Assembly: GCA_963716185.1 (NCBI GenBank)
Contig: OY970295.1
Location: 884,049 to 948,048, forward strand
DNA length: 64,000 bases
From: Thermodesulfovibrionales bacterium
GTDB lineage: Bacteria; Nitrospirota; Thermodesulfovibrionia; Thermodesulfovibrionales; SM23-35
Direction of reading: 5' to 3'
The notes below the pieces were generated by a model, which saw only the letters and a list, made by a program, of their open reading frames with translations, was not told the DNA's origin and searched no databases. A program made the translations under genes and the position numbers. Position 1 is the stretch's first letter. Every line of letters begins with the position of its first letter. Shown here in pieces: positions 1-64,000 of this stretch.

Positions 1-52
1 ATTTTGTCAACAAGATGTACTTTAAAGCCAATCTCTGCAATAAGGTAATTAT

Positions 53-80
53 TTGTAAAAATTATTCAGAGACCTATAAT
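53..80 (+). promoter_or_regulatory. candidate sigma70-type promoter upstream of lpxC
   Basis: TTGTAA (53-58), 16-nt spacer, TATAAT (75-80), about 57 nt upstream of the lpxC start. Motif match only. Confidence 0.35.
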
Positions 81-136
81 TTTCTGGCATTATATTTGCT
101 CATCATAATAGGACTTTCGCTTTCAATTTCATTTTT

Positions 137-1036
137 ATGATATTAAATATGCGTTTACAAAGGACAATAAAACAGGAAGTAAGCTTTGAAGGCATAGGCC
201 TCCATACAGGCCGGCACTCCAAGGTCTGTCTGAAACCCGCTCCGAGGGACACTGGCATCCTGTTTATAAGGACGGACAAGAATTTAACGGTCAAGGCTTC
301 TGTCGGCTCTGTTACAGACACCGCCTTTGCAACTACCATAGGGTTGAACGGAGCAAAGATCAGGACCGTTGAACACATACTTGCCGCACTCGCCGGCCTC
401 GGCATAGACAATGCGTATGTGGATGTAAACGGCCCTGAGATCCCTATTCTTGATGGAAGCTCGATGGAGCTGACAAGTCTGATCCTTAAGAGTGGAATTG
501 CAAAACAAAGCAAGACAAGACCTTACTTACGGATAACAAGGCCTATAACGTTAACAGATGGCCATGCTGAGATTGCGGCCTTTCCATACAACGGACGCCT
601 CATAACTTACAGGATCCATTTTAATCACCGTTTATTGGGTGAGCAGAAACTGAGCCTGGAACTCACGGAGGAAAGTTTTGCGATCGAAATAGCCCCGGCG
701 AGGACCTTCGGATTCCTGAAGGATGTCGAGTATCTGAAAGCTAATGGATTCGCAAGGGGCGGCTCTTTCGATAACGCGGTAATACTGGGGGAAGGCGGCA
801 TTCTGAATTCCTCAGGTTTGAGGTTCAAAGATGAATTTGTACGCCACAAAATACTCGACCTCATAGGAGACTTGTCTCTGCTGGGACTGCCGATTTGCGG
901 ACACATTATAGCGAATAAGTCGGGACACACAACAAACCTTAAGTTTTTGAAAAAAATCCTTTCATTCTCGGATTGCTGGGAACTGCAGGCCGAAGAATCG
1001 GAAATTGGCTGGCAACCAATCTTCACCTATACTTAA
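137..1036 (+). CDS. lpxC: UDP-3-O-acyl-N-acetylglucosamine deacetylase
   Basis: 299-aa ORF collinear with LpxC: GIGLHTG, TVEHILAALAGLGIDN, PILDGSS, ARTFGF, FVRHKILDLIGDL, KSGH. Confidence 0.93.
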   Translation: MILNMRLQRTIKQEVSFEGIGLHTGRHSKVCLKPAPRDTGILFIRTDKNLTVKASVGSVTDTAFATTIGLNGAKIRTVEHILAALAGLGIDNAYVDVNGPEIPILDGSSMELTSLILKSGIAKQSKTRPYLRITRPITLTDGHAEIAAFPYNGRLITYRIHFNHRLLGEQKLSLELTEESFAIEIAPARTFGFLKDVEYLKANGFARGGSFDNAVILGEGGILNSSGLRFKDEFVRHKILDLIGDLSLLGLPICGHIIANKSGHTTNLKFLKKILSFSDCWELQAEESEIGWQPIFTYT

Positions 1037-1104
1037 AAAATACTTATTTTACCAACACTTATAAATTTTACTTGAATTTTTCCGCAGAATAGAGTTTTAT
1101 ATCT

Positions 1105-1201
1105 AAGAAGACCGCAAAAAGAAGGCTGGAGAATTTCTCCCCAGCCTAAAAAATGTGTGTGCGCTCAAATGATAAACTTATTTCTTTTTTGCGGTCTTCT
1201 T
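1105..1201. terminator. nested stem-loop between converging genes, possible bidirectional terminator
   Basis: Outer arms AAGAAGACCGCAAAAAGAA (1105-1123) and TTCTTTTTTGCGGTCTTCTT (1182-1201). Inner hairpin GGCTGGAGA-att-TCTCCCCAGCC (1124-1146). Lies between the lpxC stop and the end of the minus-strand gene. Confidence 0.45.
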
Positions 1202-1234
1202 TGTTACTTTCTTAGCTGCCTTCTTGGTCGCCAT
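1178..1234 (-). CDS. candidate 18-aa Lys/Ala-rich small ORF (MATKKAAKKVTKKTAKKK)
   Basis: ATG at 1234-1232 is preceded by AGGGGGTG about 8 nt upstream; TAA stop at 1180-1178. Below the ORF-track size cutoff. No homology claimed. Confidence 0.3.
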   Translation of the reverse strand: MATKKAAKKVTKKTAKKK

Positions 1235-1294
1235 TAAATATTCACCCCCTTTCTATCCGCATTCCCCGGGCCGGAGGTGCGGAAAGCTGCACGC

Positions 1295-1840
1295 CTATAG
1301 TCTTCCTATAAGCGTTATCCTTTTGCCTGATAGAAGTCTTCTCAGATTCGCATCGCCCTTTTTCTTCTTGTGTTTGTACTCGTCTTCTTCCATCAAAGTG
1401 CAATTAATCTTTTGATCAAACCTTTTTTCAAGGTCTTTCAGCTCTTTTGTTAGGGATGACGACGCGCCGATTACAAAGATGTCCACGGTACCGACATCCT
1501 CTCCTTCTGCGTAGGGGCCGTAAATAGAAGCGGCCTTTGCACCGGAGGCCCTCAGTACCGCTTTGAGAGCGCCCGGCAACCCAAGAGATTTTGTTATAAG
1601 ATTCTTCAGTTCCGAGAACAGGGGTGATTCCTTATTCGCCTGGAAATATTTGAGATTGACAATCTTCTCGCTCGTTACGATGTCCATCTTCTCGAGGTTG
1701 TCCAGTTCCCTTTTGATACCCGACGGGTTTTTTCTCAGTAATTTGGCAATCTCTCTGATATAAAACTGCTCATCCGGACTGTTCAAGAGGAGCGAGAGAA
1801 CATCCGCCCTTATCGATGACGAAAATAAACTCTTTAACAT
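1295..1840 (-). CDS. winged-helix (ArsR-like) regulator fused to a nucleotidyltransferase-like domain
   Basis: The N-terminus FYIREIAKLLRKNPSGIKRELDNLEKMDIV looks like a wHTH. ASIYGPYAEGEDVGTVDIFVIG resembles the minimal NTase G-x-x-A-x-G...D-x-D pattern. Confidence 0.55.
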   Translation of the reverse strand: MLKSLFSSSIRADVLSLLLNSPDEQFYIREIAKLLRKNPSGIKRELDNLEKMDIVTSEKIVNLKYFQANKESPLFSELKNLITKSLGLPGALKAVLRASGAKAASIYGPYAEGEDVGTVDIFVIGASSSLTKELKDLEKRFDQKINCTLMEEDEYKHKKKKGDANLRRLLSGKRITLIGRL

Positions 1841-1941
1841 TTATTCACCTCAATGATAAAGTTATACATGATAAAATTCTAATTGTCAACAAAAAAATTA
1901 TATTTTGAAACAGATAATGCATTTTTGTAAACGATTCTATA

Positions 1942-1961
1942 TTAAGAACATTTGTTCTTAA
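1942..1961. promoter_or_regulatory. perfect 9-bp-arm palindrome, possible operator
   Basis: TTAAGAACA-tt-TGTTCTTAA, about 100 bp upstream of the wHTH gene start. It is nested in a second inverted repeat, AAACGAT (1929-1935) / ATCGTTT (1972-1978). Confidence 0.35.
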
Positions 1962-1969
1962 ATCTTGAA

Positions 1970-2821
1970 CTATCGTTTCATTCTTATCATCTTTCTCACT
2001 TTCACCAGATTCATCGAATCATCGGCCGGCTGTTTTTTCGGCGTCTCGAGTATCAAAGGTATATCCCGCAGCGGCCCGACGTTGATAAGCCGGGCTAAAC
2101 CCTCCTTCCCTATCTTTCCGATACCGATGTGCTCATGTCTGTCAATGTGAGAACCGGCATTACCCTTTGAATCGTTAAGGTGGATGAGTCTGATTTTTTG
2201 CAATACCATATTTTTTTCCGCCTCGTGTAAAAGAAAAAGTATCCCTTTTTCGCTTTTGATGTCATAGCCCGCCGCATACGCATGACAGGTATCGAAACAT
2301 ATGCCCGTTATCATCGATCTTCTGACTCCATTCAGGATTTCGGCCAAATCTTCAATACGCGAAGAGATATCGCCCCTTTCTCCCGCAGTATTCTCTATGA
2401 GCAGGCCCGTCTTCCATCTGCCCATCAGGGCAACTTCATTCAGGGTGTCAATCGCCCTTTTCCGTGCAATGGCTGCATCGTCTGCCGCGGCGCTTCCCGT
2501 ATGAAGGATCACGTATTCCGCCCCGATTGCAGCGGCCCTGTTCATCTCCGTGGCAAGGAGATCAATAGATTTCCTTCTCAGGAGCATATCCTTCGAAGCC
2601 ATATTTATGAGATATGAGGCATGAACAAAGAGCGGTGCAATATCAAGTTTCAGTCTCAGCGATTTAAAAATTGAGGCGTTCTCTTCCGTAATCGTCTTTA
2701 CCGCCCATCCTCTGGGGTTGTGACTGAAAATCTGCAAGGTATTGCATCCGAGTGCCGCGGCCCTCTCCAAACACAGGTGCAGGCCTCCCGAAATTGAAGT
2801 ATGAACGCCGAGCCTGCGCAT
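1970..2821 (-). CDS. nfo: endonuclease IV (AP endonuclease)
   Basis: 283 aa. MRRLGVHTSISGG, LQIFSHNPRGW, FVHASYLINMAS, YVILHTGS, CFDTCHAYAAGYD, IHLNDSK: typical Nfo metal-ligand blocks. Confidence 0.92.
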   Translation of the reverse strand: MRRLGVHTSISGGLHLCLERAAALGCNTLQIFSHNPRGWAVKTITEENASIFKSLRLKLDIAPLFVHASYLINMASKDMLLRRKSIDLLATEMNRAAAIGAEYVILHTGSAAADDAAIARKRAIDTLNEVALMGRWKTGLLIENTAGERGDISSRIEDLAEILNGVRRSMITGICFDTCHAYAAGYDIKSEKGILFLLHEAEKNMVLQKIRLIHLNDSKGNAGSHIDRHEHIGIGKIGKEGLARLINVGPLRDIPLILETPKKQPADDSMNLVKVRKMIRMKR

Positions 2822-2876
2822 TGAACGTTCTTACCCCCGCCCGCCGTTCCGAATTATCCCCGCAAAGACTCGCCGA

Positions 2877-3569
2877 TCATGATTCCCTCGATTTTTCGAA
2901 GGTAGTTCCGGCAGCCAACTTTGCCGCGGCTTTATCAGGGTTATTTCGGACCGCACGCGTTCCCGGCAGAAATATACGTTCCAACAATAATTTGGCCACT
3001 ATCGTGCCGATAACAGCTCCCGCCAGCACGTCGGAAGGAAAGTGTGCAATACCCTCCACCCTTGTAAGGCCGACAAAAACGGCCCAGATATAAAAAAAGA
3101 TCCTGTATCCTGGAAAATAAAAGGAAAGTATATAGGCAAAGCAGAATGCAATGGTAGTGTGCCCTGACGGGAAGGAATCAAATCCGAGCTTTAGCGACGG
3201 GCCCGTAAATACTAAATCATCCGTCAATTTCGGCCTAATCCTTCCCGAAAGATGCTTGAGAACCTGAACCGTGACGCCTGCAGATATAAAGCCGAAAAGC
3301 AAAGTCTTGCCTGCACTGTAACAGGTCCGGTTGTAAAACTTCCCGGTTAAGAAAAGGACAATTGCAACCGTTATCAAAGTGGCACCGTGGGAAATAAAAC
3401 ATATAAAGGGATCGGCGTGAACAAAAATATAATAAACAAAACATTTCTTTACAAAATAATTTTTGAGAAAAGAAACGATAATTTTATCGAACCAAAAGAA
3501 AAACAGCGGAAGACTCATTACGGTAAAAATCAGCTTCTTATTGTCTCTCAAGAATTGCATATGCGTCAT
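2877..3569 (-). CDS. PAP2-family membrane phosphatase
   Basis: PAP2 motifs KHLSGRIRP, PSGHT and TRVEGIAHFPSD, with multiple TM helices. The start is uncertain: 3569, or 3518 (MSLPLFF), which would avoid overlap with the upstream gene. Confidence 0.8.
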   Translation of the reverse strand: MTHMQFLRDNKKLIFTVMSLPLFFFWFDKIIVSFLKNYFVKKCFVYYIFVHADPFICFISHGATLITVAIVLFLTGKFYNRTCYSAGKTLLFGFISAGVTVQVLKHLSGRIRPKLTDDLVFTGPSLKLGFDSFPSGHTTIAFCFAYILSFYFPGYRIFFYIWAVFVGLTRVEGIAHFPSDVLAGAVIGTIVAKLLLERIFLPGTRAVRNNPDKAAAKLAAGTTFEKSRES

Positions 3570-5076
3570 CGTTCTCCAGTAAATTAAAATTCAGTTTTTT
3601 CAAAGCCGCTATATCCTTTACTTTTGCGATGGCGATTCTCCCCTTCCCTGATGCTATATAATACGACAATTCGTTTTTATTGCCGATATTCATTACTTTA
3701 TGACCTGAATAAAAAACCACACTCGGGTTATTGATCCTGTATGCGATAACCCTTTGGTCATCCCTGAGCCTGTCTTTAGCATACAAACTGTATTTATATA
3801 ATGTCCCCTGCAGATGCTGATTTACAACAGGCAACGCTTTTATCGAAAGGACAGATAAAAAGAGGAACATCACGCCGGACAAAAAAACATAGGAATTTTT
3901 TTTTGCAAAAACGGCACTGAGACTCAACACGGCCATCACGATCATTATTGCAGCCGCACCAAACATCCAGTTCGTATCGTATATCCCGAATTTCGGGAGA
4001 TATCTTTGAAAAATCACGAAGGCGACGCCTATCAACAATGATATCACCGCTATGCATATATTCGCATATTTCCTCCATCGAATATTCCCATCCGACATAC
4101 CGGCGGCAATTATTATCGATACTGCAGGGACTGCGGGGAGGACATAATTCGGCAGCTTCGTGGCAGAAAATGAGAAGAAAAGAAAAATGACCGAAAACCA
4201 TATGATTGCAAACAGGCCCATGTTATCATTTCCTTTTAATGTGTTCCTGACTCCGGCAGGCAAAAAAGTAATCCAGGGGAACAAGCCTGCCAGCAACACA
4301 GGGATGTAATAGTAAACAGGACCTTTGTGCCCGGATATGACGCCTGTATACCTCGCAAAGTGATGCTTTATGAAAAACTGCTGGATAAATTCCCGTCCAT
4401 TAACGACTGTCTGTGTAACATACCATGGTGCAGAAACCACAAAAAAAAGGAGTACCGCCTTCGGACTGAATAATCTATTGACACCTTTCAGACCTTCCGT
4501 GACCAGCAAGTATACAGAAGCAATAACCATCGGGAAAATTATTCCTATCAAGCCTTTTGTCAGAAAGGCAAGGGCGGAAAACACATAGAATCCATAAATA
4601 AACTTTTCTTTTCTTAATGAGAGGTAGAATGAAAAGAGAGAGAGGGTAATAAAGAAGGTAAGTGTCATATCGGTAACTGCCGCATGGGAATACGCCATAA
4701 AAAATACCGACAGCGCCAGTGAGACGACCGCATAAAGGGCCTTTCTTTCATCATGGAAATATTTCACGAATAAATAAACCGCGGTGCACAAGAGAAGTCC
4801 CAAAAGAGCAGACGGAAATCTCGCGGCGAATTCATTTATTCCGAATATCCCGTAAGAAGCCGCCATCATCCAGTAAAAAAATATCGGTTTATCATAACGG
4901 TTTTCTCCGTTGTACATAGGGGTTATCCAGTTGCCGCTCTGCACCATCTCTTTCGTCGCCTCGGAAAACACCGCTTCATCGACGTCAAATAGCGTGAAAG
5001 ATCCGAGCCTGAAAAAGCACATAAAGATGACAACGGCAAAAAGAAAAAAGGCCGAATATACCCTTATTTTATTCAT
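3538..5076 (-). CDS. ArnT/PMT-like (GT39/GT83) polyprenyl-phosphate-dependent glycosyltransferase
   Basis: 512-aa polytopic membrane protein. N-terminal FDVDEAVFSEATKEM and RYDKPIFFYWMMA blocks are typical of ArnT/PMT_2 enzymes. Confidence 0.85.
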   Translation of the reverse strand: MNKIRVYSAFFLFAVVIFMCFFRLGSFTLFDVDEAVFSEATKEMVQSGNWITPMYNGENRYDKPIFFYWMMAASYGIFGINEFAARFPSALLGLLLCTAVYLFVKYFHDERKALYAVVSLALSVFFMAYSHAAVTDMTLTFFITLSLFSFYLSLRKEKFIYGFYVFSALAFLTKGLIGIIFPMVIASVYLLVTEGLKGVNRLFSPKAVLLFFVVSAPWYVTQTVVNGREFIQQFFIKHHFARYTGVISGHKGPVYYYIPVLLAGLFPWITFLPAGVRNTLKGNDNMGLFAIIWFSVIFLFFSFSATKLPNYVLPAVPAVSIIIAAGMSDGNIRWRKYANICIAVISLLIGVAFVIFQRYLPKFGIYDTNWMFGAAAIMIVMAVLSLSAVFAKKNSYVFLSGVMFLFLSVLSIKALPVVNQHLQGTLYKYSLYAKDRLRDDQRVIAYRINNPSVVFYSGHKVMNIGNKNELSYYIASGKGRIAIAKVKDIAALKKLNFNLLENDDAYAILERQ

Positions 5077-5301
5077 AACGTATTATGGCGCACCCGGTCG
5101 AAAGCTTCCACTAAAATCAGACATGAATTTCTCATCGTACAGCCTTTAATTATTCTATTTATTCTATAAATAATAGCTATAAGTTAATTTTTTATTGACA
5201 ACTCCCCAAAGAAGACCGGAAATTCTAATTAATCAGGAACAAGTATTATCTTCCTCGCATCGCAATATATTTCAGCATTTCTGAAATAGGGGGAATAACA
5301 A

Positions 5302-5400
5302 ATGGAATGCAGGACCGGACTCGAAAGACTTCTTATGGGGAGCGTTACGGAAAGGGTCATCGGTCATTCAGAATCCGCAGTCCTGGCAGTCCGGGCGTAA
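5302..5400 (+). pseudogene. C-terminal relic of a universal stress protein (UspA family)
   Basis: The 32-aa frame MECRTGLERLLMGSVTERVIGHSESAVLAVRA* matches the USP C-terminal block (G...LLLGSV(S/T)E.V..H...PVLVVR). The rest of the domain is missing. Confidence 0.5.
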
Positions 5401-5475
5401 TTTCCTCGCCTCCACCTAAAACACGTTAATGAAAAACTCTTGAATTTCCTGTCCCATGTTGATTACTATTTTTTT

Positions 5476-6348
5476 ATGATGATTAAATTTTTGATAATGA
5501 TGGCCGTTATTTCTTCGCTTTTCGGCTCAACTGTTTCTGCCGAGACACATATTTATACAAGTGATAGTAAGATAATCGGATCTGTTATAACTTACAAAAC
5601 AAAGAATAATGAATCCCTGATCGAGATAGCGAGAAAATTCGATCTTGGATATAGTGAAATTACCGAAGCTAATCGCAATCTTGATCCCTTCGTGCCGGGA
5701 GATAATGCGACCGTCAAGATACCAATGGCATGGATCCTGCCTGATATCAGATCATACGATGGGATCATAATAAATCTTTCTGAAATGAGACTCTATTATT
5801 TCCCCGGAAGAAATAAGGTTATTACGTATCCTATCGGAATCGGGAGTGATGGAAAGGAGACACCTGTGGGTACCTTTCAGATAGTGGAAAAAATAGTCCA
5901 TCCGGCCTGGTATGTGCCTGATTCCATCAGGCAGGAAAAGCCTGAATTACCCAGAGTTGTGCCGCCCGGCCCCGACAATCCTCTCGGCTCTCATGCTCTA
6001 AGGCTTTCGGACAGGACTATCCTCATCCACGGGACCAACAGACCCTATGCCGTCGGTAGAAAAGCCAGCCACGGCTGCATACGACTCTATCCGGAGGACA
6101 TCCCCAGACTGTTTCAGAAAGTCCCTCAAAATACAAAAGTGACCATCGTCAGACAACCTGTAAAGGTGGGAGCTTTAAGCGGTAAAGTCTATATCGAGAT
6201 CCATAAGGATGGAGAACTTAAGATAAATTACTTTGATGAAGCTATGAGATTGCTGAAAAAAAAGAATCTCAGTGATATTATCGACAAAGAAAAGATGCTT
6301 GCGGCGCTCAAAGAAAAAAGAGGTTTTCCCGTCAATATTTCCAAATAG
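5476..6348 (+). CDS. L,D-transpeptidase (YkuD domain) with LysM domain
   Basis: Signal peptide MMIKFLIMMAVISSLFGSTVSA. LysM-like ESLIEIARKFDLGYSEITEANRNL...VKIP. YkuD active site IHGTNRPYAVGRKASHGCIRL. The ORF track starts at a TTG at 5440. Confidence 0.9.
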   Translation: MMIKFLIMMAVISSLFGSTVSAETHIYTSDSKIIGSVITYKTKNNESLIEIARKFDLGYSEITEANRNLDPFVPGDNATVKIPMAWILPDIRSYDGIIINLSEMRLYYFPGRNKVITYPIGIGSDGKETPVGTFQIVEKIVHPAWYVPDSIRQEKPELPRVVPPGPDNPLGSHALRLSDRTILIHGTNRPYAVGRKASHGCIRLYPEDIPRLFQKVPQNTKVTIVRQPVKVGALSGKVYIEIHKDGELKINYFDEAMRLLKKKNLSDIIDKEKMLAALKEKRGFPVNISK

Positions 6349-6383
6349 AAAGGGCTAAAGAATATCGGATTCTTTAGCCCTTT
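6349..6383. terminator. bidirectional hairpin terminator between convergent genes
   Basis: AAAGGGCTAAAGAAT-atcgg-ATTCTTTAGCCCTTT, a perfect 15-bp stem lying between the ldt stop (6348) and the lipoprotein stop (6401). Confidence 0.65.
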
Positions 6384-6400
6384 ACAACAAACTTTATTTC

Positions 6401-6784
6401 TTATTTCCTCTGCTGCAATTCAAATGCCTTCCCGGACTTCTTAGCCGCCTCTTCTGCTCTTCTTGCGGCTTCTTCAGCTCTGGCCGCAGCAGCTTCCGCT
6501 CTTTTCACTGCAGCTTCTGCCTTTTCGCAGCAGTCTTTAGCTGTCTTCATCGCCTCCTGGGCCATTGATTTAGCTTCAGCTGCCTCCTTCTTCGCCTGAT
6601 CGATCTCAGCCACTTTGCCTTCCAGTGCGTTCACTCTTGATTCGATGGCCGAAACCTTCGCTTCAAGTTTGCTGATCCTGTCCACAAGCGGCTCTATCTG
6701 CTGCCTTACATAATCTCTCGATGCGCAGCCAAAAAAAGTGAGTAATAAAAAAGAAAGGACAATTAATGAAGTTACCTTTTTCAT
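6401..6784 (-). CDS. Lpp-like alanine-zipper coiled-coil lipoprotein ending in Lys
   Basis: SD GGAGGTG precedes MKKVTSLIVLSFLLLTFFGC (lipobox FFGC). Heptad, Ala/Glu/Lys-rich helix. C-terminus ...FELQQRK*. Confidence 0.7.
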   Translation of the reverse strand: MKKVTSLIVLSFLLLTFFGCASRDYVRQQIEPLVDRISKLEAKVSAIESRVNALEGKVAEIDQAKKEAAEAKSMAQEAMKTAKDCCEKAEAAVKRAEAAAARAEEAARRAEEAAKKSGKAFELQQRK

Positions 6785-6924
6785 TTTCACACCTCCTTCC
6801 TGAAATATGATTTTTAAAATCTTAAAGTAATATCTGATCGATGTCAACAAATTTATGGATTTGGGCTGCATTCTTTGCCCGGGCAGACTGTAAAAAGACT
6901 TATGTCTGTGTTAGTATTTTTGCG

Positions 6925-7542
6925 ATGACAATAGCGAAGGTTACTCCCTCAACTCTAAAAAGAGTCTTGCAGAAAGCCGTTGACACGCTAAAAAAAGGCG
7001 GCATTGTCGCATATCCCACAGAAACATTTTATGGCCTCGGCGCCAGGTTTGATGCGGAAAGATCTCTCGAAAGACTCTATGATATAAAACAAAGACCCAA
7101 GGAGAAGGCGATGCCGTTGATCATAGGGGGCAGAGAATTACTTTCCATTCTTACGTATGCTGTTAATATCCAGGCGAAATCCCTTATGGACAGATTCTGG
7201 CCCGGACCGCTCACCCTCATCTTCAATGCGAGAGAGCATCTGTCGGAATTCATAACGGCAGGCACCCGTAAGGTTGCGGTCAGGTTACCGGGAGAATCTT
7301 TTGCTCTCCATCTTGCCAGGGCTGCCTCCTTCCCTGTCACAGCCACAAGCGCCAATCCTTCAGGCATGACGCCCGCCCGGGATGCCGAAACCGTCATAGA
7401 ATATTTCGGGGACAATATTGACTTTGTCATTGACGGCGGCCCTGCACCCGGCGGTCTTCCGTCAACGATTGTGGACGTTACGGGAGATAGAGTCGAAATA
7501 TTGAGAGAAGGTGTGATCAAGAAAGAGTCACTGCTGGCTTGA
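6925..7542 (+). CDS. tsaC: L-threonylcarbamoyladenylate synthase (YrdC/Sua5 family)
   Basis: GGIVAYPTETFYGLG, MPLIIG, FWPGPLTLIF, VAVRLP, TSANPSG, PSTIVD. Start taken at MTIAKV; the ORF track extends to 6841. Confidence 0.85.
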   Translation: MTIAKVTPSTLKRVLQKAVDTLKKGGIVAYPTETFYGLGARFDAERSLERLYDIKQRPKEKAMPLIIGGRELLSILTYAVNIQAKSLMDRFWPGPLTLIFNAREHLSEFITAGTRKVAVRLPGESFALHLARAASFPVTATSANPSGMTPARDAETVIEYFGDNIDFVIDGGPAPGGLPSTIVDVTGDRVEILREGVIKKESLLA

Positions 7543-7593
7543 ATGAGCAACCCGAAGCAAACTGCAATGTGTCAAGTCCGGTGTTTTACCATC

Positions 7594-9903
7594 TCACCAT
7601 GTTTCGATCAACAGTTTAAAATTCTTTATCTCGTCAGACAACGAGCCGGGCCTTTCGAATTGGGAGTCTTTATATGTCTTGATCTCAAATCCATTCATAG
7701 TCTCCATAATTTTGATTGCGCCGTCAACATCGGTTCTCAATATTTTTACACCTTGCAATGCGTCCAGCATGCTTTGATGCGGATGGCCAAAGGTATTGTC
7801 CCGGCCTACGCTGATTACTGCGATATCGGGATCAGCGGCTTTCAAAAAAGGCCCATAGGCAGAGGTCTTCCCGCCGTGATGCGGGACCTTTATTACACTG
7901 CTCTTGATCCACTTTCCGAGATGCAGAATATCCTCCTCAGCCTCTTCCTCTACATCTCCTGTAAATAAGAATGACCGGCGATCGCCCTCGATCTTTAAGA
8001 CAAGGGAATCATTGTTTGCAGAAACATATTCGCTCCTGTCCATCGTATAGAATTCCGGATATGGATGGAGAGCATAAATTATGTATCCCTTTCCTTCCAT
8101 TACATCACCCCTGTTGAGCGAATGGGCTTTTATATTGCCGGGAAATATCATGCGACCGTTGTCCCAGACTTCTTTTACAAAAAATTTTCTGGTGATATCA
8201 TCAAATCCGCCCGTGTGATCAGGGTGGATATGTGAGAGTGCAAGAATATCAACAGTATTTTTACCTGTGTATTTAAGAAAAGAAGCTGTTTCCTTCCCTG
8301 TCCTGCCCGTATCTATTACCATGGTCTTTCCGTCGGGAAGTTCTATAACCGACGAATCCCCCTGACCGACGTCGAGGTATGTGACACTGAGACCGTTCTT
8401 CTCGAAGACTGACAGGAAGAAATAAATCATGAGAGGGATAAAGGGAATTATCAATAAATATCTTCGTCTGCTAAACAGGAAATAAAATATAAAACCCCCG
8501 TAAAAGAACACAATTATGATTACAGGGAATGCGGGTATATTTGTGGCGGCAAAGGGAATACGGGATAACAACCTCACCGATTGAACGCTGATATCGGAGA
8601 AGAAGGAAACAATGGGGGTGAATACGAAATGGCCCGTAATGAGGAATAAAAAGCAAGAGACAACGGACAGTGGTATGAGCATGAACCCTATAAGCGGAGC
8701 TATAAGCAGATTCGAAATGGGCGAGATTATGGAAAAATAATGGAAATGATACGTAACGAGCGGCGCCGTACCGATCGATGCAGACAAAGTCATGCGCATG
8801 GCATCTTTAGCATGCCTGAAAACCTTCCTTTCCTCTTTCTTGCACTCCTCCCTATCAGGGATCGCAAAGCCTATAAACAATACCGCGAGAAACGAAAGCT
8901 GGAAGGACAGATTTAAAACAGCTTCCGGCTCCCATAAAATTAATATGAAGGCCGCAAAAAGAAGTGAGTTAAGCCAGTACCCTTTTCTTCCGATAACAAG
9001 GCCGAAGAGGAAAAGGCTGATCATGATAAATGACCTTATTGCGGGAATGCTTGCTCCGGAAAGGCCGAGATAAGCAAGCATGAAGGGAAGGCAGAGCACA
9101 GCGGCGGCCTGTGATGGAGTTAAATACGCTGTTATTCTCTGAAGTACCCGGTAAGGAAATGCCCTAATGACAAACCTGAACATCCCGAACAAAAGGACGG
9201 AGAAAAGGCCGAAGTGACTGCCTGAAATACTGAGTATGTGAGTGAGTCCGGTTATATTAAAAGCATCCCTCAGTTCCTCATTGATATCGGACGTCTGTCC
9301 GGTTGTGATCGATTCGACAAAAGCCCCTGACTCCTCTTTAAAATTATCCTCGATATATTTATTGATACTGTACCTGTATCCCTCAATTTTTGAATAAAGA
9401 GATGATTTTTGATTGCACGCATCGCGTATGTCCAAAAGGCCTGCACTTATCCCATCCCACACCCTTTCTCCAGGATTAAGTCTTTTTCTGCTCTTTATAA
9501 ATTTTATGCCGAGTTCGCATTCCGTTCCTGGATCAAATGCCTTATCCGACAAGAGGAGAATTCCCCTGCCGGTAAATTCCGCCAAATTTTCCCCGGTCTC
9601 CGCGCTGACGGCGGATTCCGTGGTCAGAGTCTGTTTGAAAGTTCCCCTGCCGGTTTTTGCCGGATATGATTCAAAGACTCCTTTTACGACAATTTTATCT
9701 CTTATAGACGGGAGTTCTTTTGGAGGTTCATACCTTAAGAAGGCAAAGGCCATTCCGGTGACGAGGACCAATATTAGGACATATTTTTTCTTTATCGATA
9801 GATAGATTGAAGACAGCAAACTAACAAAAACAGTGGAAAAAGGAAAATATTGGAATGCGTAAAAAAGTACAACCCCGACAAGAAATGTAGCGAAGAATTG
9901 CAT
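7594..9903 (-). CDS. comEC: DNA internalisation competence protein ComEC/Rec2
   Basis: 769 aa. Polytopic competence domain plus a C-terminal metallo-beta-lactamase fold (LDVGQGDS, LSHIHPDHTGG, KVPHHG). Confidence 0.9.
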   Translation of the reverse strand: MQFFATFLVGVVLFYAFQYFPFSTVFVSLLSSIYLSIKKKYVLILVLVTGMAFAFLRYEPPKELPSIRDKIVVKGVFESYPAKTGRGTFKQTLTTESAVSAETGENLAEFTGRGILLLSDKAFDPGTECELGIKFIKSRKRLNPGERVWDGISAGLLDIRDACNQKSSLYSKIEGYRYSINKYIEDNFKEESGAFVESITTGQTSDINEELRDAFNITGLTHILSISGSHFGLFSVLLFGMFRFVIRAFPYRVLQRITAYLTPSQAAAVLCLPFMLAYLGLSGASIPAIRSFIMISLFLFGLVIGRKGYWLNSLLFAAFILILWEPEAVLNLSFQLSFLAVLFIGFAIPDREECKKEERKVFRHAKDAMRMTLSASIGTAPLVTYHFHYFSIISPISNLLIAPLIGFMLIPLSVVSCFLFLITGHFVFTPIVSFFSDISVQSVRLLSRIPFAATNIPAFPVIIIVFFYGGFIFYFLFSRRRYLLIIPFIPLMIYFFLSVFEKNGLSVTYLDVGQGDSSVIELPDGKTMVIDTGRTGKETASFLKYTGKNTVDILALSHIHPDHTGGFDDITRKFFVKEVWDNGRMIFPGNIKAHSLNRGDVMEGKGYIIYALHPYPEFYTMDRSEYVSANNDSLVLKIEGDRRSFLFTGDVEEEAEEDILHLGKWIKSSVIKVPHHGGKTSAYGPFLKAADPDIAVISVGRDNTFGHPHQSMLDALQGVKILRTDVDGAIKIMETMNGFEIKTYKDSQFERPGSLSDEIKNFKLLIETW

Positions 9904-9943
9904 CGAAATGCCTCGAATCCAATGTATTAATTAGTGCCTATTT

Positions 9944-10050
9944 ATAAAGTCGATATTTGAAGCCCCATCCCCTCACGCCTCCCATCAAGGGAGGGGCATA
10001 TTTCCTACCCTCTCCCCTGGCGGGAGAGGGTAAGGGTGAAGGGGTTCATT
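9944..10050 (+). repeat. REP-like intergenic element, family A, copy 1
   Basis: TATAAAGTCGATAT ... CCTCCC-atcaa-GGGAGG ... CCCTCTCCC-ctggc-GGGAGAGGG ... GGGGTTCAT. A second copy sits at 52036-52142. Confidence 0.8.
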
Positions 10051-10077
10051 AATTTATATAAGCAGACACTAATTACA

Positions 10078-11424
10078 TCACGTCATTTTTTTCTTGATAA
10101 CCTTTGCGATATCCTTGCCGAGTTTTGCAATAAGTTTCGGGTCTTCACCCTCGATCATGACCCTAATCTTAGGTTCTGTTCCCGAAGGCCTTACGAGCAC
10201 CCTACCCCTTCCCGAAAGTCTTTGTTCGGCGGCCTTTATAGCCTCTTCGACCTCGGGAATCGTCCTGATATCATGCTTGCGTTCCACTCTGACATTCATA
10301 AGTATCTGGGGGTAAAGCTCTATCTCCTTAGACAACTTTGAAAGAGCGGTGTCCCTTTTCTTCAATAAATACAAAACCTGTATCGCAGTAAGAGGGCCAT
10401 CACCTGTCGTGTTGTGGTCAAGAAAAATTATATGTCCAGACTGCTCTCCTCCAAGGTTATATTTTCCTTCAAGCATTTTCCCCACTACATATCTGTCGCC
10501 GACTTTTGTTCTCACCAGTTTTATGCCGTTTCTCTCGAGATACTTCTCAAGACCGAGGTTGCTCATAACGGTCGAGACAACAGTGTCCTTCTTAAGCGCT
10601 TTCATCCGTTTCATCTCGACCGCCCACATCCCCATAATCTTATCACCGTCAACGATACAACCTTTTTCATCACAGAAGATTGTCCTGTCGGCGTCACCGT
10701 CATGAGCTATACCGATGACCGCCTTGTTCGACTTGACAGACTGTCGGAGAGCGTCTAAATGTAAAGAGCCGCAGCCCGCGTTGATATTTAACCCGTCGGG
10801 CCTGTTATTGATGGAGATCACATCTGCGCCCAGTTCTCGCAGCAGCCACGGTGTTGTCTTATAAGCGGCGCCATTTGCACAATCAACTACAATCCTCATC
10901 CCGTCAAAGGTTACCCCCCTCGGGATTGTCGATTTAATATATTCGATATAACGTCCCGTAGCATCATCCAGCCGGTATGCCTTACCCAATTCTGAGCCCT
11001 TTGGCCTGTTCTTAAGAAGTTCATCATCTTTAACGAGTTCCTCAATCCTTCTTTCAAGTTCATCAGGGAGTTTTAACCCCTCAGAGGAAAAAAATTTGAT
11101 GCCGTTATCCTCAAAAGGGTTGTGGGATGCCGATATGACAATTCCCGCATCCAAACGAAGTGTCCTCGTAAGAAATGCAACCCCGGGCGTAGGGATAGGA
11201 CCTACCAGCGTGACATTCATGCCCATAGAACATATACCCGACGTGAGTGCGCTCTCTATCAGATAGCCTGAGAGCCTCGTATCTTTCCCTATCAATATCA
11301 TATTACGTCCGTATTTTTCCCTCAGGAGGGAAGCGCTGGCCATGCCTACCCGTAAAACAGTCTCCGGAGTCATGGGATGATCGTTTACCGTTCCTCTTAT
11401 CCCATCTGTCCCAAAAAGTCTCAT
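10078..11424 (-). CDS. glmM: phosphoglucosamine mutase
   Basis: 448 aa. MRLFGTDGIRG, active-site ISASHNPFEDNGIKFF, HDGDADR, GGEQSGH. Confidence 0.95.
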   Translation of the reverse strand: MRLFGTDGIRGTVNDHPMTPETVLRVGMASASLLREKYGRNMILIGKDTRLSGYLIESALTSGICSMGMNVTLVGPIPTPGVAFLTRTLRLDAGIVISASHNPFEDNGIKFFSSEGLKLPDELERRIEELVKDDELLKNRPKGSELGKAYRLDDATGRYIEYIKSTIPRGVTFDGMRIVVDCANGAAYKTTPWLLRELGADVISINNRPDGLNINAGCGSLHLDALRQSVKSNKAVIGIAHDGDADRTIFCDEKGCIVDGDKIMGMWAVEMKRMKALKKDTVVSTVMSNLGLEKYLERNGIKLVRTKVGDRYVVGKMLEGKYNLGGEQSGHIIFLDHNTTGDGPLTAIQVLYLLKKRDTALSKLSKEIELYPQILMNVRVERKHDIRTIPEVEEAIKAAEQRLSGRGRVLVRPSGTEPKIRVMIEGEDPKLIAKLGKDIAKVIKKKMT

Positions 11425-12068
11425 CTTCCTCCACCTCCGATAACAACTTTTACCGTAATGTCATTTATCCTAGACCTCACATTCTTGCCTGTTAAGTCGA
11501 GTTTCAGATCCTCGGTGAACGTCTCGTTTAAACCTGTTATATCAAGCGGCTCTGTTCTTATATTTTTTATCCTTGCTATCTCGGATCTTGTTCCCTCGAT
11601 TATCACGGTCTGAGGTGTAACATCAACGGATTTCACGTAATATCCTCTCTCCGGTGCGCCTGTAATAAGAGGAACCACCTTCACCGTTTTTGTTATGGTC
11701 TCTTCCAGCAGCACCTTAACGCTTGAAGGGTCGATACTCGTGACAGTCACGGCATGAGGCAGTTTAACATCCTCCCCGTGTATGAAAAAGGTGTCCTCCC
11801 CTTTCCTGGCTTTGCCGAGATCAACGGAAACCCTTATGTCAGCCGGTTTAATGTTTTTTATAAAACGGTCTTGACCCTTTATCGTAAGGCTCACTGTTTT
11901 AACGCTGTGATTGACTATTTCAAGTCCTGCCGGAATATTTTGAAACTCGAGAGGAACATCAACAGACATTTCGGACTGCCCCCGCGAGGTAACGAAGACC
12001 CATAAAGCGATTGATAATAAAACGGCCGCGATCTTAAGTCCGATATTTTCAAAAAAGAATTTCTTCAT
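11421..12068 (-). CDS. cdaR: YbbR-domain protein (CdaR-type regulator of CdaA)
   Basis: N-terminal membrane anchor followed by repeated YbbR-like beta modules. Start/stop overlaps with both cdaA and glmM, in the conserved cdaA-ybbR-glmM order. Confidence 0.8.
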   Translation of the reverse strand: MKKFFFENIGLKIAAVLLSIALWVFVTSRGQSEMSVDVPLEFQNIPAGLEIVNHSVKTVSLTIKGQDRFIKNIKPADIRVSVDLGKARKGEDTFFIHGEDVKLPHAVTVTSIDPSSVKVLLEETITKTVKVVPLITGAPERGYYVKSVDVTPQTVIIEGTRSEIARIKNIRTEPLDITGLNETFTEDLKLDLTGKNVRSRINDITVKVVIGGGGR

Positions 12069-12826
12069 TTCTTCACCTTGGATGCAAATAAATCGGTGAG
12101 GACGTTTCTGAGCGTCCCCATGTCAAGATGGGCTTCGAGCTTGCCCCTGATAGCCATGGATACCGTCCCTGTTTCTTCCGAAACAATAAGCACCACTGCG
12201 TCCGTCTCTTCAGATAAGCCCAAGCCCGCACGGTGTCTGGTCCCCAATGACTTACTGATGTCCGGACTCATTGTTATGGGCAGAAAGCACCCGGCAGCGA
12301 CAATCCTGTTCCCTTTTATTACGACAGCGCCGTCATGAATAGGCGATGTGGGATGAAAAATACTTAACAGTACTTCTTTCGAAACCTTTGCGTCGAGAGA
12401 AATTCCGACTTCAACAAAGTCCTTGAGGCTCGTTTCTCTTTCAATGGCTATCAGCGCCCCTATCTTTCTGTTTGAAAGCGCTATGGTCGCCCTGACAATC
12501 TCCTCGAGAGATCTCAGTTCTTCAGCGGGCATGAGGGTCTGAAGAAAGGGTGTTTCCCCCATCTGCGCAAGCGCCCGCCGGATTTCGGGTTGGAAGAGGA
12601 TAATAATAGCAATAACGATCTGCGCCCAGAAGCTCTGAATCAGCCAGTCCACCGTATAGAGTTCGAAGTATCTCGATAGAAGCGAAGCCAGGAGAAGGAC
12701 ACCCAGACCGATAAGCATATGTGCGGCCTTTGTGCCTTTTATGATAAGGAGAAGACGGTAGAGTATAATTGACATCAATATGACGTCAACCAAGTCTTGC
12801 CATCTTAATTGCCTCAATAATTCCAT
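12065..12826 (-). CDS. cdaA: diadenylate cyclase CdaA (c-di-AMP synthase)
   Basis: Three N-terminal TM helices plus a DAC domain: GALIAIERE, HDGAVVI, GTRHRAGLGLSEETDAVVLIVSEETG. Confidence 0.92.
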   Translation of the reverse strand: MELLRQLRWQDLVDVILMSIILYRLLLIIKGTKAAHMLIGLGVLLLASLLSRYFELYTVDWLIQSFWAQIVIAIIILFQPEIRRALAQMGETPFLQTLMPAEELRSLEEIVRATIALSNRKIGALIAIERETSLKDFVEVGISLDAKVSKEVLLSIFHPTSPIHDGAVVIKGNRIVAAGCFLPITMSPDISKSLGTRHRAGLGLSEETDAVVLIVSEETGTVSMAIRGKLEAHLDMGTLRNVLTDLFASKVKK

Positions 12827-12853
12827 AGAACTTTTTTGACTAATATCATACCA

Positions 12854-13855
12854 TTACTTTTTGCTTGCCGCCATCTCTTCGAGCCTTTTGAGTTTCGACG
12901 TCTCACCGACGGCTATCAGTGTATCGCCCGAGTTGATAATAGTCCGGAACGTGGGATTGAATTTCATCTCGCCCCCCTGATGTTTTATAGCTACAATGAT
13001 TATCCCCATATCTCTTCCTATGCCGCCCTGGTCCAGACTAAGCCCGACAAGGGGGGAACCTTCCTGAATGGTTATTTCTTCAATCTGCAGATCGATATTG
13101 CCGCTCTTCGTAGCGAATTCTATGAAGTCCACGACAGCCGGTTTCAAAACGGTATGCGCAATTCTCAGGCCGCCAATATGGTATGGAGATACAACCCTGT
13201 CGGCGCCGGCCCTGAGCAACTTTTGTTCCGAGCCCTCCTCGCCCGCCCTGGCGACGATTAAGAGAGGGGGGTTCAAACCCCTGGCGCTCAGGACCACGTA
13301 AAGATTTTCCGCATCCGTCGGAAGAACCGAAATAAGACACTTCGCTTTTTCAATGCCCGCTTTCTTCAAAATTTCGTCCTTGGTAGCGTCCCCTTGAATT
13401 ATAAGCACATCCGTTTTTTCGGCGAGAATTCCGTCGTTCTTCTCGATAACCACAAATTCCAATTTCTCGTGTTTAAGCTCCTTTGCTATGATCTTCCCCA
13501 TCCTGCCATACCCGCATACGACATAATGGTCCTTCAGATCCTTCAGTTTTTTTTCCAATCTCTTCCTCCCGAATATTTCCTGTAATTCACCCTCCAAAAC
13601 AAACTTTGCGCCCGTACTGAGTGCATACAATACGGTCCCCACACCCCCTGTAATGAGAATAATTGTGAATAACTTCCCATTGAAGGACAGGTCATGCACT
13701 TCCTTGAAGCCGACGGTTGTGAGGGTTATTATTGTCATATACAGGGAATCCAGGAAATTCCATCCTTCTATGTACTCGTAGCCTGCCGTTCCGAAAGAAA
13801 TTACAAGAAGTATGAGCCCCGCAGAAAGCATGACGCGTTTTCTGATTTCTTCCAC
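12854..13855 (-). CDS. two-TM K+-channel-type pore fused to RCK (TrkA-N/TrkA-C) domains
   Basis: Pore helix/filter region YMTIITLTTVGFKEV. Rossmann motif VVCGYGRMG. C-terminal RCK_C-like segment. Sits 28 bp upstream of cdaA on the same strand. Confidence 0.85.
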   Translation of the reverse strand: MEEIRKRVMLSAGLILLVISFGTAGYEYIEGWNFLDSLYMTIITLTTVGFKEVHDLSFNGKLFTIILITGGVGTVLYALSTGAKFVLEGELQEIFGRKRLEKKLKDLKDHYVVCGYGRMGKIIAKELKHEKLEFVVIEKNDGILAEKTDVLIIQGDATKDEILKKAGIEKAKCLISVLPTDAENLYVVLSARGLNPPLLIVARAGEEGSEQKLLRAGADRVVSPYHIGGLRIAHTVLKPAVVDFIEFATKSGNIDLQIEEITIQEGSPLVGLSLDQGGIGRDMGIIIVAIKHQGGEMKFNPTFRTIINSGDTLIAVGETSKLKRLEEMAASKK

Positions 13856-14012
13856 CTGTTGAATTCCTATTCGAAAGTCACAATTTTTGATACGCCCTCC
13901 TAAATTATATATGAACTGTCACAATAATTTCGTGCGGCCAAAAATATATTCGCCTGTAGAAAGCGCACCATCCCGGGGTTTTCCCTGCCGTAACAAAGGA
14001 AAGCATGAATTC

Positions 14013-14233
14013 TAACCCAAAAACTACAATTCACTAAATATCCGGGGAGGCATAGTGGCAGAAAAAACTTGACAGCAGCACCTTTGTGGGCGGTCAGATA
14101 TCAAGGCCGCCCGGATATTCTTATTCAGAAGAAATATATGGCGTAGAAAACCCAGATGCTGTCCCGAAGGCTTTCGGGATTTTTAGGTCACTATGCCTTC
14201 CTGAATCTGAGATCAACCGTATTTTTCGGGTTA
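14013..14233 (-). mobile_element. MITE-like palindromic element, copy 1 (inverted relative to copies 2-4)
   Basis: Termini TAACCC...GGGTTA. Internal GGCATAGTGGCAGAAAAAACTTGACA / CACTATGCC inverted repeat and GGGCGG-N-CCGCCC hairpin. Aligns by eye with 20425-20638, 21099-21312 and 40909-41119. Confidence 0.7.
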
Positions 14234-14333
14234 ACCGGAAGGCAACTTGCTGGGCCCTTGCCTTAAATTAAATATTGAGGATTCTTAATAATATTGATAT
14301 ATTAATGCCAAATATCAGGTGAAGAGCCGGAAC

Positions 14334-14909
14334 ATGTCAGGCAGAATGGAAATGCTGATCGTAGTTGCCGCCTTTTTTGCAGTCATTCCGGGCTGTGCAT
14401 TGGTGCAGGAAAAACAGAGAGGTGAAGCGGCAAAAGGAGTAGAACAGAAAGAGGTAAGGACGGAAACGACAGCAATGGGCGGGTATCTGGGAAAACTATC
14501 CGGGGGCATGATCGGACACTATGCCAATGATAAAAAGAAGACAAAGGAAGAGACCGCCAAAAAATATAAGTACAGGCCGTCACAGGGCATAGTTGCGAGA
14601 ATCGAAAACGCTTCCGTAGTTCCTCATGAAGTGAAAGCGGGACAGACAGTGGAGGTCAGGATGACCTACGCGGTGCTCGGCACAACTCCCCGCAGGGAAT
14701 TAACTGTTACAGAAACACGGGAAATCAGGTACAAAGGCGAGATCATCGGAAAACCTGTAGTACACTTGGCCTGCGAAGACGGCACGTATTTTTCCACTGT
14801 ACCCGTCACTTTGCCGCCTGATACCAGAAAGGGCAAGTACAATGTCGTGATGACGGTTCAGACACATAAAGTGAGCTCATCGAAGGAAGCCTTTTTTTAT
14901 ATAAAATGA
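14334..14909 (+). CDS. lipoprotein of unknown function
   Basis: MSGRMEMLIVVAAFFAVIPGC, a lipobox-type signal. No recognisable domain. The ORF track starts at a GTG at 14319. Confidence 0.55.
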   Translation: MSGRMEMLIVVAAFFAVIPGCALVQEKQRGEAAKGVEQKEVRTETTAMGGYLGKLSGGMIGHYANDKKKTKEETAKKYKYRPSQGIVARIENASVVPHEVKAGQTVEVRMTYAVLGTTPRRELTVTETREIRYKGEIIGKPVVHLACEDGTYFSTVPVTLPPDTRKGKYNVVMTVQTHKVSSSKEAFFYIK

Positions 14910-14927
14910 CAGTGTTCTTATGATCCC

Positions 14928-15665
14928 ATGTTAACGAAGACCGTAATAATTCTTAAACTTTCAATCTTTCTTATCTGTTTATTGCAGTCTTACGGAATAC
15001 CGGTTCATCAAGCTTTTGCCTCACAGAACGGCCCTTGCCTGACCTGTCACTCGGAGTTCAGCAAGCCTTCAAAGTATGACCACGGAGCGCTGAGCATAGG
15101 TTGTAATACATGTCATATGGCAGTAAAGGATAAGAGGCACCCGGAACAGAACAACAGCATAAAACTCGTACAGGATATGCCGCTTCTCTGTTATGGCTGC
15201 CACAAGAAATCTAAATTTCAGGCCAAGTATGTCCACTCACCGGCGGCAGAGGGAAATTGCACCTTCTGCCATAATCCTCACAGGTCAAGTTTAAGCAACC
15301 TGCTCGTCAGCGAACGTCCGGACTTATGTTACAAATGTCACGACAAAGCAAATTTCACAAAAAAAAATATCCACCCCGTTATCATAGGAAGGCGGTGTAA
15401 CTGCCATAATCCGCACGCCGGCGATTACCCTTACCTCCTGGAGACAACAGTAAATGAACTTTGCGTAAGCTGCCACAAGGATGAGGAAACAGGGAGGCAT
15501 ATTGTCTCACTTATGAGAGGAAGGATTCACCCCGTAGGAGGTGTACCTGAACCAAGAAATCCCAAAAAACTGATCAGCTGCGCAACGTGTCATAATCCCC
15601 ACAGTTCCAAATTCCCCAAGCTTTTTACGAAAAAGAAGATATGTCATTATTGCCATAAATACTGA
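14928..15665 (+). CDS. periplasmic multihaem cytochrome c (8 CxxCH plus one CxCH)
   Basis: Signal peptide, then CLTCH, CNTCH, CYGCH, CTFCH, CYKCH, CVSCH, CATCH, CHYCH, plus RRCNCHNPH. Recurrent C..CHNPH units. Confidence 0.88.
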   Translation: MLTKTVIILKLSIFLICLLQSYGIPVHQAFASQNGPCLTCHSEFSKPSKYDHGALSIGCNTCHMAVKDKRHPEQNNSIKLVQDMPLLCYGCHKKSKFQAKYVHSPAAEGNCTFCHNPHRSSLSNLLVSERPDLCYKCHDKANFTKKNIHPVIIGRRCNCHNPHAGDYPYLLETTVNELCVSCHKDEETGRHIVSLMRGRIHPVGGVPEPRNPKKLISCATCHNPHSSKFPKLFTKKKICHYCHKY

Positions 15666-15772
15666 TATGTTGGTCTCTAACGGATCCTAAATTCCATCAA
15701 GCTCTTTTTTACGCAATTATCTCCGATTTTTAGATCGTTCAGGGAGTCTTTAATTCAGGCCGACATCTCCCT

Positions 15773-16417
15773 TTACGGTGCAAACCGCAGCCCGCGATTA
15801 CTCAGAAGTTTGGACATGGGACGGCCGAAGATAAAAAGTTCATATTCTGCCCTGAGGCCCAATTCGGAGATGGCATACGAGCGCGCGGACATATCACTCC
15901 GTACCAACCGGGTCAGTCTCTCAAAAATGCTTTCCTTGTCCTTTCCGGCAGATAAAGCCGTAACCAGGCTCTCCATCTCATCCGCCGGGCAATCCTGTTC
16001 ATGGGCGGCGATAACACTCATGATAGGGTCATCCGCATTTATGACATCGTTTCGGATTATCGTGCCCCTGCCGACAATTCCCTCAATCTCCGAAGTGTCC
16101 CAGCATTTTAACAAACGGCATTCGAGAAAACGTTGCTTATAAATACTGCACGAGGCTTCCTTTTCATTATAGAAACAGCAAGACCAGTCTTCTCCTCTGC
16201 CGGCCACTTTTATGATTTCCTTTGGGACATGCTCCAGCCTGCCGCTCATCGGGTTGTATGCCGTTTCACCTTTTCTTATAGTCACGAGATGTTCATAACC
16301 TGCATGTCCGGAAAGAAGGATTTTCTTATCCTCATGGTGCAGAACCGGGCCTCCTTTCAGGCAGCATGTACCACAGCGCCTGCAGCGGGAAACAGACTGA
16401 GAAATCGAAAATTCCAT
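15773..16417 (-). CDS. YkgJ/UPF0153-type CxxCxxCC cysteine-cluster protein
   Basis: CRRCGTCC near the N-terminus and a second block, CCFYNEKEASCSIYKQRFLECRLLKC. Divergent from the radical-SAM gene. Confidence 0.7.
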   Translation of the reverse strand: MEFSISQSVSRCRRCGTCCLKGGPVLHHEDKKILLSGHAGYEHLVTIRKGETAYNPMSGRLEHVPKEIIKVAGRGEDWSCCFYNEKEASCSIYKQRFLECRLLKCWDTSEIEGIVGRGTIIRNDVINADDPIMSVIAAHEQDCPADEMESLVTALSAGKDKESIFERLTRLVRSDMSARSYAISELGLRAEYELFIFGRPMSKLLSNRGLRFAP

Positions 16418-16516
16418 ATGATCAGGTCCGGACCATTATTTTGGGATGATCTATTACATCGTCTCGATGCTCCGTGACGGCAAATTTCCTTCCGCAGCTT
16501 TTTCTCACTCCGGGAA

Positions 16517-18454
16517 ATGGGGCTGATATCTTTTCTTCATTATTCAATGGTAATATACTATAGTATAAAACAAAGAAGGGTAATCATCATCGTATCCTGC
16601 CATGGCGGAGTAAAGAGAAAGGAGTTTTATATCAAGAATATTTATTTCATCGAGGTTAAGTCCCCCGGCGCACACATTTTTAGCAGGACCCCTTTGCCGA
16701 GGTTAGGCACCATCCTGCTTTCCACTATTCTTAATAAGAAAGGCTATAATTCGAAAACCTTTATAGAGGACGTCTCGGAACCCGACTGGAATGCGCTGAA
16801 AGAGGCGGACATCATCGGCCTCTCTTCAATAACATCGACTGCGCCTAGGGCATTCCGTCTTGCAACGAAATTCCGCTCCATGGGCATCCCGATTATCATG
16901 GGCGGCCCCCATTCAACATTCCTGCCGGAAGAAAGCTTGAAATACGCCGACTATGTGGTGAGAGGTGAAGGAGAGGAGACCATGGTCGAACTCATAGAGC
17001 ATCTCGAATCAGGGAAGTCTCTTCGTGATATTAAAGGCCTTTCTTACCGGGAGGGAGACATCCTGATACATAACCCTGCGCGACCGCTCATCCAGGATTT
17101 AGACTCTGCTCCTTCGCCTGATTTCAGCCTCGTCCACAACTGGAAGAAGAGGACGGTAATCCCTATTGCAACATCCAGAGGTTGTCCGTTCGGCTGCAGG
17201 TTCTGTTCCGTCATCCAGATGTTCGGCAGGAAATATCGGTTTAAATCGATCGAAAGGGTTATACAGGAGATAAAGGAAGTTGCTTCAAGAAAGGCACATA
17301 TCTTTTTTGTGGACGACAATTTCGCGGCAAACAAGGAACGAACCAAGTCCCTTCTAAAGAGGATGATAACTGAAGATATCCGGATAGAATGGTCTGCACA
17401 GGTACGTACCGACATTACAAGAGATCCTGAACTCGTTGACCTTATGGTCAAGACGGGGTGTTTTACCGTGTTTGTGGGATTTGAGTCCATAAACCCCCGT
17501 ACCCTTTCTCTCTATAACAAGCATCAAAAGGTTGATGACATTGTTGAATGCATCAGGACCTTTAAGAAAGCGTCTATAGGCATACACGGAATGTTTGTTT
17601 TCGGGGCGGATACGGACGATATCGAAACAATCAGGAGCACACAGAAGTTCGCCAAAAGCCTCGGTATAAATTCCGTCCAGTTTTTAATGCTCACTCCCCT
17701 TCCGGGTACGCCCGTATTCGATGACCTCTCGCAGCAGAGCCGTTTAATACATACTGACTGGGAAAAATACGACGCCCACCATGCCGTTTTCGAACCCAAT
17801 CTCATGACTGCCTTTGAACTTCAGACCGAAACCCTCAAAGCTATGGCAGAATTCTATTCGTGGGGGACGATATTGAAAAATCTTTTGCACGGCAACCTTT
17901 TTTATAGTTTTATAAGCCTTTACGGAAAAAGGTCTTTACACAAAATAAAGGCGCCAAGCAGGAAATATCTCAAAGATTTAAAGAGTTTGGTCGGTGCTCA
18001 ATTTGATAAAAAGACTTACAAACTCAAGGAATATTTCTTAACAAAAAAGAAGGCTGTTACGAAGGTTGTATTAAATAGTTTCCCGGAAGAAGGCATCGAA
18101 TCAAAATTCTTCAAAACCTTCTTTGAGAAGCTCGGGAAAAAGTTGGTCATCAGTCGTGAATTGTCGGGTATTTCTCCGGACACCATGACCATTATGCCCA
18201 TTCTACAGGATGAAAATAAGGACAATATTTCCGATAAAAAATTACTGTCCGACCTATATGAAAGATACAAAACAAAGTTTCAAAACCTGAAAATCATGCC
18301 CCTTGAGGAAGGTTCTCTCTACAGGATATGTGTCGACCTTGGAATGCTTATGGGCGTCAGGATGAAAAAAATAAGAAAGGCATATGAAAAAGCTGTAAAG
18401 GGGATCAATGGTAAAACCTTCGTTTGCCGTACGATGCTGGTTATTCTAAAATAA
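16517..18454 (+). CDS. B12-binding-domain radical SAM enzyme
   Basis: N-terminal B12-like Rossmann region (IIGLSSITSTAPRAFRLA..., IIMGGPHSTF). Cluster motif SRGCPFGCRFCS (CX3CX2C). About 200-aa C-terminal extension of unknown type. The true start may be the ATG at 16547. Confidence 0.85.
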   Translation: MGLISFLHYSMVIYYSIKQRRVIIIVSCHGGVKRKEFYIKNIYFIEVKSPGAHIFSRTPLPRLGTILLSTILNKKGYNSKTFIEDVSEPDWNALKEADIIGLSSITSTAPRAFRLATKFRSMGIPIIMGGPHSTFLPEESLKYADYVVRGEGEETMVELIEHLESGKSLRDIKGLSYREGDILIHNPARPLIQDLDSAPSPDFSLVHNWKKRTVIPIATSRGCPFGCRFCSVIQMFGRKYRFKSIERVIQEIKEVASRKAHIFFVDDNFAANKERTKSLLKRMITEDIRIEWSAQVRTDITRDPELVDLMVKTGCFTVFVGFESINPRTLSLYNKHQKVDDIVECIRTFKKASIGIHGMFVFGADTDDIETIRSTQKFAKSLGINSVQFLMLTPLPGTPVFDDLSQQSRLIHTDWEKYDAHHAVFEPNLMTAFELQTETLKAMAEFYSWGTILKNLLHGNLFYSFISLYGKRSLHKIKAPSRKYLKDLKSLVGAQFDKKTYKLKEYFLTKKKAVTKVVLNSFPEEGIESKFFKTFFEKLGKKLVISRELSGISPDTMTIMPILQDENKDNISDKKLLSDLYERYKTKFQNLKIMPLEEGSLYRICVDLGMLMGVRMKKIRKAYEKAVKGINGKTFVCRTMLVILK

Positions 18455-18480
18455 AGGACCTCCAGGAAAGGAGAACACTC

Positions 18481-18669
18481 TTATTTCTTTTTGAGGACGA
18501 TCTTGTGATGCAGAAGAGATATCTCCTTTATCTCCCCGTCAAAGATTTTCTGCTCCCCGAACAGGCTCCTGAGATAAATCTTTCCCTCTTCAGGCCTCAT
18601 AATATCAACACTCTCAAGATAAAGCTCTTCCTTGCCGTCCAGATAAATATAGGCATTTGCTTCGCACAT
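18481..18669 (-). CDS. CooT-family small protein
   Basis: 62 aa. MCEANAYIYLDGKEELYLESVDIM...GKIYLRSLFGEQKIF.GEIKEISLLHHKIVL matches the CooT family pattern, including Cys2. Confidence 0.7.
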   Translation of the reverse strand: MCEANAYIYLDGKEELYLESVDIMRPEEGKIYLRSLFGEQKIFDGEIKEISLLHHKIVLKKK

Positions 18670-18670
18670 G

Positions 18671-19093
18671 TCACTTCTCCTTTCCCATCTCCCGCCCGAT
18701 GGATGCGACGATCTTTTCTATCATATGAGGCAACGGCTCTTTTTCTACTCCTATCAAGTCTATACCCTCCTGATTAAGCGGCAGGAGAATTTTTTTTACC
18801 TCGGACAATAATATTGCATCAGCCATCTTCGGTGTCATTTCTCCGAGCATCGCATTCGGAAGAACGATACTCAGAGGACCCGTAATCACATTTACCCTGT
18901 TCGCGTTCCAGACAATTGCGTTCTCCCCTGTTGCGCCTTTATTCGCCCTCGACTTCATCATGGCTGATGTTGCGGCTGCATTCGTGCCGAGTGCAAGAAT
19001 TTCGATCTTATCGCCGAATTCATCCTTTAACCTCTTGACTATCAGGCTTCCGATACCGCCACCCTGGCCGTCAACCACAGCGATCTTAAACAC
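18671..19093 (-). CDS. DUF3842-family protein
   Basis: 140 aa. MFKIAVVDGQGGGIGSLIVKRLK... recalled as the DUF3842 signature. Its stop abuts the CooT-like start (1-nt gap). Confidence 0.6.
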   Translation of the reverse strand: MFKIAVVDGQGGGIGSLIVKRLKDEFGDKIEILALGTNAAATSAMMKSRANKGATGENAIVWNANRVNVITGPLSIVLPNAMLGEMTPKMADAILLSEVKKILLPLNQEGIDLIGVEKEPLPHMIEKIVASIGREMGKEK

Positions 19094-19219
19094 AAAATAA
19101 GTATAAAAATATATTCTTTGCTATGTCAAACTTTGAAGAAAGGAGGTAGTGGTCGTCATGACAGCCTCCAAAATATCACGGCAGTTTCGTACTACTCAGC
19201 TTTCCCGGCCAGTCTGCGA

Positions 19220-20296
19220 CTAAACCTCACCACCTCTTTTTGATTCTCCGGAAGCATTATGTCCCTCCCGGAAGCCGGGCAGGTCATCATAAATGCAGCC
19301 GGCATCTTCCCTATTAATAGCAGAGCCGAGGAAGAGTCCGCCGCCCTCCGGGCGTATCGTTACAAGATTTTCGCTGCCGTCGGTTATTACGCTGCCTTGC
19401 GCAATCAATTCTATCAGCCGACGGTTTGAGTTAATTCGTACAGGCCCGATTTGCCCGCCGAATCTGATGTTCATGACAAGTGAAGGGTAGAGCAAGGAGA
19501 CAACGCTTGTCGGCTCCCCGAAAAGATCTGTTGCCCCCGCAGAAATAAGGCCGCAGACATATCCGTTTTCAGAGAATGCGGGGCCACCGCACATGCCATG
19601 CTTGATTTCAGCATCAATTGTATAGCACGGGCCCCCGATGAATTCATTTGTAAAACGCTGCGTGAATATCCGGTTAACACGCCCCTCAACGGCTATAAGT
19701 TTGTGCTCGTAAGCGTCAAGCAGGTTTATTCGTCCGCTTTTTACATCATCCAAAGAAAGACCGTTATCCGGCGCCGGGAGATCGCCGAAACCAACACATA
19801 CGATACGGGAACCTATCCGGGGCACCGCAAAGGACACGGGAAGAGGGAGGTAGGAAACCTTGCCCTGAAACTGCGGCATTATGAAGCCCATGTCCGTCGG
19901 CGGAACTCCGTCAATGGACCCGAGATTCCATATATTCCCCGATAATCTGTCCCCGGGGAGAACCTGATGATGAAAGACAGCCATTCCGATGTCTTTAAAT
20001 ATATAGTGAGCGGGTATTCCATCCATTTGACTCAGCGGGTCATCATGCAAATGACGGCGAAAAGACTCCCGGATATTATGCAACGCCGTCACCGAAACGC
20101 CGAGTTTGCTGATACAAAAGGCCGTTCCGACAGGCATAAGCCGCCGGCCTCGTGTGCCAAAGAGCGGATAGACGCCGAGCGCCAAAGGGTGACCCCACGA
20201 AGGTATCTCCCATACGTTTCTGCCCGGTTGACGTGCCGCTTCGATGTCGGTGGAGACGGGTTGTCCCTTAGGGACGAGTTGAGAAATAATCCGCAA
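19220..20296 (-). CDS. chymotrypsin/trypsin-fold peptidase with Cys at the nucleophile position
   Basis: GTAFCISKLGVSVTALHNI (His block), PPTDMGFIM (Asp block), KHGMCGGPAF in place of the G-x-S-G-G-P Ser block. About 100-aa C-terminal extension. Confidence 0.6.
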   Translation of the reverse strand: MRIISQLVPKGQPVSTDIEAARQPGRNVWEIPSWGHPLALGVYPLFGTRGRRLMPVGTAFCISKLGVSVTALHNIRESFRRHLHDDPLSQMDGIPAHYIFKDIGMAVFHHQVLPGDRLSGNIWNLGSIDGVPPTDMGFIMPQFQGKVSYLPLPVSFAVPRIGSRIVCVGFGDLPAPDNGLSLDDVKSGRINLLDAYEHKLIAVEGRVNRIFTQRFTNEFIGGPCYTIDAEIKHGMCGGPAFSENGYVCGLISAGATDLFGEPTSVVSLLYPSLVMNIRFGGQIGPVRINSNRRLIELIAQGSVITDGSENLVTIRPEGGGLFLGSAINREDAGCIYDDLPGFREGHNASGESKRGGEV

Positions 20297-20424
20297 AATG
20301 TTCTGCTATATGCCCCCTTTTTGTTTTGTCATAAATATAATCCGGTTGAAATATTATATCCCTTCAGCCGGACTGAAAAGCAACACAAAGCAGGAGGCGG
20401 TCATCAATGAATTGAAGCCGGTAT

Positions 20425-20638
20425 TAACCCTAAAAATGCGGTTAATCTCAGATTCAAGCAGGCACAGTGACATAAAGACCTTGACAATGCAGAATTTCGG
20501 TTTTATAACGCCATATATTTCTTCTGAATAAAAATATCCAGGCGGCCTTGATATCCGACCGCCCGCAAGGGTGCTGCTGTCAAGCTTTTTCTGCCGCTAT
20601 GCCTTACCGGATATTTAGTGAATTTCAGTTCTAGGTTA
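20425..20638 (+). mobile_element. MITE-like palindromic element, copy 2
   Basis: TAACCCTAAAAATGCGG ... GGCACAGTGACA ... CTTGACA-17 nt-TATAAC ... GGCGGCCTTGATATCCGACCGCC ... TGTCAAG ... GCTATGCC ... AGGTTA. Confidence 0.7.
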
Positions 20639-20692
20639 CGGCTGCTTCCACTGATGAACAATTGACGTTTAATGCCGGAGAAGATCCCGGTT

Positions 20693-20902
20693 TTATTCTT
20701 CCTCGATTACTACGGAATAGAATAAACCTTGATCAAAAATAAGCCCTTTTCCATCAAGCGTTTCGCCTATGATATAGTTCTTAAATCCTGTTTGCAATTT
20801 ATTTTTCATCTGTCTTGTTGAATTATGACCGCCTTTAAAATATTCCACTGTTGAGCACAATATATTATTGCCTCTCCAATAATTTTTAATTATTAATTTC
20901 AT
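20693..20902 (-). CDS. hypothetical 69-aa protein (orphan, A+T-rich)
   Basis: ORF only; weak SD (GGTGA). No recognisable motif. Bracketed by MITE copies 2 and 3. Confidence 0.3.
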   Translation of the reverse strand: MKLIIKNYWRGNNILCSTVEYFKGGHNSTRQMKNKLQTGFKNYIIGETLDGKGLIFDQGLFYSVVIEEE

Positions 20903-21098
20903 TTGTCACCGTCTTTCTGCTTCATCAAGCGGTATTGTATTCAGTCTGTCGGTTCTCTTTCAAATATTGTGCAATAAGAAGTAAGAAGCAAAACAAATGC
21001 CAGAGACAAGCTATTGATTTTATTGAAATCGTTAGACGGCGAGTAAAGCAATATGCCATATTGACGGGCAATTTGTCTCGTGGAATAAGCAGGATTAT

Positions 21099-21312
21099 TA
21101 GCCGAAAAAATGCGGTTGATCTCAGATTCAGGCAGGCATAGTTGCAGAAAAACCTTGACAATGTAGAATTTGGGTTTTCTACGCCGTATATTTTTTCTGA
21201 ATAAAAATATCCGGGCGGCCTCGATATCAGACCGCCCACAAAGGGGCTGCTGTCAAGCTTTTTCTACCATTATGCCTTACCGGATATTTAGTGAATTTCA
21301 GTTTTCCGATTA
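21099..21312 (+). mobile_element. MITE-like palindromic element, copy 3
   Basis: Same architecture as copy 2. Termini are degraded (TAGCCG ... CGATTA). Confidence 0.7.
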
Positions 21313-21368
21313 ATGACTGTTGGTTGAGCCGGGCAATAGAGGCAAGGGGATATCACCTCTTGACGTTG

Positions 21369-22589
21369 TTAAGTTTGCTGATTAATACCGTCCCCTCTCG
21401 CGACTTTTTCAAAAAAATCCTCGAGCGCGGAAATGCAGGTTCTGTCACGATAGAGAAGATGCTTACCGGATGCAATCTTATCTGAAATCTGTTTGCGCCA
21501 GCTTGAATCCTGCCCCAGTCGCACCGACAGCTCAACATAATCATCAAGGGTGTCTGCGATGGTCGCTTTTATTCCCATCATAGTAAGAATAGCTGCGCTG
21601 TGACGCCCGCGCATCAACCCGCCGGGAAGAGTTACAACCGGCAGATTGTGTGCAATAGCCTCAAATGTGGAGTTACATCCGGACCATTCGATCGTATCTA
21701 AAAAGACGTCGGACAAGCGGTTGACGGCAAGGTAACGTTCCGGATCGAGATGAGGCAGAAATACAAGATAGTCTTCAGAATTAAGACCGGCCCGGCTGAA
21801 CGCCTTGCTGATCCTTGAACGAAATTGTTCCGTAATGGAATGACTTTCAGGGTGAGATATAAGAAGAAACCGGCAATCTCCAACCCGCCGGGCTATGCGA
21901 GGATATATCTCGTCATACTGAGGCAAGTATTTCTGAAGCGACTGACAACAAAGATAAAGGATGGATTTCTGACTTAAGCCGAAGGCGTCACGATGAATAT
22001 CAGATGTCTTCATATCGGCCGGCGTGTAATAAACCGACAAGTTGGGCAGACGGACAAGCTGTTCGGTATAATGATTTTCCGCATCGGGCGGTTCCATAAG
22101 ATCACTGCTGAGATAATAGTCTATAGTAGGAAGACCCGACGTATCAGGGTGGCCCCAGGAAGCACACTGGACGGGAGCCAATCTCAGGGCTGCAAGTCTC
22201 AATGCCGTGGGGTTCATGCCGATTTCCGGATAAATCAATATATGCAGGTTATCATTGCGAATGGTCCGGCAAAGTTCATCAAAGGAGTGGACATCCTCAA
22301 CAAAGCGATGAAAAGATTTTCTTGCGGCCCCGGTCTCAAAATCCTTCTTCTTCCCAGTGTAATATCCGTAAAGCTCGAATTTCTTATTGTCCAGGTTCTC
22401 AACCCACCCCTTAATCGGCACTTTCCAGTTGGAGTGGAGCCGGAAGAAGCCCGACACGAATCCGATCCGCAGCTGTCCCGCAGCTGAGTGTGGGGGCATT
22501 GAGGGGCGGTCGGAAAATTCCGGGTATCTCAAAGACATAAGCCGGCAAACGAGGTCTCCATAGATTTGTTGGAGCTCCCTGTTATTCAT
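21369..22589 (-). CDS. SPINDLY/OGT-like (GT41-type) glycosyltransferase catalytic region lacking TPR repeats
   Basis: GFVSGFFRLHSNW, ILIYPEIGMNP, ASWGHPDTSGLPTIDYYLSSD, EQLVRLPN, FLDTIEWSGCNSTFEAIAHNLPVVTLPG. The frame stays open about 52 codons upstream of the ATG with no start codon in that stretch. Confidence 0.7.
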   Translation of the reverse strand: MNNRELQQIYGDLVCRLMSLRYPEFSDRPSMPPHSAAGQLRIGFVSGFFRLHSNWKVPIKGWVENLDNKKFELYGYYTGKKKDFETGAARKSFHRFVEDVHSFDELCRTIRNDNLHILIYPEIGMNPTALRLAALRLAPVQCASWGHPDTSGLPTIDYYLSSDLMEPPDAENHYTEQLVRLPNLSVYYTPADMKTSDIHRDAFGLSQKSILYLCCQSLQKYLPQYDEIYPRIARRVGDCRFLLISHPESHSITEQFRSRISKAFSRAGLNSEDYLVFLPHLDPERYLAVNRLSDVFLDTIEWSGCNSTFEAIAHNLPVVTLPGGLMRGRHSAAILTMMGIKATIADTLDDYVELSVRLGQDSSWRKQISDKIASGKHLLYRDRTCISALEDFFEKVARGDGINQQT

Positions 22590-22990
22590 TCCCTGACAGG
22601 CCAGATAAAACGGCTGGTGGCCACCGACAGCTTTGGATGCTTCGTCAATATTTTGAGGAGTTTCGAGAGGGACTGAGATTGAGATGAAAACATATTGAAA
22701 AACAAGCAGCTTTCGTGTATAAGGCTTCAGAATATGCCAGGATAGTCAACAAAATGACTATTTGAACAATTTCCAGACGTCTATCGAGAGATTTTGAAGT
22801 CAATCAATGGACAAATATCTTTCCTCTCCTGACAATATTTGTCACATATTTTTGATTCATCTGTCCATGATTTTCTTTTACATTATAAATCAGGGAGTTA
22901 TACAGTAATTTAAACTGGCATGAAATCTGCTGTGAAAATACTGAAAAAGAAATGGTAATATGCTTCTCATAGAAAAGGCCGGGTCATCGC

Positions 22991-23434
22991 GTGGAATCTA
23001 AATGTATAGTGTGCGGCATTAAAACCAACCAAAAGAATGATATTTGCGTCTTGTGTGAGAATGGCATAACTCTGGTATATGAAGAGCTGATGGAGTTAAT
23101 AAGAAGGGACAAGAAAAGTGATTTACTTAAGACAGTGTTTATGGTGGAAACGGGGCATGAGAAATCATGTGACCGCAGGGACAATTCACGCTATGATTTT
23201 CCTTTTCCTGTCCTGGAATATAATTTAAATCCTTCCACCGACTGTGGAACTTTTATAGGTTTCACTGTCAATATCAGTGATTCAGGACTGTGCATCAAGA
23301 CGTCGAAACTTCTTGATATAGGTCAGAAGATAATAATTAAGAGCTTGCTTTTTACTATTTCCAGGAAAGCGGTTGTGCGCTGGGTTGAACATCTTGATGA
23401 CGGGTTTTATAAAGTAGGGTTGGAATTTGTATAA
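22991..23434 (+). CDS. PilZ-domain (c-di-GMP-binding) protein with N-terminal CxxC zinc-ribbon
   Basis: GTG start. CIVCG...CVLC, then PilZ motifs RRDNSR (RxxxR) and NISDSG (D/N-x-S-x-x-G). Confidence 0.7.
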   Translation: MESKCIVCGIKTNQKNDICVLCENGITLVYEELMELIRRDKKSDLLKTVFMVETGHEKSCDRRDNSRYDFPFPVLEYNLNPSTDCGTFIGFTVNISDSGLCIKTSKLLDIGQKIIIKSLLFTISRKAVVRWVEHLDDGFYKVGLEFV

Positions 23435-23627
23435 AGGGCGTCTTTGAATTCCTTGAATAAAATAGTCCGCAAAATTGAAGATCTGCCCTTCCAACAGCAT
23501 CTGAATAATGCCCTCTTCATCTGCAATCTTTAGAAACTAATTTCATGGAGCCAAATTTTGTGAAACATGTATATACTACATGGTATTCGACTCCCCGGGA
23601 GGATTAAGATTGCGAGGAGATTTGAAA

Positions 23628-25361
23628 ATGGAAAAGGTTAAATGCTGGGAGGTTTTCAAGTGCAATGAAAAGGGATGCCCGGCTTACAAGTCTAAGAATC
23701 TGAGATGCTGGTTATTTTCGGAAACCCATTGTCGGAATGAGATACAAGGGGAGTTCATAGAAAAGATGGAAATGTGCTCTGATTGCGGGGTCTTCAAAAA
23801 GAATATGGACATTAACGCAATGAGAGCTACTGTAAAGCTTACCAATAAACAGATTACAAACCTCAGACAGCTCGTCGACAGCAGAGAAAAGGAGCTGGAA
23901 AACATCAGTATGGAATTAGCCCTGGATATATCCGAGGTTTTTGACGCCTTAAGAAAGATTTCATCAGGAGACCCCGGCACGAGGATAAACGGTAAATCGA
24001 GCATTGAGCTGCTTTCCAGATTGAAACAAATGGTCAATTCCACCGCAGAAAATATGGAAGAAATCGTTGACCAGTTTCATGAGGTCGCCATAGATCTTGC
24101 AGAGCATTTTGACGTATTGAGCAGAGTATCAAAAGGGGACTTGCTTGCGAGGGTAGAAGGCAGCTCAAACATTGAACTCATGGAAGCCCTGAAAAAAGTA
24201 ACAAACCAGATGATCGGCAGCATATCCGAGGAAATAACAGAACGCAAAAAAGCAGAGCAGCAGATTCAGCGGAACCTTAAACGCATCAGGGCGCTCCACG
24301 CAATTGACCTGGCAATCACCTCAAGCCTCGACGTTCGACTGACTTTGGATGTCTTGCTCGATCAGGTGACCACGCAGCTGAACGTACATGCCGCCGATGT
24401 TCTGCTGCTCAGTCCTTATACCCATACTCTTGAATACGCTGCCAGCCGGGGTTTTAACTCTGTCGCCCTCCAGCACACCCGTTTGCGCATTGGCGATGGT
24501 CACGCGGGGCGCGCAGTGCTCGAACGCAGCATTATCAATATCCCGAATCTGATGGAATCGCCGGGTGACCTGGCCCGTTCGCCTTTGCTCGAACGGGAGA
24601 GTTTTGTGGCCTATTACTGCATACCACTGGTCGCAAAAGGACAGATAAAAGGCGTTCTGGAAATCTTTCACCGGGAGACTCTTAATCCCGACCAGGAGTG
24701 GCTGGACTTTCTGGAAACTCTGTCGAGTCAGGGGGCAATCGCTATAGATAATGCCGAGCTGTTCGAAAATATGCAGCGTTCGAATATTGATCTCATACGG
24801 GCTTATGACGACACATTAGAGGGCCTATCACGCGCCCTTGATCTTCGCGACAAAGAAACTGAGGGCCATACACGGAGAGTCGCGGATATTACCCTGCAGA
24901 TGGCACGCTCTTTAGGTATAAGCGGCGCCGAACTCGTCAATATGCGCAGGGGGGCACTGCTTCATGATATAGGAAAGATCGGCATACCGGATTACATTTT
25001 ACTTAAACCCGGCCCCCTGACGGCTGAGGAACGTGAAATCATGCATAAACATCCGGCATTTGCGTATGAACTGCTTTCTTCCATTGCTTTCCTGCGTCCG
25101 GCTTTGGATATTCCTCACTGTCATCACGAGAAATGGGACGGCACAGGCTATCCCAGAGCGCTGAAGGGAGAAGAAATACCGTTGTCGGCGCGTATTTTCG
25201 CAGTAGTGGATGTATGGGATGCATTAAACTCGGACCGCCCGTATCGGCAGGCATGGTCGAAAGAGAAAATAAAAGAACACATAAGGCAGCAATCCGGGAT
25301 ACATTTTGATCCAAGAGTAGTGGCAGTGTTCCTGAAACTTTTGAGTGAACTGGAGCTATAG
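23628..25361 (+). CDS. HD-GYP c-di-GMP phosphodiesterase with Cys-rich N-domain, HAMP-like repeats and GAF
   Basis: SD GAGGAG before MEKVKCWEVFKC. N-terminal module with two CW dipeptides. Two similar segments resembling partial HAMP units, then a GAF-like region. HD-GYP core: HTRRV, LLHDIGKIGIP, HHEKWDGTGYP. Confidence 0.9.
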   Translation: MEKVKCWEVFKCNEKGCPAYKSKNLRCWLFSETHCRNEIQGEFIEKMEMCSDCGVFKKNMDINAMRATVKLTNKQITNLRQLVDSREKELENISMELALDISEVFDALRKISSGDPGTRINGKSSIELLSRLKQMVNSTAENMEEIVDQFHEVAIDLAEHFDVLSRVSKGDLLARVEGSSNIELMEALKKVTNQMIGSISEEITERKKAEQQIQRNLKRIRALHAIDLAITSSLDVRLTLDVLLDQVTTQLNVHAADVLLLSPYTHTLEYAASRGFNSVALQHTRLRIGDGHAGRAVLERSIINIPNLMESPGDLARSPLLERESFVAYYCIPLVAKGQIKGVLEIFHRETLNPDQEWLDFLETLSSQGAIAIDNAELFENMQRSNIDLIRAYDDTLEGLSRALDLRDKETEGHTRRVADITLQMARSLGISGAELVNMRRGALLHDIGKIGIPDYILLKPGPLTAEEREIMHKHPAFAYELLSSIAFLRPALDIPHCHHEKWDGTGYPRALKGEEIPLSARIFAVVDVWDALNSDRPYRQAWSKEKIKEHIRQQSGIHFDPRVVAVFLKLLSELEL

Positions 25362-25541
25362 TCGCAGCACTGCTATATTGCCAATCTTTTCATAAACCTT
25401 CAGTAATTTTTCCCCCTAATAAAACCCGCCGGAGTAGCGTCATCATCGAGCAATTACATGCATGACCGACGTATGTAAATATTTGTCCCTTATGGGCTAT
25501 AATACTTTCTTGAAAAACCGGATCCCCGGCAGGAGGGCGTC

Positions 25542-26732
25542 ATAAGAAAATTACCCGACAGAAAAGGACATTTCGGTATTTACGGCGGAAGGTATATACC
25601 CGAGACCCTTATGCCCGCATTAATTGAGCTTGAAAAGGAGTTCGCAGCCTCCCGGAAAGATAAGGAGTTCCAGAGGGAACTCACCGGTCTTCAGAAGACA
25701 TATATCGGAAGACCGACTCAGCTTTATTACGCCAGGCGGCTTACGGAACATCTCGGCGGAGCCAAAATTTATCTGAAGCGCGAGGACCTCGCGCACACGG
25801 GCGCCCATAAGATAAATAACGCCGTCGGCCAGGTATTGCTGACAAAGAATATGGGCAAGAAAAGGGTAATCGCGGAGACGGGGGCCGGACAGCACGGTGT
25901 TGCGACCGCAACCGGGGCAGCGCTGCTCGGTCTTGAATGTGAAATATATATGGGCACTGAGGACATGGAAAGACAGGCATTAAACGTATTCAGGATGAGA
26001 CTTCTCGGAGCAAAAGTCACCGAGGTAAGGACCGGGTCAAAGACATTAAAGGACGCCATTAATGAGGCGCTCCGCGACTGGACGACAAACGTCCGTACGA
26101 CGCATTATGTTATGGGCACGGTATTCGGCCCCCACCCGTACCCCTTAATGGTCAGGTATTTTCAGTCAATAATCGGCAGGGAGACAAAGAGGCAGATACT
26201 TGACGCAGAGGGGAGACTGCCTGATTATCTTTTGGCCTGTGTAGGAGGCGGGAGCAATGCCATGGGGCTTTTCTATGAATTCTTAAATGACGATATAAGA
26301 ATGATCGGCGTTGAAGCCGGCGGCAGGGGCATCAACACAGGCGAGCACGCTGCGCGTTTTGCCGGTGGTTCTGTCGGCGTTTTTCAGGGTTGCAAGAGCT
26401 ATCTCCTGCAGGACGATGACGGCAATGTTCTCGGGACACACTCTGTCTCGGCGGGCCTTGATTATGCCTCGGTCGGGCCGGAGCATTCTTTCTTAAGGGA
26501 GAGCGGGCGGGTTCAGTATTCTTATGCTACGGACGATGAAGCATTGGCCGCTTTCGAGCTTTTGTCTAGGACTGACGGCATCATCCCCGCGCTTGAGTCC
26601 GCCCATGCGATTGCAGAGGTCATAAAGCTTGCGCCGGGTCTTTCCAGGGATAAGATTATAGTGCTGAACCTTTCAGGAAGGGGAGATAAAGATGTGCAGC
26701 ACGTAGCAAAGATCAAAGGAATCGAGTTGTGA
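25542..26732 (+). CDS. trpB: tryptophan synthase beta chain
   Basis: HTGAHKINN (PLP Lys), [22 protein letters not shown]. The conserved N-terminal block [15 protein letters not shown] lies upstream of the first ATG (25611). The only plausible start is an ATA at 25542, 5 nt after AGGAGG. Confidence 0.9.
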
Positions 26733-27508
26733 CCACGAGGATCTCTGAGACATTTAAAAAATTAAAGAATCAGGGGAAGAAAGCATTTATCCCGTATATT
26801 ATGGCCGGCGACCCGTCCCTGCACAAGACGAAGGAAGTCGTGCTTCTCTTCGAGGAATGCGGGGCGGACATTGTCGAACTGGGAGTACCGTTCTCAGACC
26901 CTTTGGCTGACGGCCCGACAATCCAGCGGGCTTCGGAAAGGTCGTTAAAGAACGGCATCACCCTAAGGAAAGTCGTCGCTTTTGTGAAGGACCTGAGGCA
27001 GGTGACACAGGTACCGTTGGTCCTTATGACATACTTCAACCCCATATTCAAGTACGGTGCAGATGATTTTATAAAGGATGCCGTGAACGTGGGAGTCGAC
27101 GGGGTGATCATTCCCGACCTGCCGCCGGATGAAGCGGAAGATTTCATAAAACTATCAAAAAAACTACGTCTCGCCACGATATTCCTCCTCGCGCCTACAT
27201 CGACGAAAGACAGGATAAAGAAAGTAAGCGGGGCATCGAGCGGCTTTATATACTATGTTTCGATAACGGGAATAACCGGGGCCGACCTTCTCCTTGATGG
27301 TTCGATGGAGGCGTTGATATCAAATATCAGGCAACATACGGACAAGCCGGTCGCGGTCGGTTTTGGAATATCCACGCCGGGAGACGCATCGGCAGTTGCG
27401 AGGATATCCGACGGTGTTATCGTAGGCAGTGCCATCGTCAAGATGCTCCATGATGCCCCGGATGAACTAAAGAGTTATCTCGCCGGTCTGAGAGAGGCGA
27501 TAAAGTGA
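26729..27508 (+). CDS. trpA: tryptophan synthase alpha chain
   Basis: The GTG start overlaps the trpB stop. [38 protein letters not shown]. Confidence 0.95.
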
Positions 27509-27530
27509 AGGACGGCGGTACGGTATAAAA

Positions 27531-28364
27531 ATGGCGTGGTTCAAGAAGACAAAAGAAATAAGGACCGATAAAAAGGGAAAGATCCCTGAAGGTCTCTGGG
27601 TCAAATGCGACGGCTGCAAAGAAATAGTCTATAAGAAAGAGGTTGAAAAAAACCTTAAGATATGCCCGAAATGCAACTACCATTTCAGGATAAGCGCCAG
27701 GGAACGGTTGAAACTCCTTGTTGATGAAGGTAGCTTTGTTGAGGCGGACGAAAATCTGGCGTCAGTCGATCCCCTTCATTTCAAGGACTCCATCCTATAC
27801 AGGGAAAGATTAAAAGAGAACAGGGAAAAGAGCGGCCTGAAAGAGGCTGTGATTTCCGGCGACGCGCTGATAAAGGGCCATCCGGCGAGCCTTGTGATAA
27901 TGGACTTCTTTTTTATGGGCGGCAGTATGGGTTCCGTCGTCGGCGAAAAAGTGGCAAGGGCCGCGGAAAGGGCCTTAGAAAAAAAACAGCCACTGGTGGC
28001 TGTTTCATCATCGGGCGGCGCAAGGATGCAGGAAGGCATCTTCTCCCTGATGCAGATGGCAAAGGTTTCTGCCGCTGTGGGGAGGCTTAAAGATAACGGC
28101 GTTCTCTATGTGTCAGTCTTGTGTGATCCCACATTCGGGGGTGTCACAGCAAGTTTTGCTTCGCTGGGCGATATTATTATGGCTGAACCAAAAAGCCTGA
28201 TCGGTTTCGCCGGTCCTCGCGTCATCGAACAGACTATAAAACAAGCTTTGCCGGACGACTTCCAGAGGGCCGATTTCCTCCTGGACCACGGTCTCATAGA
28301 TATGGTTGTCGACAGAAAAAGATTGAGGGACACACTCGCAAGACTCTTCGAACTTCTCCTATGA
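27531..28364 (+). CDS. accD: acetyl-CoA carboxylase carboxyltransferase beta subunit
   Basis: Zn ribbon CDGCKEIVYKKEVEKNLKICPKCNYH. FMGGSMGSVVGEK, SGGARMQEG. Confidence 0.95.
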   Translation: MAWFKKTKEIRTDKKGKIPEGLWVKCDGCKEIVYKKEVEKNLKICPKCNYHFRISARERLKLLVDEGSFVEADENLASVDPLHFKDSILYRERLKENREKSGLKEAVISGDALIKGHPASLVIMDFFFMGGSMGSVVGEKVARAAERALEKKQPLVAVSSSGGARMQEGIFSLMQMAKVSAAVGRLKDNGVLYVSVLCDPTFGGVTASFASLGDIIMAEPKSLIGFAGPRVIEQTIKQALPDDFQRADFLLDHGLIDMVVDRKRLRDTLARLFELLL

Positions 28365-29818
28365 GCTACAATGAAGCGGTCCATTATCTTTATAGTCTGC
28401 GGAAACATGGCATCAAATTCGGGCTCGACAATATAACCAGGCTTTTATCCGGCCTGGGCAACCCTCAAGAATCGTTCCTTTCAGTGCACGTGGCCGGCAC
28501 AAACGGCAAAGGCTCTACATCGGCGATCATCGCTTCAATTCTTCAGACCTCGGGACTCAGGGTAGGACTGTTCACGTCTCCTCATCTTATCAGTTTCACA
28601 GAGAGGATAAAGATCGACGGTGAGGAGATAGCCGAAAACGAAATCGTCCGGCTGGCGGGAGAAATCAGAAAAACCGTTTCCCTTCTTGACAATCTTACAC
28701 CCACATTCTTCGAGGTGGTGACTGCAATGGCCTTTTTACATTTCAAAAGAGAAGCGATAGACATTGCGGTCGTCGAAGTAGGCATGGGGGGTAGACTCGA
28801 CTCGACGAATATCATTATGCCCGAGGTATCCGTCATCACGGATATAAGTTATGACCATAAGGAATTCCTTGGTAATACTCTCGGACAAATAGCTTCAGAA
28901 AAGGCGGGCATTATCAAAAAAGGCGTACCCGTTGTGATATCGCGGCAAGAGCCGGATGTCGCAGAAGTCATCAGAAATAAAGCAGTTGAAAAACATGCTG
29001 ACTTATATATTTACGGAGAAGATTTTTCTTCGATCATCAAAAAAGGTGATATATCTGAGACCACCTTTGATTATGCAAATGGTAACGCCTTTCAAATCCG
29101 TGACCTGTTCCTGCCGCTCACCGGTGAGCACCAAATGGAAAACGCCTCTGTTGCGATTAAAGCCGCAACGATCGTATTGAAGAGCCCTGATATCAGGCAT
29201 CGCTTAACCCTCCAGTCCCCCTTCACAAAGAGAGGGGCAAGGAAAAGTGTTTTTTCTTCGTCCGACATTCATCGGTTTATCAAAGAAGGCATTAATAATG
29301 TAAGGTGGCCCGGAAGACTCGAATTTATTCATGAAAATCCTGCTGTGGTAATAGATGGAGCGCATAACCCTGCAGCAGCAGCAGCCCTCTCCCGAACGCT
29401 CAGGGGACTTTTTCTTGAAACATATAAGAGAATCGTCCTGGTGCTCGGCATTATGGGTGATAAGGACATTGCGGGTATTATGCAGCCATTGCTGCCCCTT
29501 GCATCAGAGATCGTCCTCACCGCCCCTTCATATGATAGAGCTGCTTCTCCGGAAAACCTTGCGGACATCGCCGCATTTTTGGGATTCTCAGATGTTCATA
29601 TTGCACCGACCATGAAGGATGCGATTGATGCCGCAGAAAAAATCGCCGGGCTCAGAGACAGACGCCTCAGGTCGCAGGATGTTGGAAATGCAGGAAATGA
29701 GAGCCGGTGTCCTGATTCAAACTCGACACTTATAGTGATTACCGGGTCATTTTATACAATAGGCGAAGCGAAGGAAGTGTTCGGGCAGAAAGGCATCCTA
29801 ACGAGAATGAGAGAATGA
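28361..29818 (+). CDS. folC: bifunctional folylpolyglutamate synthase/dihydrofolate synthase
   Basis: ATGA overlap with accD. VAGTNGKGST, EVGMGGRLDSTN, SYDH, WPGRLE, DGAHNP, ITGSFY. Carries two extra segments relative to the usual FolC layout (see findings). Confidence 0.9.
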   Translation: MSYNEAVHYLYSLRKHGIKFGLDNITRLLSGLGNPQESFLSVHVAGTNGKGSTSAIIASILQTSGLRVGLFTSPHLISFTERIKIDGEEIAENEIVRLAGEIRKTVSLLDNLTPTFFEVVTAMAFLHFKREAIDIAVVEVGMGGRLDSTNIIMPEVSVITDISYDHKEFLGNTLGQIASEKAGIIKKGVPVVISRQEPDVAEVIRNKAVEKHADLYIYGEDFSSIIKKGDISETTFDYANGNAFQIRDLFLPLTGEHQMENASVAIKAATIVLKSPDIRHRLTLQSPFTKRGARKSVFSSSDIHRFIKEGINNVRWPGRLEFIHENPAVVIDGAHNPAAAAALSRTLRGLFLETYKRIVLVLGIMGDKDIAGIMQPLLPLASEIVLTAPSYDRAASPENLADIAAFLGFSDVHIAPTMKDAIDAAEKIAGLRDRRLRSQDVGNAGNESRCPDSNSTLIVITGSFYTIGEAKEVFGQKGILTRMRE

Positions 29819-31797
29819 GAAAAATAGATTATCAGTTATCAGTTATCAACTGTCGGTTCAAGAAAAATCTCTTAATATCTGTTCTATTATTGGCTTCATA
29901 CTGTCTGCTGTCCGCTTCATACTGTTTTGCCGTTGAACAGACGGTCATAACATCGGAAGACCTGGAGTACAACCAAAAGACGACCACTTACACCGCAAAA
30001 GGTAATGTAAGGCTCCGGAGGGAAGATACGTTTATCGAAGCCGATGAAATGGTATATAACGAACAGACATCACGGGTCGTGGCCACGGGACATTTCCGGT
30101 ATAATGATCCGGATGTATTCATTACCGCGGCCGGAGCGGATCTGAATCTCGAAACAAAGACAGGCATGCTCTCTGATGCAGAGGTCCTTTACAAAAGAGG
30201 CAATTACCATATCTCGGGCAAAGAAATAGAAAAAAGAGGGGACGATTATTATTTCAGCCCTGAAGCTTCTCTGACAACGTGTGACGCTCCCGTGGCGGCA
30301 TGGTGTTTCAGGGGTAAAGATTTCGATGTTGCAATGAACGACAGATTGAAGGCCAAGAATGTGTCCTTTTATCTTTTGGGTCTTCCCGTTCTTTATACTC
30401 CATATTTCCACGCCCCCATGCTTTCCGATAGAAAGACGGGGTTTTTGACGCCGGTGATAGGTTACAGCAGCTCTCGGGGACTGCATCTGAATGTGCCGTA
30501 CTATCTTGTACTGTCGGAAAACCGCGATGCGACTTTAGTCCTTGATGAATACACGAAGAGGGGCATCGGGGAGGGCCTGGAATACAGATATCTGGAGTCG
30601 GGCAACGCAACAGGCAAATGGTGGCTTTATCATGTGAGCGACAGGGAACTCAACAAAGACTTCCTCGAAATCAGGGCGCTCCACGACCAGAGGCCCGCAG
30701 ATGGCATCGGAGGTTTTCTCAGTATAAATTATGTGAACGACAAAGACTACTACAGAGAATACAGCCTGTACCAGGAAACACGTGTCAACCGTTTTCTCGA
30801 ATCAACAGGAGAACTGTCGGTCCCGCTCAAAGACTCGAGGGCTTACCTTCTATCTCAGTACTGGATGGACCTGGAGAACAACAACCCGCCGGTTTCTCAA
30901 AAACTGCCCGAGGTCGGCTATATCCTGAATCCTACAAAATTCGGGAGTTTTTGGTTTTCCGGAACAACATCATTCGCCAACTTCTCGAGCGATGCCGGTG
31001 TGAGCGGGCAAAGGTTTGATGTTTTTCCAAAGATTCTTCACTCTTTCGGCAACGACATTGTGATATCGCAGGCTCTCGGTCTGAGGGAGACCGCCTATTC
31101 TCTTTCCGGCGCCGGGGACAACTCCCCCCACAGGGAATCCCTTGAATACGACATCAGCGGACACATGAGCTTAGTGAAGAAATATGATTCCTTCACACAT
31201 ATACTGGAACCGACCCTAAGCTATACGCTCATACCAGATACAGGAAACAACAACCTGCCGGTACTCGATTCAACAGAGCTTTTCAAAAAGACGTCAAAGA
31301 TAGAGCTTTCCCTGTTCAACCGGATTCTCAGCAAAGACGGAGAGATTCTGGAATTCAGGGTTTCGCAGGGTTTTGATTCATTTGTGAAAGACAACTCTTT
31401 TCTTCCCTTGCAGGTTGATATCGCGTTAAAAAAGCCTGTGGCACTTCGCTTTGAAGCAATTTACGATGTCAATACAGGGAGATTGGACAGTACGAATTCA
31501 GACCTTTCCACGAAGATTTCAGAAACCACCCTTTCAGCCGGCTACAGATATAACAGGCAGGATGATACAACCTCTTATACCGCGACTATCGGCCTTCATC
31601 CCTTCAAGCCCATATATATAGACAGCAGGGTCTGGTATGATGCAAAAAACAAAGAACTGGCGGAAGGCCTTTTGAATATCAGATATGTCCTTCAATGCTG
31701 GGGGGTCAGTCTCGAATTTATTAAAAGGCCCGGCGATTTTAACGCTGTATTCCGGTTCGAGCTCAGAGGACTCACCAAAGATCTCAGGAACATTTAA
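29815..31797 (+). CDS. lptD: LPS-assembly outer-membrane protein LptD
   Basis: ATGA overlap with folC. Signal peptide, OstA-like N-domain (ITSEDLEYNQKT..YTAKGNV...ADEMVYN) and a long beta-barrel-type C-terminal region. Confidence 0.85.
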   Translation: MRKIDYQLSVINCRFKKNLLISVLLLASYCLLSASYCFAVEQTVITSEDLEYNQKTTTYTAKGNVRLRREDTFIEADEMVYNEQTSRVVATGHFRYNDPDVFITAAGADLNLETKTGMLSDAEVLYKRGNYHISGKEIEKRGDDYYFSPEASLTTCDAPVAAWCFRGKDFDVAMNDRLKAKNVSFYLLGLPVLYTPYFHAPMLSDRKTGFLTPVIGYSSSRGLHLNVPYYLVLSENRDATLVLDEYTKRGIGEGLEYRYLESGNATGKWWLYHVSDRELNKDFLEIRALHDQRPADGIGGFLSINYVNDKDYYREYSLYQETRVNRFLESTGELSVPLKDSRAYLLSQYWMDLENNNPPVSQKLPEVGYILNPTKFGSFWFSGTTSFANFSSDAGVSGQRFDVFPKILHSFGNDIVISQALGLRETAYSLSGAGDNSPHRESLEYDISGHMSLVKKYDSFTHILEPTLSYTLIPDTGNNNLPVLDSTELFKKTSKIELSLFNRILSKDGEILEFRVSQGFDSFVKDNSFLPLQVDIALKKPVALRFEAIYDVNTGRLDSTNSDLSTKISETTLSAGYRYNRQDDTTSYTATIGLHPFKPIYIDSRVWYDAKNKELAEGLLNIRYVLQCWGVSLEFIKRPGDFNAVFRFELRGLTKDLRNI

Positions 31798-32314
31798 GCC
31801 TCGCTATCTCCTTTTCAATCTGCTCTGCCATCTCCCTTAATGAAGTCTTGTCCGTGTTTATGGTGATTTCCGGGTTCAGCGGCTCTTCGTAGGGCACCGT
31901 AACGCCCGGTACAGGCCAGCCAGCCCCACCCTTCCTGTAAATATCTCTCGGAGCACCATGGGCCTCAGTCCGCCTTTGCTCGCGGTCCATGCATAACTCA
32001 AGGGGACATTTCAGGTAGACCTCAATATATCCCCGAATTCGTTCCCTCGCTAGTTCACGCCATTTTCTCAGATTTCCTGTCGCATCGATAATAACGCTGT
32101 GGCCGAGTTCCGTCAGCGTCCCGGCGAGATAGACGAGCGCCCTGTAGACCGTGTCTCGCTCTGCATCGGAATAGGTCGGCTCCGGAGTCACGACTTTCCT
32201 CAGCTCGTCCATCCTGAGAACAAGAAATCCGGGATGGAGCTTTTTTATTTCGTCCGCGACAGTGCTCTTCCCGCTGCCCGGAAGCCCCGTTATCCATATA
32301 GCTATGCCCGGCAT
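31784..32314 (-). CDS. P-loop kinase, adenylylsulfate-kinase-like
   Basis: MPGIAIWITGLPGSGKST resembles the CysC-type Walker A context. About 176 aa. Substrate not assignable. The 3' end overlaps the lptD 3' end by 14 nt (convergent). Confidence 0.6.
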   Translation of the reverse strand: MPGIAIWITGLPGSGKSTVADEIKKLHPGFLVLRMDELRKVVTPEPTYSDAERDTVYRALVYLAGTLTELGHSVIIDATGNLRKWRELARERIRGYIEVYLKCPLELCMDREQRRTEAHGAPRDIYRKGGAGWPVPGVTVPYEEPLNPEITINTDKTSLREMAEQIEKEIARLKCS

Positions 32315-32382
32315 TTTAACCCCTTTCCTTTTTTCACTCAAGCTATTTATAATAAACGTAAATTTTGTCGTTAATTCAAATA

Positions 32383-32805
32383 ATGCTTGTTGGTTATAAT
32401 ACTAATATATCCTACAAAGGCAAGACATACCATATCCAGACAGAGGATAGCGGACAGTCTAATCCCATGATAGTGACCCTTCTCTTTTCTAAGGGCGCTA
32501 TACTTGCGTCCCGAAGGACGAATTATGCGCACATTACCGGTGATCCCGACTACATGGAAAAAGTCGCGAAGATCATGAAAGCGCAGCACAAGGGAATGAT
32601 TAAGGAGCTTCTGGCAGGCCGGCATACAGGCGAGTCCGGAGACGCGGAGAAAGAAATTGAAGAGGCTCAAACGGACGTTAAGGAAGCCGAACCTCCTGTG
32701 GAAGCTGCTGATCAGCCTGAGGAAAACATCGAGATCAAGACCCAGATGACGAAGAGTCTGGATGACATCCTGCTCAATTACATAATGAAAAGGGCCAATA
32801 AATGA
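32383..32805 (+). CDS. conserved hypothetical protein (YHIQTEDSG N-domain, acidic C-terminal tail)
   Basis: ORF with KGKTYHIQTEDSGQSNPMIVTLLF block; function unknown. The start could be the TTG at 32365. Confidence 0.5.
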   Translation: MLVGYNTNISYKGKTYHIQTEDSGQSNPMIVTLLFSKGAILASRRTNYAHITGDPDYMEKVAKIMKAQHKGMIKELLAGRHTGESGDAEKEIEEAQTDVKEAEPPVEAADQPEENIEIKTQMTKSLDDILLNYIMKRANK

Positions 32806-33635
32806 AACCTGAAATTAGTGAAAAAGACATTACCTTTCTGAAGGAGAAGGCAAGAACCCTCAGGATAGAAATCCTCAGGATGCTTACCGAGGCGGGATCA
32901 GGGCATACAGGCGGTTCCCTCTCGGCCGCGGATATTGTTACAGCTCTCTATTTCCATAAGATGAAGCATAACCCGAAAGACCCGAAGTGGAGAGAGAGGG
33001 ACAGGTTCATCCTTTCGAAAGGCCATGCTGCGCCTGTTCTTTATGCCGCTCTTGCGCTTACAGGATATTTTGACAAATCCTTGCTCAAGACATTGCGCAA
33101 GCTCGGCAGTCCTTTGCAGGGACATCCGTGTTCGAAAGTCCTGCCGGGCGTTGAAATATCAACGGGTTCCCTGGGTCAAGGGCTGTCCATCGCAAACGGT
33201 ATTGCACTTGGACTCAGGATGGACGGTTTGAGCTCGCGCGTCTATTGCCTTCTGGGTGACGGTGAGATCCAGGAGGGACAGGTGTGGGAGGCTGCCATGA
33301 CCGCTGCGCACTATAAACTCGATAACCTGTGTGCCGTCATCGACAACAACGGCCTGCAGATAGACGGGCGCTGCTGCGACGTTATGCATATAGAACCGAT
33401 CGTAAAAAAGTGGGAAGCGTTCGGGTGGAATGTGATCGATATTAACGGGCACGACATGGAAGCCATACTTGGGGCTCTTGATGAGGCGGAAACGGTAAAG
33501 GGCAGGCCGACAATGATTGTTGCACGGACTGTAAAAGGGAAAGGCGTTTCACTTTTTGAAGGGAAAGTCGAGTATCATGGCATGGCGCCCACCCCTGAAG
33601 AATTCGAAATAGCATTGAGGGAACTTCAAAAATAA
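32802..33635 (+). CDS. transketolase, N-terminal (TPP-binding) subunit
   Basis: GSGHTGGSLSAADI, SKGHAAP, GSLGQGLS, LLGDGEIQEGQVWEA: the split-transketolase N-terminal half. Confidence 0.92.
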   Translation: MKPEISEKDITFLKEKARTLRIEILRMLTEAGSGHTGGSLSAADIVTALYFHKMKHNPKDPKWRERDRFILSKGHAAPVLYAALALTGYFDKSLLKTLRKLGSPLQGHPCSKVLPGVEISTGSLGQGLSIANGIALGLRMDGLSSRVYCLLGDGEIQEGQVWEAAMTAAHYKLDNLCAVIDNNGLQIDGRCCDVMHIEPIVKKWEAFGWNVIDINGHDMEAILGALDEAETVKGRPTMIVARTVKGKGVSLFEGKVEYHGMAPTPEEFEIALRELQK

Positions 33636-33661
33636 CACCGGCGGTTCATAGAGGAGAAACA

Positions 33662-34630
33662 ATGCACAGAGCAGCACAGGACAAGGCAAGTACCGTGGAA
33701 AAACCTGCAGCCACGAGAGACGCTTATGGAGAAGCGCTTCTTGAACTCGGCAAGATGCGAAAGGACGTGGTCGCCCTTGATGCAGACCTTTCCGGGTCAA
33801 CAAAGACCGGGAAATTCGCAAAGGCCTTTCCCGACAGGTTTTATAATATAGGCGTATCGGAACAGGACTTAATCGGCACGGCAAGCGGCCTTTCATTGGC
33901 GGGCAAATTGCCGTTTGCTTCGACATTTGCCGTCTTTGAGACAGGAAGGGCGTGGGAGCAGATAAGACAGACGGTCTGTTATTCGAACCTTAATGTGAAG
34001 CTCGTTGCCACTCACAGCGGTATTACCGTCGGCGAAGACGGCGCCTCTCACCAGGCAATAGAGGATGTTACACTTATGAGGGTCCTCCCCAATATGACCG
34101 TCGTCGTGCCATCGGACGCCCGTGAAACAAAACAGGTTATCCATGCTGTGGCGGAATATTCCGGCCCGGTATATGTCAGGCTTGGAAGGTCAAAGGTGCC
34201 GCCGGTAATGCCCGGGGACTATACATTTCATTTAGGAAGAGCCCATACATTTTATTTGGGCAAGGACGCAAATATTGTGGCCATGGGGATCATGGTAGCG
34301 GTTGCGCTTGAGTCTGCACAAATCCTCAGGAACGAAGGCATAGATGCAGGTGTTATCAACATGTCTACTGTAAAACCGCTTGATACTGAAGCCCTGCTCG
34401 ATGCTTCAAAGGCCTGCCGGCTGATCATTACAGCGGAGGAACACTCGATAATAGGCGGGCTCGGGAGCGCCGTCAGCGAATTCCTTTCTGAAAGCAATCC
34501 CACGAGGGTCTGCAGGATCGGGATAAAGGACGATTTCGGATGCTCCGGGACTTCCGGGGAATTGTTGAAGCTTTATGGTCTTACAGCGGACAATATTGTA
34601 AAGACCGTTAAAGAAGCGCTTAATGAATGA
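33662..34630 (+). CDS. transketolase, C-terminal (pyrimidine-binding) subunit
   Basis: DADLSGSTKT, FYNIGVSEQDL, HSGITVGEDGASHQAIEDV, LPNMTVVVPSD, EEHSIIGGLGS. Confidence 0.92.
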   Translation: MHRAAQDKASTVEKPAATRDAYGEALLELGKMRKDVVALDADLSGSTKTGKFAKAFPDRFYNIGVSEQDLIGTASGLSLAGKLPFASTFAVFETGRAWEQIRQTVCYSNLNVKLVATHSGITVGEDGASHQAIEDVTLMRVLPNMTVVVPSDARETKQVIHAVAEYSGPVYVRLGRSKVPPVMPGDYTFHLGRAHTFYLGKDANIVAMGIMVAVALESAQILRNEGIDAGVINMSTVKPLDTEALLDASKACRLIITAEEHSIIGGLGSAVSEFLSESNPTRVCRIGIKDDFGCSGTSGELLKLYGLTADNIVKTVKEALNE

Positions 34631-34646
34631 ATTTATTTCTGCTGAT

Positions 34647-35309
34647 ATGATACATTTCATAGACGTATCAAAGCATTATGAGAACCAAACTGCGCTCAGG
34701 AAAATAACCTTTTCGGTCGAAAAAGGCGAGATGGTTTTTATAACCGGGCCGAGCGGTTCCGGCAAGACGACGCTTCTGAAGCTGATTTACATGGCGGAAA
34801 AACCCGATGAGGGGAACATAACTGTAGGGGAATGGGAATCGGATAAGATAAAGGAATCCCACATAGCATTAATGAGGAGAAATATAGGGGTCGTTTTCCA
34901 GGATTTCAGGCTCCTTAATAACAGGAACATATTTGAGAATATTGCCCTTGCCCTCCGCATTAAGAATGTGGACGAAAAAGAGATAAAGGCTCGTGTATTC
35001 GACTCGCTTAAGATTGTCAATCTGAGACATAAGTCCGACAGTTACCCGCAGACCCTGTCGGGAGGCGAACAGCAGAGGATAGCCATCGCGAGGGCCATCG
35101 TGTCCGATCCTGCGATCATACTTGCCGATGAACCCACAGGCAATGTCGACCCCGATACATCGGCGGGTATCATGAAGACTTTTAAGGATATCAATGCAAG
35201 GGGCTCCACCATCCTTATCGCCACACACAACAGGGAACTTTTCAGGAATACGGGCAAACGGGTACTTAAACTGGATTTCGGTAATTTTGCCGGAGAGGAG
35301 ATTGCCTGA
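34647..35309 (+). CDS. ftsE: cell-division ABC ATPase FtsE
   Basis: MIHFIDVSKHY; GPSGSGKTT; LSGGEQQR; ILADEPTGNVD. The ORF track starts at 34623. Confidence 0.9.
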   Translation: MIHFIDVSKHYENQTALRKITFSVEKGEMVFITGPSGSGKTTLLKLIYMAEKPDEGNITVGEWESDKIKESHIALMRRNIGVVFQDFRLLNNRNIFENIALALRIKNVDEKEIKARVFDSLKIVNLRHKSDSYPQTLSGGEQQRIAIARAIVSDPAIILADEPTGNVDPDTSAGIMKTFKDINARGSTILIATHNRELFRNTGKRVLKLDFGNFAGEEIA

Positions 35310-36184
35310 TGGCTCTTTCTTATTCATTCCGGCTTGCGGCGCAGAGTATATTGCATGAAAAATGGATAAACCTCCTTTCCATCCTCACAATAGCAACGGG
35401 CCTGTTTTTTTTGTCCGTCACCCTCCTTTCCGTATACAATATCGACGTAGCCACAGAAAAACTGCCCGGTAAGTTTTCCGTGATGCTTTACCTCAACGAT
35501 GATGTGTCCCAGCAGGAAGAGGAAAATATCATGAATACAGCCAGGAAAAACAGCACAGTGGAGAAGGTAAAATTCATCTCGAAAGATGAAGCGATGAAGG
35601 AATTGAAAACCACATTAAAAGATACGGAGTACGTACTCGACGGCCTCGCTGAGAACCCCCTGCCCGATTCGATAGAGATAAAATTCAAGAGCGAGTCGAT
35701 AGACCCTCAGGCTGTGAAGAACCTGTCCGCTGAATTAAGATCGTTGAAAGGCGTGTCGGAGATAGAGTACGGAGAAAATTACCTGTCCTCAATCTATTCC
35801 GTGAGAAGAGGCATGAGGGCCGCGGGCATTTCATTCATCATAATAATGTCCGCGGGTATGCTCTTCGTATGTTACAGCACAGTCAAGATCCTCTTCTACA
35901 GAAGGGAAAAGGAGATAGAAACCTATATTCTTTTAGGCGCCACAAAGGGTTTTATCAGGACCCCTTTCCTTATAGAAGGCGCCGTTATCGGCCTCCTCGG
36001 AGGTATGCTGAGTCTCCTGGGTGTCCTGACTTTATATTCCCTCGTTATACTCAGGCTCGGTATCACTTTCCCAATTTTTAAATTCATAATTTTCCCGATT
36101 GATATATCATATACGATTCCTCTGGCGGGGTTAGTCCTCGGCATAACGGGCGCTGCTATAGCAATCGGGAGGATCAGATATTGA
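35309..36184 (+). CDS. ftsX: cell-division permease-like protein FtsX
   Basis: Follows ftsE directly. One TM helix, a periplasmic domain, then three C-terminal TM helices (FtsX layout). Confidence 0.85.
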   Translation: MALSYSFRLAAQSILHEKWINLLSILTIATGLFFLSVTLLSVYNIDVATEKLPGKFSVMLYLNDDVSQQEEENIMNTARKNSTVEKVKFISKDEAMKELKTTLKDTEYVLDGLAENPLPDSIEIKFKSESIDPQAVKNLSAELRSLKGVSEIEYGENYLSSIYSVRRGMRAAGISFIIIMSAGMLFVCYSTVKILFYRREKEIETYILLGATKGFIRTPFLIEGAVIGLLGGMLSLLGVLTLYSLVILRLGITFPIFKFIIFPIDISYTIPLAGLVLGITGAAIAIGRIRY

Positions 36185-37359
36185 TTGAGTGCGACAGATA
36201 CCGGGCGGCAGATATCATAGTTTCCGTTTTCTGCATCCTGTTTTCTGTTCTATTTTTTCTGTCTTCAGTCTTTTGTTACGCTTCTACACCGCATGAAGAA
36301 TACAAGAAGGTCCAGAAAGAGATAAAGAAGCAGAAAGAAAAACTTGAAGAGGTAAAAAAACGTGAATCCTCGGTCCTAACAGAAATTGAGCTTACGAACA
36401 AGCAGATGAAAGCCGCCGGAAACACGCTCTATAAATATAAGAACAAACTTATGAATACAGAGTCAAAGATAGCCAAGGTCGAGTCTGAGATCTCTCAGAA
36501 TAAAAGCAATATCGAGAAACACGGGGAGTGGATGAAAAGAAAAATCAGGGAGATTAACAAATACGGCCACAATTGGGATGTGGTTATGCTGCTGCTGAGT
36601 TCGGACGATGTCTCCCAATTGATGAGAAGGGGGAAATATCTTCAGTACATTACAATCTATGAGCACAAACTCTTGCGCAGCTATAGAGACAGCCTTGAAG
36701 ATCTGAACGAAAAAGAGAAGCAACTCGTGGCCCTTAAGGGAGAACTCATAAAGAATAAAGAGCAAGTAAAGGCTGAAGAACAATCCCTGGCTGAAAAGAA
36801 AAACAAAAAAGAGATGGTGCTTGCATCCGTTAAGAAAGAGAAAACCTCTTATTCCAAGATGCTGAAGGAGATGGAGGACGTCTCCAGAAGAATTCAGGAG
36901 ATTATCAGAGAGTCTGAAAAGGCTGAAAAGAGAGATGTTTCCTTCGGGAAAGGCTTTTCGGCTCTTAAAGGAAAACTTCCATGGCCTGTCAACGGCAAAG
37001 TGGTAATACCCTACGGTTCCCAAAGAGACCCCCAATTCAATACCCCCATATTTAGAAGCGGCACATATATTCAGTCGGATGACGGTTCTTATGCGAGAGC
37101 GGTTCATAACGGGAGGGTCGTATTTGCCGAATGGTTTAAGGGGTATGGTGAGCTTGTGATTGTCAACCATGGAGACGGCTATCATACTCTTTACGGAAGT
37201 CTGTCAGAGATTTTTACGAAAGTTGGAGATATAATAAAAGATAAACAGCCTGTCGGGCGGGTCGGAAACTCAGGGCTTCTGAACTCACCCGGTCTTTATT
37301 TTGAAGTCAGATATAAAGGTAAGCCCCTTGACCCCTTACAGTGGTTACAAAGGAGATAA
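36181..37359 (+). CDS. EnvC-like coiled-coil M23 (LytM) peptidase-domain protein
   Basis: Overlaps the ftsX stop. Long coiled coil plus an M23 domain (VIVNHGDGYHTLYGSLS, VGNSG, LYFEVRYKGKPLDP). Confidence 0.85.
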   Translation: MIECDRYRAADIIVSVFCILFSVLFFLSSVFCYASTPHEEYKKVQKEIKKQKEKLEEVKKRESSVLTEIELTNKQMKAAGNTLYKYKNKLMNTESKIAKVESEISQNKSNIEKHGEWMKRKIREINKYGHNWDVVMLLLSSDDVSQLMRRGKYLQYITIYEHKLLRSYRDSLEDLNEKEKQLVALKGELIKNKEQVKAEEQSLAEKKNKKEMVLASVKKEKTSYSKMLKEMEDVSRRIQEIIRESEKAEKRDVSFGKGFSALKGKLPWPVNGKVVIPYGSQRDPQFNTPIFRSGTYIQSDDGSYARAVHNGRVVFAEWFKGYGELVIVNHGDGYHTLYGSLSEIFTKVGDIIKDKQPVGRVGNSGLLNSPGLYFEVRYKGKPLDPLQWLQRR

Positions 37360-37381
37360 TTTTTTGGAGGATAAGGAAATT

Positions 37382-38695
37382 ATGGCAAGAAGGATGACGA
37401 AGCAAAAGTTGATTCTGATCGCAGTTCTTGTATTTTCCGTCGTATCGACCGGCATTTTTGTGGGCCGGTGGGCGACGACCAGCGTCGGAGCCGAAGTTGA
37501 AGGATATGAAGAACTCAAGACCTTTTCAGAGGCGTTTTCTCTCGTGAGAAAAAACTATGTGGAAAGCGTAAACCCCAGGGACTTGATATACGGCGCTATT
37601 AAGGGCATGCTCGGTTCCCTCGATCCCCATTCCGCTTTCATGACCCCGGAGCAATATAAAGAGATGCAGGTTGACACAAAAGGGGAGTTTGGAGGGATCG
37701 GGATACAGATAGGGATGAAAGACGGGATGTTGACCGTGATAGCGCCCATAGAGGACACCCCTGCTTACAAGGCGGGCATTAAGGCCGGGGACAAGATCAT
37801 AAAAATAAACAATGAGTTTACGAAGGACATGAGCCTGCACGACGCTGTCAGCAAGATGAGAGGCGCTCCTTCGACGTCTGTAAATATAACGATACTGAGG
37901 GAGGGATGGAAAGACACAAAGGATTTTTCGATAGCAAGAGAGATAATAAAAATAAAGAGTGTCAAGTCCAGGCTTCTTGAAGACGGTATCGGGTATGTAA
38001 AAATAAACCAGTTCCAGGAGCAGACCTCGTCGGACCTTTCCGATGCCGTGGAAAAACTGACGCGGCAAAATATTAATTCTCTGATCCTCGACCTCAGGAA
38101 CAACCCCGGAGGCCTCCTTAACAGTGCTGTCGACGTTTCGAGCCAGTTCCTTCCGCAAGGGAAGCTCGTGGTCTTTATTAAAGACAGGAAGGGTGAAAAG
38201 ATAGAGTACAGAAGCGGAAAGGGTGAGTTAAACGCGAACGTGCCCATGGTCGTCCTGGTCAATCAGGGAAGTGCGAGTGCTTCGGAAATCGTTGCCGGAG
38301 CTCTGAAAGACTGGAACAGGGCCGTCCTGATAGGCACGCAGACTTTTGGAAAGGGGTCTGTGCAGTCGGTGATTCCGCTCGGAGACGGTTCAGCCGTGAG
38401 GCTGACAACAGCAAGATATTATACTCCTAAGGGTATATCCATACAGACCACGGGAATCACACCTGATATTATGGTCAAGCCGGAAATGAAAGATGGAGAA
38501 AAAGGGCGGCCGGCTATCCGGGAAAAAGACCTGGAGAGACATCTGAAAAACGGCGCGGAGATTGAACAAAAACCGGCTGAGTCGGAGGAAGTGGTCCCTG
38601 CCGAAATCGATGAAAAAGAAGATATTCAGCTGCAGAGGGCGATAGACCTTTTGAAGACATGGAAGGTCTTCAAAGAACTGCCCAAGGCGTCGTAA
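37382..38695 (+). CDS. ctpA: carboxy-terminal processing protease (S41)
   Basis: SD GGAGG before MARRMTK. PDZ (GGIGIQI...AGIKAGDKII). LDLRNNPGG, GSASASEI, TFGKGSVQ. Confidence 0.9.
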   Translation: MARRMTKQKLILIAVLVFSVVSTGIFVGRWATTSVGAEVEGYEELKTFSEAFSLVRKNYVESVNPRDLIYGAIKGMLGSLDPHSAFMTPEQYKEMQVDTKGEFGGIGIQIGMKDGMLTVIAPIEDTPAYKAGIKAGDKIIKINNEFTKDMSLHDAVSKMRGAPSTSVNITILREGWKDTKDFSIAREIIKIKSVKSRLLEDGIGYVKINQFQEQTSSDLSDAVEKLTRQNINSLILDLRNNPGGLLNSAVDVSSQFLPQGKLVVFIKDRKGEKIEYRSGKGELNANVPMVVLVNQGSASASEIVAGALKDWNRAVLIGTQTFGKGSVQSVIPLGDGSAVRLTTARYYTPKGISIQTTGITPDIMVKPEMKDGEKGRPAIREKDLERHLKNGAEIEQKPAESEEVVPAEIDEKEDIQLQRAIDLLKTWKVFKELPKAS

Positions 38696-38804
38696 GAAAA
38701 GTAGACAGCAGATAGTAGACAGCACGTAGGGTCCATGGTGCGCGATGCACATGTTTTATCATACTTTTATCATGGATCCTGTATCGTGCGTCTTTATCCT
38801 CAGT

Positions 38805-39443
38805 ATGATCTACGGGAGGACCTTGTTAACGGTCAAAGAGGCGATTGAACAAAGACGGAGCATCAGAAAGTTTAAGCCTGACCCTGTTCCGGACGAATAT
38901 CTGTCAGAACTCCTTGACGCTGCGAGGTTGGCCCCGTCAGGCTGCAATGCCCAGCCCTGGCGTTTCAAGATCGTAAAGGATACGGAAACCAGGTTAAGAC
39001 TGGCAAAGGCGGCATATGACCAGTCATTCATCTCAAAGGCTCCTGTCGTTTTTGTCTGTTGTGTAGACATAAAGGGCTATCTGGATGGCACTGCCTCTGG
39101 AATTCAGGATCTCGGAAAGATAGGCGCAGTCGAGGACAGGATAATAAAGATACTTCTCAAACGGGCCGAGCAGATGGACTCGCAGATGCAAATATTGAAC
39201 AGGGAACAACTTGGCGCCCGGATAGCCTTTAATGTGGCCATTGCAGTGGAGCATATTGTCCTGAGGGCCCTGGACTTCGGCCTGGGAACTTGCTGGGTGA
39301 GATTAATTGATGAACGGATGGTAAAAGACATCTTTGGGTGGGACGACAATATTTATGCCGTAGCTTTGCTCCCGATCGGTTTTCCTGACGAGTCTCCCGG
39401 GCCGCGGAAGAGACTGAAGATTGACGATATCATGATTAAATAA
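38805..39443 (+). CDS. nitroreductase-family oxidoreductase
   Basis: EQRRSIRKF, APSGCNAQPWRF, LDFGLGTCW. The ORF track begins at 38745. Confidence 0.8.
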   Translation: MIYGRTLLTVKEAIEQRRSIRKFKPDPVPDEYLSELLDAARLAPSGCNAQPWRFKIVKDTETRLRLAKAAYDQSFISKAPVVFVCCVDIKGYLDGTASGIQDLGKIGAVEDRIIKILLKRAEQMDSQMQILNREQLGARIAFNVAIAVEHIVLRALDFGLGTCWVRLIDERMVKDIFGWDDNIYAVALLPIGFPDESPGPRKRLKIDDIMIK

Positions 39444-39451
39444 CGGAGAGT

Positions 39452-40852
39452 GTGACCATGACAAATTATATCAGGGTGAAGCGCATCGAGTTTTTCGCAG
39501 CGATTTTGGTTTTATCATTAAGTATCATTGCAATATTTATGCTTTCTGGATGCGGCGACTCAACGTATACGATTTCCGGCAGGATTACTTTAGGTGGCTC
39601 GGCGCTTTCAGGCGCAACAGTAAGTCTTTCCGGCCAGGCTTCAAAGACAACGGTGACGGACGCGAATGGCAACTATAGCTTCAGTCATATGTCAACCGGC
39701 GAATACACGTTGACCCCGTCGTTCTCCGGGGTCATCTTTAGCCCTCGGGACCTGAATATTGTTGTCGATGGCATTAACGCAACCGGGTTGGATTTCAATG
39801 CGAGTGGACAAGACAGGATAGTTGCGACAACTCATACCGTTTTCCTGAAAAGCGACGGAACTGTCTGGACCTGGGGTGATAACAGCAACGGTCAGCTCGG
39901 CGACGGCACTACCACTCAAAGCGCCACCCCCGTGCAGGTCAGCAGCCTGTCGGGCGTGACAGCCATTGCAGCGGGCGCTGCCCACACTGTTGCCTTGAGA
40001 AGCGACGGAACTGTCTGGACCTGGGGTGATAACAGCAACGGTCAGCTCGGCGACGGCACTACCACTCAAAGCGCCATCCCTGTAAAGGTCAGCAGCTTGT
40101 CGGGCGTGACAGCCATTGCAGCGGGCGCTGCCCACACTGTTGCCCTGAGAAACGACGGAACTGTCTGGACCTGGGGTGATAACAGCAACGGTCAGCTCGG
40201 CGACGGCACTACCACTCAAAGCGCCATCCCTGTAAAGGTCAGCGGCCTGACAGGCGTAACAGCCATCGCGGCAGGCGATTCCCACACTGTTGCCCGTAAA
40301 AATGATGCCACAGTCTGGACCTGGGGAAATAACAGCAATGGCCAGCTCGGCAACGGCACTACTGCACAAAAAACCACCCCTTTACAGGTCAGCAGTCTGA
40401 CAGGCGTAATAGCCGTTGCAGCGGGCGCTGCCCACACTGTTGCCCTGAAGAACGATGCCACAGTCTGGACTTGGGGCGATAACAGCAGCGGTCAGCTCGG
40501 CAACGGCAAGACCGCTCAAAAAACTGCTCCTGTGCAGGTCAGCGGACTTTCAAAGGTTATAGTCATTTCAGCAGGCGGCGCCAACACTGCTGCCCTGAAA
40601 GACGACGGCACAGCATGGACTTGGGGAAGCAACAGTAACGGCCAGCTCGGCAACGGCACTACAATTCAGAACACCACCCCTGTGCAGGTCAGCGGACTCT
40701 CAAGCGTGATAGCCGTTTGTCCAGGCTATACCCACACCATTGCCCTGAAAGTCGATGGCACGCTCTGGGCATGGGGAGATAATAGCAAAGGTCAGCTCGG
40801 GAATGGGACTACGACTCAGAGCACCATTCCTGTGCAGGTGCCGGAATTCTGA
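39452..40852 (+). CDS. lipoprotein with carboxypeptidase-regulatory-like domain and a seven-blade RCC1-repeat propeller
   Basis: Lipobox LSGC. ISGRITL...TDANGNYSF...GEYTL. Seven W(T/A)WG(D/N/S)NS.GQLG(D/N)G repeats. Confidence 0.88.
   Translation: MTMTNYIRVKRIEFFAAILVLSLSIIAIFMLSGCGDSTYTISGRITLGGSALSGATVSLSGQASKTTVTDANGNYSFSHMSTGEYTLTPSFSGVIFSPRDLNIVVDGINATGLDFNASGQDRIVATTHTVFLKSDGTVWTWGDNSNGQLGDGTTTQSATPVQVSSLSGVTAIAAGAAHTVALRSDGTVWTWGDNSNGQLGDGTTTQSAIPVKVSSLSGVTAIAAGAAHTVALRNDGTVWTWGDNSNGQLGDGTTTQSAIPVKVSGLTGVTAIAAGDSHTVARKNDATVWTWGNNSNGQLGNGTTAQKTTPLQVSSLTGVIAVAAGAAHTVALKNDATVWTWGDNSSGQLGNGKTAQKTAPVQVSGLSKVIVISAGGANTAALKDDGTAWTWGSNSNGQLGNGTTIQNTTPVQVSGLSSVIAVCPGYTHTIALKVDGTLWAWGDNSKGQLGNGTTTQSTIPVQVPEF
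39851..40300 (+). repeat. three near-identical 150-bp tandem units inside the RCC1 gene
   Basis: Units start at 39851, 40001 and 40151. A stretch of more than 75 nt (AGCGACGGAACTGTCTGGACCTGGGGTGATAACAGCAACGGTCAGCTCGGCGACGGCACTACCACTCAAAGCGCCA) is identical apart from one G-to-A change at the second base of unit 3. The later blades are far more diverged. Confidence 0.9.
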
Positions 40853-40908
40853 AGGGCTTATTGGACGCGTTATCCGGACCGGCCATTGGGACATCCGGTC
40901 GCAGCTTT

Positions 40909-41119
40909 TAACCCGAAAAATGCGATTGACCTCAGATTCAGGCAGGCATAGAGACACAAAAACCTCGACAGTGCAGAATTTGGAGTTTTCTGCGCATATA
41001 TTTCTCTTACTAAAATATCCGGGCGGCCTTGATTTCTTACCGCCTACAAAGGAGCTGCTGTCAAGCTTTTTCTGCCACTATGCCTCCCCGGATATTTTAG
41101 TGAGTTGCATCTTGGGTTG
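40909..41119 (+). mobile_element. MITE-like palindromic element, copy 4
   Basis: TAACCCGAAAAATGCG ... GGCATAGAGACA ... CTCGACA ... GGCGGCCTTGATTTCTTACCGCC ... TGTCAAG ... CACTATGCC ... GGGTTG. Begins 56 bp after the RCC1 gene stop. Confidence 0.7.
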
Positions 41120-41277
41120 AAGATACTGCAGTGGAAGAAAACAGGATAGAGGTTGACAGAGAGCTGTGTATCGGCTGCGGCCTATGTATCACCGTTTGTC
41201 CTACCGGAACCCTCTCGCTCGTAGAAGGAAAGGCAACAGCCTCCGGAGAGGAGTCGATTTCCTGCGGTGGTCGATAT
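41119..41277 (+). pseudogene. relic of a 4Fe-4S dicluster ferredoxin-domain gene
   Basis: The frame EDTAVEENRIEVDRELCIGCGLCITVCPTGTLSLVEGKATASGEESISCGGRY* has one intact CxxCxxCxxxCP motif. The second motif is cut by a stop. There is no credible start, and the 5' edge coincides with the MITE end. Confidence 0.45.
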
Positions 41278-41533
41278 TGAAGGAGTGCAAGAGTGGTAAT
41301 AAAGGGAATACCCATCCAGTTTACAGGGCGGGCATGAAACTTACGAATGCTCCAAACGAAATGCGGGAAATTCTCAAATTCATAGGGCTGAGACATAAGA
41401 GAGACGAAGAACGAAAATATTTCTCTTTAAGCTTAGACGAACTCGATACCGGTAGAAACGGTAAAAACCTGGAAAGCTGCCTGCAGTCCTCATTCAAATA
41501 ATCAACCATATCGACCGCATTGAGACCGGACTA

Positions 41534-41800
41534 CTAATGCATTTTCCAGGCTAAATATAAAAAAATACTGAAACAAATTGTTGAGATAAGCAAACCAAAG
41601 CACGAAAGACCTAATGACGCATTTTCCCAAATAAAAGACGATGCTGAAAGAACCAAACCGATCGCAGTACCTAACGAACAAACAAAACACAGGAGGAATT
41701 TAGAATCTTCAGCAAAACTACGTGTGACAAAGTCTAAAAAGCCTTTCTTAAGAAATGAAATATGTTGCAATATAACCGCTCTATTCCCGCTTTCCTGCAT
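41534..41800 (-). CDS. possible small two-TM membrane protein
   Basis: 88-aa ORF with two hydrophobic stretches. No homology recognised. Lies in a decayed region. Confidence 0.2.
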   Translation of the reverse strand: MQESGNRAVILQHISFLKKGFLDFVTRSFAEDSKFLLCFVCSLGTAIGLVLSASSFIWENASLGLSCFGLLISTICFSIFLYLAWKMH

Positions 41801-42045
41801 GGAATAACCCCTTTAGAATTTCTATAACTTTTTCTACCTTAGCCTTGTAAGTAAACTCCTATAATTATTATGGCCCTGTTAAACACTGAAAATATATCGG
41901 TGTTCATCTGATTTTTCTGTAAGTATTTGTCCTACATGCAAACGCGGGCAGTGATCAGTTTGTGATAGAGATGGAAAGGGAGCTTGAAGGAAGGCTCTTT
42001 TTAAAAGGTCCATCATAAAATTTCTCAAAAGGATTATTATCACAT

Positions 42046-43941
42046 ATGAGTCAAGATGATATCGGCGATAATATAAATTCGACACTGGCCAAGGAATCAG
42101 AGGATTTCCTGATTGTGACTGTCAGCAAGGCGTTGGAGAATTATGAGATAAGGCCTTCCCAGATCAAGATGATGAATGCCTGTTCAAGCAATGTCGAAAG
42201 GGAAGGTACTCTCCTGGCAGAGGCCGGGACCGGTACGGGAAAGACATTTGCCTACCTCATCCCGGCGATCCTGTCGGGGAAGAGGGCACTGGTGACAACC
42301 CGCACAATTAACCTGCAAGAGCAGCTCGTCTCCAAGGACCTCAGATTTCTGTCGTCTCTGAAAGAATTCGACTACGCAATCGCCAAGGGAAGGGGACACT
42401 ATCTTTGCAAAAGGAGGCTTAACGCATTTAAGCCGGCTGACCAGGATGAGCTCAATGAGCATAAGGATGTGCTTGAATGGCTGATGGAAACGGAAACCGG
42501 TGATATCGAAGATTACAACTCCCGCAGGAAGCCCGTCACCTGGGACAGGATATGTTCCGATGCGGATGCCTGCAAAGGGAAGAAGTGCCAGTATTACAGG
42601 GACTGCTACTATTTTATGGCGCGCCAGCGATGGGCGCAAGCCCAGATTGTTGTTACAAACCATGCCCTCCTGGCAGTCAATACCATGATGCAGGATGACT
42701 CCAGAATACTGCCCAAAGCAGATATCCTGGTGATTGATGAAGCCCATGCCCTCGATGCCGTATTTTCCGATCAGATCGGGATCAGGATTTCGAACCGTGG
42801 TGTCGAAAATCTGTTCAACAAGCTTCTAAAGACCGACGGAAGAGGCCACTATAGGGGCCTTCTTTCAAAATCTACTGCACTTTTTCCTCTTGTTGAATCA
42901 TTACGGATGGAGACTTCCTTCTTCTGGGAACAAGTCGCGAAGGAAATGAAAAGCAGGAGGATCATCAGTGGACCTTTTCCTCTCAGGTACGCTCTCATGG
43001 CGCTTGTTGAATCGATAAATACTCTGTTTGAGAATATCAAGACGTATGTGGCGGGCCTCTTCGAAGAGGATGAAGAGATAGAGTTGAAAGCCGCCATGAT
43101 CAAATTATCGGCCCTTTCTGCGGATATGGAGACTTTTTGTGAAGAGGCTGACGGCTTTGTCAGATGGGTTGAGATAGAGGAGAACAGGAAGGCCCTCCGG
43201 ATGTCTCCCGTCTATCCCTCGGAATTCATCAGGAACAATCTTCTTCCGGAATACGATTCCATCATCCTCACCTCCGCCACTCTTTCCGTTTCCGGAGACT
43301 TCAGTCTCATCGAAAGAACTCTTGGTATCCGTGATTCAGATAAGCTGTCTGTTCCTTCGCCTTTTCATATGGAAAAACAGACCACAGTTGAGATCAGGAA
43401 AGGCATTGACCTGAAGAACGAAGACGGCGTTGACGGTCTATCACGAGTCATTGCCGAGGAGGCAGCAAAGGCAATGGGCGGTACCCTTGTTCTTTTCACT
43501 TCGAAGGATGTCATGAAGAAAACCTGGGAATTGACTGTCGAAGAATTGAAAAACATCGGTCTCAATCCCATGATACAGGGGGAGATATCGAACAGGAAGA
43601 TGCTTGAGACTATGAGACAGACCAGAAACGCTGTCATATTCGGCCTCGACTCATTCTGGGAAGGCGTTGATGTCCGTGGAGACGCCCTCAAGTGCCTCAT
43701 CATCACGAAATTACCATTTGAGGTGCCGACTGAACCCATAGTGCAGGCAAGGACTGAGATAATCGAGAGCGAAGGTGGCAATGCTTTCTATGAATATTCA
43801 CTACCGCGTGCTGTCCTGAAATTCAGGCAGGGATTCGGTCGATTAATCAGGACCAAGACGGACACAGGCAGGGTCATTGTCTGTGACGACCGAATCCTGA
43901 CGAGAGCTTACGGCAAAAGTTTTCTGGAAAACATCGTATGA
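42046..43941 (+). CDS. dinG: DinG/XPD-family Fe-S ATP-dependent DNA helicase
   Basis: AEAGTGTGKTFAYLIPA (Walker A), VIDEAHAL (DEAH), a cysteine set (YLCKRR, CSDADACKGKKCQYYRDC), and C-terminal helicase motifs. Confidence 0.85.
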   Translation: MSQDDIGDNINSTLAKESEDFLIVTVSKALENYEIRPSQIKMMNACSSNVEREGTLLAEAGTGTGKTFAYLIPAILSGKRALVTTRTINLQEQLVSKDLRFLSSLKEFDYAIAKGRGHYLCKRRLNAFKPADQDELNEHKDVLEWLMETETGDIEDYNSRRKPVTWDRICSDADACKGKKCQYYRDCYYFMARQRWAQAQIVVTNHALLAVNTMMQDDSRILPKADILVIDEAHALDAVFSDQIGIRISNRGVENLFNKLLKTDGRGHYRGLLSKSTALFPLVESLRMETSFFWEQVAKEMKSRRIISGPFPLRYALMALVESINTLFENIKTYVAGLFEEDEEIELKAAMIKLSALSADMETFCEEADGFVRWVEIEENRKALRMSPVYPSEFIRNNLLPEYDSIILTSATLSVSGDFSLIERTLGIRDSDKLSVPSPFHMEKQTTVEIRKGIDLKNEDGVDGLSRVIAEEAAKAMGGTLVLFTSKDVMKKTWELTVEELKNIGLNPMIQGEISNRKMLETMRQTRNAVIFGLDSFWEGVDVRGDALKCLIITKLPFEVPTEPIVQARTEIIESEGGNAFYEYSLPRAVLKFRQGFGRLIRTKTDTGRVIVCDDRILTRAYGKSFLENIV

Positions 43942-44220
43942 GACGCACTATTAAACGGCATCGAGGAAAAATTTATGAAAAGAAGACATAAAATAAAATT
44001 GCCAAAGGTGTGATCAATTTACTAAAATATGGCCGTGAATAAGATTTGTTCCATTGTATCGGAGGCGGTCTTAGGGTGGGGATAACAGCAAATTGCATGA
44101 TGAATTGACACTCCTAATCAGCAAACCGGATGCATCCCTCCTTGCTCAATACAGAAAAATCCCAAAAGCAACTATCCTGGATAAAGCCTTTCCCCCTTTT
44201 TGCTCACCAAGGAGAGTCAT

Positions 44221-45489
44221 ATGACAGAACCAATAATCGCATGTCCCAAATGCAAGGCCGAAATTAAACTTACGGAATCGCTCGCGGCGCCGCTGATAGA
44301 ATCTACCCGCCGCGAATTCGAAAAACAACTGGCGCAAAAGGACGCAGACATTGCCAGGCGTGAGACTTCACTTCATGAGCGGGAAGAGGCATTATCCAAA
44401 GCAAGGGAGACTATAGACGACCAAGTCGCTGAGAAGCTGAAACAGGAGCGCGCCAAGATCATTGCCGAGGAAGCCAAGAAGGCTAAGCTCGCCCTCGGTA
44501 CCGACCTGGATCAGAAGAACAGGGAAATCACCGAGCTGCAGGAAATCCTTAAACAGCGGGATGTAAAGCTCGCAGAGGCGCAGACGGCACAGGCAGAACT
44601 CATTAGAAAGCAGCGCGAGCTTGACGACGCCAAACGCGAAATGGACCTGACGGTTGAAAAGAAGATCCAGGAGGGACTTGCCGCTGTACGGGAACAGGCC
44701 CATAAAGAAGCCGAGGAGCAACTGAAACTCAAGGTGATGGAAAAAGAACAGACCATTGCCTCTATGCAAAAGCAGATTGAGGAACTTAAGCGCAGGGCTG
44801 AACAGGGTTCGCAGCAACTCCAGGGAGAAGTTCAGGAGCTTGCTCTTGAAGAACTCTTAAGCACAAAGTTTCCGCGCGATATAATTGAGCCTGTCCCTAA
44901 AGGCGAATATGGCGGCGACATATTGCATCGCGTTTCAGGCCCATTCGGACAGACCTGCGGCACGATCTTATGGGAATCCAAGCGAACCAAGAATTGGAGT
45001 GACAGCTGGCTCGGGAAACTCCGCGAAGATCAGCGTGCCGCCAAGGCTGAAATAGCCGTGATCGTCAGCCAGGTCCTTCCGAAGGGCGTGGAGACATTCG
45101 AATTGATAGACGGCGTGTGGGTGACCCATCCACGGGCAGCGCTCCCCGTCGCAATGTCGCTTCGTAATACGCTGATTGAGGTAGCATGTGCCAGGCAGGC
45201 TACCGAAGGACAGCAAACCAAGATGGAGATGGTCTATCAGTATCTTACCGGCCCGCGTTTCCGCCAACGAGTCCAGGCCATTGTAGAAGCTTTTTCTTCG
45301 ATGCACGAAGACCTTGAGAAGGAGAGGAAGGCCATACTGAAACAATGGGCCAAGCGCGAGGAGCAGATTGACCGCGTCATGCAGGCAACAGTCGGCATGT
45401 ATGGCGACCTGCAAGGGATTGCGGGAAAGACTCTGCAGGAAATAGAGGGGCTCGGTTTTCCGGCTCTTGAAGAGGGCACGGAGAAATAG
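44221..45489 (+). CDS. DUF2130-family protein: zinc ribbon, long coiled coil, PD-(D/E)xK-like C-domain
   Basis: SD AAGGAG before MTEPIIACPKCKAEIKL. About 200 aa of E/K/Q-rich coiled coil. C-terminal GGDILHRV ... ILWESKRTKNW fits a D...E-x-K nuclease-type motif, with an RmuC-like layout. Confidence 0.7.
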   Translation: MTEPIIACPKCKAEIKLTESLAAPLIESTRREFEKQLAQKDADIARRETSLHEREEALSKARETIDDQVAEKLKQERAKIIAEEAKKAKLALGTDLDQKNREITELQEILKQRDVKLAEAQTAQAELIRKQRELDDAKREMDLTVEKKIQEGLAAVREQAHKEAEEQLKLKVMEKEQTIASMQKQIEELKRRAEQGSQQLQGEVQELALEELLSTKFPRDIIEPVPKGEYGGDILHRVSGPFGQTCGTILWESKRTKNWSDSWLGKLREDQRAAKAEIAVIVSQVLPKGVETFELIDGVWVTHPRAALPVAMSLRNTLIEVACARQATEGQQTKMEMVYQYLTGPRFRQRVQAIVEAFSSMHEDLEKERKAILKQWAKREEQIDRVMQATVGMYGDLQGIAGKTLQEIEGLGFPALEEGTEK

Positions 45490-45560
45490 AGGACTTGATG
45501 CAATAATTGACCATATGATATCTTGAGGTCACAGTTTGGTACCTCAAGTTTGGAGGTAGA

Positions 45561-46082
45561 ATGAAGGCGCTTATTCCAGTTGAGATGATTGAGAAGAAGA
45601 TTCTACTGATTCGAGGCCATAAGGTCATGCTTGATAGCGATCTTGCGATGCTTTACGAGGTGGAGACTTTTAATCTCAACAAAGCTGTGAAAAGAAATAT
45701 TGATCGCTTCCCGGAAGACTTTATGTTCCAACTCACCAAGGAAGAAGCCGGCTCTTTGAGATTCCAATTTGGAATATCAAAAACAGAAGGTCGGGGCGGT
45801 CGTCGTTATCTTCCCTATGTCTTTACTGAACAAGGCGTTGCTATGCTCTCCACCGTTCTGAACAGTAAACGGGCGGTTAAGGTCAATATTGAGATTATGA
45901 GGACTTTTGTAAGACTCCGTCAGATGCTTGCCTCCAATGCAGAACTTGCCCGAAAACTCGCTGACATGGAAAAGAAATATGATGCACAATTTAAAGTTGT
46001 CTTCGACGCCATTCGGCAGCTCATGTCGCCCGCCGTACCCAAGAAGGGCAAGATTGGTTTCGTAAGAGAAAAGGATGCGTGA
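45561..46082 (+). CDS. ORF6N (KilA-N-related) DNA-binding domain protein
   Basis: [49 protein letters not shown] is the ORF6N signature block. Confidence 0.75.
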
Positions 46083-46522
46083 GATGACTGGGTTCTCTAC
46101 AATAATATGTGATTTGGGTAGCTCGAAGACTTAATGTATCTCGTTACTCAGTCGTTTGAGAAGAATGTGGGAAACGAGTGTCGATGAAGGAAATGAGATG
46201 GGGAATTGAGTTGACTAAAGAATGGAGTATTCAGGAAACAAGACCTTACCCCGCGCATCCTTTAAACAGCATTAATTAGCCAAGAAAGAAATGCTGTCTT
46301 ACCTGACCTCAAAATGTCTCTTTCAGCCACACCCATTTAGTTAGAGGGCACCGTTTTTGTGATGATAAGCATGATATATCAGCTGCTCACAGTAATTAAA
46401 ATTTCAAAGCATCTTGATAATTCTGCGGGTTAGTAGCGGAAATCGTTACGAGGGCAGACTCAACGTCCAGCTTTTGGCAGCAAAAAAAGAGTGTCCGTAG
46501 CTACGTCAGACTAAAGCCCCCC

Positions 46523-49500
46523 CTATCTCTGGTGCATCAGTGGAATTCCATCGTCTTCTGTAAAATCTTTCTTTTTTTCGCGTTCAATTTCTTTGTGCAG
46601 ATATGAAATTTTCTGCTCAAGAAATTGTTTGTGTTTTAAGAAATCTATCGTATTACAAACTGATATTAATGATTCATAGTAATCAATCTTAGCTTGCAAC
46701 ATAGGGACTGCGCTGCCTGAATAACTCCACACAAGCGGCTCAAGAGGGAGTTCCCTGAAATCCTCAAAATTACTATTGTGCTTTAAGAACATGGTAATAT
46801 GAAGACAACGTCTATCCGCTTGGAAGCCGGCAATAATGGAGAAAAGGAATTGCATAAACTTAGGGTCATCATGTCGCTCGAAGATGAGTCTTCCCAGGAA
46901 TATATCTTGTCTTTCTGTAACATGACTATCAGCTGCCCAATTCTTTTCTGTGCCGAAAAAAGCGCCCAAATATGAAAAATGATGTTTGTCCTGTTCATGC
47001 TCAAATACTCTTTGCGTGACTCTACGCATGACTTTTTCATAGTCGTCACGCTTCCAAATGAATGAATAATCTCGATGATCAGCATGCCTACCCACCCATT
47101 CTTTCCTTACATACATGTCGTCTATATACTTATCAGTGAATGCCGGATCAATATCCAATATTCTCGAAAAAGTGCAGCCGTCAAAGTCCATATGTGCCTC
47201 CGCTTTATCAAGAATCAAGTAGGCACTTTCCAATAGACTTATATCTTCGGAAAAGCTCTGTAATATTTCCTTATTTATTTCGGAGTAGGGATTGAATAGC
47301 TGAGATAAAAAGGATGCGTGCTTCGGTTCATTCTTAATCTTGTCAAGAATTATCGTCACGACCTTAACGATAACTTTCTTATCAAGCGAACGATACCTCA
47401 GGAGAAAATCTAAATCATAAAGGAAGTCTCCGACATCGGCGTCCCTAAACAATTCATACAGTCGATCCAAATGATCGAGTGTGATCTCTTCTAAAGGCAA
47501 AACTTGGTAGTAGCTAAACAGCCATCTCATCTTGGATGAATAAGTGGGTTCAGAGAGTATTCTATAGCCTTGCTCACTTCCACGGGAGTCTAGAAGGCAT
47601 TTGACCGGAAAATAGGGATTTAGATTTAGAAATTCATTTTCATGCAAATATTTGCTTAGAACATGGATGTACAGACTGGCATTATTTTCTGACAGGGCGA
47701 CGAGTGCCGTAATAAAACCTTGCACAAAAAGATATGATTTGTGCTGGTCGGTAATCCTTTCATTTATTTCTTTGCATTTCTTGAGCAAATCATCATATTC
47801 TGAAATCCCATAGCTTTTAAAATACTCACTAATCCTTTTCTTCTTGTATTGCTGATACTCCCCAATTCCCATATTCAATTCCTCTTCCCGTCTTCCGACC
47901 CAATCAGATGCAAGAAGTTCGTAAAGCAGGTACTTTTCGCTTTCGAAACGCTCCTTTATTTCAGAAGAGAAAGTCAAATTGAAACGTGATAACATTTTTA
48001 AATATTCTTGAACAATAAAGCAATGCCAGATGTTCGATGACTCTAATTCTTCCTCAAAAAACTGCAGAACGTAGACCGAGTCCTCTCCCACAATTTCTTC
48101 CACAGAAACCTCAAAGCCTGCTCGGGGATGCCTATATAAGAGATTCAGCACATCTTCTTGCAGATTCCCATTAAGCTGAAACAGATAACTCCAAATAGCC
48201 TTCCTGAGTTCCTTTAATGAAGGAGTGTTTGGAAGGTCAAAATTGATTATTGTAATCGAGAGATGCTTGGCTGATTTGGTTGACGTAAAATATGTGTGCA
48301 GATATTTTTCTGCAACGGCAACAAACAATTTTGAAAAAAGCAGCTCTTCGCCTTTCTTTGAGCGCTTCCACAGATTCTCGATAACAATTTTCTGCCGCTG
48401 AAACTCTGATAAATAAGAATTTGGGTCGAATCCAAAACTCTCAATCAGAAGATATAAAACCTGCGGCACACTATTAGGTTGTTTGACTACAAAGTCAAGT
48501 AAAAGACTCATGGCGATGCTAAAATTGTCTGTCCCTACATCTTTAAATGCAGTGAGCAGTTTTAGCACGGGCGGAAAAGTCACATTTGAATCTGGCTCAA
48601 ACTTTATGTTAGCAATTTCAACAGGATTTGGCTCCAAAGCATCTATTCTTTCTTTTATATAGAGCAGGGTATCAGTCTGCTTCCAAAACCAAAAAACTTC
48701 TAAAAACTGAAGAAAGTCGTTCTCGTTTTCACCATGTTTGAGAACATTCCACGTTCTGTCCACATAGGGCCGCATTTTTTCCATTATTGCCTGGGAATTA
48801 AAGGCACTGATCACAGGATTTATCGCATCCACAAGTCGTTGACGATAGCGAGGGAAAAGATGAGACAGGATTAGCCCGAAATCTAATATTTCATCCCTAA
48901 AGAAAACAGTATAGAATAGGTACGTAGCAAGAACCTGATCAGAAACTTTTACAACCTCGTTCTCATACATATCAAACACTTCTTTATCGTGGAGTGTTTC
49001 CGCAACTTCCCAGAAATCGGTTTCTGAGATGCCAAACACTCTTTCAATGTCAGTCATCATTTCCTTGTCAGAACGATCAATACTTCGAAAGAAATTTACA
49101 ACACCAGCTACCTTGAGGACCATGTCGTTTTTCAAATCCTCAAGATCACGTCGGATTGATTCATAATATTTATCATAAAGCTCAGATACATCAGCGATGC
49201 TTTCAAGTGTATTCTTTTCTTTAGCTATTTCTGAAGCCATAATTGCAAGGCGCGGATTGCCTTGCGATATTTCGGCGATGCGGTCAAGATAGTGATGATT
49301 TTTGATGCCATATTCTTTCTCAACAAGTTGCCTGATCTGGTCATCACTGAAAGGCGATATAGCTATTTCGAAAACGCCGCCGTAAGCCTTGCACATATCC
49401 CTTATCTTATCTATTGCATAATCACGCACTGTAATGATGACTTTGATTCGCTGTGAAACTTGTTTATATTGCAATAGCTCAATGATATATTGAAACCCGC

Positions 49501-49696
49501 TTATGCGATTAGCGTCATCCACAAAAATAAGATAGTCACCTGGGGCCGAAAAATACGCACGAATATCTTCAAATAAATCTATCCCTCGATTAAATATGCA
49601 CTGAACTTTAAAAGACGGGGTGGTCTCAATAAATTTCCGACAACACTCCAAAGCCAGTCTGGATTTTCCCACGCCAGCCTGCCCCGCAATCATCAC
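46523..49696 (-). CDS. large STAND-like P-loop NTPase with about 850-aa helical C-terminal region; 5' end probably truncated
   Basis: A GTG start 5 codons before Walker A (IAGQAGVGKS). Walker B YLIFVDDA. VIITVRD. GNPRLAI. Visibly A+T-rich compared with neighbours. An in-frame stop lies only 14 codons upstream. Confidence 0.65.
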   Translation of the reverse strand: MMIAGQAGVGKSRLALECCRKFIETTPSFKVQCIFNRGIDLFEDIRAYFSAPGDYLIFVDDANRISGFQYIIELLQYKQVSQRIKVIITVRDYAIDKIRDMCKAYGGVFEIAISPFSDDQIRQLVEKEYGIKNHHYLDRIAEISQGNPRLAIMASEIAKEKNTLESIADVSELYDKYYESIRRDLEDLKNDMVLKVAGVVNFFRSIDRSDKEMMTDIERVFGISETDFWEVAETLHDKEVFDMYENEVVKVSDQVLATYLFYTVFFRDEILDFGLILSHLFPRYRQRLVDAINPVISAFNSQAIMEKMRPYVDRTWNVLKHGENENDFLQFLEVFWFWKQTDTLLYIKERIDALEPNPVEIANIKFEPDSNVTFPPVLKLLTAFKDVGTDNFSIAMSLLLDFVVKQPNSVPQVLYLLIESFGFDPNSYLSEFQRQKIVIENLWKRSKKGEELLFSKLFVAVAEKYLHTYFTSTKSAKHLSITIINFDLPNTPSLKELRKAIWSYLFQLNGNLQEDVLNLLYRHPRAGFEVSVEEIVGEDSVYVLQFFEEELESSNIWHCFIVQEYLKMLSRFNLTFSSEIKERFESEKYLLYELLASDWVGRREEELNMGIGEYQQYKKKRISEYFKSYGISEYDDLLKKCKEINERITDQHKSYLFVQGFITALVALSENNASLYIHVLSKYLHENEFLNLNPYFPVKCLLDSRGSEQGYRILSEPTYSSKMRWLFSYYQVLPLEEITLDHLDRLYELFRDADVGDFLYDLDFLLRYRSLDKKVIVKVVTIILDKIKNEPKHASFLSQLFNPYSEINKEILQSFSEDISLLESAYLILDKAEAHMDFDGCTFSRILDIDPAFTDKYIDDMYVRKEWVGRHADHRDYSFIWKRDDYEKVMRRVTQRVFEHEQDKHHFSYLGAFFGTEKNWAADSHVTERQDIFLGRLIFERHDDPKFMQFLFSIIAGFQADRRCLHITMFLKHNSNFEDFRELPLEPLVWSYSGSAVPMLQAKIDYYESLISVCNTIDFLKHKQFLEQKISYLHKEIEREKKKDFTEDDGIPLMHQR

Positions 49697-49939
49697 TAAA
49701 TTGTTTTCGCCCAGTCCTAAAACAGGGTTATAGGGTCAAATCTTCATTCTTCACAAATAATTCCTAGAAGTGTGCAGATTTACTATGTTATACAGAAACG
49801 TTTGCTTCTGTGAAAAGGGAAAACAATGGCAGGACAAAATTAATTATTCACATTCAGTTATTCTTATGATTCTCGCAAATCATTTTTCAACAGGATCTTC
49901 AATGCTGCAATGAGGATTTTGTCATCGCGTTTTATAATC

Positions 49940-50286
49940 TCAAGCTGTCTTCTGCTTTGCGGTCTCTTTTTCCAGGACATCTACTATGTATTTATTAAGG
50001 GTAACCCCCTTTTTCGTTGCTTCTAACACAATACGTTGATGCAGGCTTGAGCCGACCCGTATATTGAACGATCCCTTGAAGGATGTTCCGGCTCTTTGCC
50101 CTGTTTCTTGCAGGTCTGAAGGTAGTCCTCCACGGCTTCCTCAAACGACTTGCGCAATGATTTAACGTCCGTGCCTTCATAGCTGACGAGGGCCCGGATA
50201 AATTCGACCTTGCCGTAAAATACCTTGTCCTCATCGCTGTAATGGACAGAACCGTAATAATTTTTGTATCTCATCATATCTTTCAT
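49940..50286 (-). pseudogene. hicB: HicB-family antitoxin gene with a 1-nt frameshift (no hicA partner)
   Basis: MKDMMRYKNYYGSVHYSDEDKVFYGKVEFIRALVSYEGTDVKSLRKSFEEAVEDYLQTCKKQGKEPEHP, then the reading frame changes. The +1 frame continues FKGSFNIRVGSSLHQRIVLEATKKGVTLNKYIVDVLEKETAKQKTA* (RHH part). One base appears to be missing near 50080. Confidence 0.7.
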
Positions 50287-50357
50287 ATCAATCCTTCTCC
50301 TCTTAAGGTTTCTTCGATCTGCTCCAACTGGTACTTTTTCAGTACCGATGTTATCAT

Positions 50358-50394
50358 CCTTGTAAATTAAAATATAGTATTTCAATTTACAAGG
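50358..50394. promoter_or_regulatory. perfect 11-bp inverted repeat, candidate HicB operator/promoter
   Basis: CCTTGTAAATT-15 nt-AATTTACAAGG, about 70 bp upstream of the hicB ATG. The spacer contains TATATT/TATAGT -10-like hexamers. Confidence 0.45.
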
Positions 50395-50493
50395 TTAAAT
50401 ATTTAACAACAAAAAGCAGAAGAGAGCGCAATGGAATGACGATGCATGGTTGGACTTTCAGTTTAGGCGGGCAACCGTCCTGTTGAAACACCT

Positions 50494-50526
50494 GAGGCTG
50501 TCAGAACTTACCGTTCTGACAGCCTC
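50494..50526 (-). terminator. stem-loop downstream of tRNA-fMet
   Basis: GAGGCTGTCAGAAC-ttacc-GTTCTGACAGCCTC, a 14-bp perfect stem lying 29 nt beyond the tRNA 3' end on the minus strand. The trailing tract is only weakly U-rich. Confidence 0.5.
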
Positions 50527-50554
50527 AATCTATACAAAAATCTATCATTTTGCT

Positions 50555-50631
<77 letters not shown>

Positions 50632-50753
50632 GCAGATTCTATAACAATAACTTATCAGCGTTTTTTTGTCAAACGGTTTTCCCCAAATTCGGCGAGTAAC
50701 TATATATAATGCGGCAGGATGAAAGTAATTGCTCCAGGGTCTTGTGACTTCCG

Positions 50754-52010
50754 TTAAAAGAGCCTGACTTCTACAAATTCTCCTTCTTGTATCCCTGATT
50801 TCCTCAGCGGTATCACAGCAGTCCCGTCTGCTTTTGTGAGTGTTGTGATGAGACCCGATTTGCCGAGCAGCGGTATGGCCCACAGTTCGCCGTCCCTTTC
50901 TTCGAGAGCCACACCAATATGTTCTTCCCTTCCGGGACTCGATGAAACGTTTTTTGCCATTCTCGCGTTAACTATTTTTTTCTCCCGGACGGAACTGTTT
51001 TCCACACAACCCGACTGAATTTTAAGAACGGGTCTGATAAAAATCTCAAAGCAGACATTGACGGCTGCCGGGTGCCCGGGAAGACCAAACACGGGAACGC
51101 CATCGATGACACCGCCGATCATCGGCTTGCCCGGCTTCAGTGATACACCGTGGAATAAGACGCCCGGGGCACCCAGATCATTTATCACCCCGGCTGTCAT
51201 ATCCCTGGCGCCTACCGAGCTCCCGCCCGAAATCAAAACCATATCCGAGTCCTTCAAGGACTTTTCAACGGCATCCCTGATAATTTCATACCCGTCGCTG
51301 AAGATCCCCTTCGATAAGGGCGTCCCTCCGGCATCTGATATCAAGCCGGAAAGTGTATACGAATTAATATCACGGACCTGCCCGGGCATGACAGGTTTGT
51401 CAGCCGGCACTATCTCATCGCCGGTTGATATTATTGAAACTCCAGGCTTCTCATAAACCCATATGTCCGTTATTCCGAGTCCTGCCAGCGCGCCGATATC
51501 CTGCGGTCTCAATCTGCGGCCTTTCTTCAGAATGCATTCATCTTTTCTCGCGTCTTCTCCAGCCTGTATGACATTTTCAGCCGGCGATACGGGTTTTAAT
51601 ACCTCTATCATGGTTTCGTCTGCTCGCTGGGTGTGTTCATACATCACGACCGAATCAGCGCCTTCAGGGAGCATTCCGCCCGTTGCAATCTTCGCACACT
51701 CGCCCTTTTTGAGAACAAAATCAGGCTTCCCGCCCATCAATATCTCGGCGGTTATATTGAGATATGAGGGGAGGCCTTCCGTAGCGCCGAAGGTGTCGGC
51801 GGAATTTACTGCGAATCCGTCTACCGTTGATCTGCTAAATGAAGGGAGGTCCTCGGGAGAGATAATGTCCCTGGAAATGATCATCCCATAAGCCTTGTCA
51901 ATCGGGAGAATCACTTCAGCCGGACTTTTAAAAGAAGGTGAGTGCCTCAGTAGAAGATCAAGGGCCTCTTCTACTGTAACGAGTTCCTCTCTGCCCAGCA
52001 TGTCTTTCAT
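50754..52010 (-). CDS. moeA: molybdopterin molybdenumtransferase MoeA
   Basis: 418 aa. SPEDLPSFSRSTVDGFAV, ISTGDEI, VLISGGSSVGARD, LKPGKP, GLPGHP. Confidence 0.9.
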   Translation of the reverse strand: MKDMLGREELVTVEEALDLLLRHSPSFKSPAEVILPIDKAYGMIISRDIISPEDLPSFSRSTVDGFAVNSADTFGATEGLPSYLNITAEILMGGKPDFVLKKGECAKIATGGMLPEGADSVVMYEHTQRADETMIEVLKPVSPAENVIQAGEDARKDECILKKGRRLRPQDIGALAGLGITDIWVYEKPGVSIISTGDEIVPADKPVMPGQVRDINSYTLSGLISDAGGTPLSKGIFSDGYEIIRDAVEKSLKDSDMVLISGGSSVGARDMTAGVINDLGAPGVLFHGVSLKPGKPMIGGVIDGVPVFGLPGHPAAVNVCFEIFIRPVLKIQSGCVENSSVREKKIVNARMAKNVSSSPGREEHIGVALEERDGELWAIPLLGKSGLITTLTKADGTAVIPLRKSGIQEGEFVEVRLF

Positions 52011-52035
52011 GAGTAATTCCTATTCAATGTCTGTG

Positions 52036-52142
52036 TATAAAGTCGATATCTTAACACCCGCCCAACCCCTCTCCTCAAGGGAGGGGTATACTTACTGCCC
52101 TCTCCCCTGGCGGGAGAGGGTTAGGGTGAGAGGGGGTTCATA
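52036..52142 (+). repeat. REP-like intergenic element, family A, copy 2
   Basis: TATAAAGTCGATAT ... CCCCTC-tcctcaag-GGAGGGG ... CCCTCTCCC-ctggc-GGGAGAGGG ... GGGGTTCAT. Same orientation and gene context as 9944-10050, immediately upstream of a minus-strand gene start. Confidence 0.8.
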
Positions 52143-52164
52143 GTTTATACACAGTCGCTATATA

Positions 52165-52350
52165 GTGCAGTGTCTCACAAATGACCGGTGTTATGTACAT
52201 GCTCAAAAGGAATGTCATTCCCGCAATCCCGAAAGCGTTCGGGAGTCGGGAATCCTTCCGAGAAGCCCGGAAAGATTCCGGACAAGCCGGAACGACAAAG
52301 CGAAGCCAATATTGAGCTTACTAATCACATTTGATAACACCATTTGTTTT
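52165..52350 (-). repeat. intergenic repeat module B, copy 1 (GTCATTCC-hairpin units)
   Basis: The reverse complement aligns by eye over about 185 nt with 59512-59691 (AACAAATGGTGTTATCAAA ... TTTGTC(A/G)TTCCGGCTTGTCCGGAATCTTTC ... GGAAGGATTCCCGAC ... AATGACAT ... CATAACACC). Confidence 0.8.
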
Positions 52351-52515
52351 GGGACACCCTATAGTCTGTTTATAAACTGCCTTAGATGTCATCCTGAACT
52401 TGTTTCGGGATCTCTCTGTTTGAGCAACATTAGGAACTGCAAGATGCTGTTCACCTCAGCGAATCCGCCGAGGCGGAAAATAAATTCGGCATGACAATAA
52501 CCACTCTATAAACAG
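52351..52515 (+). repeat. intergenic repeat module C, copy 1
   Basis: GGGACACC..TATAG..TTTATAAACTGCC..ATGTCATCCTGAACTTGTTTCGGGATCTC ... AGATGCTG...AAATAAATTCGGCATGACA. Direct match to 59677-59820. Confidence 0.75.
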
Positions 52516-52518
52516 TTA

Positions 52519-53091
52519 TCAATTAAACTCATTCATCGCCTTATCCACGCCATCTGAAATAATGACGTAGATAGCATCTACCGCTTTTTGCACCGCCTCT
52601 TTAATTGCGCCTGTTTCCTGCCTTCTGAATTTACTCAGCACGTGCTCCTCGGAGGGTATCCCCGGTTCCCTGCCGATCCCGATCTTCACTCTTATAAAAT
52701 CTCTGGAACCGATATTCTGTATGATGGACTGAACTCCCTTATGTCCGCCCGATGAGCCGGTTTTCCTGATTCTTAATTTGCCTGCCTCCATGTCGAGATC
52801 GTCATGAACAACAATAAAATTTTCAGAAGACACATTAAACTTCTTTAATACGCCCCTCAGAGGAGGCCCGCTCAGGTTCATAAAAAGAAGGGGTTCCGCG
52901 AGCAGGGCCTTCTGTCCTGCTACTGAACCCCTTCCTATTCTGTACCCTTCCTTTTTTTCTGCCAGGTCTATTTTGTATCTCCCGGCAATCTCCTCTATGA
53001 CCATGAAGCCGATATTATGTCTTGTCCTGGAGTATCTTCTTCCGGGATTACCGAGACCCGCGATAAGCCAAACAACCCGTGCTTCATCCAT
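52519..53091 (-). CDS. pth: peptidyl-tRNA hydrolase
   Basis: LIAGLGNPGRRYSRTRHNIGF, VVHDDLD, GGHKGV. Confidence 0.92.
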   Translation of the reverse strand: MDEARVVWLIAGLGNPGRRYSRTRHNIGFMVIEEIAGRYKIDLAEKKEGYRIGRGSVAGQKALLAEPLLFMNLSGPPLRGVLKKFNVSSENFIVVHDDLDMEAGKLRIRKTGSSGGHKGVQSIIQNIGSRDFIRVKIGIGREPGIPSEEHVLSKFRRQETGAIKEAVQKAVDAIYVIISDGVDKAMNEFN

Positions 53092-53114
53092 CGGTCAAAA
53101 ATAATAAGGAATTA

Positions 53115-53783
53115 CTATTTTTTCTCTTTTTCTTCTTCCTCTTCCTTCTTGCCTTTCTTTATAACCTCGGGCTCCGCTGCTTCAGGTGCTGCAACAGCGG
53201 CCTCCTCAACAGGCGCAACCTCTTCGACCACCGGCGCTATTATATTCACGATCACGTCCCCGGGGTCCGTGAGGACCTTTATACCTTCCGGCAATTGAAG
53301 GTCGCTGACATGAAACGACTGCCCTATTTCGAGTCCGGATATATCGATCTTAATATGGCCGGGTATTTTGTCCGGCAGGCATTCTATCTCTATATCTCTC
53401 AGGAGGTTCTGCAATATCCCGGCGTCTCTCTTTACGCCGACAGGTTCTCCGGTAGGTATCACATGTACATTCACCTTTACCTTCTCCGTCAGCAAGACCT
53501 CAAAAAAATCTGCATGGAGCAACTCCCTCTTTGTGGGCTCTACCTGATAGTCCTTTACAAGAGCGAGTTTAGTCTCTCCGTCCGCAAATTGAAGGTTTAC
53601 CATTATCTGTTCGCCCGCTGTTGTATTAATGAATTGAGTTATCTCCTTCCTGGCAAGCTTTATCGGCAGTGACCCCCCTCCCCTGTAAAGGACCGCAGGG
53701 ATCATATCTTTTCTTCTGAGAGAACGCGCCGTCCCCTTGCCGGTCTCTTCCCTCTTCTCTGCATTAATGGTTATTCTTTCCAT
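53115..53783 (-). CDS. rplY: 50S ribosomal protein L25 (Ctc form)
   Basis: GKGTARSLRRKDMIPAVLY, two-domain Ctc length, lysine/glutamate-rich C-terminal tail. Conserved position between prs and pth. Confidence 0.9.
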   Translation of the reverse strand: MERITINAEKREETGKGTARSLRRKDMIPAVLYRGGGSLPIKLARKEITQFINTTAGEQIMVNLQFADGETKLALVKDYQVEPTKRELLHADFFEVLLTEKVKVNVHVIPTGEPVGVKRDAGILQNLLRDIEIECLPDKIPGHIKIDISGLEIGQSFHVSDLQLPEGIKVLTDPGDVIVNIIAPVVEEVAPVEEAAVAAPEAAEPEVIKKGKKEEEEEKEKK

Positions 53784-53809
53784 TTTTCCTCCTAATTATA
53801 GATCACAGA

Positions 53810-54757
53810 CTACGCAAAAAGTGAACTTATTGAAGATTCGTCGTGAATCCTTTTTATTGCCTCTCCTATAAGAGGCGCTATACTCAAAATAGTAAGTTTT
53901 CTGCACTGCTCTTTTTTGCTGTCCGGCGGTATCGTGTTCGTAACGATAAGCTCTTCAAGTACAGAATTATTGGCTTTTTCGACTGCATCGTCCGAAAGCA
54001 CTGCATGCGTGCACGCAGCTACCACCCGCTTTGCGCCTTTATCCTTCAGGGCCGAAGCTGCCTGAATGGTCGTACCACCTGTATCGATCATATCATCGAG
54101 GATTATCGCATCCTTTCCGGAAACGTCACCTATCACATTCATTATCTGGGATATATTCGCCGCTTCACGCCTTTTATCGATAATCGCAATCGAGCACTGG
54201 AGTTTTTTTGCAAAGGCCCTTGCCCTCTCAACCCCGCCGGCGTCAGGCGATACAATAACGAGGTTTTCGAAATAATATTTTTTCCGTATATACTCCAGGA
54301 GGACAGGCGCAGCATAAAGATTATCAACGGGTATATTGAAAAAACCCTGGATCTGGGCCGCGTGGAGGTCCATCGTAAGGACCCTGTTCGTACCTGCAGC
54401 AGTTACCAGATCTGCAACAAGTTTTGCGGATATGGGGACCCTCGGCTGGACCTTCCTGTCCTGCCTCGCATATCCATAATACGGTATAACAGCCGTTATC
54501 CTGCTTGCCGACGCCCTCTTGAGCGCATCCACCATCAAAAGAAGCTCCATGAGGTGGCGGTTTACAGGCATGCTGGTCGGCTGCAAGACAAACACATCGG
54601 TCCCCCTCACATTTTCATTGATCTGCACCATAATCTCGCCGTCACTGAATTTCTCTACCGAGGCGTCTCCAACGGGCATGTTAAGATAATTCGCGATCTC
54701 CTGCGCGAGACCCTTGTGTGCATTGCCGGTAAACAACTTAATCCCTTCAGGCATCAC
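53810..54757 (-). CDS. prs: ribose-phosphate pyrophosphokinase
   Basis: [61 protein letters not shown]. Confidence 0.95.
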
Positions 54758-54827
54758 TCCTCCTCATCAAATCGAGAATTGAGACAGAGATTCAAATAAC
54801 CGCCTCTAATTTCTCTATCAGTATCTA

Positions 54828-54902
54828 TGGCTGGGGCGGGAGGATTCGAACCTCCAGATGGGAGATCCAAAGTCTCCTGACTTGCCGTTTGTCGACGCCC
54901 CA
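54828..54902 (-). tRNA. tRNA-Gln (anticodon TTG)
   Basis: TGGGGCGTCGACAAACGGCAAGTCAGGAGACTTTGGATCTCCCATCTGGAGGTTCGAATCCTCCCGCCCCAGCCA. Cloverleaf folds by hand; anticodon loop CUUUGGA. Confidence 0.92.
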
Positions 54903-54960
54903 AAAAAATAGCAAACAGCAATCAGCAGACAGTAAATAAAATAGTTCCCCTGTTTACCGC

Positions 54961-55860
54961 CTACTGTTTGCCGTCTACTGTTATTAATGTCTCGGCCAGG
55001 CGGCAGAAATTGGGCTCCATCGCCCGGGCAGCCTTCTCTGCCCCGGCATTAGTCTGAAAAACGCCGAAAACAGTCGGGCCGCTGCCGCTCATTGCAGAAA
55101 TATCCGCTCCCGTTTCCAACAGCTTACGCTTTATGTCCCTGACAAGAGGGTATTTGTTCATGATGACATCTTCAAAGTCATTATAAAGCATTGTACCGAG
55201 GGAGGCATAATCCCGCCTGTTCAAAGCCTGACAAAACAGTTTAATATCAATATGTTTTTTTGTCAACTTTTCTGCGCCGCCCTGCCGGTCAAAAGAATCG
55301 TAGGCCCATGCAGTAGACACGGACACCCGAGGTTTAACAAGTAGGAGTATACTTGATGAGCCTATGTCCAGCGATTTCACCTTTTCGCCTTTGCCTTCGA
55401 TCAGGGCGGCAGGCCCTTTTAAAAAAAAGGGGACGTCGGAACCTATCTCAGCGCCTATCGCGCTCAATTCTCCATCGCTTAACCCGAGCCCCCATAAAAT
55501 ATTGAGTCCTGAAAGCGTGCACGCTGCGTCACTGCTTCCTCCTCCAAGGCCGGCGCAGGCCGGAATATTTTTTTTCAGCAGTATCCTTGCGCCTTTACTG
55601 CGGGCGGCATACTTTTTTAAAACGGAGGCAGCCCTGTAAACAATATTCTCGCGGACCGGGATATCAAGGTCACTGACCACTTCTATTGAATCCGCGCTCT
55701 CGAATGTAAGGTTGTCATAAAGGCCCACACACTGCATGAGGCTGGAGATATTGTGATAGCCGTCTTCCCGCTTCCCGAGGATTTGAAGAAACCAGTTGAT
55801 CTTGGCGGGCGTTTTCAGGGAAAGTGACGAATGACCGGCGGGAAGCGGAGAGTGTTTCAT
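54961..55860 (-). CDS. ispE: 4-diphosphocytidyl-2-C-methyl-D-erythritol kinase
   Basis: KTPAKINWFLQILGKREDGYH, KNIPACAGLGGGSSDAA, MSGSGPTVFG. Confidence 0.92.
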   Translation of the reverse strand: MKHSPLPAGHSSLSLKTPAKINWFLQILGKREDGYHNISSLMQCVGLYDNLTFESADSIEVVSDLDIPVRENIVYRAASVLKKYAARSKGARILLKKNIPACAGLGGGSSDAACTLSGLNILWGLGLSDGELSAIGAEIGSDVPFFLKGPAALIEGKGEKVKSLDIGSSSILLLVKPRVSVSTAWAYDSFDRQGGAEKLTKKHIDIKLFCQALNRRDYASLGTMLYNDFEDVIMNKYPLVRDIKRKLLETGADISAMSGSGPTVFGVFQTNAGAEKAARAMEPNFCRLAETLITVDGKQ

Positions 55861-57545
55861 TTCAGGTCTTGAATCTTCTTTCCGATCCTATCCCTGAGAT
55901 TATCGTCCTCGCCTTTTTTATGGAACTCGATCGACTTTTTCCAGTATTCCCCCGCCTTCTCCTTCATCCCCATGGAATTGTAGACATCCCCGATATGCTC
56001 CAGAACGGTCGGGTCGTCCTTCACAATCTCCGCGGCCCTAAGGAGAGTCTTTAAAGCCTCATCGTATTTACCGGATTTATAATAAACCCATCCGAGACTG
56101 TCCATGATATACCCGTTGTCGGGCTTAAGCTCCAAGGCCTTTGTCACGAGTGAATAAGCCTCTTCAAGGTGTATGCCCTTTTCGGCATAGCTGTAGCCGA
56201 GGTAATTCAGCGCATCGGCATGTTGCGGGTTAATCTCGATTACCCTCTTCAGATACTTCACCATCTCATCGAACCTGCCGGTCTTTTCCATTACAACGGC
56301 GAGGTTGAAATTCAAATCATCATTGTCTTCAAAGCGGCTGAGGCCTTCCCTCAATATGGTCTCGGCCTTTGAATACTCTTTTTTGTGAAGATACGTTACG
56401 GCAAGGTAGAGATAAACCTCGGGTTTCTCCTTCTCGAAACTCAGTGTTTCTTCATAAACGGCTATGGCGTCATCATCCCTGTCAAGTTTCGAATACAAAA
56501 AGCCGAGATAAAGGAATGCGTTCACGTTCTTCGGGTCTTCAGAAATTATTTTCTTCAGCTCCGTTATTGCCTCTTCGTTCCTCTCAAGCTCTCCAAGTGA
56601 TAAAGCAAGGTAATATCGAATCGAGGCAATATTAGGTCTGGCCTCTATAACTGTCCTGAATTCCTCTACGGCTTTATCATATTCCTTATCTTCAAAATAG
56701 AGTATCCCGAGATTGATATGGACATCGATATTGACCGGGACCTGCGAACTTATTTCTTTATATTGCTCTATGGCTTTATCAGTCAGTTTTTGCTTGAGAT
56801 AAATCTCGGCAAGCCTCTCCCTTGCCTGAATGTTGTGGGGATTTATCGAGATGGCCTCGTTGTAATACTCCCGGGCGGCTTCCAGGTTCTTCCTGGTCTC
56901 ATTAATCAGCCCTAAATTAAAGTATGCAGCATCGAAATTAGGTCTTAGAGCTATCGCCTTTTTGAAATATTCCGCCGCATTGTCGGCATCGCCTTTTTCA
57001 AGGCTGACCGAACCGAGGTAATAAACCGCCATTATATTGTCGGGATGGGCCTTGTTCAGCTTTTCAAGGATACCGATAGCCTTGTCGTATTCTTTTATTG
57101 AGGCATAAAGGAGACCTAAAAAAAGGGCCGCTTCCTGATTGTCCGGCTGTATCTTGAGCACCTTCCCATAGATGTTTATAGACTCTTCGGTCCTTTTCTG
57201 GCTGTTGTAAAGCTGTCCCAGAAACATAAGCGCAGGGACGTAATCAGGTTGCTTTTTAACGACATCTTCAGCCAGCGATATTGCTTCGGTAACCTTTCCG
57301 GTCTTGAGAAGCATATAACTTATCTGTACTTTGAGATAAGCGGATAAAGGGTCCATCTTGAGGGCGCTGTTGTAATACTCGATCGCATCTTCCCATTTTC
57401 CGTCTTTTTCCGCGTTGTATCCCATCATAAACATATAATAGGCATCCTGCGGAGGGAGGGGCTTTTCCTGCCGGACTGCGACGGGCGCCGCCGCGCACGA
57501 GGCCAACACGCATAAAAGTAATGAATAAATTATACGGAGAAACAT
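55857..57545 (-). CDS. TPR-repeat lipoprotein
   Basis: Lipobox LASC, followed by more than 12 tandem TPR-like 34-aa units. The stop overlaps the ispE start (ATGA). Confidence 0.8.
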   Translation of the reverse strand: MFLRIIYSLLLCVLASCAAAPVAVRQEKPLPPQDAYYMFMMGYNAEKDGKWEDAIEYYNSALKMDPLSAYLKVQISYMLLKTGKVTEAISLAEDVVKKQPDYVPALMFLGQLYNSQKRTEESINIYGKVLKIQPDNQEAALFLGLLYASIKEYDKAIGILEKLNKAHPDNIMAVYYLGSVSLEKGDADNAAEYFKKAIALRPNFDAAYFNLGLINETRKNLEAAREYYNEAISINPHNIQARERLAEIYLKQKLTDKAIEQYKEISSQVPVNIDVHINLGILYFEDKEYDKAVEEFRTVIEARPNIASIRYYLALSLGELERNEEAITELKKIISEDPKNVNAFLYLGFLYSKLDRDDDAIAVYEETLSFEKEKPEVYLYLAVTYLHKKEYSKAETILREGLSRFEDNDDLNFNLAVVMEKTGRFDEMVKYLKRVIEINPQHADALNYLGYSYAEKGIHLEEAYSLVTKALELKPDNGYIMDSLGWVYYKSGKYDEALKTLLRAAEIVKDDPTVLEHIGDVYNSMGMKEKAGEYWKKSIEFHKKGEDDNLRDRIGKKIQDLK

Positions 57546-57598
57546 TTATCAATTATGACACAAAGATTAACTCTATAACAAATGTGATAGAATCTCAT

Positions 57599-59503
57599 AT
57601 GGATTTTTTTGATGTCCTTTTCCCGGTAAACATCGGCCCTCTGACCTACAGGTGTCCCGGAAGACTCTCTTCGGATATTGGAGCGGGCATGATCGTGAGC
57701 GCACCGCTCAAGAGCAGACTCATTAAAGGGATCATTCTGGGAAAATCTTCCGGGACACGACCCCTGGATGTGAAAGATATCCAGGAAATTCACGGTACTG
57801 CTCCCGTTTTCAGCAGCACGATGATCGCTCTTTTAAAATGGATGTCGGACTATTACATGACCGGGCAGGGGCTTGTCCTAAAGACTATTCTTCCTAAAGA
57901 AGCTCTTGGAAAAGTTAAACGTCGAAATACAATAAAGGAGCGGACCGGGGAATGTCCCCATGTTGCTGTCGATGTGGATTCGGATAAAACAGACCTTCTT
58001 AAGAAAGCAATAATCGGCAATACGTACGGCACGTTTCTTCTTCATTCGCCTTCTTCGGGATATGAACATTCATTCCTGATGAAGATACTCCCCGAAGTCC
58101 GGAATGTGATCATCCTCGTTCCCGAGGTCTCTGTTGCCGACCATCTCTATCCCTTCTTCAGAGACCGGATAGGGGAGAGGATATGCCTTTTCCACGGTGA
58201 ACTCAGCGGAGGCAGGAAATCCGATACTATAGAGCGGATTCTTTCAGGCCGTTCGGATATTGTGCTCGGCACAAGGTCCGCTGTTTTCGCCCCGTTAAAA
58301 AAAGTCTCTTTCATTGCTGTTCTCCAGGAACACAGTGATTCCTATAAGCAGGAGAATAGCCCCTGTTACATCGGAAGGGACGTTGCCGTTATGAGAGGGT
58401 ATCTTGAAAAAGCAATCGTACTCCTTTCATCGATCTGTCCATCTGTTGAATCTCTCTTTAACTGTAAGACGGGCAAATACACGCTTTTAAAGCCCGCGCA
58501 CGAAGTGAAAAGACCTCGTGTCCGGCTGGTTGATATGAGACATGAAAAACTTGTGAGACCATATCTGTCAAGGGCGGTCACAGATGCCGCGTCGAAGCAT
58601 ATAAAAAATAATAAAAAAGTAATGTTTGTTGTGAACAGGAGGGGGCACTCCACGCTTTTACAATGCCTCGATTGCAGCCATATCGAAGAATGTCCGCATT
58701 GCAATATTCCTCTTGTCTTTCATAAACAGGACATGTCGCTGAAATGTCATTACTGCGGGTATGCCTTGTCCGGCATGCCTGAACGCTGCAGCGTATGCAA
58801 GGGTTATAACCTGAAATTGTCCGGTGCGGGAACACAGAAAGTCCAGGAAGACCTTCAGGAACTCATCGGCATAAAAACACTCCGGCTCGACAGCGACAGG
58901 GCCGCGGAAAAATCGGACTTCGAAGGGCTGCAGGCATCCATGCGTGATAACAGGATAATTGTCGGCACAAAACTTATGACAAGGAGGATGTGCGCCTTCA
59001 GCGGATTTTCCATGGCCGCATTTTTAAATACGGACCTTTTCCTGAACATCCCGGACTTTAGATCCGCGGAGAAGGCATATCAGGAGATCTCGTCTGTCCT
59101 TGTCAGAATTGAACCCGGCGGCGATATATTCATCCAGACGAGGATGCCCCGGGAGTATCTATACAGATGCCTGAAAGACTATGATTACGGTTCATTCTTT
59201 AAGGAAGAACTGACAAGGCGCAGAGCTCTCAATTATCCCCCCTACTCAAGGCTCATGTTGCTTAAATGCATAAGCAAAAGGAATCTTTCTTCTGAACTAC
59301 CGGAGATAATGAAGAAGGTAGCCGACGTGGAGATACTTGGCCCGTATGTAGCAAGAAATATTAAAGGGAAAAATGAATTCAGGCTGCTTCTGAAATCCTC
59401 GGTCCGCGGGAAACTCCATTCGGCAGCCGGAGTTTTTGCAGAGGCTTTCAAAGATTCAAAGGATGTAAAAGTAAAAATAGACGTCGATCCTGTAACAATA
59501 TAG
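57599..59503 (+). CDS. priA: PriA-like primosomal protein with degenerate helicase motifs
   Basis: Collinear with PriA: N-terminal DNA-binding region, the Cys-rich zinc region LQCLDCSHIEECPHCNIPLVFHKQDMSLKCHYCGY...CSVCKG, and GAGTQKV. But Walker A reads SPSSGYEHS, Walker B reads LQEH, and motif VI reads VLVRIEP. Confidence 0.8.
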   Translation: MDFFDVLFPVNIGPLTYRCPGRLSSDIGAGMIVSAPLKSRLIKGIILGKSSGTRPLDVKDIQEIHGTAPVFSSTMIALLKWMSDYYMTGQGLVLKTILPKEALGKVKRRNTIKERTGECPHVAVDVDSDKTDLLKKAIIGNTYGTFLLHSPSSGYEHSFLMKILPEVRNVIILVPEVSVADHLYPFFRDRIGERICLFHGELSGGRKSDTIERILSGRSDIVLGTRSAVFAPLKKVSFIAVLQEHSDSYKQENSPCYIGRDVAVMRGYLEKAIVLLSSICPSVESLFNCKTGKYTLLKPAHEVKRPRVRLVDMRHEKLVRPYLSRAVTDAASKHIKNNKKVMFVVNRRGHSTLLQCLDCSHIEECPHCNIPLVFHKQDMSLKCHYCGYALSGMPERCSVCKGYNLKLSGAGTQKVQEDLQELIGIKTLRLDSDRAAEKSDFEGLQASMRDNRIIVGTKLMTRRMCAFSGFSMAAFLNTDLFLNIPDFRSAEKAYQEISSVLVRIEPGGDIFIQTRMPREYLYRCLKDYDYGSFFKEELTRRRALNYPPYSRLMLLKCISKRNLSSELPEIMKKVADVEILGPYVARNIKGKNEFRLLLKSSVRGKLHSAAGVFAEAFKDSKDVKVKIDVDPVTI

Positions 59504-59511
59504 TGCCTCTT

Positions 59512-59691
59512 AAACAAATGGTGTTATCAAAAGGTGGTTCGCAAGCTCTATATTTAGCTTCACTTTGTCATTCCGGCTTGTCCGGAATCTTTCTGGGCTT
59601 ATCGGAAGGATTCCCGACACGATTCACTTGCGGCAATGACATCTTTTTTGAGTTGTTCATAACACCAGTCCTTTATGGGACACTACATTAG
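59512..59691 (+). repeat. intergenic repeat module B, copy 2
   Basis: Inverted counterpart of 52165-52350 (see that entry). Confidence 0.8.
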
Positions 59692-59820
59692 TTACTACAT
59701 TAGCGTTTGTCTATAAATTGCCTCTAATGTCACCCTGAACTGGTTTCAGGGTCTCATACCCCGCTGACTTTACGAGATGCTGAAATAAATTCAGCATGAC
59801 ACCCAACGATCTATGGACAG
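59677..59820 (+). repeat. intergenic repeat module C, copy 2
   Basis: GGGACACTACATTAG..TCTATAAATTGCC..ATGTCACCCTGAACTGGTTTCAGGGTCTC ... AGATGCTGAAATAAATTCAGCATGACA. Confidence 0.75.
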
Positions 59821-59823
59821 ACT

Positions 59824-60474
59824 CTATTTAGCGCCGTCAAACTCTTCCATCTTCCCGGCCAAGCTCTTCAAGTTGCAGGTCTGCAATAGCTTGACCACCT
59901 GATGAACGGCGCCCCTCTCAATGATTTTCCATCTCTCAGGCTCTTTTTCGACCCCGTAGAAAGGAAGCATGATGAAGAAGGCCCGGTCCGTATACTTTTT
60001 TATAGGTGTCAGGACGTCTTCGCGCCTCGTGTAATAGGGGTCTTCGTCCTTGTCACAGGGCTTGCCGAATACCATGAACTGTCTGCAGGATATCGGACGC
60101 ATCGGATGGACGGAGCAGGCGCCTTCTATCAAAAAAGGACATGGGTCATTTTCTTTATATTGCGCAAGCCGGTTTTTTATAGCCTCCCGCTCGGGACCGG
60201 TACTCTTTTCCACGACATACCATGAGATGCCGACCAGTTCCAATGGATAGACAGGTATAGTAGAATGGGTATTGCAGCAGGTTGAGCACCCCTTGCAACA
60301 CGCCAGTTTTTTGCCTTTCCTCAACTCCGTCTTAACAGCATCGGTAATGCCCTTATCCACTATGTAATATGCATCCAGGATCATAGAAAGCCATGGATGG
60401 ATTGATTCGTCCGCATGAAAGTCGAGTCTCTTCGGTTGATGGTAACCGGAAGTTTTTCTTCTCTTGTTTGACAT
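59824..60474 (-). CDS. YkgJ/UPF0153-type CxxCxxCC cysteine-cluster protein
   Basis: CCKGCSTCC and CPFLIEGACSVHPMRPISCRQF blocks. Divergent from the radical-SAM gene at 60574. Confidence 0.7.
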   Translation of the reverse strand: MSNKRRKTSGYHQPKRLDFHADESIHPWLSMILDAYYIVDKGITDAVKTELRKGKKLACCKGCSTCCNTHSTIPVYPLELVGISWYVVEKSTGPEREAIKNRLAQYKENDPCPFLIEGACSVHPMRPISCRQFMVFGKPCDKDEDPYYTRREDVLTPIKKYTDRAFFIMLPFYGVEKEPERWKIIERGAVHQVVKLLQTCNLKSLAGKMEEFDGAK

Positions 60475-60573
60475 TTTTTCATTATATCCCAGAATTGCCG
60501 TTCAAATCAGTATTTCCGCAGTTTCGGCTCATTCACTTGGAAAAAGAGATGAATTTAGGCAATAATAAAAACT

Positions 60574-62436
60574 ATGGATTTTATTTTTGTCTCCATGCCC
60601 TATGCGAGATTCATCTCAAAATGGTTTGCCAATGTCCCCAATATAAATCTCGGCATCATGCAGGCATTTCTGGAAGAAAAGGGAAAAAGTGTAAAGACCT
60701 TCCATTTCCATCTCGAATTCCTCCCGTACCTGAAGGGTTTAGACCACGGCATTACTGAAAATTTAATCACCCTGACCGAACAATACGGCGTTGAATATAT
60801 GGGACTGGATTATGTATTTGCCTCGCTGCTTTTCGAAGATGAATATGTAAGGTCCAAAGGCCGCTTCACTGAGCGTCTCGACGCGCTCGGCTTGTCATTG
60901 AACGGCTTTGAAGAGTTGCGGAAGGTCGCACTTGAATTTACTGAAACAGTCTTTTCAAGGTTGGCGCCTTATCTGAAGGAAACAAAGCTCATAGGATTCA
61001 GCTGTTCTCATTATCAACTAAGCGGCTCACTCCTGCTCTGCTCTAAAATCAAGAAGGCTTATCCTGATGTCCGGACCATTTTCGGGGGCAAAGATTGTTC
61101 GGGCGCTTTTGCACACGATTTGTTGAAAAATTTGGAGTTTGTCGACTTTGTGGGTACGAGTGAATGTGAAGTGACTGTCGACAGCCTGCTGGAACATATC
61201 AATGACAAAGGGAAAGAATTCTGCAACGTGGTCTTCAGGGACAATCAGGGAAGCATAAGAAAAGCGAAATCCAGGCTGAATGTCCCGATAAACTCCCTGC
61301 CTTTTCCACGTTACGACTTTGAAGATTTCCCGGTCGAAAAAGGGGAAATTATTTTGCCGATTGAATTCGGCAGGGGGTGCCCCTGGAAAAAATGTACTTT
61401 CTGTCCTGATGAGTCCTATAACATACTCTGCCAGGCAAAGAAATCCGAACGCATAAGATCCGAGATGGATCATTATCAGAGTATTTCAAAGGACCTCAGA
61501 AATTTCTTCATTCTTGACTCCGATGCGCTTAAGGACCCGAAAACCATCATTGAAGTGTCAGGATATCTTAGGGATAAAAACCTAAATTTTGTCTATGCAG
61601 AATTCCGTGCGGAGAGGATGGACAAAAAGGTATTGGCGGCAATCAAGCGCTTCGGAAACTGGGTTTCAAATTTCCAGATAGGCATCGAAACTTTCAGCGA
61701 GCGGGTATTACAGCTGATGAACAAGGGAGTCGCGGCCTTAAAAAATGTGGAGGTGCTGAAAGCGGCGGCTGAACTTGGCGCGCCCGTACAATTCAACCTC
61801 TTTACCTGCTTCCCCGGCATGAGGGAAGAGGACCTGAAGGAAAATATCAGGGTCCTGGACCTTATCCGTCATATACTCGTTAGCGAAAACATACAGGTAT
61901 ACCCCGGTGAGTTCTATCTGCCCTCGGATTGCCCCGTTTTCCTGCATGTTGAAGATTACGGCATTAAGAAACAAGACGACTCGATCTTTTCATTGATCTT
62001 TGAAGACTTCGGCATGCCGTCTTTTTCAAACTATCCCTATCCCTATGAGTTTGATAATGATGCGGAGCAATACAGGATATCCGGTATGATCAGGAATAAG
62101 GTCGAAGAAATCAAGAGCAAAAGCCCGGGAGATAATTTCATGGTCTACAAAAACTCTCCGGACAGTTTACAGATCGATTCCTGCCGTGACGGAAACAGAA
62201 TTGTTTATACGTTTAATGGGAAAGAGAAGAAGATATATCTCTCGGCAGTCGAAAAATCCGTAGAGATCAACAAACTCTGCAACGATTTCGGGATGACTTT
62301 TGACGATCTGTCCGCTGTCCTGAACGATTTTGAACAAAAAGGCTTGATACTATATTCTTCCGACAGGAAATCGTTCCTGTCTTTGGCCATGGGACCCGGA
62401 TTCGCCGATACAGATTCCGAGCCAAGTTCGGAATGA
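60574..62436 (+). CDS. B12-binding-domain-type radical SAM enzyme (CX4CX2C cluster motif)
   Basis: N-terminal Rossmann-like region (LIGFSCSHYQLSGSLLL..., IFGGKDCSG). GRGCPWKKCTFCPD. Radical-SAM core. The C-terminal ~90 aa have a beta-beta-beta-helix winged-helix-like pattern. Confidence 0.8.
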   Translation: MDFIFVSMPYARFISKWFANVPNINLGIMQAFLEEKGKSVKTFHFHLEFLPYLKGLDHGITENLITLTEQYGVEYMGLDYVFASLLFEDEYVRSKGRFTERLDALGLSLNGFEELRKVALEFTETVFSRLAPYLKETKLIGFSCSHYQLSGSLLLCSKIKKAYPDVRTIFGGKDCSGAFAHDLLKNLEFVDFVGTSECEVTVDSLLEHINDKGKEFCNVVFRDNQGSIRKAKSRLNVPINSLPFPRYDFEDFPVEKGEIILPIEFGRGCPWKKCTFCPDESYNILCQAKKSERIRSEMDHYQSISKDLRNFFILDSDALKDPKTIIEVSGYLRDKNLNFVYAEFRAERMDKKVLAAIKRFGNWVSNFQIGIETFSERVLQLMNKGVAALKNVEVLKAAAELGAPVQFNLFTCFPGMREEDLKENIRVLDLIRHILVSENIQVYPGEFYLPSDCPVFLHVEDYGIKKQDDSIFSLIFEDFGMPSFSNYPYPYEFDNDAEQYRISGMIRNKVEEIKSKSPGDNFMVYKNSPDSLQIDSCRDGNRIVYTFNGKEKKIYLSAVEKSVEINKLCNDFGMTFDDLSAVLNDFEQKGLILYSSDRKSFLSLAMGPGFADTDSEPSSE

Positions 62437-62441
62437 CAATT

Positions 62442-62567
62442 TCAACTCCCCATTACTGGCATTTTTACGGCTTCATTAGCAGGAGTATTGCCGAAAAAAT
62501 GTTTAAATTCGCGGCTGAATTGGGACGCGCTTTCATAGCCGTCCTCCATAGCTGAGACACTACATTA
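62442..62567 (-). pseudogene. C-terminal relic of an AraC/XylS-family regulator
   Basis: The frame ...[39 protein letters not shown] matches the second HTH of AraC-type regulators (GY.S.S.FSR.FK..FG..P). It is truncated upstream by repeat module C copy 3. Confidence 0.55.
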
Positions 62568-62589
62568 GCAAATTTGTCTGTCATGTCAC
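62554..62589 (+). repeat. partial copy of repeat module C
   Basis: GAGACACTACATTAGCAAATTTGTCTGTCATGTCAC; compare GGGACACTACATTAGCGTTTGTCTATAAATTGCCTCTAATGTCAC at 59677. Confidence 0.6.
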
Positions 62590-62620
62590 ATTTGGATTTA
62601 ATTATGGTAAAATTTAGTTA

Positions 62621-63979
62621 ATGCGACTGGTAATCATTGGAGGGGGGATTTCCGGCCTTTCCCTGGCTTATTTCCTGCTTGAGAAGAAGCCTTCTTTAGA
62701 CATCACTGTCCTTGAATCCGAAAAAAAAGCGGGCGGCAAAATCTGGACCGATAAGGTCGATGGGTTTCTGTGTGAAGGGGGGGTAAACGGGTTTCTCGAC
62801 AACAAGCCGAGAACCCTTGAACTCGTCTCCAAACTTGCCCTTGCACCACTAAGGAGCAGGGATACGGCAAGAAAAAGATTTATTTTTTCAGACGGCAAAT
62901 TTCATCGTTTGCCTGAATCACCTGCCTCGTTCTTTGCTTCAAATCTCTTGAGCCTGTCCGGCCGGCTGAGGATCGTATGGGAGATGTTTGTACCCAGGGG
63001 CGCCCGAAATGATGAAACACTCGCAGACTTCGCAAGGAGAAGGCTCGGTAAAGAGGCATATGAGAAACTGATTGACCCCATGGCATCAGGCATTTTCGCT
63101 GGAGACCCTGAAAAGATGAGCCTCAAGAGCTGTTTCCCGAAAGTAAATAATCTCGAACAGACTTATGGCAGCCTCATCAGAGGTATGATGAAACTCCAGA
63201 AAGAGGCGAAGAAAACAGGCAAGAAGGTGGGGGCCGGCCCCGGAGGGGTCCTTACATCGTTCTTTGACGGTATGGGGGCGCTGGCCGACGCACTCACGGG
63301 TTTTCTGGGAGACAGGATGAGAACGGGCGACAGGGCTGTCGCTCTCGACAAAAAAGGGAATGGTTACATCATTCACATCTCGGATGGCACATCTATCGAG
63401 ACAGACTCGGTTGTTCTGGCGACGCCTGCTTTCGAGACCTCGGAGATGGTAAGAGAGATCGACAAAAACTTGTCTTCGTCACTAAGCGATATCTATTATC
63501 CATCGATCTCCGTTGTCTGCCTCGGTTATAAACGGGACAGGATAGCTGCTTCCCTTGATGGATTCGGGTTCCTTATACCGAGCAGGGAGGGCAGAAAGAT
63601 ACTCGGGACCCTCTGGGATTCCAGCATATTCCCCAACAGGGCGCCCGAAGGGTATGTGCTCCTGAGGAGTATGCTTGGAGGGGTGAGGAGATCTGAACTT
63701 GCGGAACAGGACGAAAACAGACAGGTCGGCTTAGTTCTGGAAGAACTGAAGTTTATCATGGGGATCACTGCGCAGCCGGATTTTGCAAAGGTTTACATCC
63801 ATAAAAAAGGGATACCCCAGTACTTCCCGGGCCACGAAAAAAGACTGGATACAATAACAGGTATAGTCGACAGGTTCAAGGGGATGTATATCACGGGAAA
63901 TGCCTATCGGGGGATAGGGGTAAATGATTGTGTAGAAAATTCCTATAAGCTTGCAGAAAGGATAGTTCAGGAGATATAA
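62621..63979 (+). CDS. hemY: HemY-type protoporphyrinogen/coproporphyrinogen III oxidase (FAD)
   Basis: MRLVIIGGGISGLSLAY dinucleotide fold; 452 aa; C-terminal GNAYRGIGVNDC. The two substrate specificities cannot be told apart from sequence alone. Confidence 0.85.
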   Translation: MRLVIIGGGISGLSLAYFLLEKKPSLDITVLESEKKAGGKIWTDKVDGFLCEGGVNGFLDNKPRTLELVSKLALAPLRSRDTARKRFIFSDGKFHRLPESPASFFASNLLSLSGRLRIVWEMFVPRGARNDETLADFARRRLGKEAYEKLIDPMASGIFAGDPEKMSLKSCFPKVNNLEQTYGSLIRGMMKLQKEAKKTGKKVGAGPGGVLTSFFDGMGALADALTGFLGDRMRTGDRAVALDKKGNGYIIHISDGTSIETDSVVLATPAFETSEMVREIDKNLSSSLSDIYYPSISVVCLGYKRDRIAASLDGFGFLIPSREGRKILGTLWDSSIFPNRAPEGYVLLRSMLGGVRRSELAEQDENRQVGLVLEELKFIMGITAQPDFAKVYIHKKGIPQYFPGHEKRLDTITGIVDRFKGMYITGNAYRGIGVNDCVENSYKLAERIVQEI

Positions 63980-64000
63980 TTCAATCTGTCCTGAAAAATT

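What the first reader, a model, noticed from the sequence alone, without database searches (positions are those of the whole stretch)
14013..14233. Four copies of a ~210-220 bp palindromic MITE-like element with TAACCC/GGGTTA termini and internal TTGACA boxes
The same element occurs at 14013-14233 (inverted), 20425-20638, 21099-21312 and 40909-41119. Aligned by eye, the copies share the following. (a) Termini TA-ACCC(G/T)AAAAA ... GGGT-TA, consistent with TA-flanked terminal inverted repeats. (b) An internal ~26-nt inverted repeat, GGCATAGTG(R)CA(N)AAAAA(S)CTTGACA, on both arms. (c) A GC hairpin, GGGCGG-N11-CCGCCC. (d) ATATCCGG / CCGGATAT complementary boxes. Copy 2 carries a textbook TTGACA-17 nt-TATAAC promoter-like pair. 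Copy 1 has swapped the left TTGACA box for a CCCGAA-agcc-TTCGGG hairpin, and copy 3 has decayed termini. No transposase is present in the window. The architecture recalls Correia/ERIC-type elements, which are known to carry promoters and to be processed as RNA, but the sequence matches nothing I recognise. Every copy lies next to an accessory or decayed gene.
Basis: partly seen in the sequence, partly recalled or inferred. Interest (0 to 1): 0.65.

Follow-up and report, generated by a model that had tools for sequence, protein, structure and literature searches.

The report
Old palindromic MITE family in Thermodesulfovibrionales
The four repeats are real copies of a roughly 216-bp palindromic, non-coding mobile-element relic (a MITE) scattered between genes of a Thermodesulfovibrionales-like (Nitrospirota) bacterium; it is an undescribed family of an ordinary kind, and its "promoter boxes" are most likely just part of the inverted repeat.

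Summary
Four copies (14012-14234 minus strand; 20424-20639, 21098-21313 and 40908-41120 plus strand) are 80-86% identical, and no chance matches are expected. The 216-bp consensus is an imperfect end-to-end palindrome with 12-nt terminal inverted repeats (TTAACCCGAAAA / TTTTYGGGTTAA), a 26-nt box on each arm, and a central GC stem-loop.

Similarity stops at TTAA on both sides in a 12-copy alignment. Eleven further copies lie in wetland/peat-type metagenome contigs, between unrelated housekeeping genes such as rpmA-obg, ribH-nusB and rho. Relatives lack c1, c2 and c3 at the orthologous sites. Two orthologous copies carry different secondary inserts.

No transposase, integrase or Y1 enzyme is in the window or next to any copy. 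Rfam finds nothing, there is no convincing RNA covariation, and decay is uniform along the element.

Best reading: an old, probably inactive MITE family mobilised in trans. Two things remain unresolved: the duplication (TA or TTAA) and the parent IS.

The TTGACA promoter idea and the "next to accessory genes" claim are not supported.

One unplanned result: 10 of 12 loci share the orientation of their flanking genes, and the stem-loop looks like a terminator on the other strand only.

Novelty: a new member of a known kind. Interest is modest.

The parts
14012..14234 (-). Copy c1 (223 bp), bounded by TTAA...TTAG; lies between the divergent K+ channel gene (12854-13855, -) and ORF196 (14319-14909, +)
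   Evidence: nhmmer E=1.8e-68. Absent at the orthologous site in L023, L024 and L026.
14161..14180 (+). c1-specific GC hairpin (CCCGAA-AGCC-TTCGGG plus T-run) that replaces the left-arm TTGACA box through a 7-nt insertion
   Evidence: Alignment; flagged as terminator-like.
14088..14112 (.). c1 central GC stem-loop (GGGCGG-N13-CCGCCC)
20424..20639 (+). Copy c2 (216 bp), bounded by TTAA...TTAC; downstream of the 69-aa ORF (20693-20902, -) and upstream of the trypsin-like gene (19220-20296, -)
   Evidence: E=1.6e-69. Absent in L023, together with the trypsin-like gene.
20461..20486 (+). c2 left-arm 26-nt box ending in TTGACA; followed by a 17-nt spacer and TATAAC (only in c2)
   Evidence: not listed by the promoter scan.
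20578..20603 (-). c2 right-arm 26-nt box (inverted copy)
20541..20564 (.). c2 central GC stem-loop; followed on the minus strand by GGATATTTTTATT
21098..21313 (+). Copy c3 (216 bp), with degraded termini TTAGCCG...CCGATTAA; 56 bp downstream of the GT41-like gene (21369-22589, -)
   Evidence: E=1.4e-69. Absent in L023; the apparent remnant there is not significant.
21212..21238 (-). c3 central stem-loop that scores as an intrinsic-terminator-like site on the minus strand (10 pairs, 7 GC, tail GATATTTTTA)
21135..21160 (+). c3 left-arm 26-nt box
21251..21276 (-). c3 right-arm 26-nt box
40908..41120 (+). Copy c4 (213 bp), bounded by TTAA...TTGA; 55 bp downstream of the RCC1-repeat gene (39452-40852, +) and upstream of ORF 41166-41501 (+)
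   Evidence: E=6.7e-63.
40945..40970 (+). c4 left-arm 26-nt box (TTGACA degraded to TCGACA)
41059..41084 (-). c4 right-arm 26-nt box (0 mismatches)
41021..41044 (.). c4 central GC stem-loop

Best explanation
The four repeats belong to an undescribed family of miniature inverted-repeat transposable elements (MITEs). The host is a Thermodesulfovibrionales-like (Nitrospirota) chromosome.

Shown:
- Each copy is a roughly 216-bp non-coding imperfect palindrome. Its parts are 12-nt terminal inverted repeats (TTAACCCGAAAA), about 80-nt complementary arms that each carry a 26-nt box, and an asymmetric centre of about 75 nt with a GC stem-loop.
- Copies sit at TTAA-bracketed positions in intergenic spacers, often a few tens of bases after a gene or its terminator.
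- Copies are present or absent among related genomes.
- No transposase lies in cis.
- Copies are 69-93% identical overall and 80-86% within this window. They decay evenly along their length and accumulate indels and nested insertions.

Inferred:
- The element was spread by cut-and-paste (DDE-type) transposition. A transposase encoded elsewhere would recognise the terminal repeats, and probably the subterminal 26-nt box on both arms. Insertion would be at TA or TTAA sites.
- The family is now old and probably inactive in this genome.

Inferred side effect:
- Once inserted, the element adds a long hairpin to any transcript that crosses it.
- On one strand only, it adds a GC stem followed by a U-rich tract that looks like an intrinsic terminator.
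- Selection against that orientation inside transcription units would explain why 10 of 12 copies point the same way as their neighbours.
For: Repeat reality and boundaries. In the 12-copy alignment A4, similarity starts and ends at TTAA, and the flanks share nothing beyond it.

Palindrome: 65 consensus pairs, 92% of cells paired.

Non-coding: copy lengths are not conserved modulo 3, c1 carries a 7-nt insertion, and there is no Pfam hit.

Dispersal: the metagenome scan returned 10 contigs, all true copies at 74-91% identity with unrelated flanks. One more came through a spurious ORF. Flanking genes were confirmed as L27/Obg, RibH/NusB, Rho/thioesterase, GAPDH, CutA and DsrP/VTT.

Presence/absence:
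- c1 is absent in L023, L024 and L026.
- c2 and c3 are absent in L023.
- The rpmA-obg spacer is filled in L017, empty in L038/L039, and holds a different small repeat in L028.

Secondary events: L021 and L022 are the same insertion. L021 has a 168-bp insert and L022 a 54-bp insert.

No enzyme in cis.

Not a known RNA: no Rfam hit at gathering thresholds or at E<=1. The RNAalifold covariation term is +0.63.

Even decay and age.

Strand asymmetry of the stem-loop.

Orientation: 10 of 12 loci, binomial p=0.039.
Against: No autonomous element with matching termini was found. The complete host genome could not be retrieved, and the genome-collection scan gave only chance hits.

No base-precise empty site was obtained, so a target-site duplication is not demonstrated. 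The TTAA bracket could be part of the inverted repeat.

No pair of near-identical copies was seen, so recent mobility is not shown.

The orientation bias is not expected for a symmetric DDE-type MITE unless selection acts. It is also what single-strand transposition would give.

Compensated changes on the two arms are in modest excess: 8 pairs against 2.6 +/- 1.3 in shuffles, with slid controls up to 6. The L029-type relative also keeps 18 perfect pairs. Both leave room for selection on pairing.
Confidence: 0.72

Rival explanations
1. The element is a single-strand-transposed palindromic element: a REPIN mobilised by a RAYT, or a PATE derived from IS200/IS605. A Y1 (HUH) transposase would insert it 3' of a TTAA tetranucleotide in one orientation relative to replication.
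For: Strong orientation bias relative to gene direction, 10 of 12 loci. The TTAA bracket could be a left target site plus a right cleavage site. The element has long hairpin potential. No duplication is demonstrable beyond TTAA.
Against: The two ends are inverted repeats of each other over about 80 nt. IS200/IS605 ends instead carry similar subterminal hairpins on the same strand and lack terminal inverted repeats (my own knowledge of the family). At 216 bp it is larger than typical REPINs. There is no GTAG-type REP head. No Y1_Tnp/RAYT gene was found in the window among ORFs of 90 aa or more.
Confidence: 0.1
2. The element is a functional structured RNA or DNA module whose long stem is kept by selection, for example an mRNA-stabilising or RNase III processing hairpin, an attenuator, or an sRNA gene. 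On this view its mobile-element-like spread is secondary.
For: The "+" strand is co-directional with neighbouring genes at 10 of 12 loci. Compensated arm changes exceed shuffles, 8 against 2.6. A diverged relative sits in the same rpmA-obg spacer, in the same orientation, in a host whose Obg is 83% identical. It keeps 18 perfect pairs although both arms differ from the main family. Fold z-scores range from -2.3 to -3.4.
Against: There is no Rfam match even at E<=1. The RNAalifold covariation term is slightly unfavourable. Slid controls reach 6 double changes. G:U against A:C counts show no decisive strand asymmetry, 89 against 57. Decay is uniform along the element, with no conserved loops. 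Copies tolerate inserts of 54-168 bp and loss of one box. The promoter-like hexamers are not conserved. Quasipalindrome correction by template switching can produce compensated changes without selection (established mutational mechanism, my own knowledge).
Confidence: 0.12
3. The copies are integron-type attC recombination sites (a CALIN-like cluster). On this view c2 and c3 delimit a gene cassette that holds the 69-aa ORF.
For: c2 and c3 are direct copies that flank a single small ORF. The elements are imperfect palindromes with AAC...GTT near the ends. The gene next to c2 is strain-specific.
Against: The 69-aa gene is present in relative L023 without either repeat. Most copies are solitary, between core housekeeping genes. 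At 216 bp the element is longer than attC sites, which are about 57-141 bp (my own knowledge). No RYYYAAC/GTTRRRY cores are conserved in the flanks. There is no integrase in the window.
Confidence: 0.02

Closest known systems
Correia elements (CREE/NEMIS) of Neisseria
   Same: A small non-coding element with terminal inverted repeats, bracketed by TA-containing sites. It is dispersed in intergenic DNA, is often co-transcribed with neighbours, and forms a long hairpin. Published work reports promoter and terminator-like effects for Correia elements (my own knowledge, not tested here).
   Different: There is no sequence similarity. This element is 216 bp against about 100-155 bp. The host phylum is different. 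The promoter-like hexamers here are not conserved. Copy number appears much lower. No RNase III or IHF evidence is available.
ERIC/IRU and YPAL-type enterobacterial palindromic repeats
   Same: Imperfect whole-element palindromes of 127-170 bp, found in transcribed intergenic regions. Copies are old and diverged, vary in presence among relatives, carry internal insertions in some copies, and have no known transposase.
   Different: A different sequence and host. This element is longer. It has a clear 12-nt terminal inverted repeat with a TTAA bracket and an asymmetric centre bearing a strand-specific terminator-like stem-loop.
IS630/Tc1-mariner-derived MITEs (for example RUP of Streptococcus pneumoniae)
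   Same: TIR-bounded, about 100-300 bp, and inserted at TA, which would read T-TA-[ACCC...GGGT]-TA-A here.
   Different: A TA duplication is not demonstrated. The outer T and A of the TTAA bracket are conserved as strongly as the element itself (12 deviations in 88 positions). That pattern fits a 4-bp TTAA duplication or a palindromic TTAA target equally well. No IS630-family partner was found.
IS1380 family / piggyBac-like transposons
   Same: Termini beginning CC(C) directly after a 4-bp TTAA-like bracket, TTAA|CCC...GGG|TTAA. This resembles the TTAA target and CCC...GGG ends of piggyBac, and the CC ends with 4-5-bp duplications of IS1380-family elements (my own knowledge; a lead, not a test).
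   Different: No transposase of this type was found or tested. The resemblance rests on 7 bases. MITEs of this family are not, to my knowledge, described in Nitrospirota.

Membership tests
Bacterial MITE (non-autonomous TIR transposon) | Small (under about 600 bp) with no coding capacity | tested here: met
   Copies are 213-223 bp. Lengths are not conserved modulo 3, c1 carries a 7-nt insertion, and the ORFs that overlap copies have no Pfam hits.
Bacterial MITE (non-autonomous TIR transposon) | Terminal inverted repeats at sharply defined common boundaries | tested here: met
   The termini are TTAACCCGAAAA / TTTTYGGGTTAA, and similarity stops there in 12 copies. The terminal helix is 87% paired.
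Bacterial MITE (non-autonomous TIR transposon) | Multiple copies dispersed at unrelated loci | tested here: met
   Four copies in the window plus 11 in metagenome contigs, at 9 further independent sites with different flanking genes.
Bacterial MITE (non-autonomous TIR transposon) | Filled versus empty orthologous sites | tested here: met
   c1, c2 and c3 are absent in relative L023. c1 is also absent in L024 and L026. The rpmA-obg spacer is filled in L017 and empty in L038/L039. This is gene-level resolution only.
Bacterial MITE (non-autonomous TIR transposon) | Target-site duplication flanking each copy | tested here: inconclusive
   TTAA or a one-base variant lies on both sides of most copies, and there is no longer direct repeat. 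It cannot be separated from the TIR because every empty site is too diverged at the junction.
Bacterial MITE (non-autonomous TIR transposon) | A cognate autonomous IS with the same termini that encodes a transposase | not testable with these tools
   No solo or long-range termini were found in 64 kb plus about 190 kb of fetched loci.
IS630/Tc1-derived MITE | TA dinucleotide duplication and an IS630-family partner | tested here: inconclusive
   The bracket is compatible with TA, but equally with TTAA. No partner was found.
Correia / ERIC families | Family-specific consensus sequence and size (Correia about 100-155 bp; ERIC about 127 bp) | tested here: not met
   The consensus is 216 bp. Its sequence does not resemble the published Correia or ERIC consensus sequences as I recall them (own knowledge; no direct alignment was run). 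Rfam, plasmid, phage and viral searches all found nothing. The host is Nitrospirota-like.
REPIN/RAYT or IS200/IS605 PATE | No TIRs, same-strand subterminal hairpins, and an associated Y1 transposase | tested here: not met
   The ends are inverted repeats over about 80 nt. No Y1_Tnp hit was found among the window ORFs of 90 aa or more.
Integron attC site | 57-141 bp, R''/R' cores, arrays of cassettes, and an IntI nearby | tested here: not met
   The element is 216 bp. Copies are solitary between core genes. The 69-aa gene is present without repeats in L023. There is no integrase.
Any Rfam structured RNA family | Covariance-model match | tested here: not met
   No match at gathering thresholds over the window, nor at E<=1 over c2-c3.

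The most novel reading that the evidence does not exclude
The inner stem may no longer be junk. On this reading it is a domesticated, orientation-constrained hairpin/terminator module.

The basis is as follows:
- At the rpmA-obg spacer a related copy persists in the same orientation across hosts whose Obg proteins are only 83% identical.
- That copy's termini are eroded, but its 18-bp box stem is perfectly re-paired after changes on both arms.
- Across loci, 10 of 12 copies face the direction that avoids the terminator-like strand.

If this is true, the family would be a Nitrospirota example of a MITE exapted as a cis-acting RNA element (stabiliser, processing site or attenuator) in core operons. 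It might also derive from a TTAA-specific piggyBac/IS1380-like transposon.
Probability: 0.12. Interest if true: 0.5.

Novelty: new member of a known kind. Interest (0 to 1): 0.3.

Why it matters
For annotation: the consensus has an open frame from end to end, and gene callers have already produced spurious "hypothetical proteins" from copies. Contigs also break at copies in metagenome assemblies of this poorly cultured, sulfur-cycling lineage.

For biology: the family gives a marker of strain-level insertion polymorphism in Thermodesulfovibrionales. It is also a candidate natural example of orientation-dependent polarity, because the stem-loop looks like a terminator on one strand only. It lies inside core operons such as rplU-rpmA-obg and ribH-nusB.

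It does not reveal a new kind of system.

Tried and rejected
(1) The genome-collection scan with the 19-base core gave 11 hits. All match over only about 20-26 bases in unrelated taxa, so they are chance hits. It yielded neither the host genome nor further copies.

(2) Exact-protein look-ups of window genes and of the 100%-identical P0002 found nothing on record, so the 3.59-Mb source contig could not be read.

(3) I searched the protein database with the consensus frame +0 translation to harvest spurious ORFs. Only one hit came back.

(4) Base-precise empty sites were not obtained. Relatives at 83-92% protein identity lack the copies, but the junction DNA is too diverged to read. L27-based look-ups gave variable rpmA-obg spacers and no clean junction.

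(5) An apparent remnant in the L023 c3 site (TTTCTGCCGCT, AATTTCAGTT) is not significant against shuffles, with 46 of 500 and 22 of 500 shuffles scoring at least as high. I rejected it.

(6) Promoter reading: the scan lists no site at the TTGACA boxes, and the boxes are lost in L029. I rejected it as a family feature.

(7) The ATATCCGG / CCGGATAT alternative pairing shows no compensation across copies. I rejected it.

(8) The coding hypothesis for the open frame +0 fails because of indels that are not multiples of 3. I rejected it.

(9) Plasmid, phage and viral collections gave no match.

(10) The literature search found no description of such a repeat in this lineage, and the IS-family review I wanted is not held. 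IS-family end features therefore rest on my own knowledge.

Full report
OBSERVATION

I place them at 14012-14234 (minus strand), 20424-20639, 21098-21313 and 40908-41120 (plus strand).

BLASTN shows each copy matching the other three over essentially its full length. Pairwise identity in the alignment is 80-86%. Three diagnostic oligomers of 20-26 nt hit only these copies, against 0.00 matches expected in dinucleotide-preserving shuffles.

- the termini;
- the 26-nt box on both arms;
- the central GC hairpin, although its loop is 13 nt rather than 11;
- the ATATCCGG / CCGGATAT boxes;
- the replacement of c1's left box by a CCCGAA-AGCC-TTCGGG hairpin through a 7-nt insertion;
- the eroded termini of c3.

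ANATOMY

A consensus built from nine full-length copies is 216 bp. It reads TTAACCCGAAAAATGCGG...CAGTTTTTGGGTTAA.

It is one long imperfect palindrome. Sixty-five consensus base pairs join the two arms of about 80 nt, and 92% of cells are paired across 12 copies. The terminal 12 nt form a near-perfect inverted repeat, and each arm contains the box GGCATAGTGRCANAAAAASCTTGACA.

The central stretch of about 75 nt is not palindromic as a whole. It carries a GC stem-loop. On the "-" strand this stem is followed by GGATATTTTTATT, which makes it terminator-like, and c3 passes the scan outright. On the "+" strand the stem is followed by ACAAAGG.

Frame +0 of the consensus is open from end to end. It is not coding, because copy lengths differ by amounts that are not multiples of three and there is no family match.

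HOST AND DISTRIBUTION

The window is ordinary core chromosome. It carries lpxC, nfo, comEC, glmM, trpBA, accD, lptD, ftsEX, prs, pth, priA and others.

The K+ channel gene next to c1 has a 100%-identical database entry on a 3,585,087-bp contig. Its relatives at 79% identity are named Thermodesulfovibrionales by NCBI. The source contig could not be retrieved.

One scan of the genome collection gave only chance 20-mers. One scan of JGI metagenome contigs with a 23-mer gave ten contigs, and every one holds a true copy at 74-91% identity with unrelated flanks. An eleventh copy (L022) was found because a gene caller had called an ORF inside it. Plasmid, phage and viral collections hold nothing similar.

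In a 12-copy alignment, similarity begins and ends at TTAA on both sides. The flanks share no further direct repeat.

The extra copies lie between housekeeping genes, as confirmed by Pfam:
- L27 | Obg
- RibH | NusB
- Rho | thioesterase
- upstream of GAPDH
- upstream of CutA
- DsrP | DedA-like (VTT) protein

That holds only for c1 (ORF196) and c2 (the trypsin-like gene), both of which are missing in relative L023.

EVIDENCE OF MOBILITY

Relative L023, whose K+ channel is 88% identical, is syntenic across the c1-c3 region but lacks all three copies. L024 and L026 also lack c1. A suspected remnant in L023 is not significant.

The rpmA-obg spacer differs among relatives:
- L017 holds the element.
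- L029-L034 hold a diverged relative of it (nhmmer E=1.2e-4, same orientation).
- L028 holds a different small repeat.
- L038/L039 hold neither.

L021 and L022 are the same insertion in two close strains. L021 has since acquired a 168-bp insert that carries a motif of another repeat family, and L022 a 54-bp GC-rich insert.

No junction is conserved enough to read a duplication at base resolution. The bracketing 4-mers deviate from TTAA at 12 of 88 positions, about the same rate as the element itself. So TA and TTAA duplications both remain possible.

No transposase, integrase or Y1 enzyme is encoded in the window or beside any copy. No additional termini that could bound a longer element were found.

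IS IT AN RNA?

- Rfam gives no match at gathering thresholds for the window, nor at E<=1 for the c2-c3 segment.
- RNAalifold recovers the arm stem, but with a covariation term of +0.63.
- Counting pairs on the full palindrome gives 8 pairs with changes on both sides, against 2.6 +/- 1.3 in shuffles. Slid controls reach 6.
- G:U cells (89) against A:C cells (57) show no decisive strand asymmetry.
- Conservation is even along the element, 0.75-0.96 per segment in the unbiased window copies.

These results fit neutral decay of a palindromic transposon relic better than a constrained RNA.

The L029-type copy is the exception worth noting. Its box differs from the main family on both arms, yet it forms 18 consecutive perfect pairs (z = -3.4), and it has lost both TTGACA hexamers. 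Three explanations are possible:
- a subfamily whose two ends co-evolved with its own transposase;
- quasipalindrome correction by template switching;
- selection on pairing.

I cannot separate these.

PROMOTER CLAIM

Only c2 has TTGACA-17-TATAAC. The other copies read TCTACG or similar at the -10 position. The right-arm TTGACA faces into the stem-loop with no -10. The scan lists no promoter-like site at any box. I treat the boxes as part of the inverted repeat, plausibly a subterminal transposase-binding site (inference).

ORIENTATION

This result was not planned. In 10 of 12 independent, unambiguous loci, the element's "+" strand runs in the same direction as the flanking genes. The exceptions are c2 and c3, which are adjacent, and c1 lies between divergent genes. 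The binomial two-sided p is 0.039, or 0.012 if c2 and c3 are counted once.

Because the central stem-loop looks like a terminator only on the "-" strand, selection against polar insertions inside transcription units is a simple explanation. Consistent with this, c3 and c2, the two copies in the terminating orientation, sit 56 and 54 bp downstream of gene ends. This explanation is inferred, not tested. Strand-specific insertion by a single-strand transposase is the alternative.

COMPARISON WITH KNOWN FAMILIES

In how it works, the element resembles Correia, ERIC/YPAL and RUP-type bacterial MITEs. It is not a member of any of them, because sequence, size and host all differ.

The TTAA|CCC...GGG|TTAA ends recall piggyBac/IS1380-type termini. 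A T-TA-ACCC reading would fit IS630/Tc1. Both comparisons rest on my own knowledge of those families and are leads, not tests.

REPIN/RAYT, IS200/IS605 PATE and integron attC memberships each fail on tested defining features (see the membership table).

VERDICT

This is an undescribed, old and probably inactive MITE family of a Thermodesulfovibrionales lineage, so it is a new member of a known kind. My confidence in the MITE reading is about 0.7. Interest is modest at 0.3. The orientation bias and the re-paired diverged copy are the only features that could lift it, and both can be tested once the complete genome and transcript data are examined.

Noticed in passing
window 9935-10075 and 52028-52164; L012 38-168: A second dispersed repeat family ("B") of about 130 bp, with G/C-rich internal hairpins (CCCTCTCCCCTGGCGGGAGAGGG). 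The copies are 79-86% identical. One copy sits on the same metagenome contig as a copy of the main element.
   Followed up: partly
window 52163-52330 and 59534-59690 (inverted); L021 846-1013; L028 about 2835-2892; L029 about 3045-3075: A third small repeat family ("C") built around a GTCATTCC(G/C)GC...GGAATC hairpin motif. A piece with this motif is nested inside the L021 copy of the main element. Related sequences occupy rpmA-obg spacers in relatives. This lineage carries several small intergenic repeats.
   Followed up: partly
window 39452-40852 (tandem units 39683-40882): A 466-aa protein with seven RCC1 repeats after a carboxypeptidase-regulatory-like domain. The repeats are still visible at DNA level as 150-bp tandem units, 60-92% identical. 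This is the "tandem repeat" immediately upstream of copy c4.
   Followed up: partly
window 44200-50631: An accessory-looking block next to a tRNA gene (50558-50631). It holds a DUF2130 protein, an ORF6N/Rha-like phage regulatory protein (45561-46082), and a 1057-aa protein with weak STAND/NACHT/NB-ARC NTPase hits (46523-49696). It could be an integrated-element remnant or a defence gene.
   Followed up: no
window 14319-14909 and 19220-20296: ORF196 (with a lipoprotein-like N-terminus and no family hit) and a trypsin-like peptidase gene are both absent from the otherwise syntenic relative L023. They are separate indels from the adjacent element copies: a conserved 61-bp block lies between c1 and ORF196.
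   Followed up: partly
window 40755-41120; L022 7092-7289: Frame +0 of the element consensus is open from end to end. As a result, mechanical ORF lists and a JGI gene call (P0001, "hypothetical protein") contain spurious proteins translated from copies.
   Followed up: yes
L029 2843-2987 (same in L030-L034): A diverged relative of the element lies in the rpmA-obg spacer of a host whose Obg is 83% identical to that of L017's host. It has the same orientation. Its termini are not recognisable and its TTGACA boxes are lost, but the box stem forms 18 perfect pairs.
   Followed up: partly
L016 1-99; L018 1235-1373; L028 end: Several metagenome contigs end inside copies of these repeats, which suggests that the repeats fragment short-read assemblies of this lineage.
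   Followed up: no
L022 706-6776: The contig that carries the L022 copy encodes DsrC and a DsrMKJOP-like cluster immediately upstream. At least one host of the element family is therefore a dissimilatory sulfur-cycling organism.
   Followed up: no
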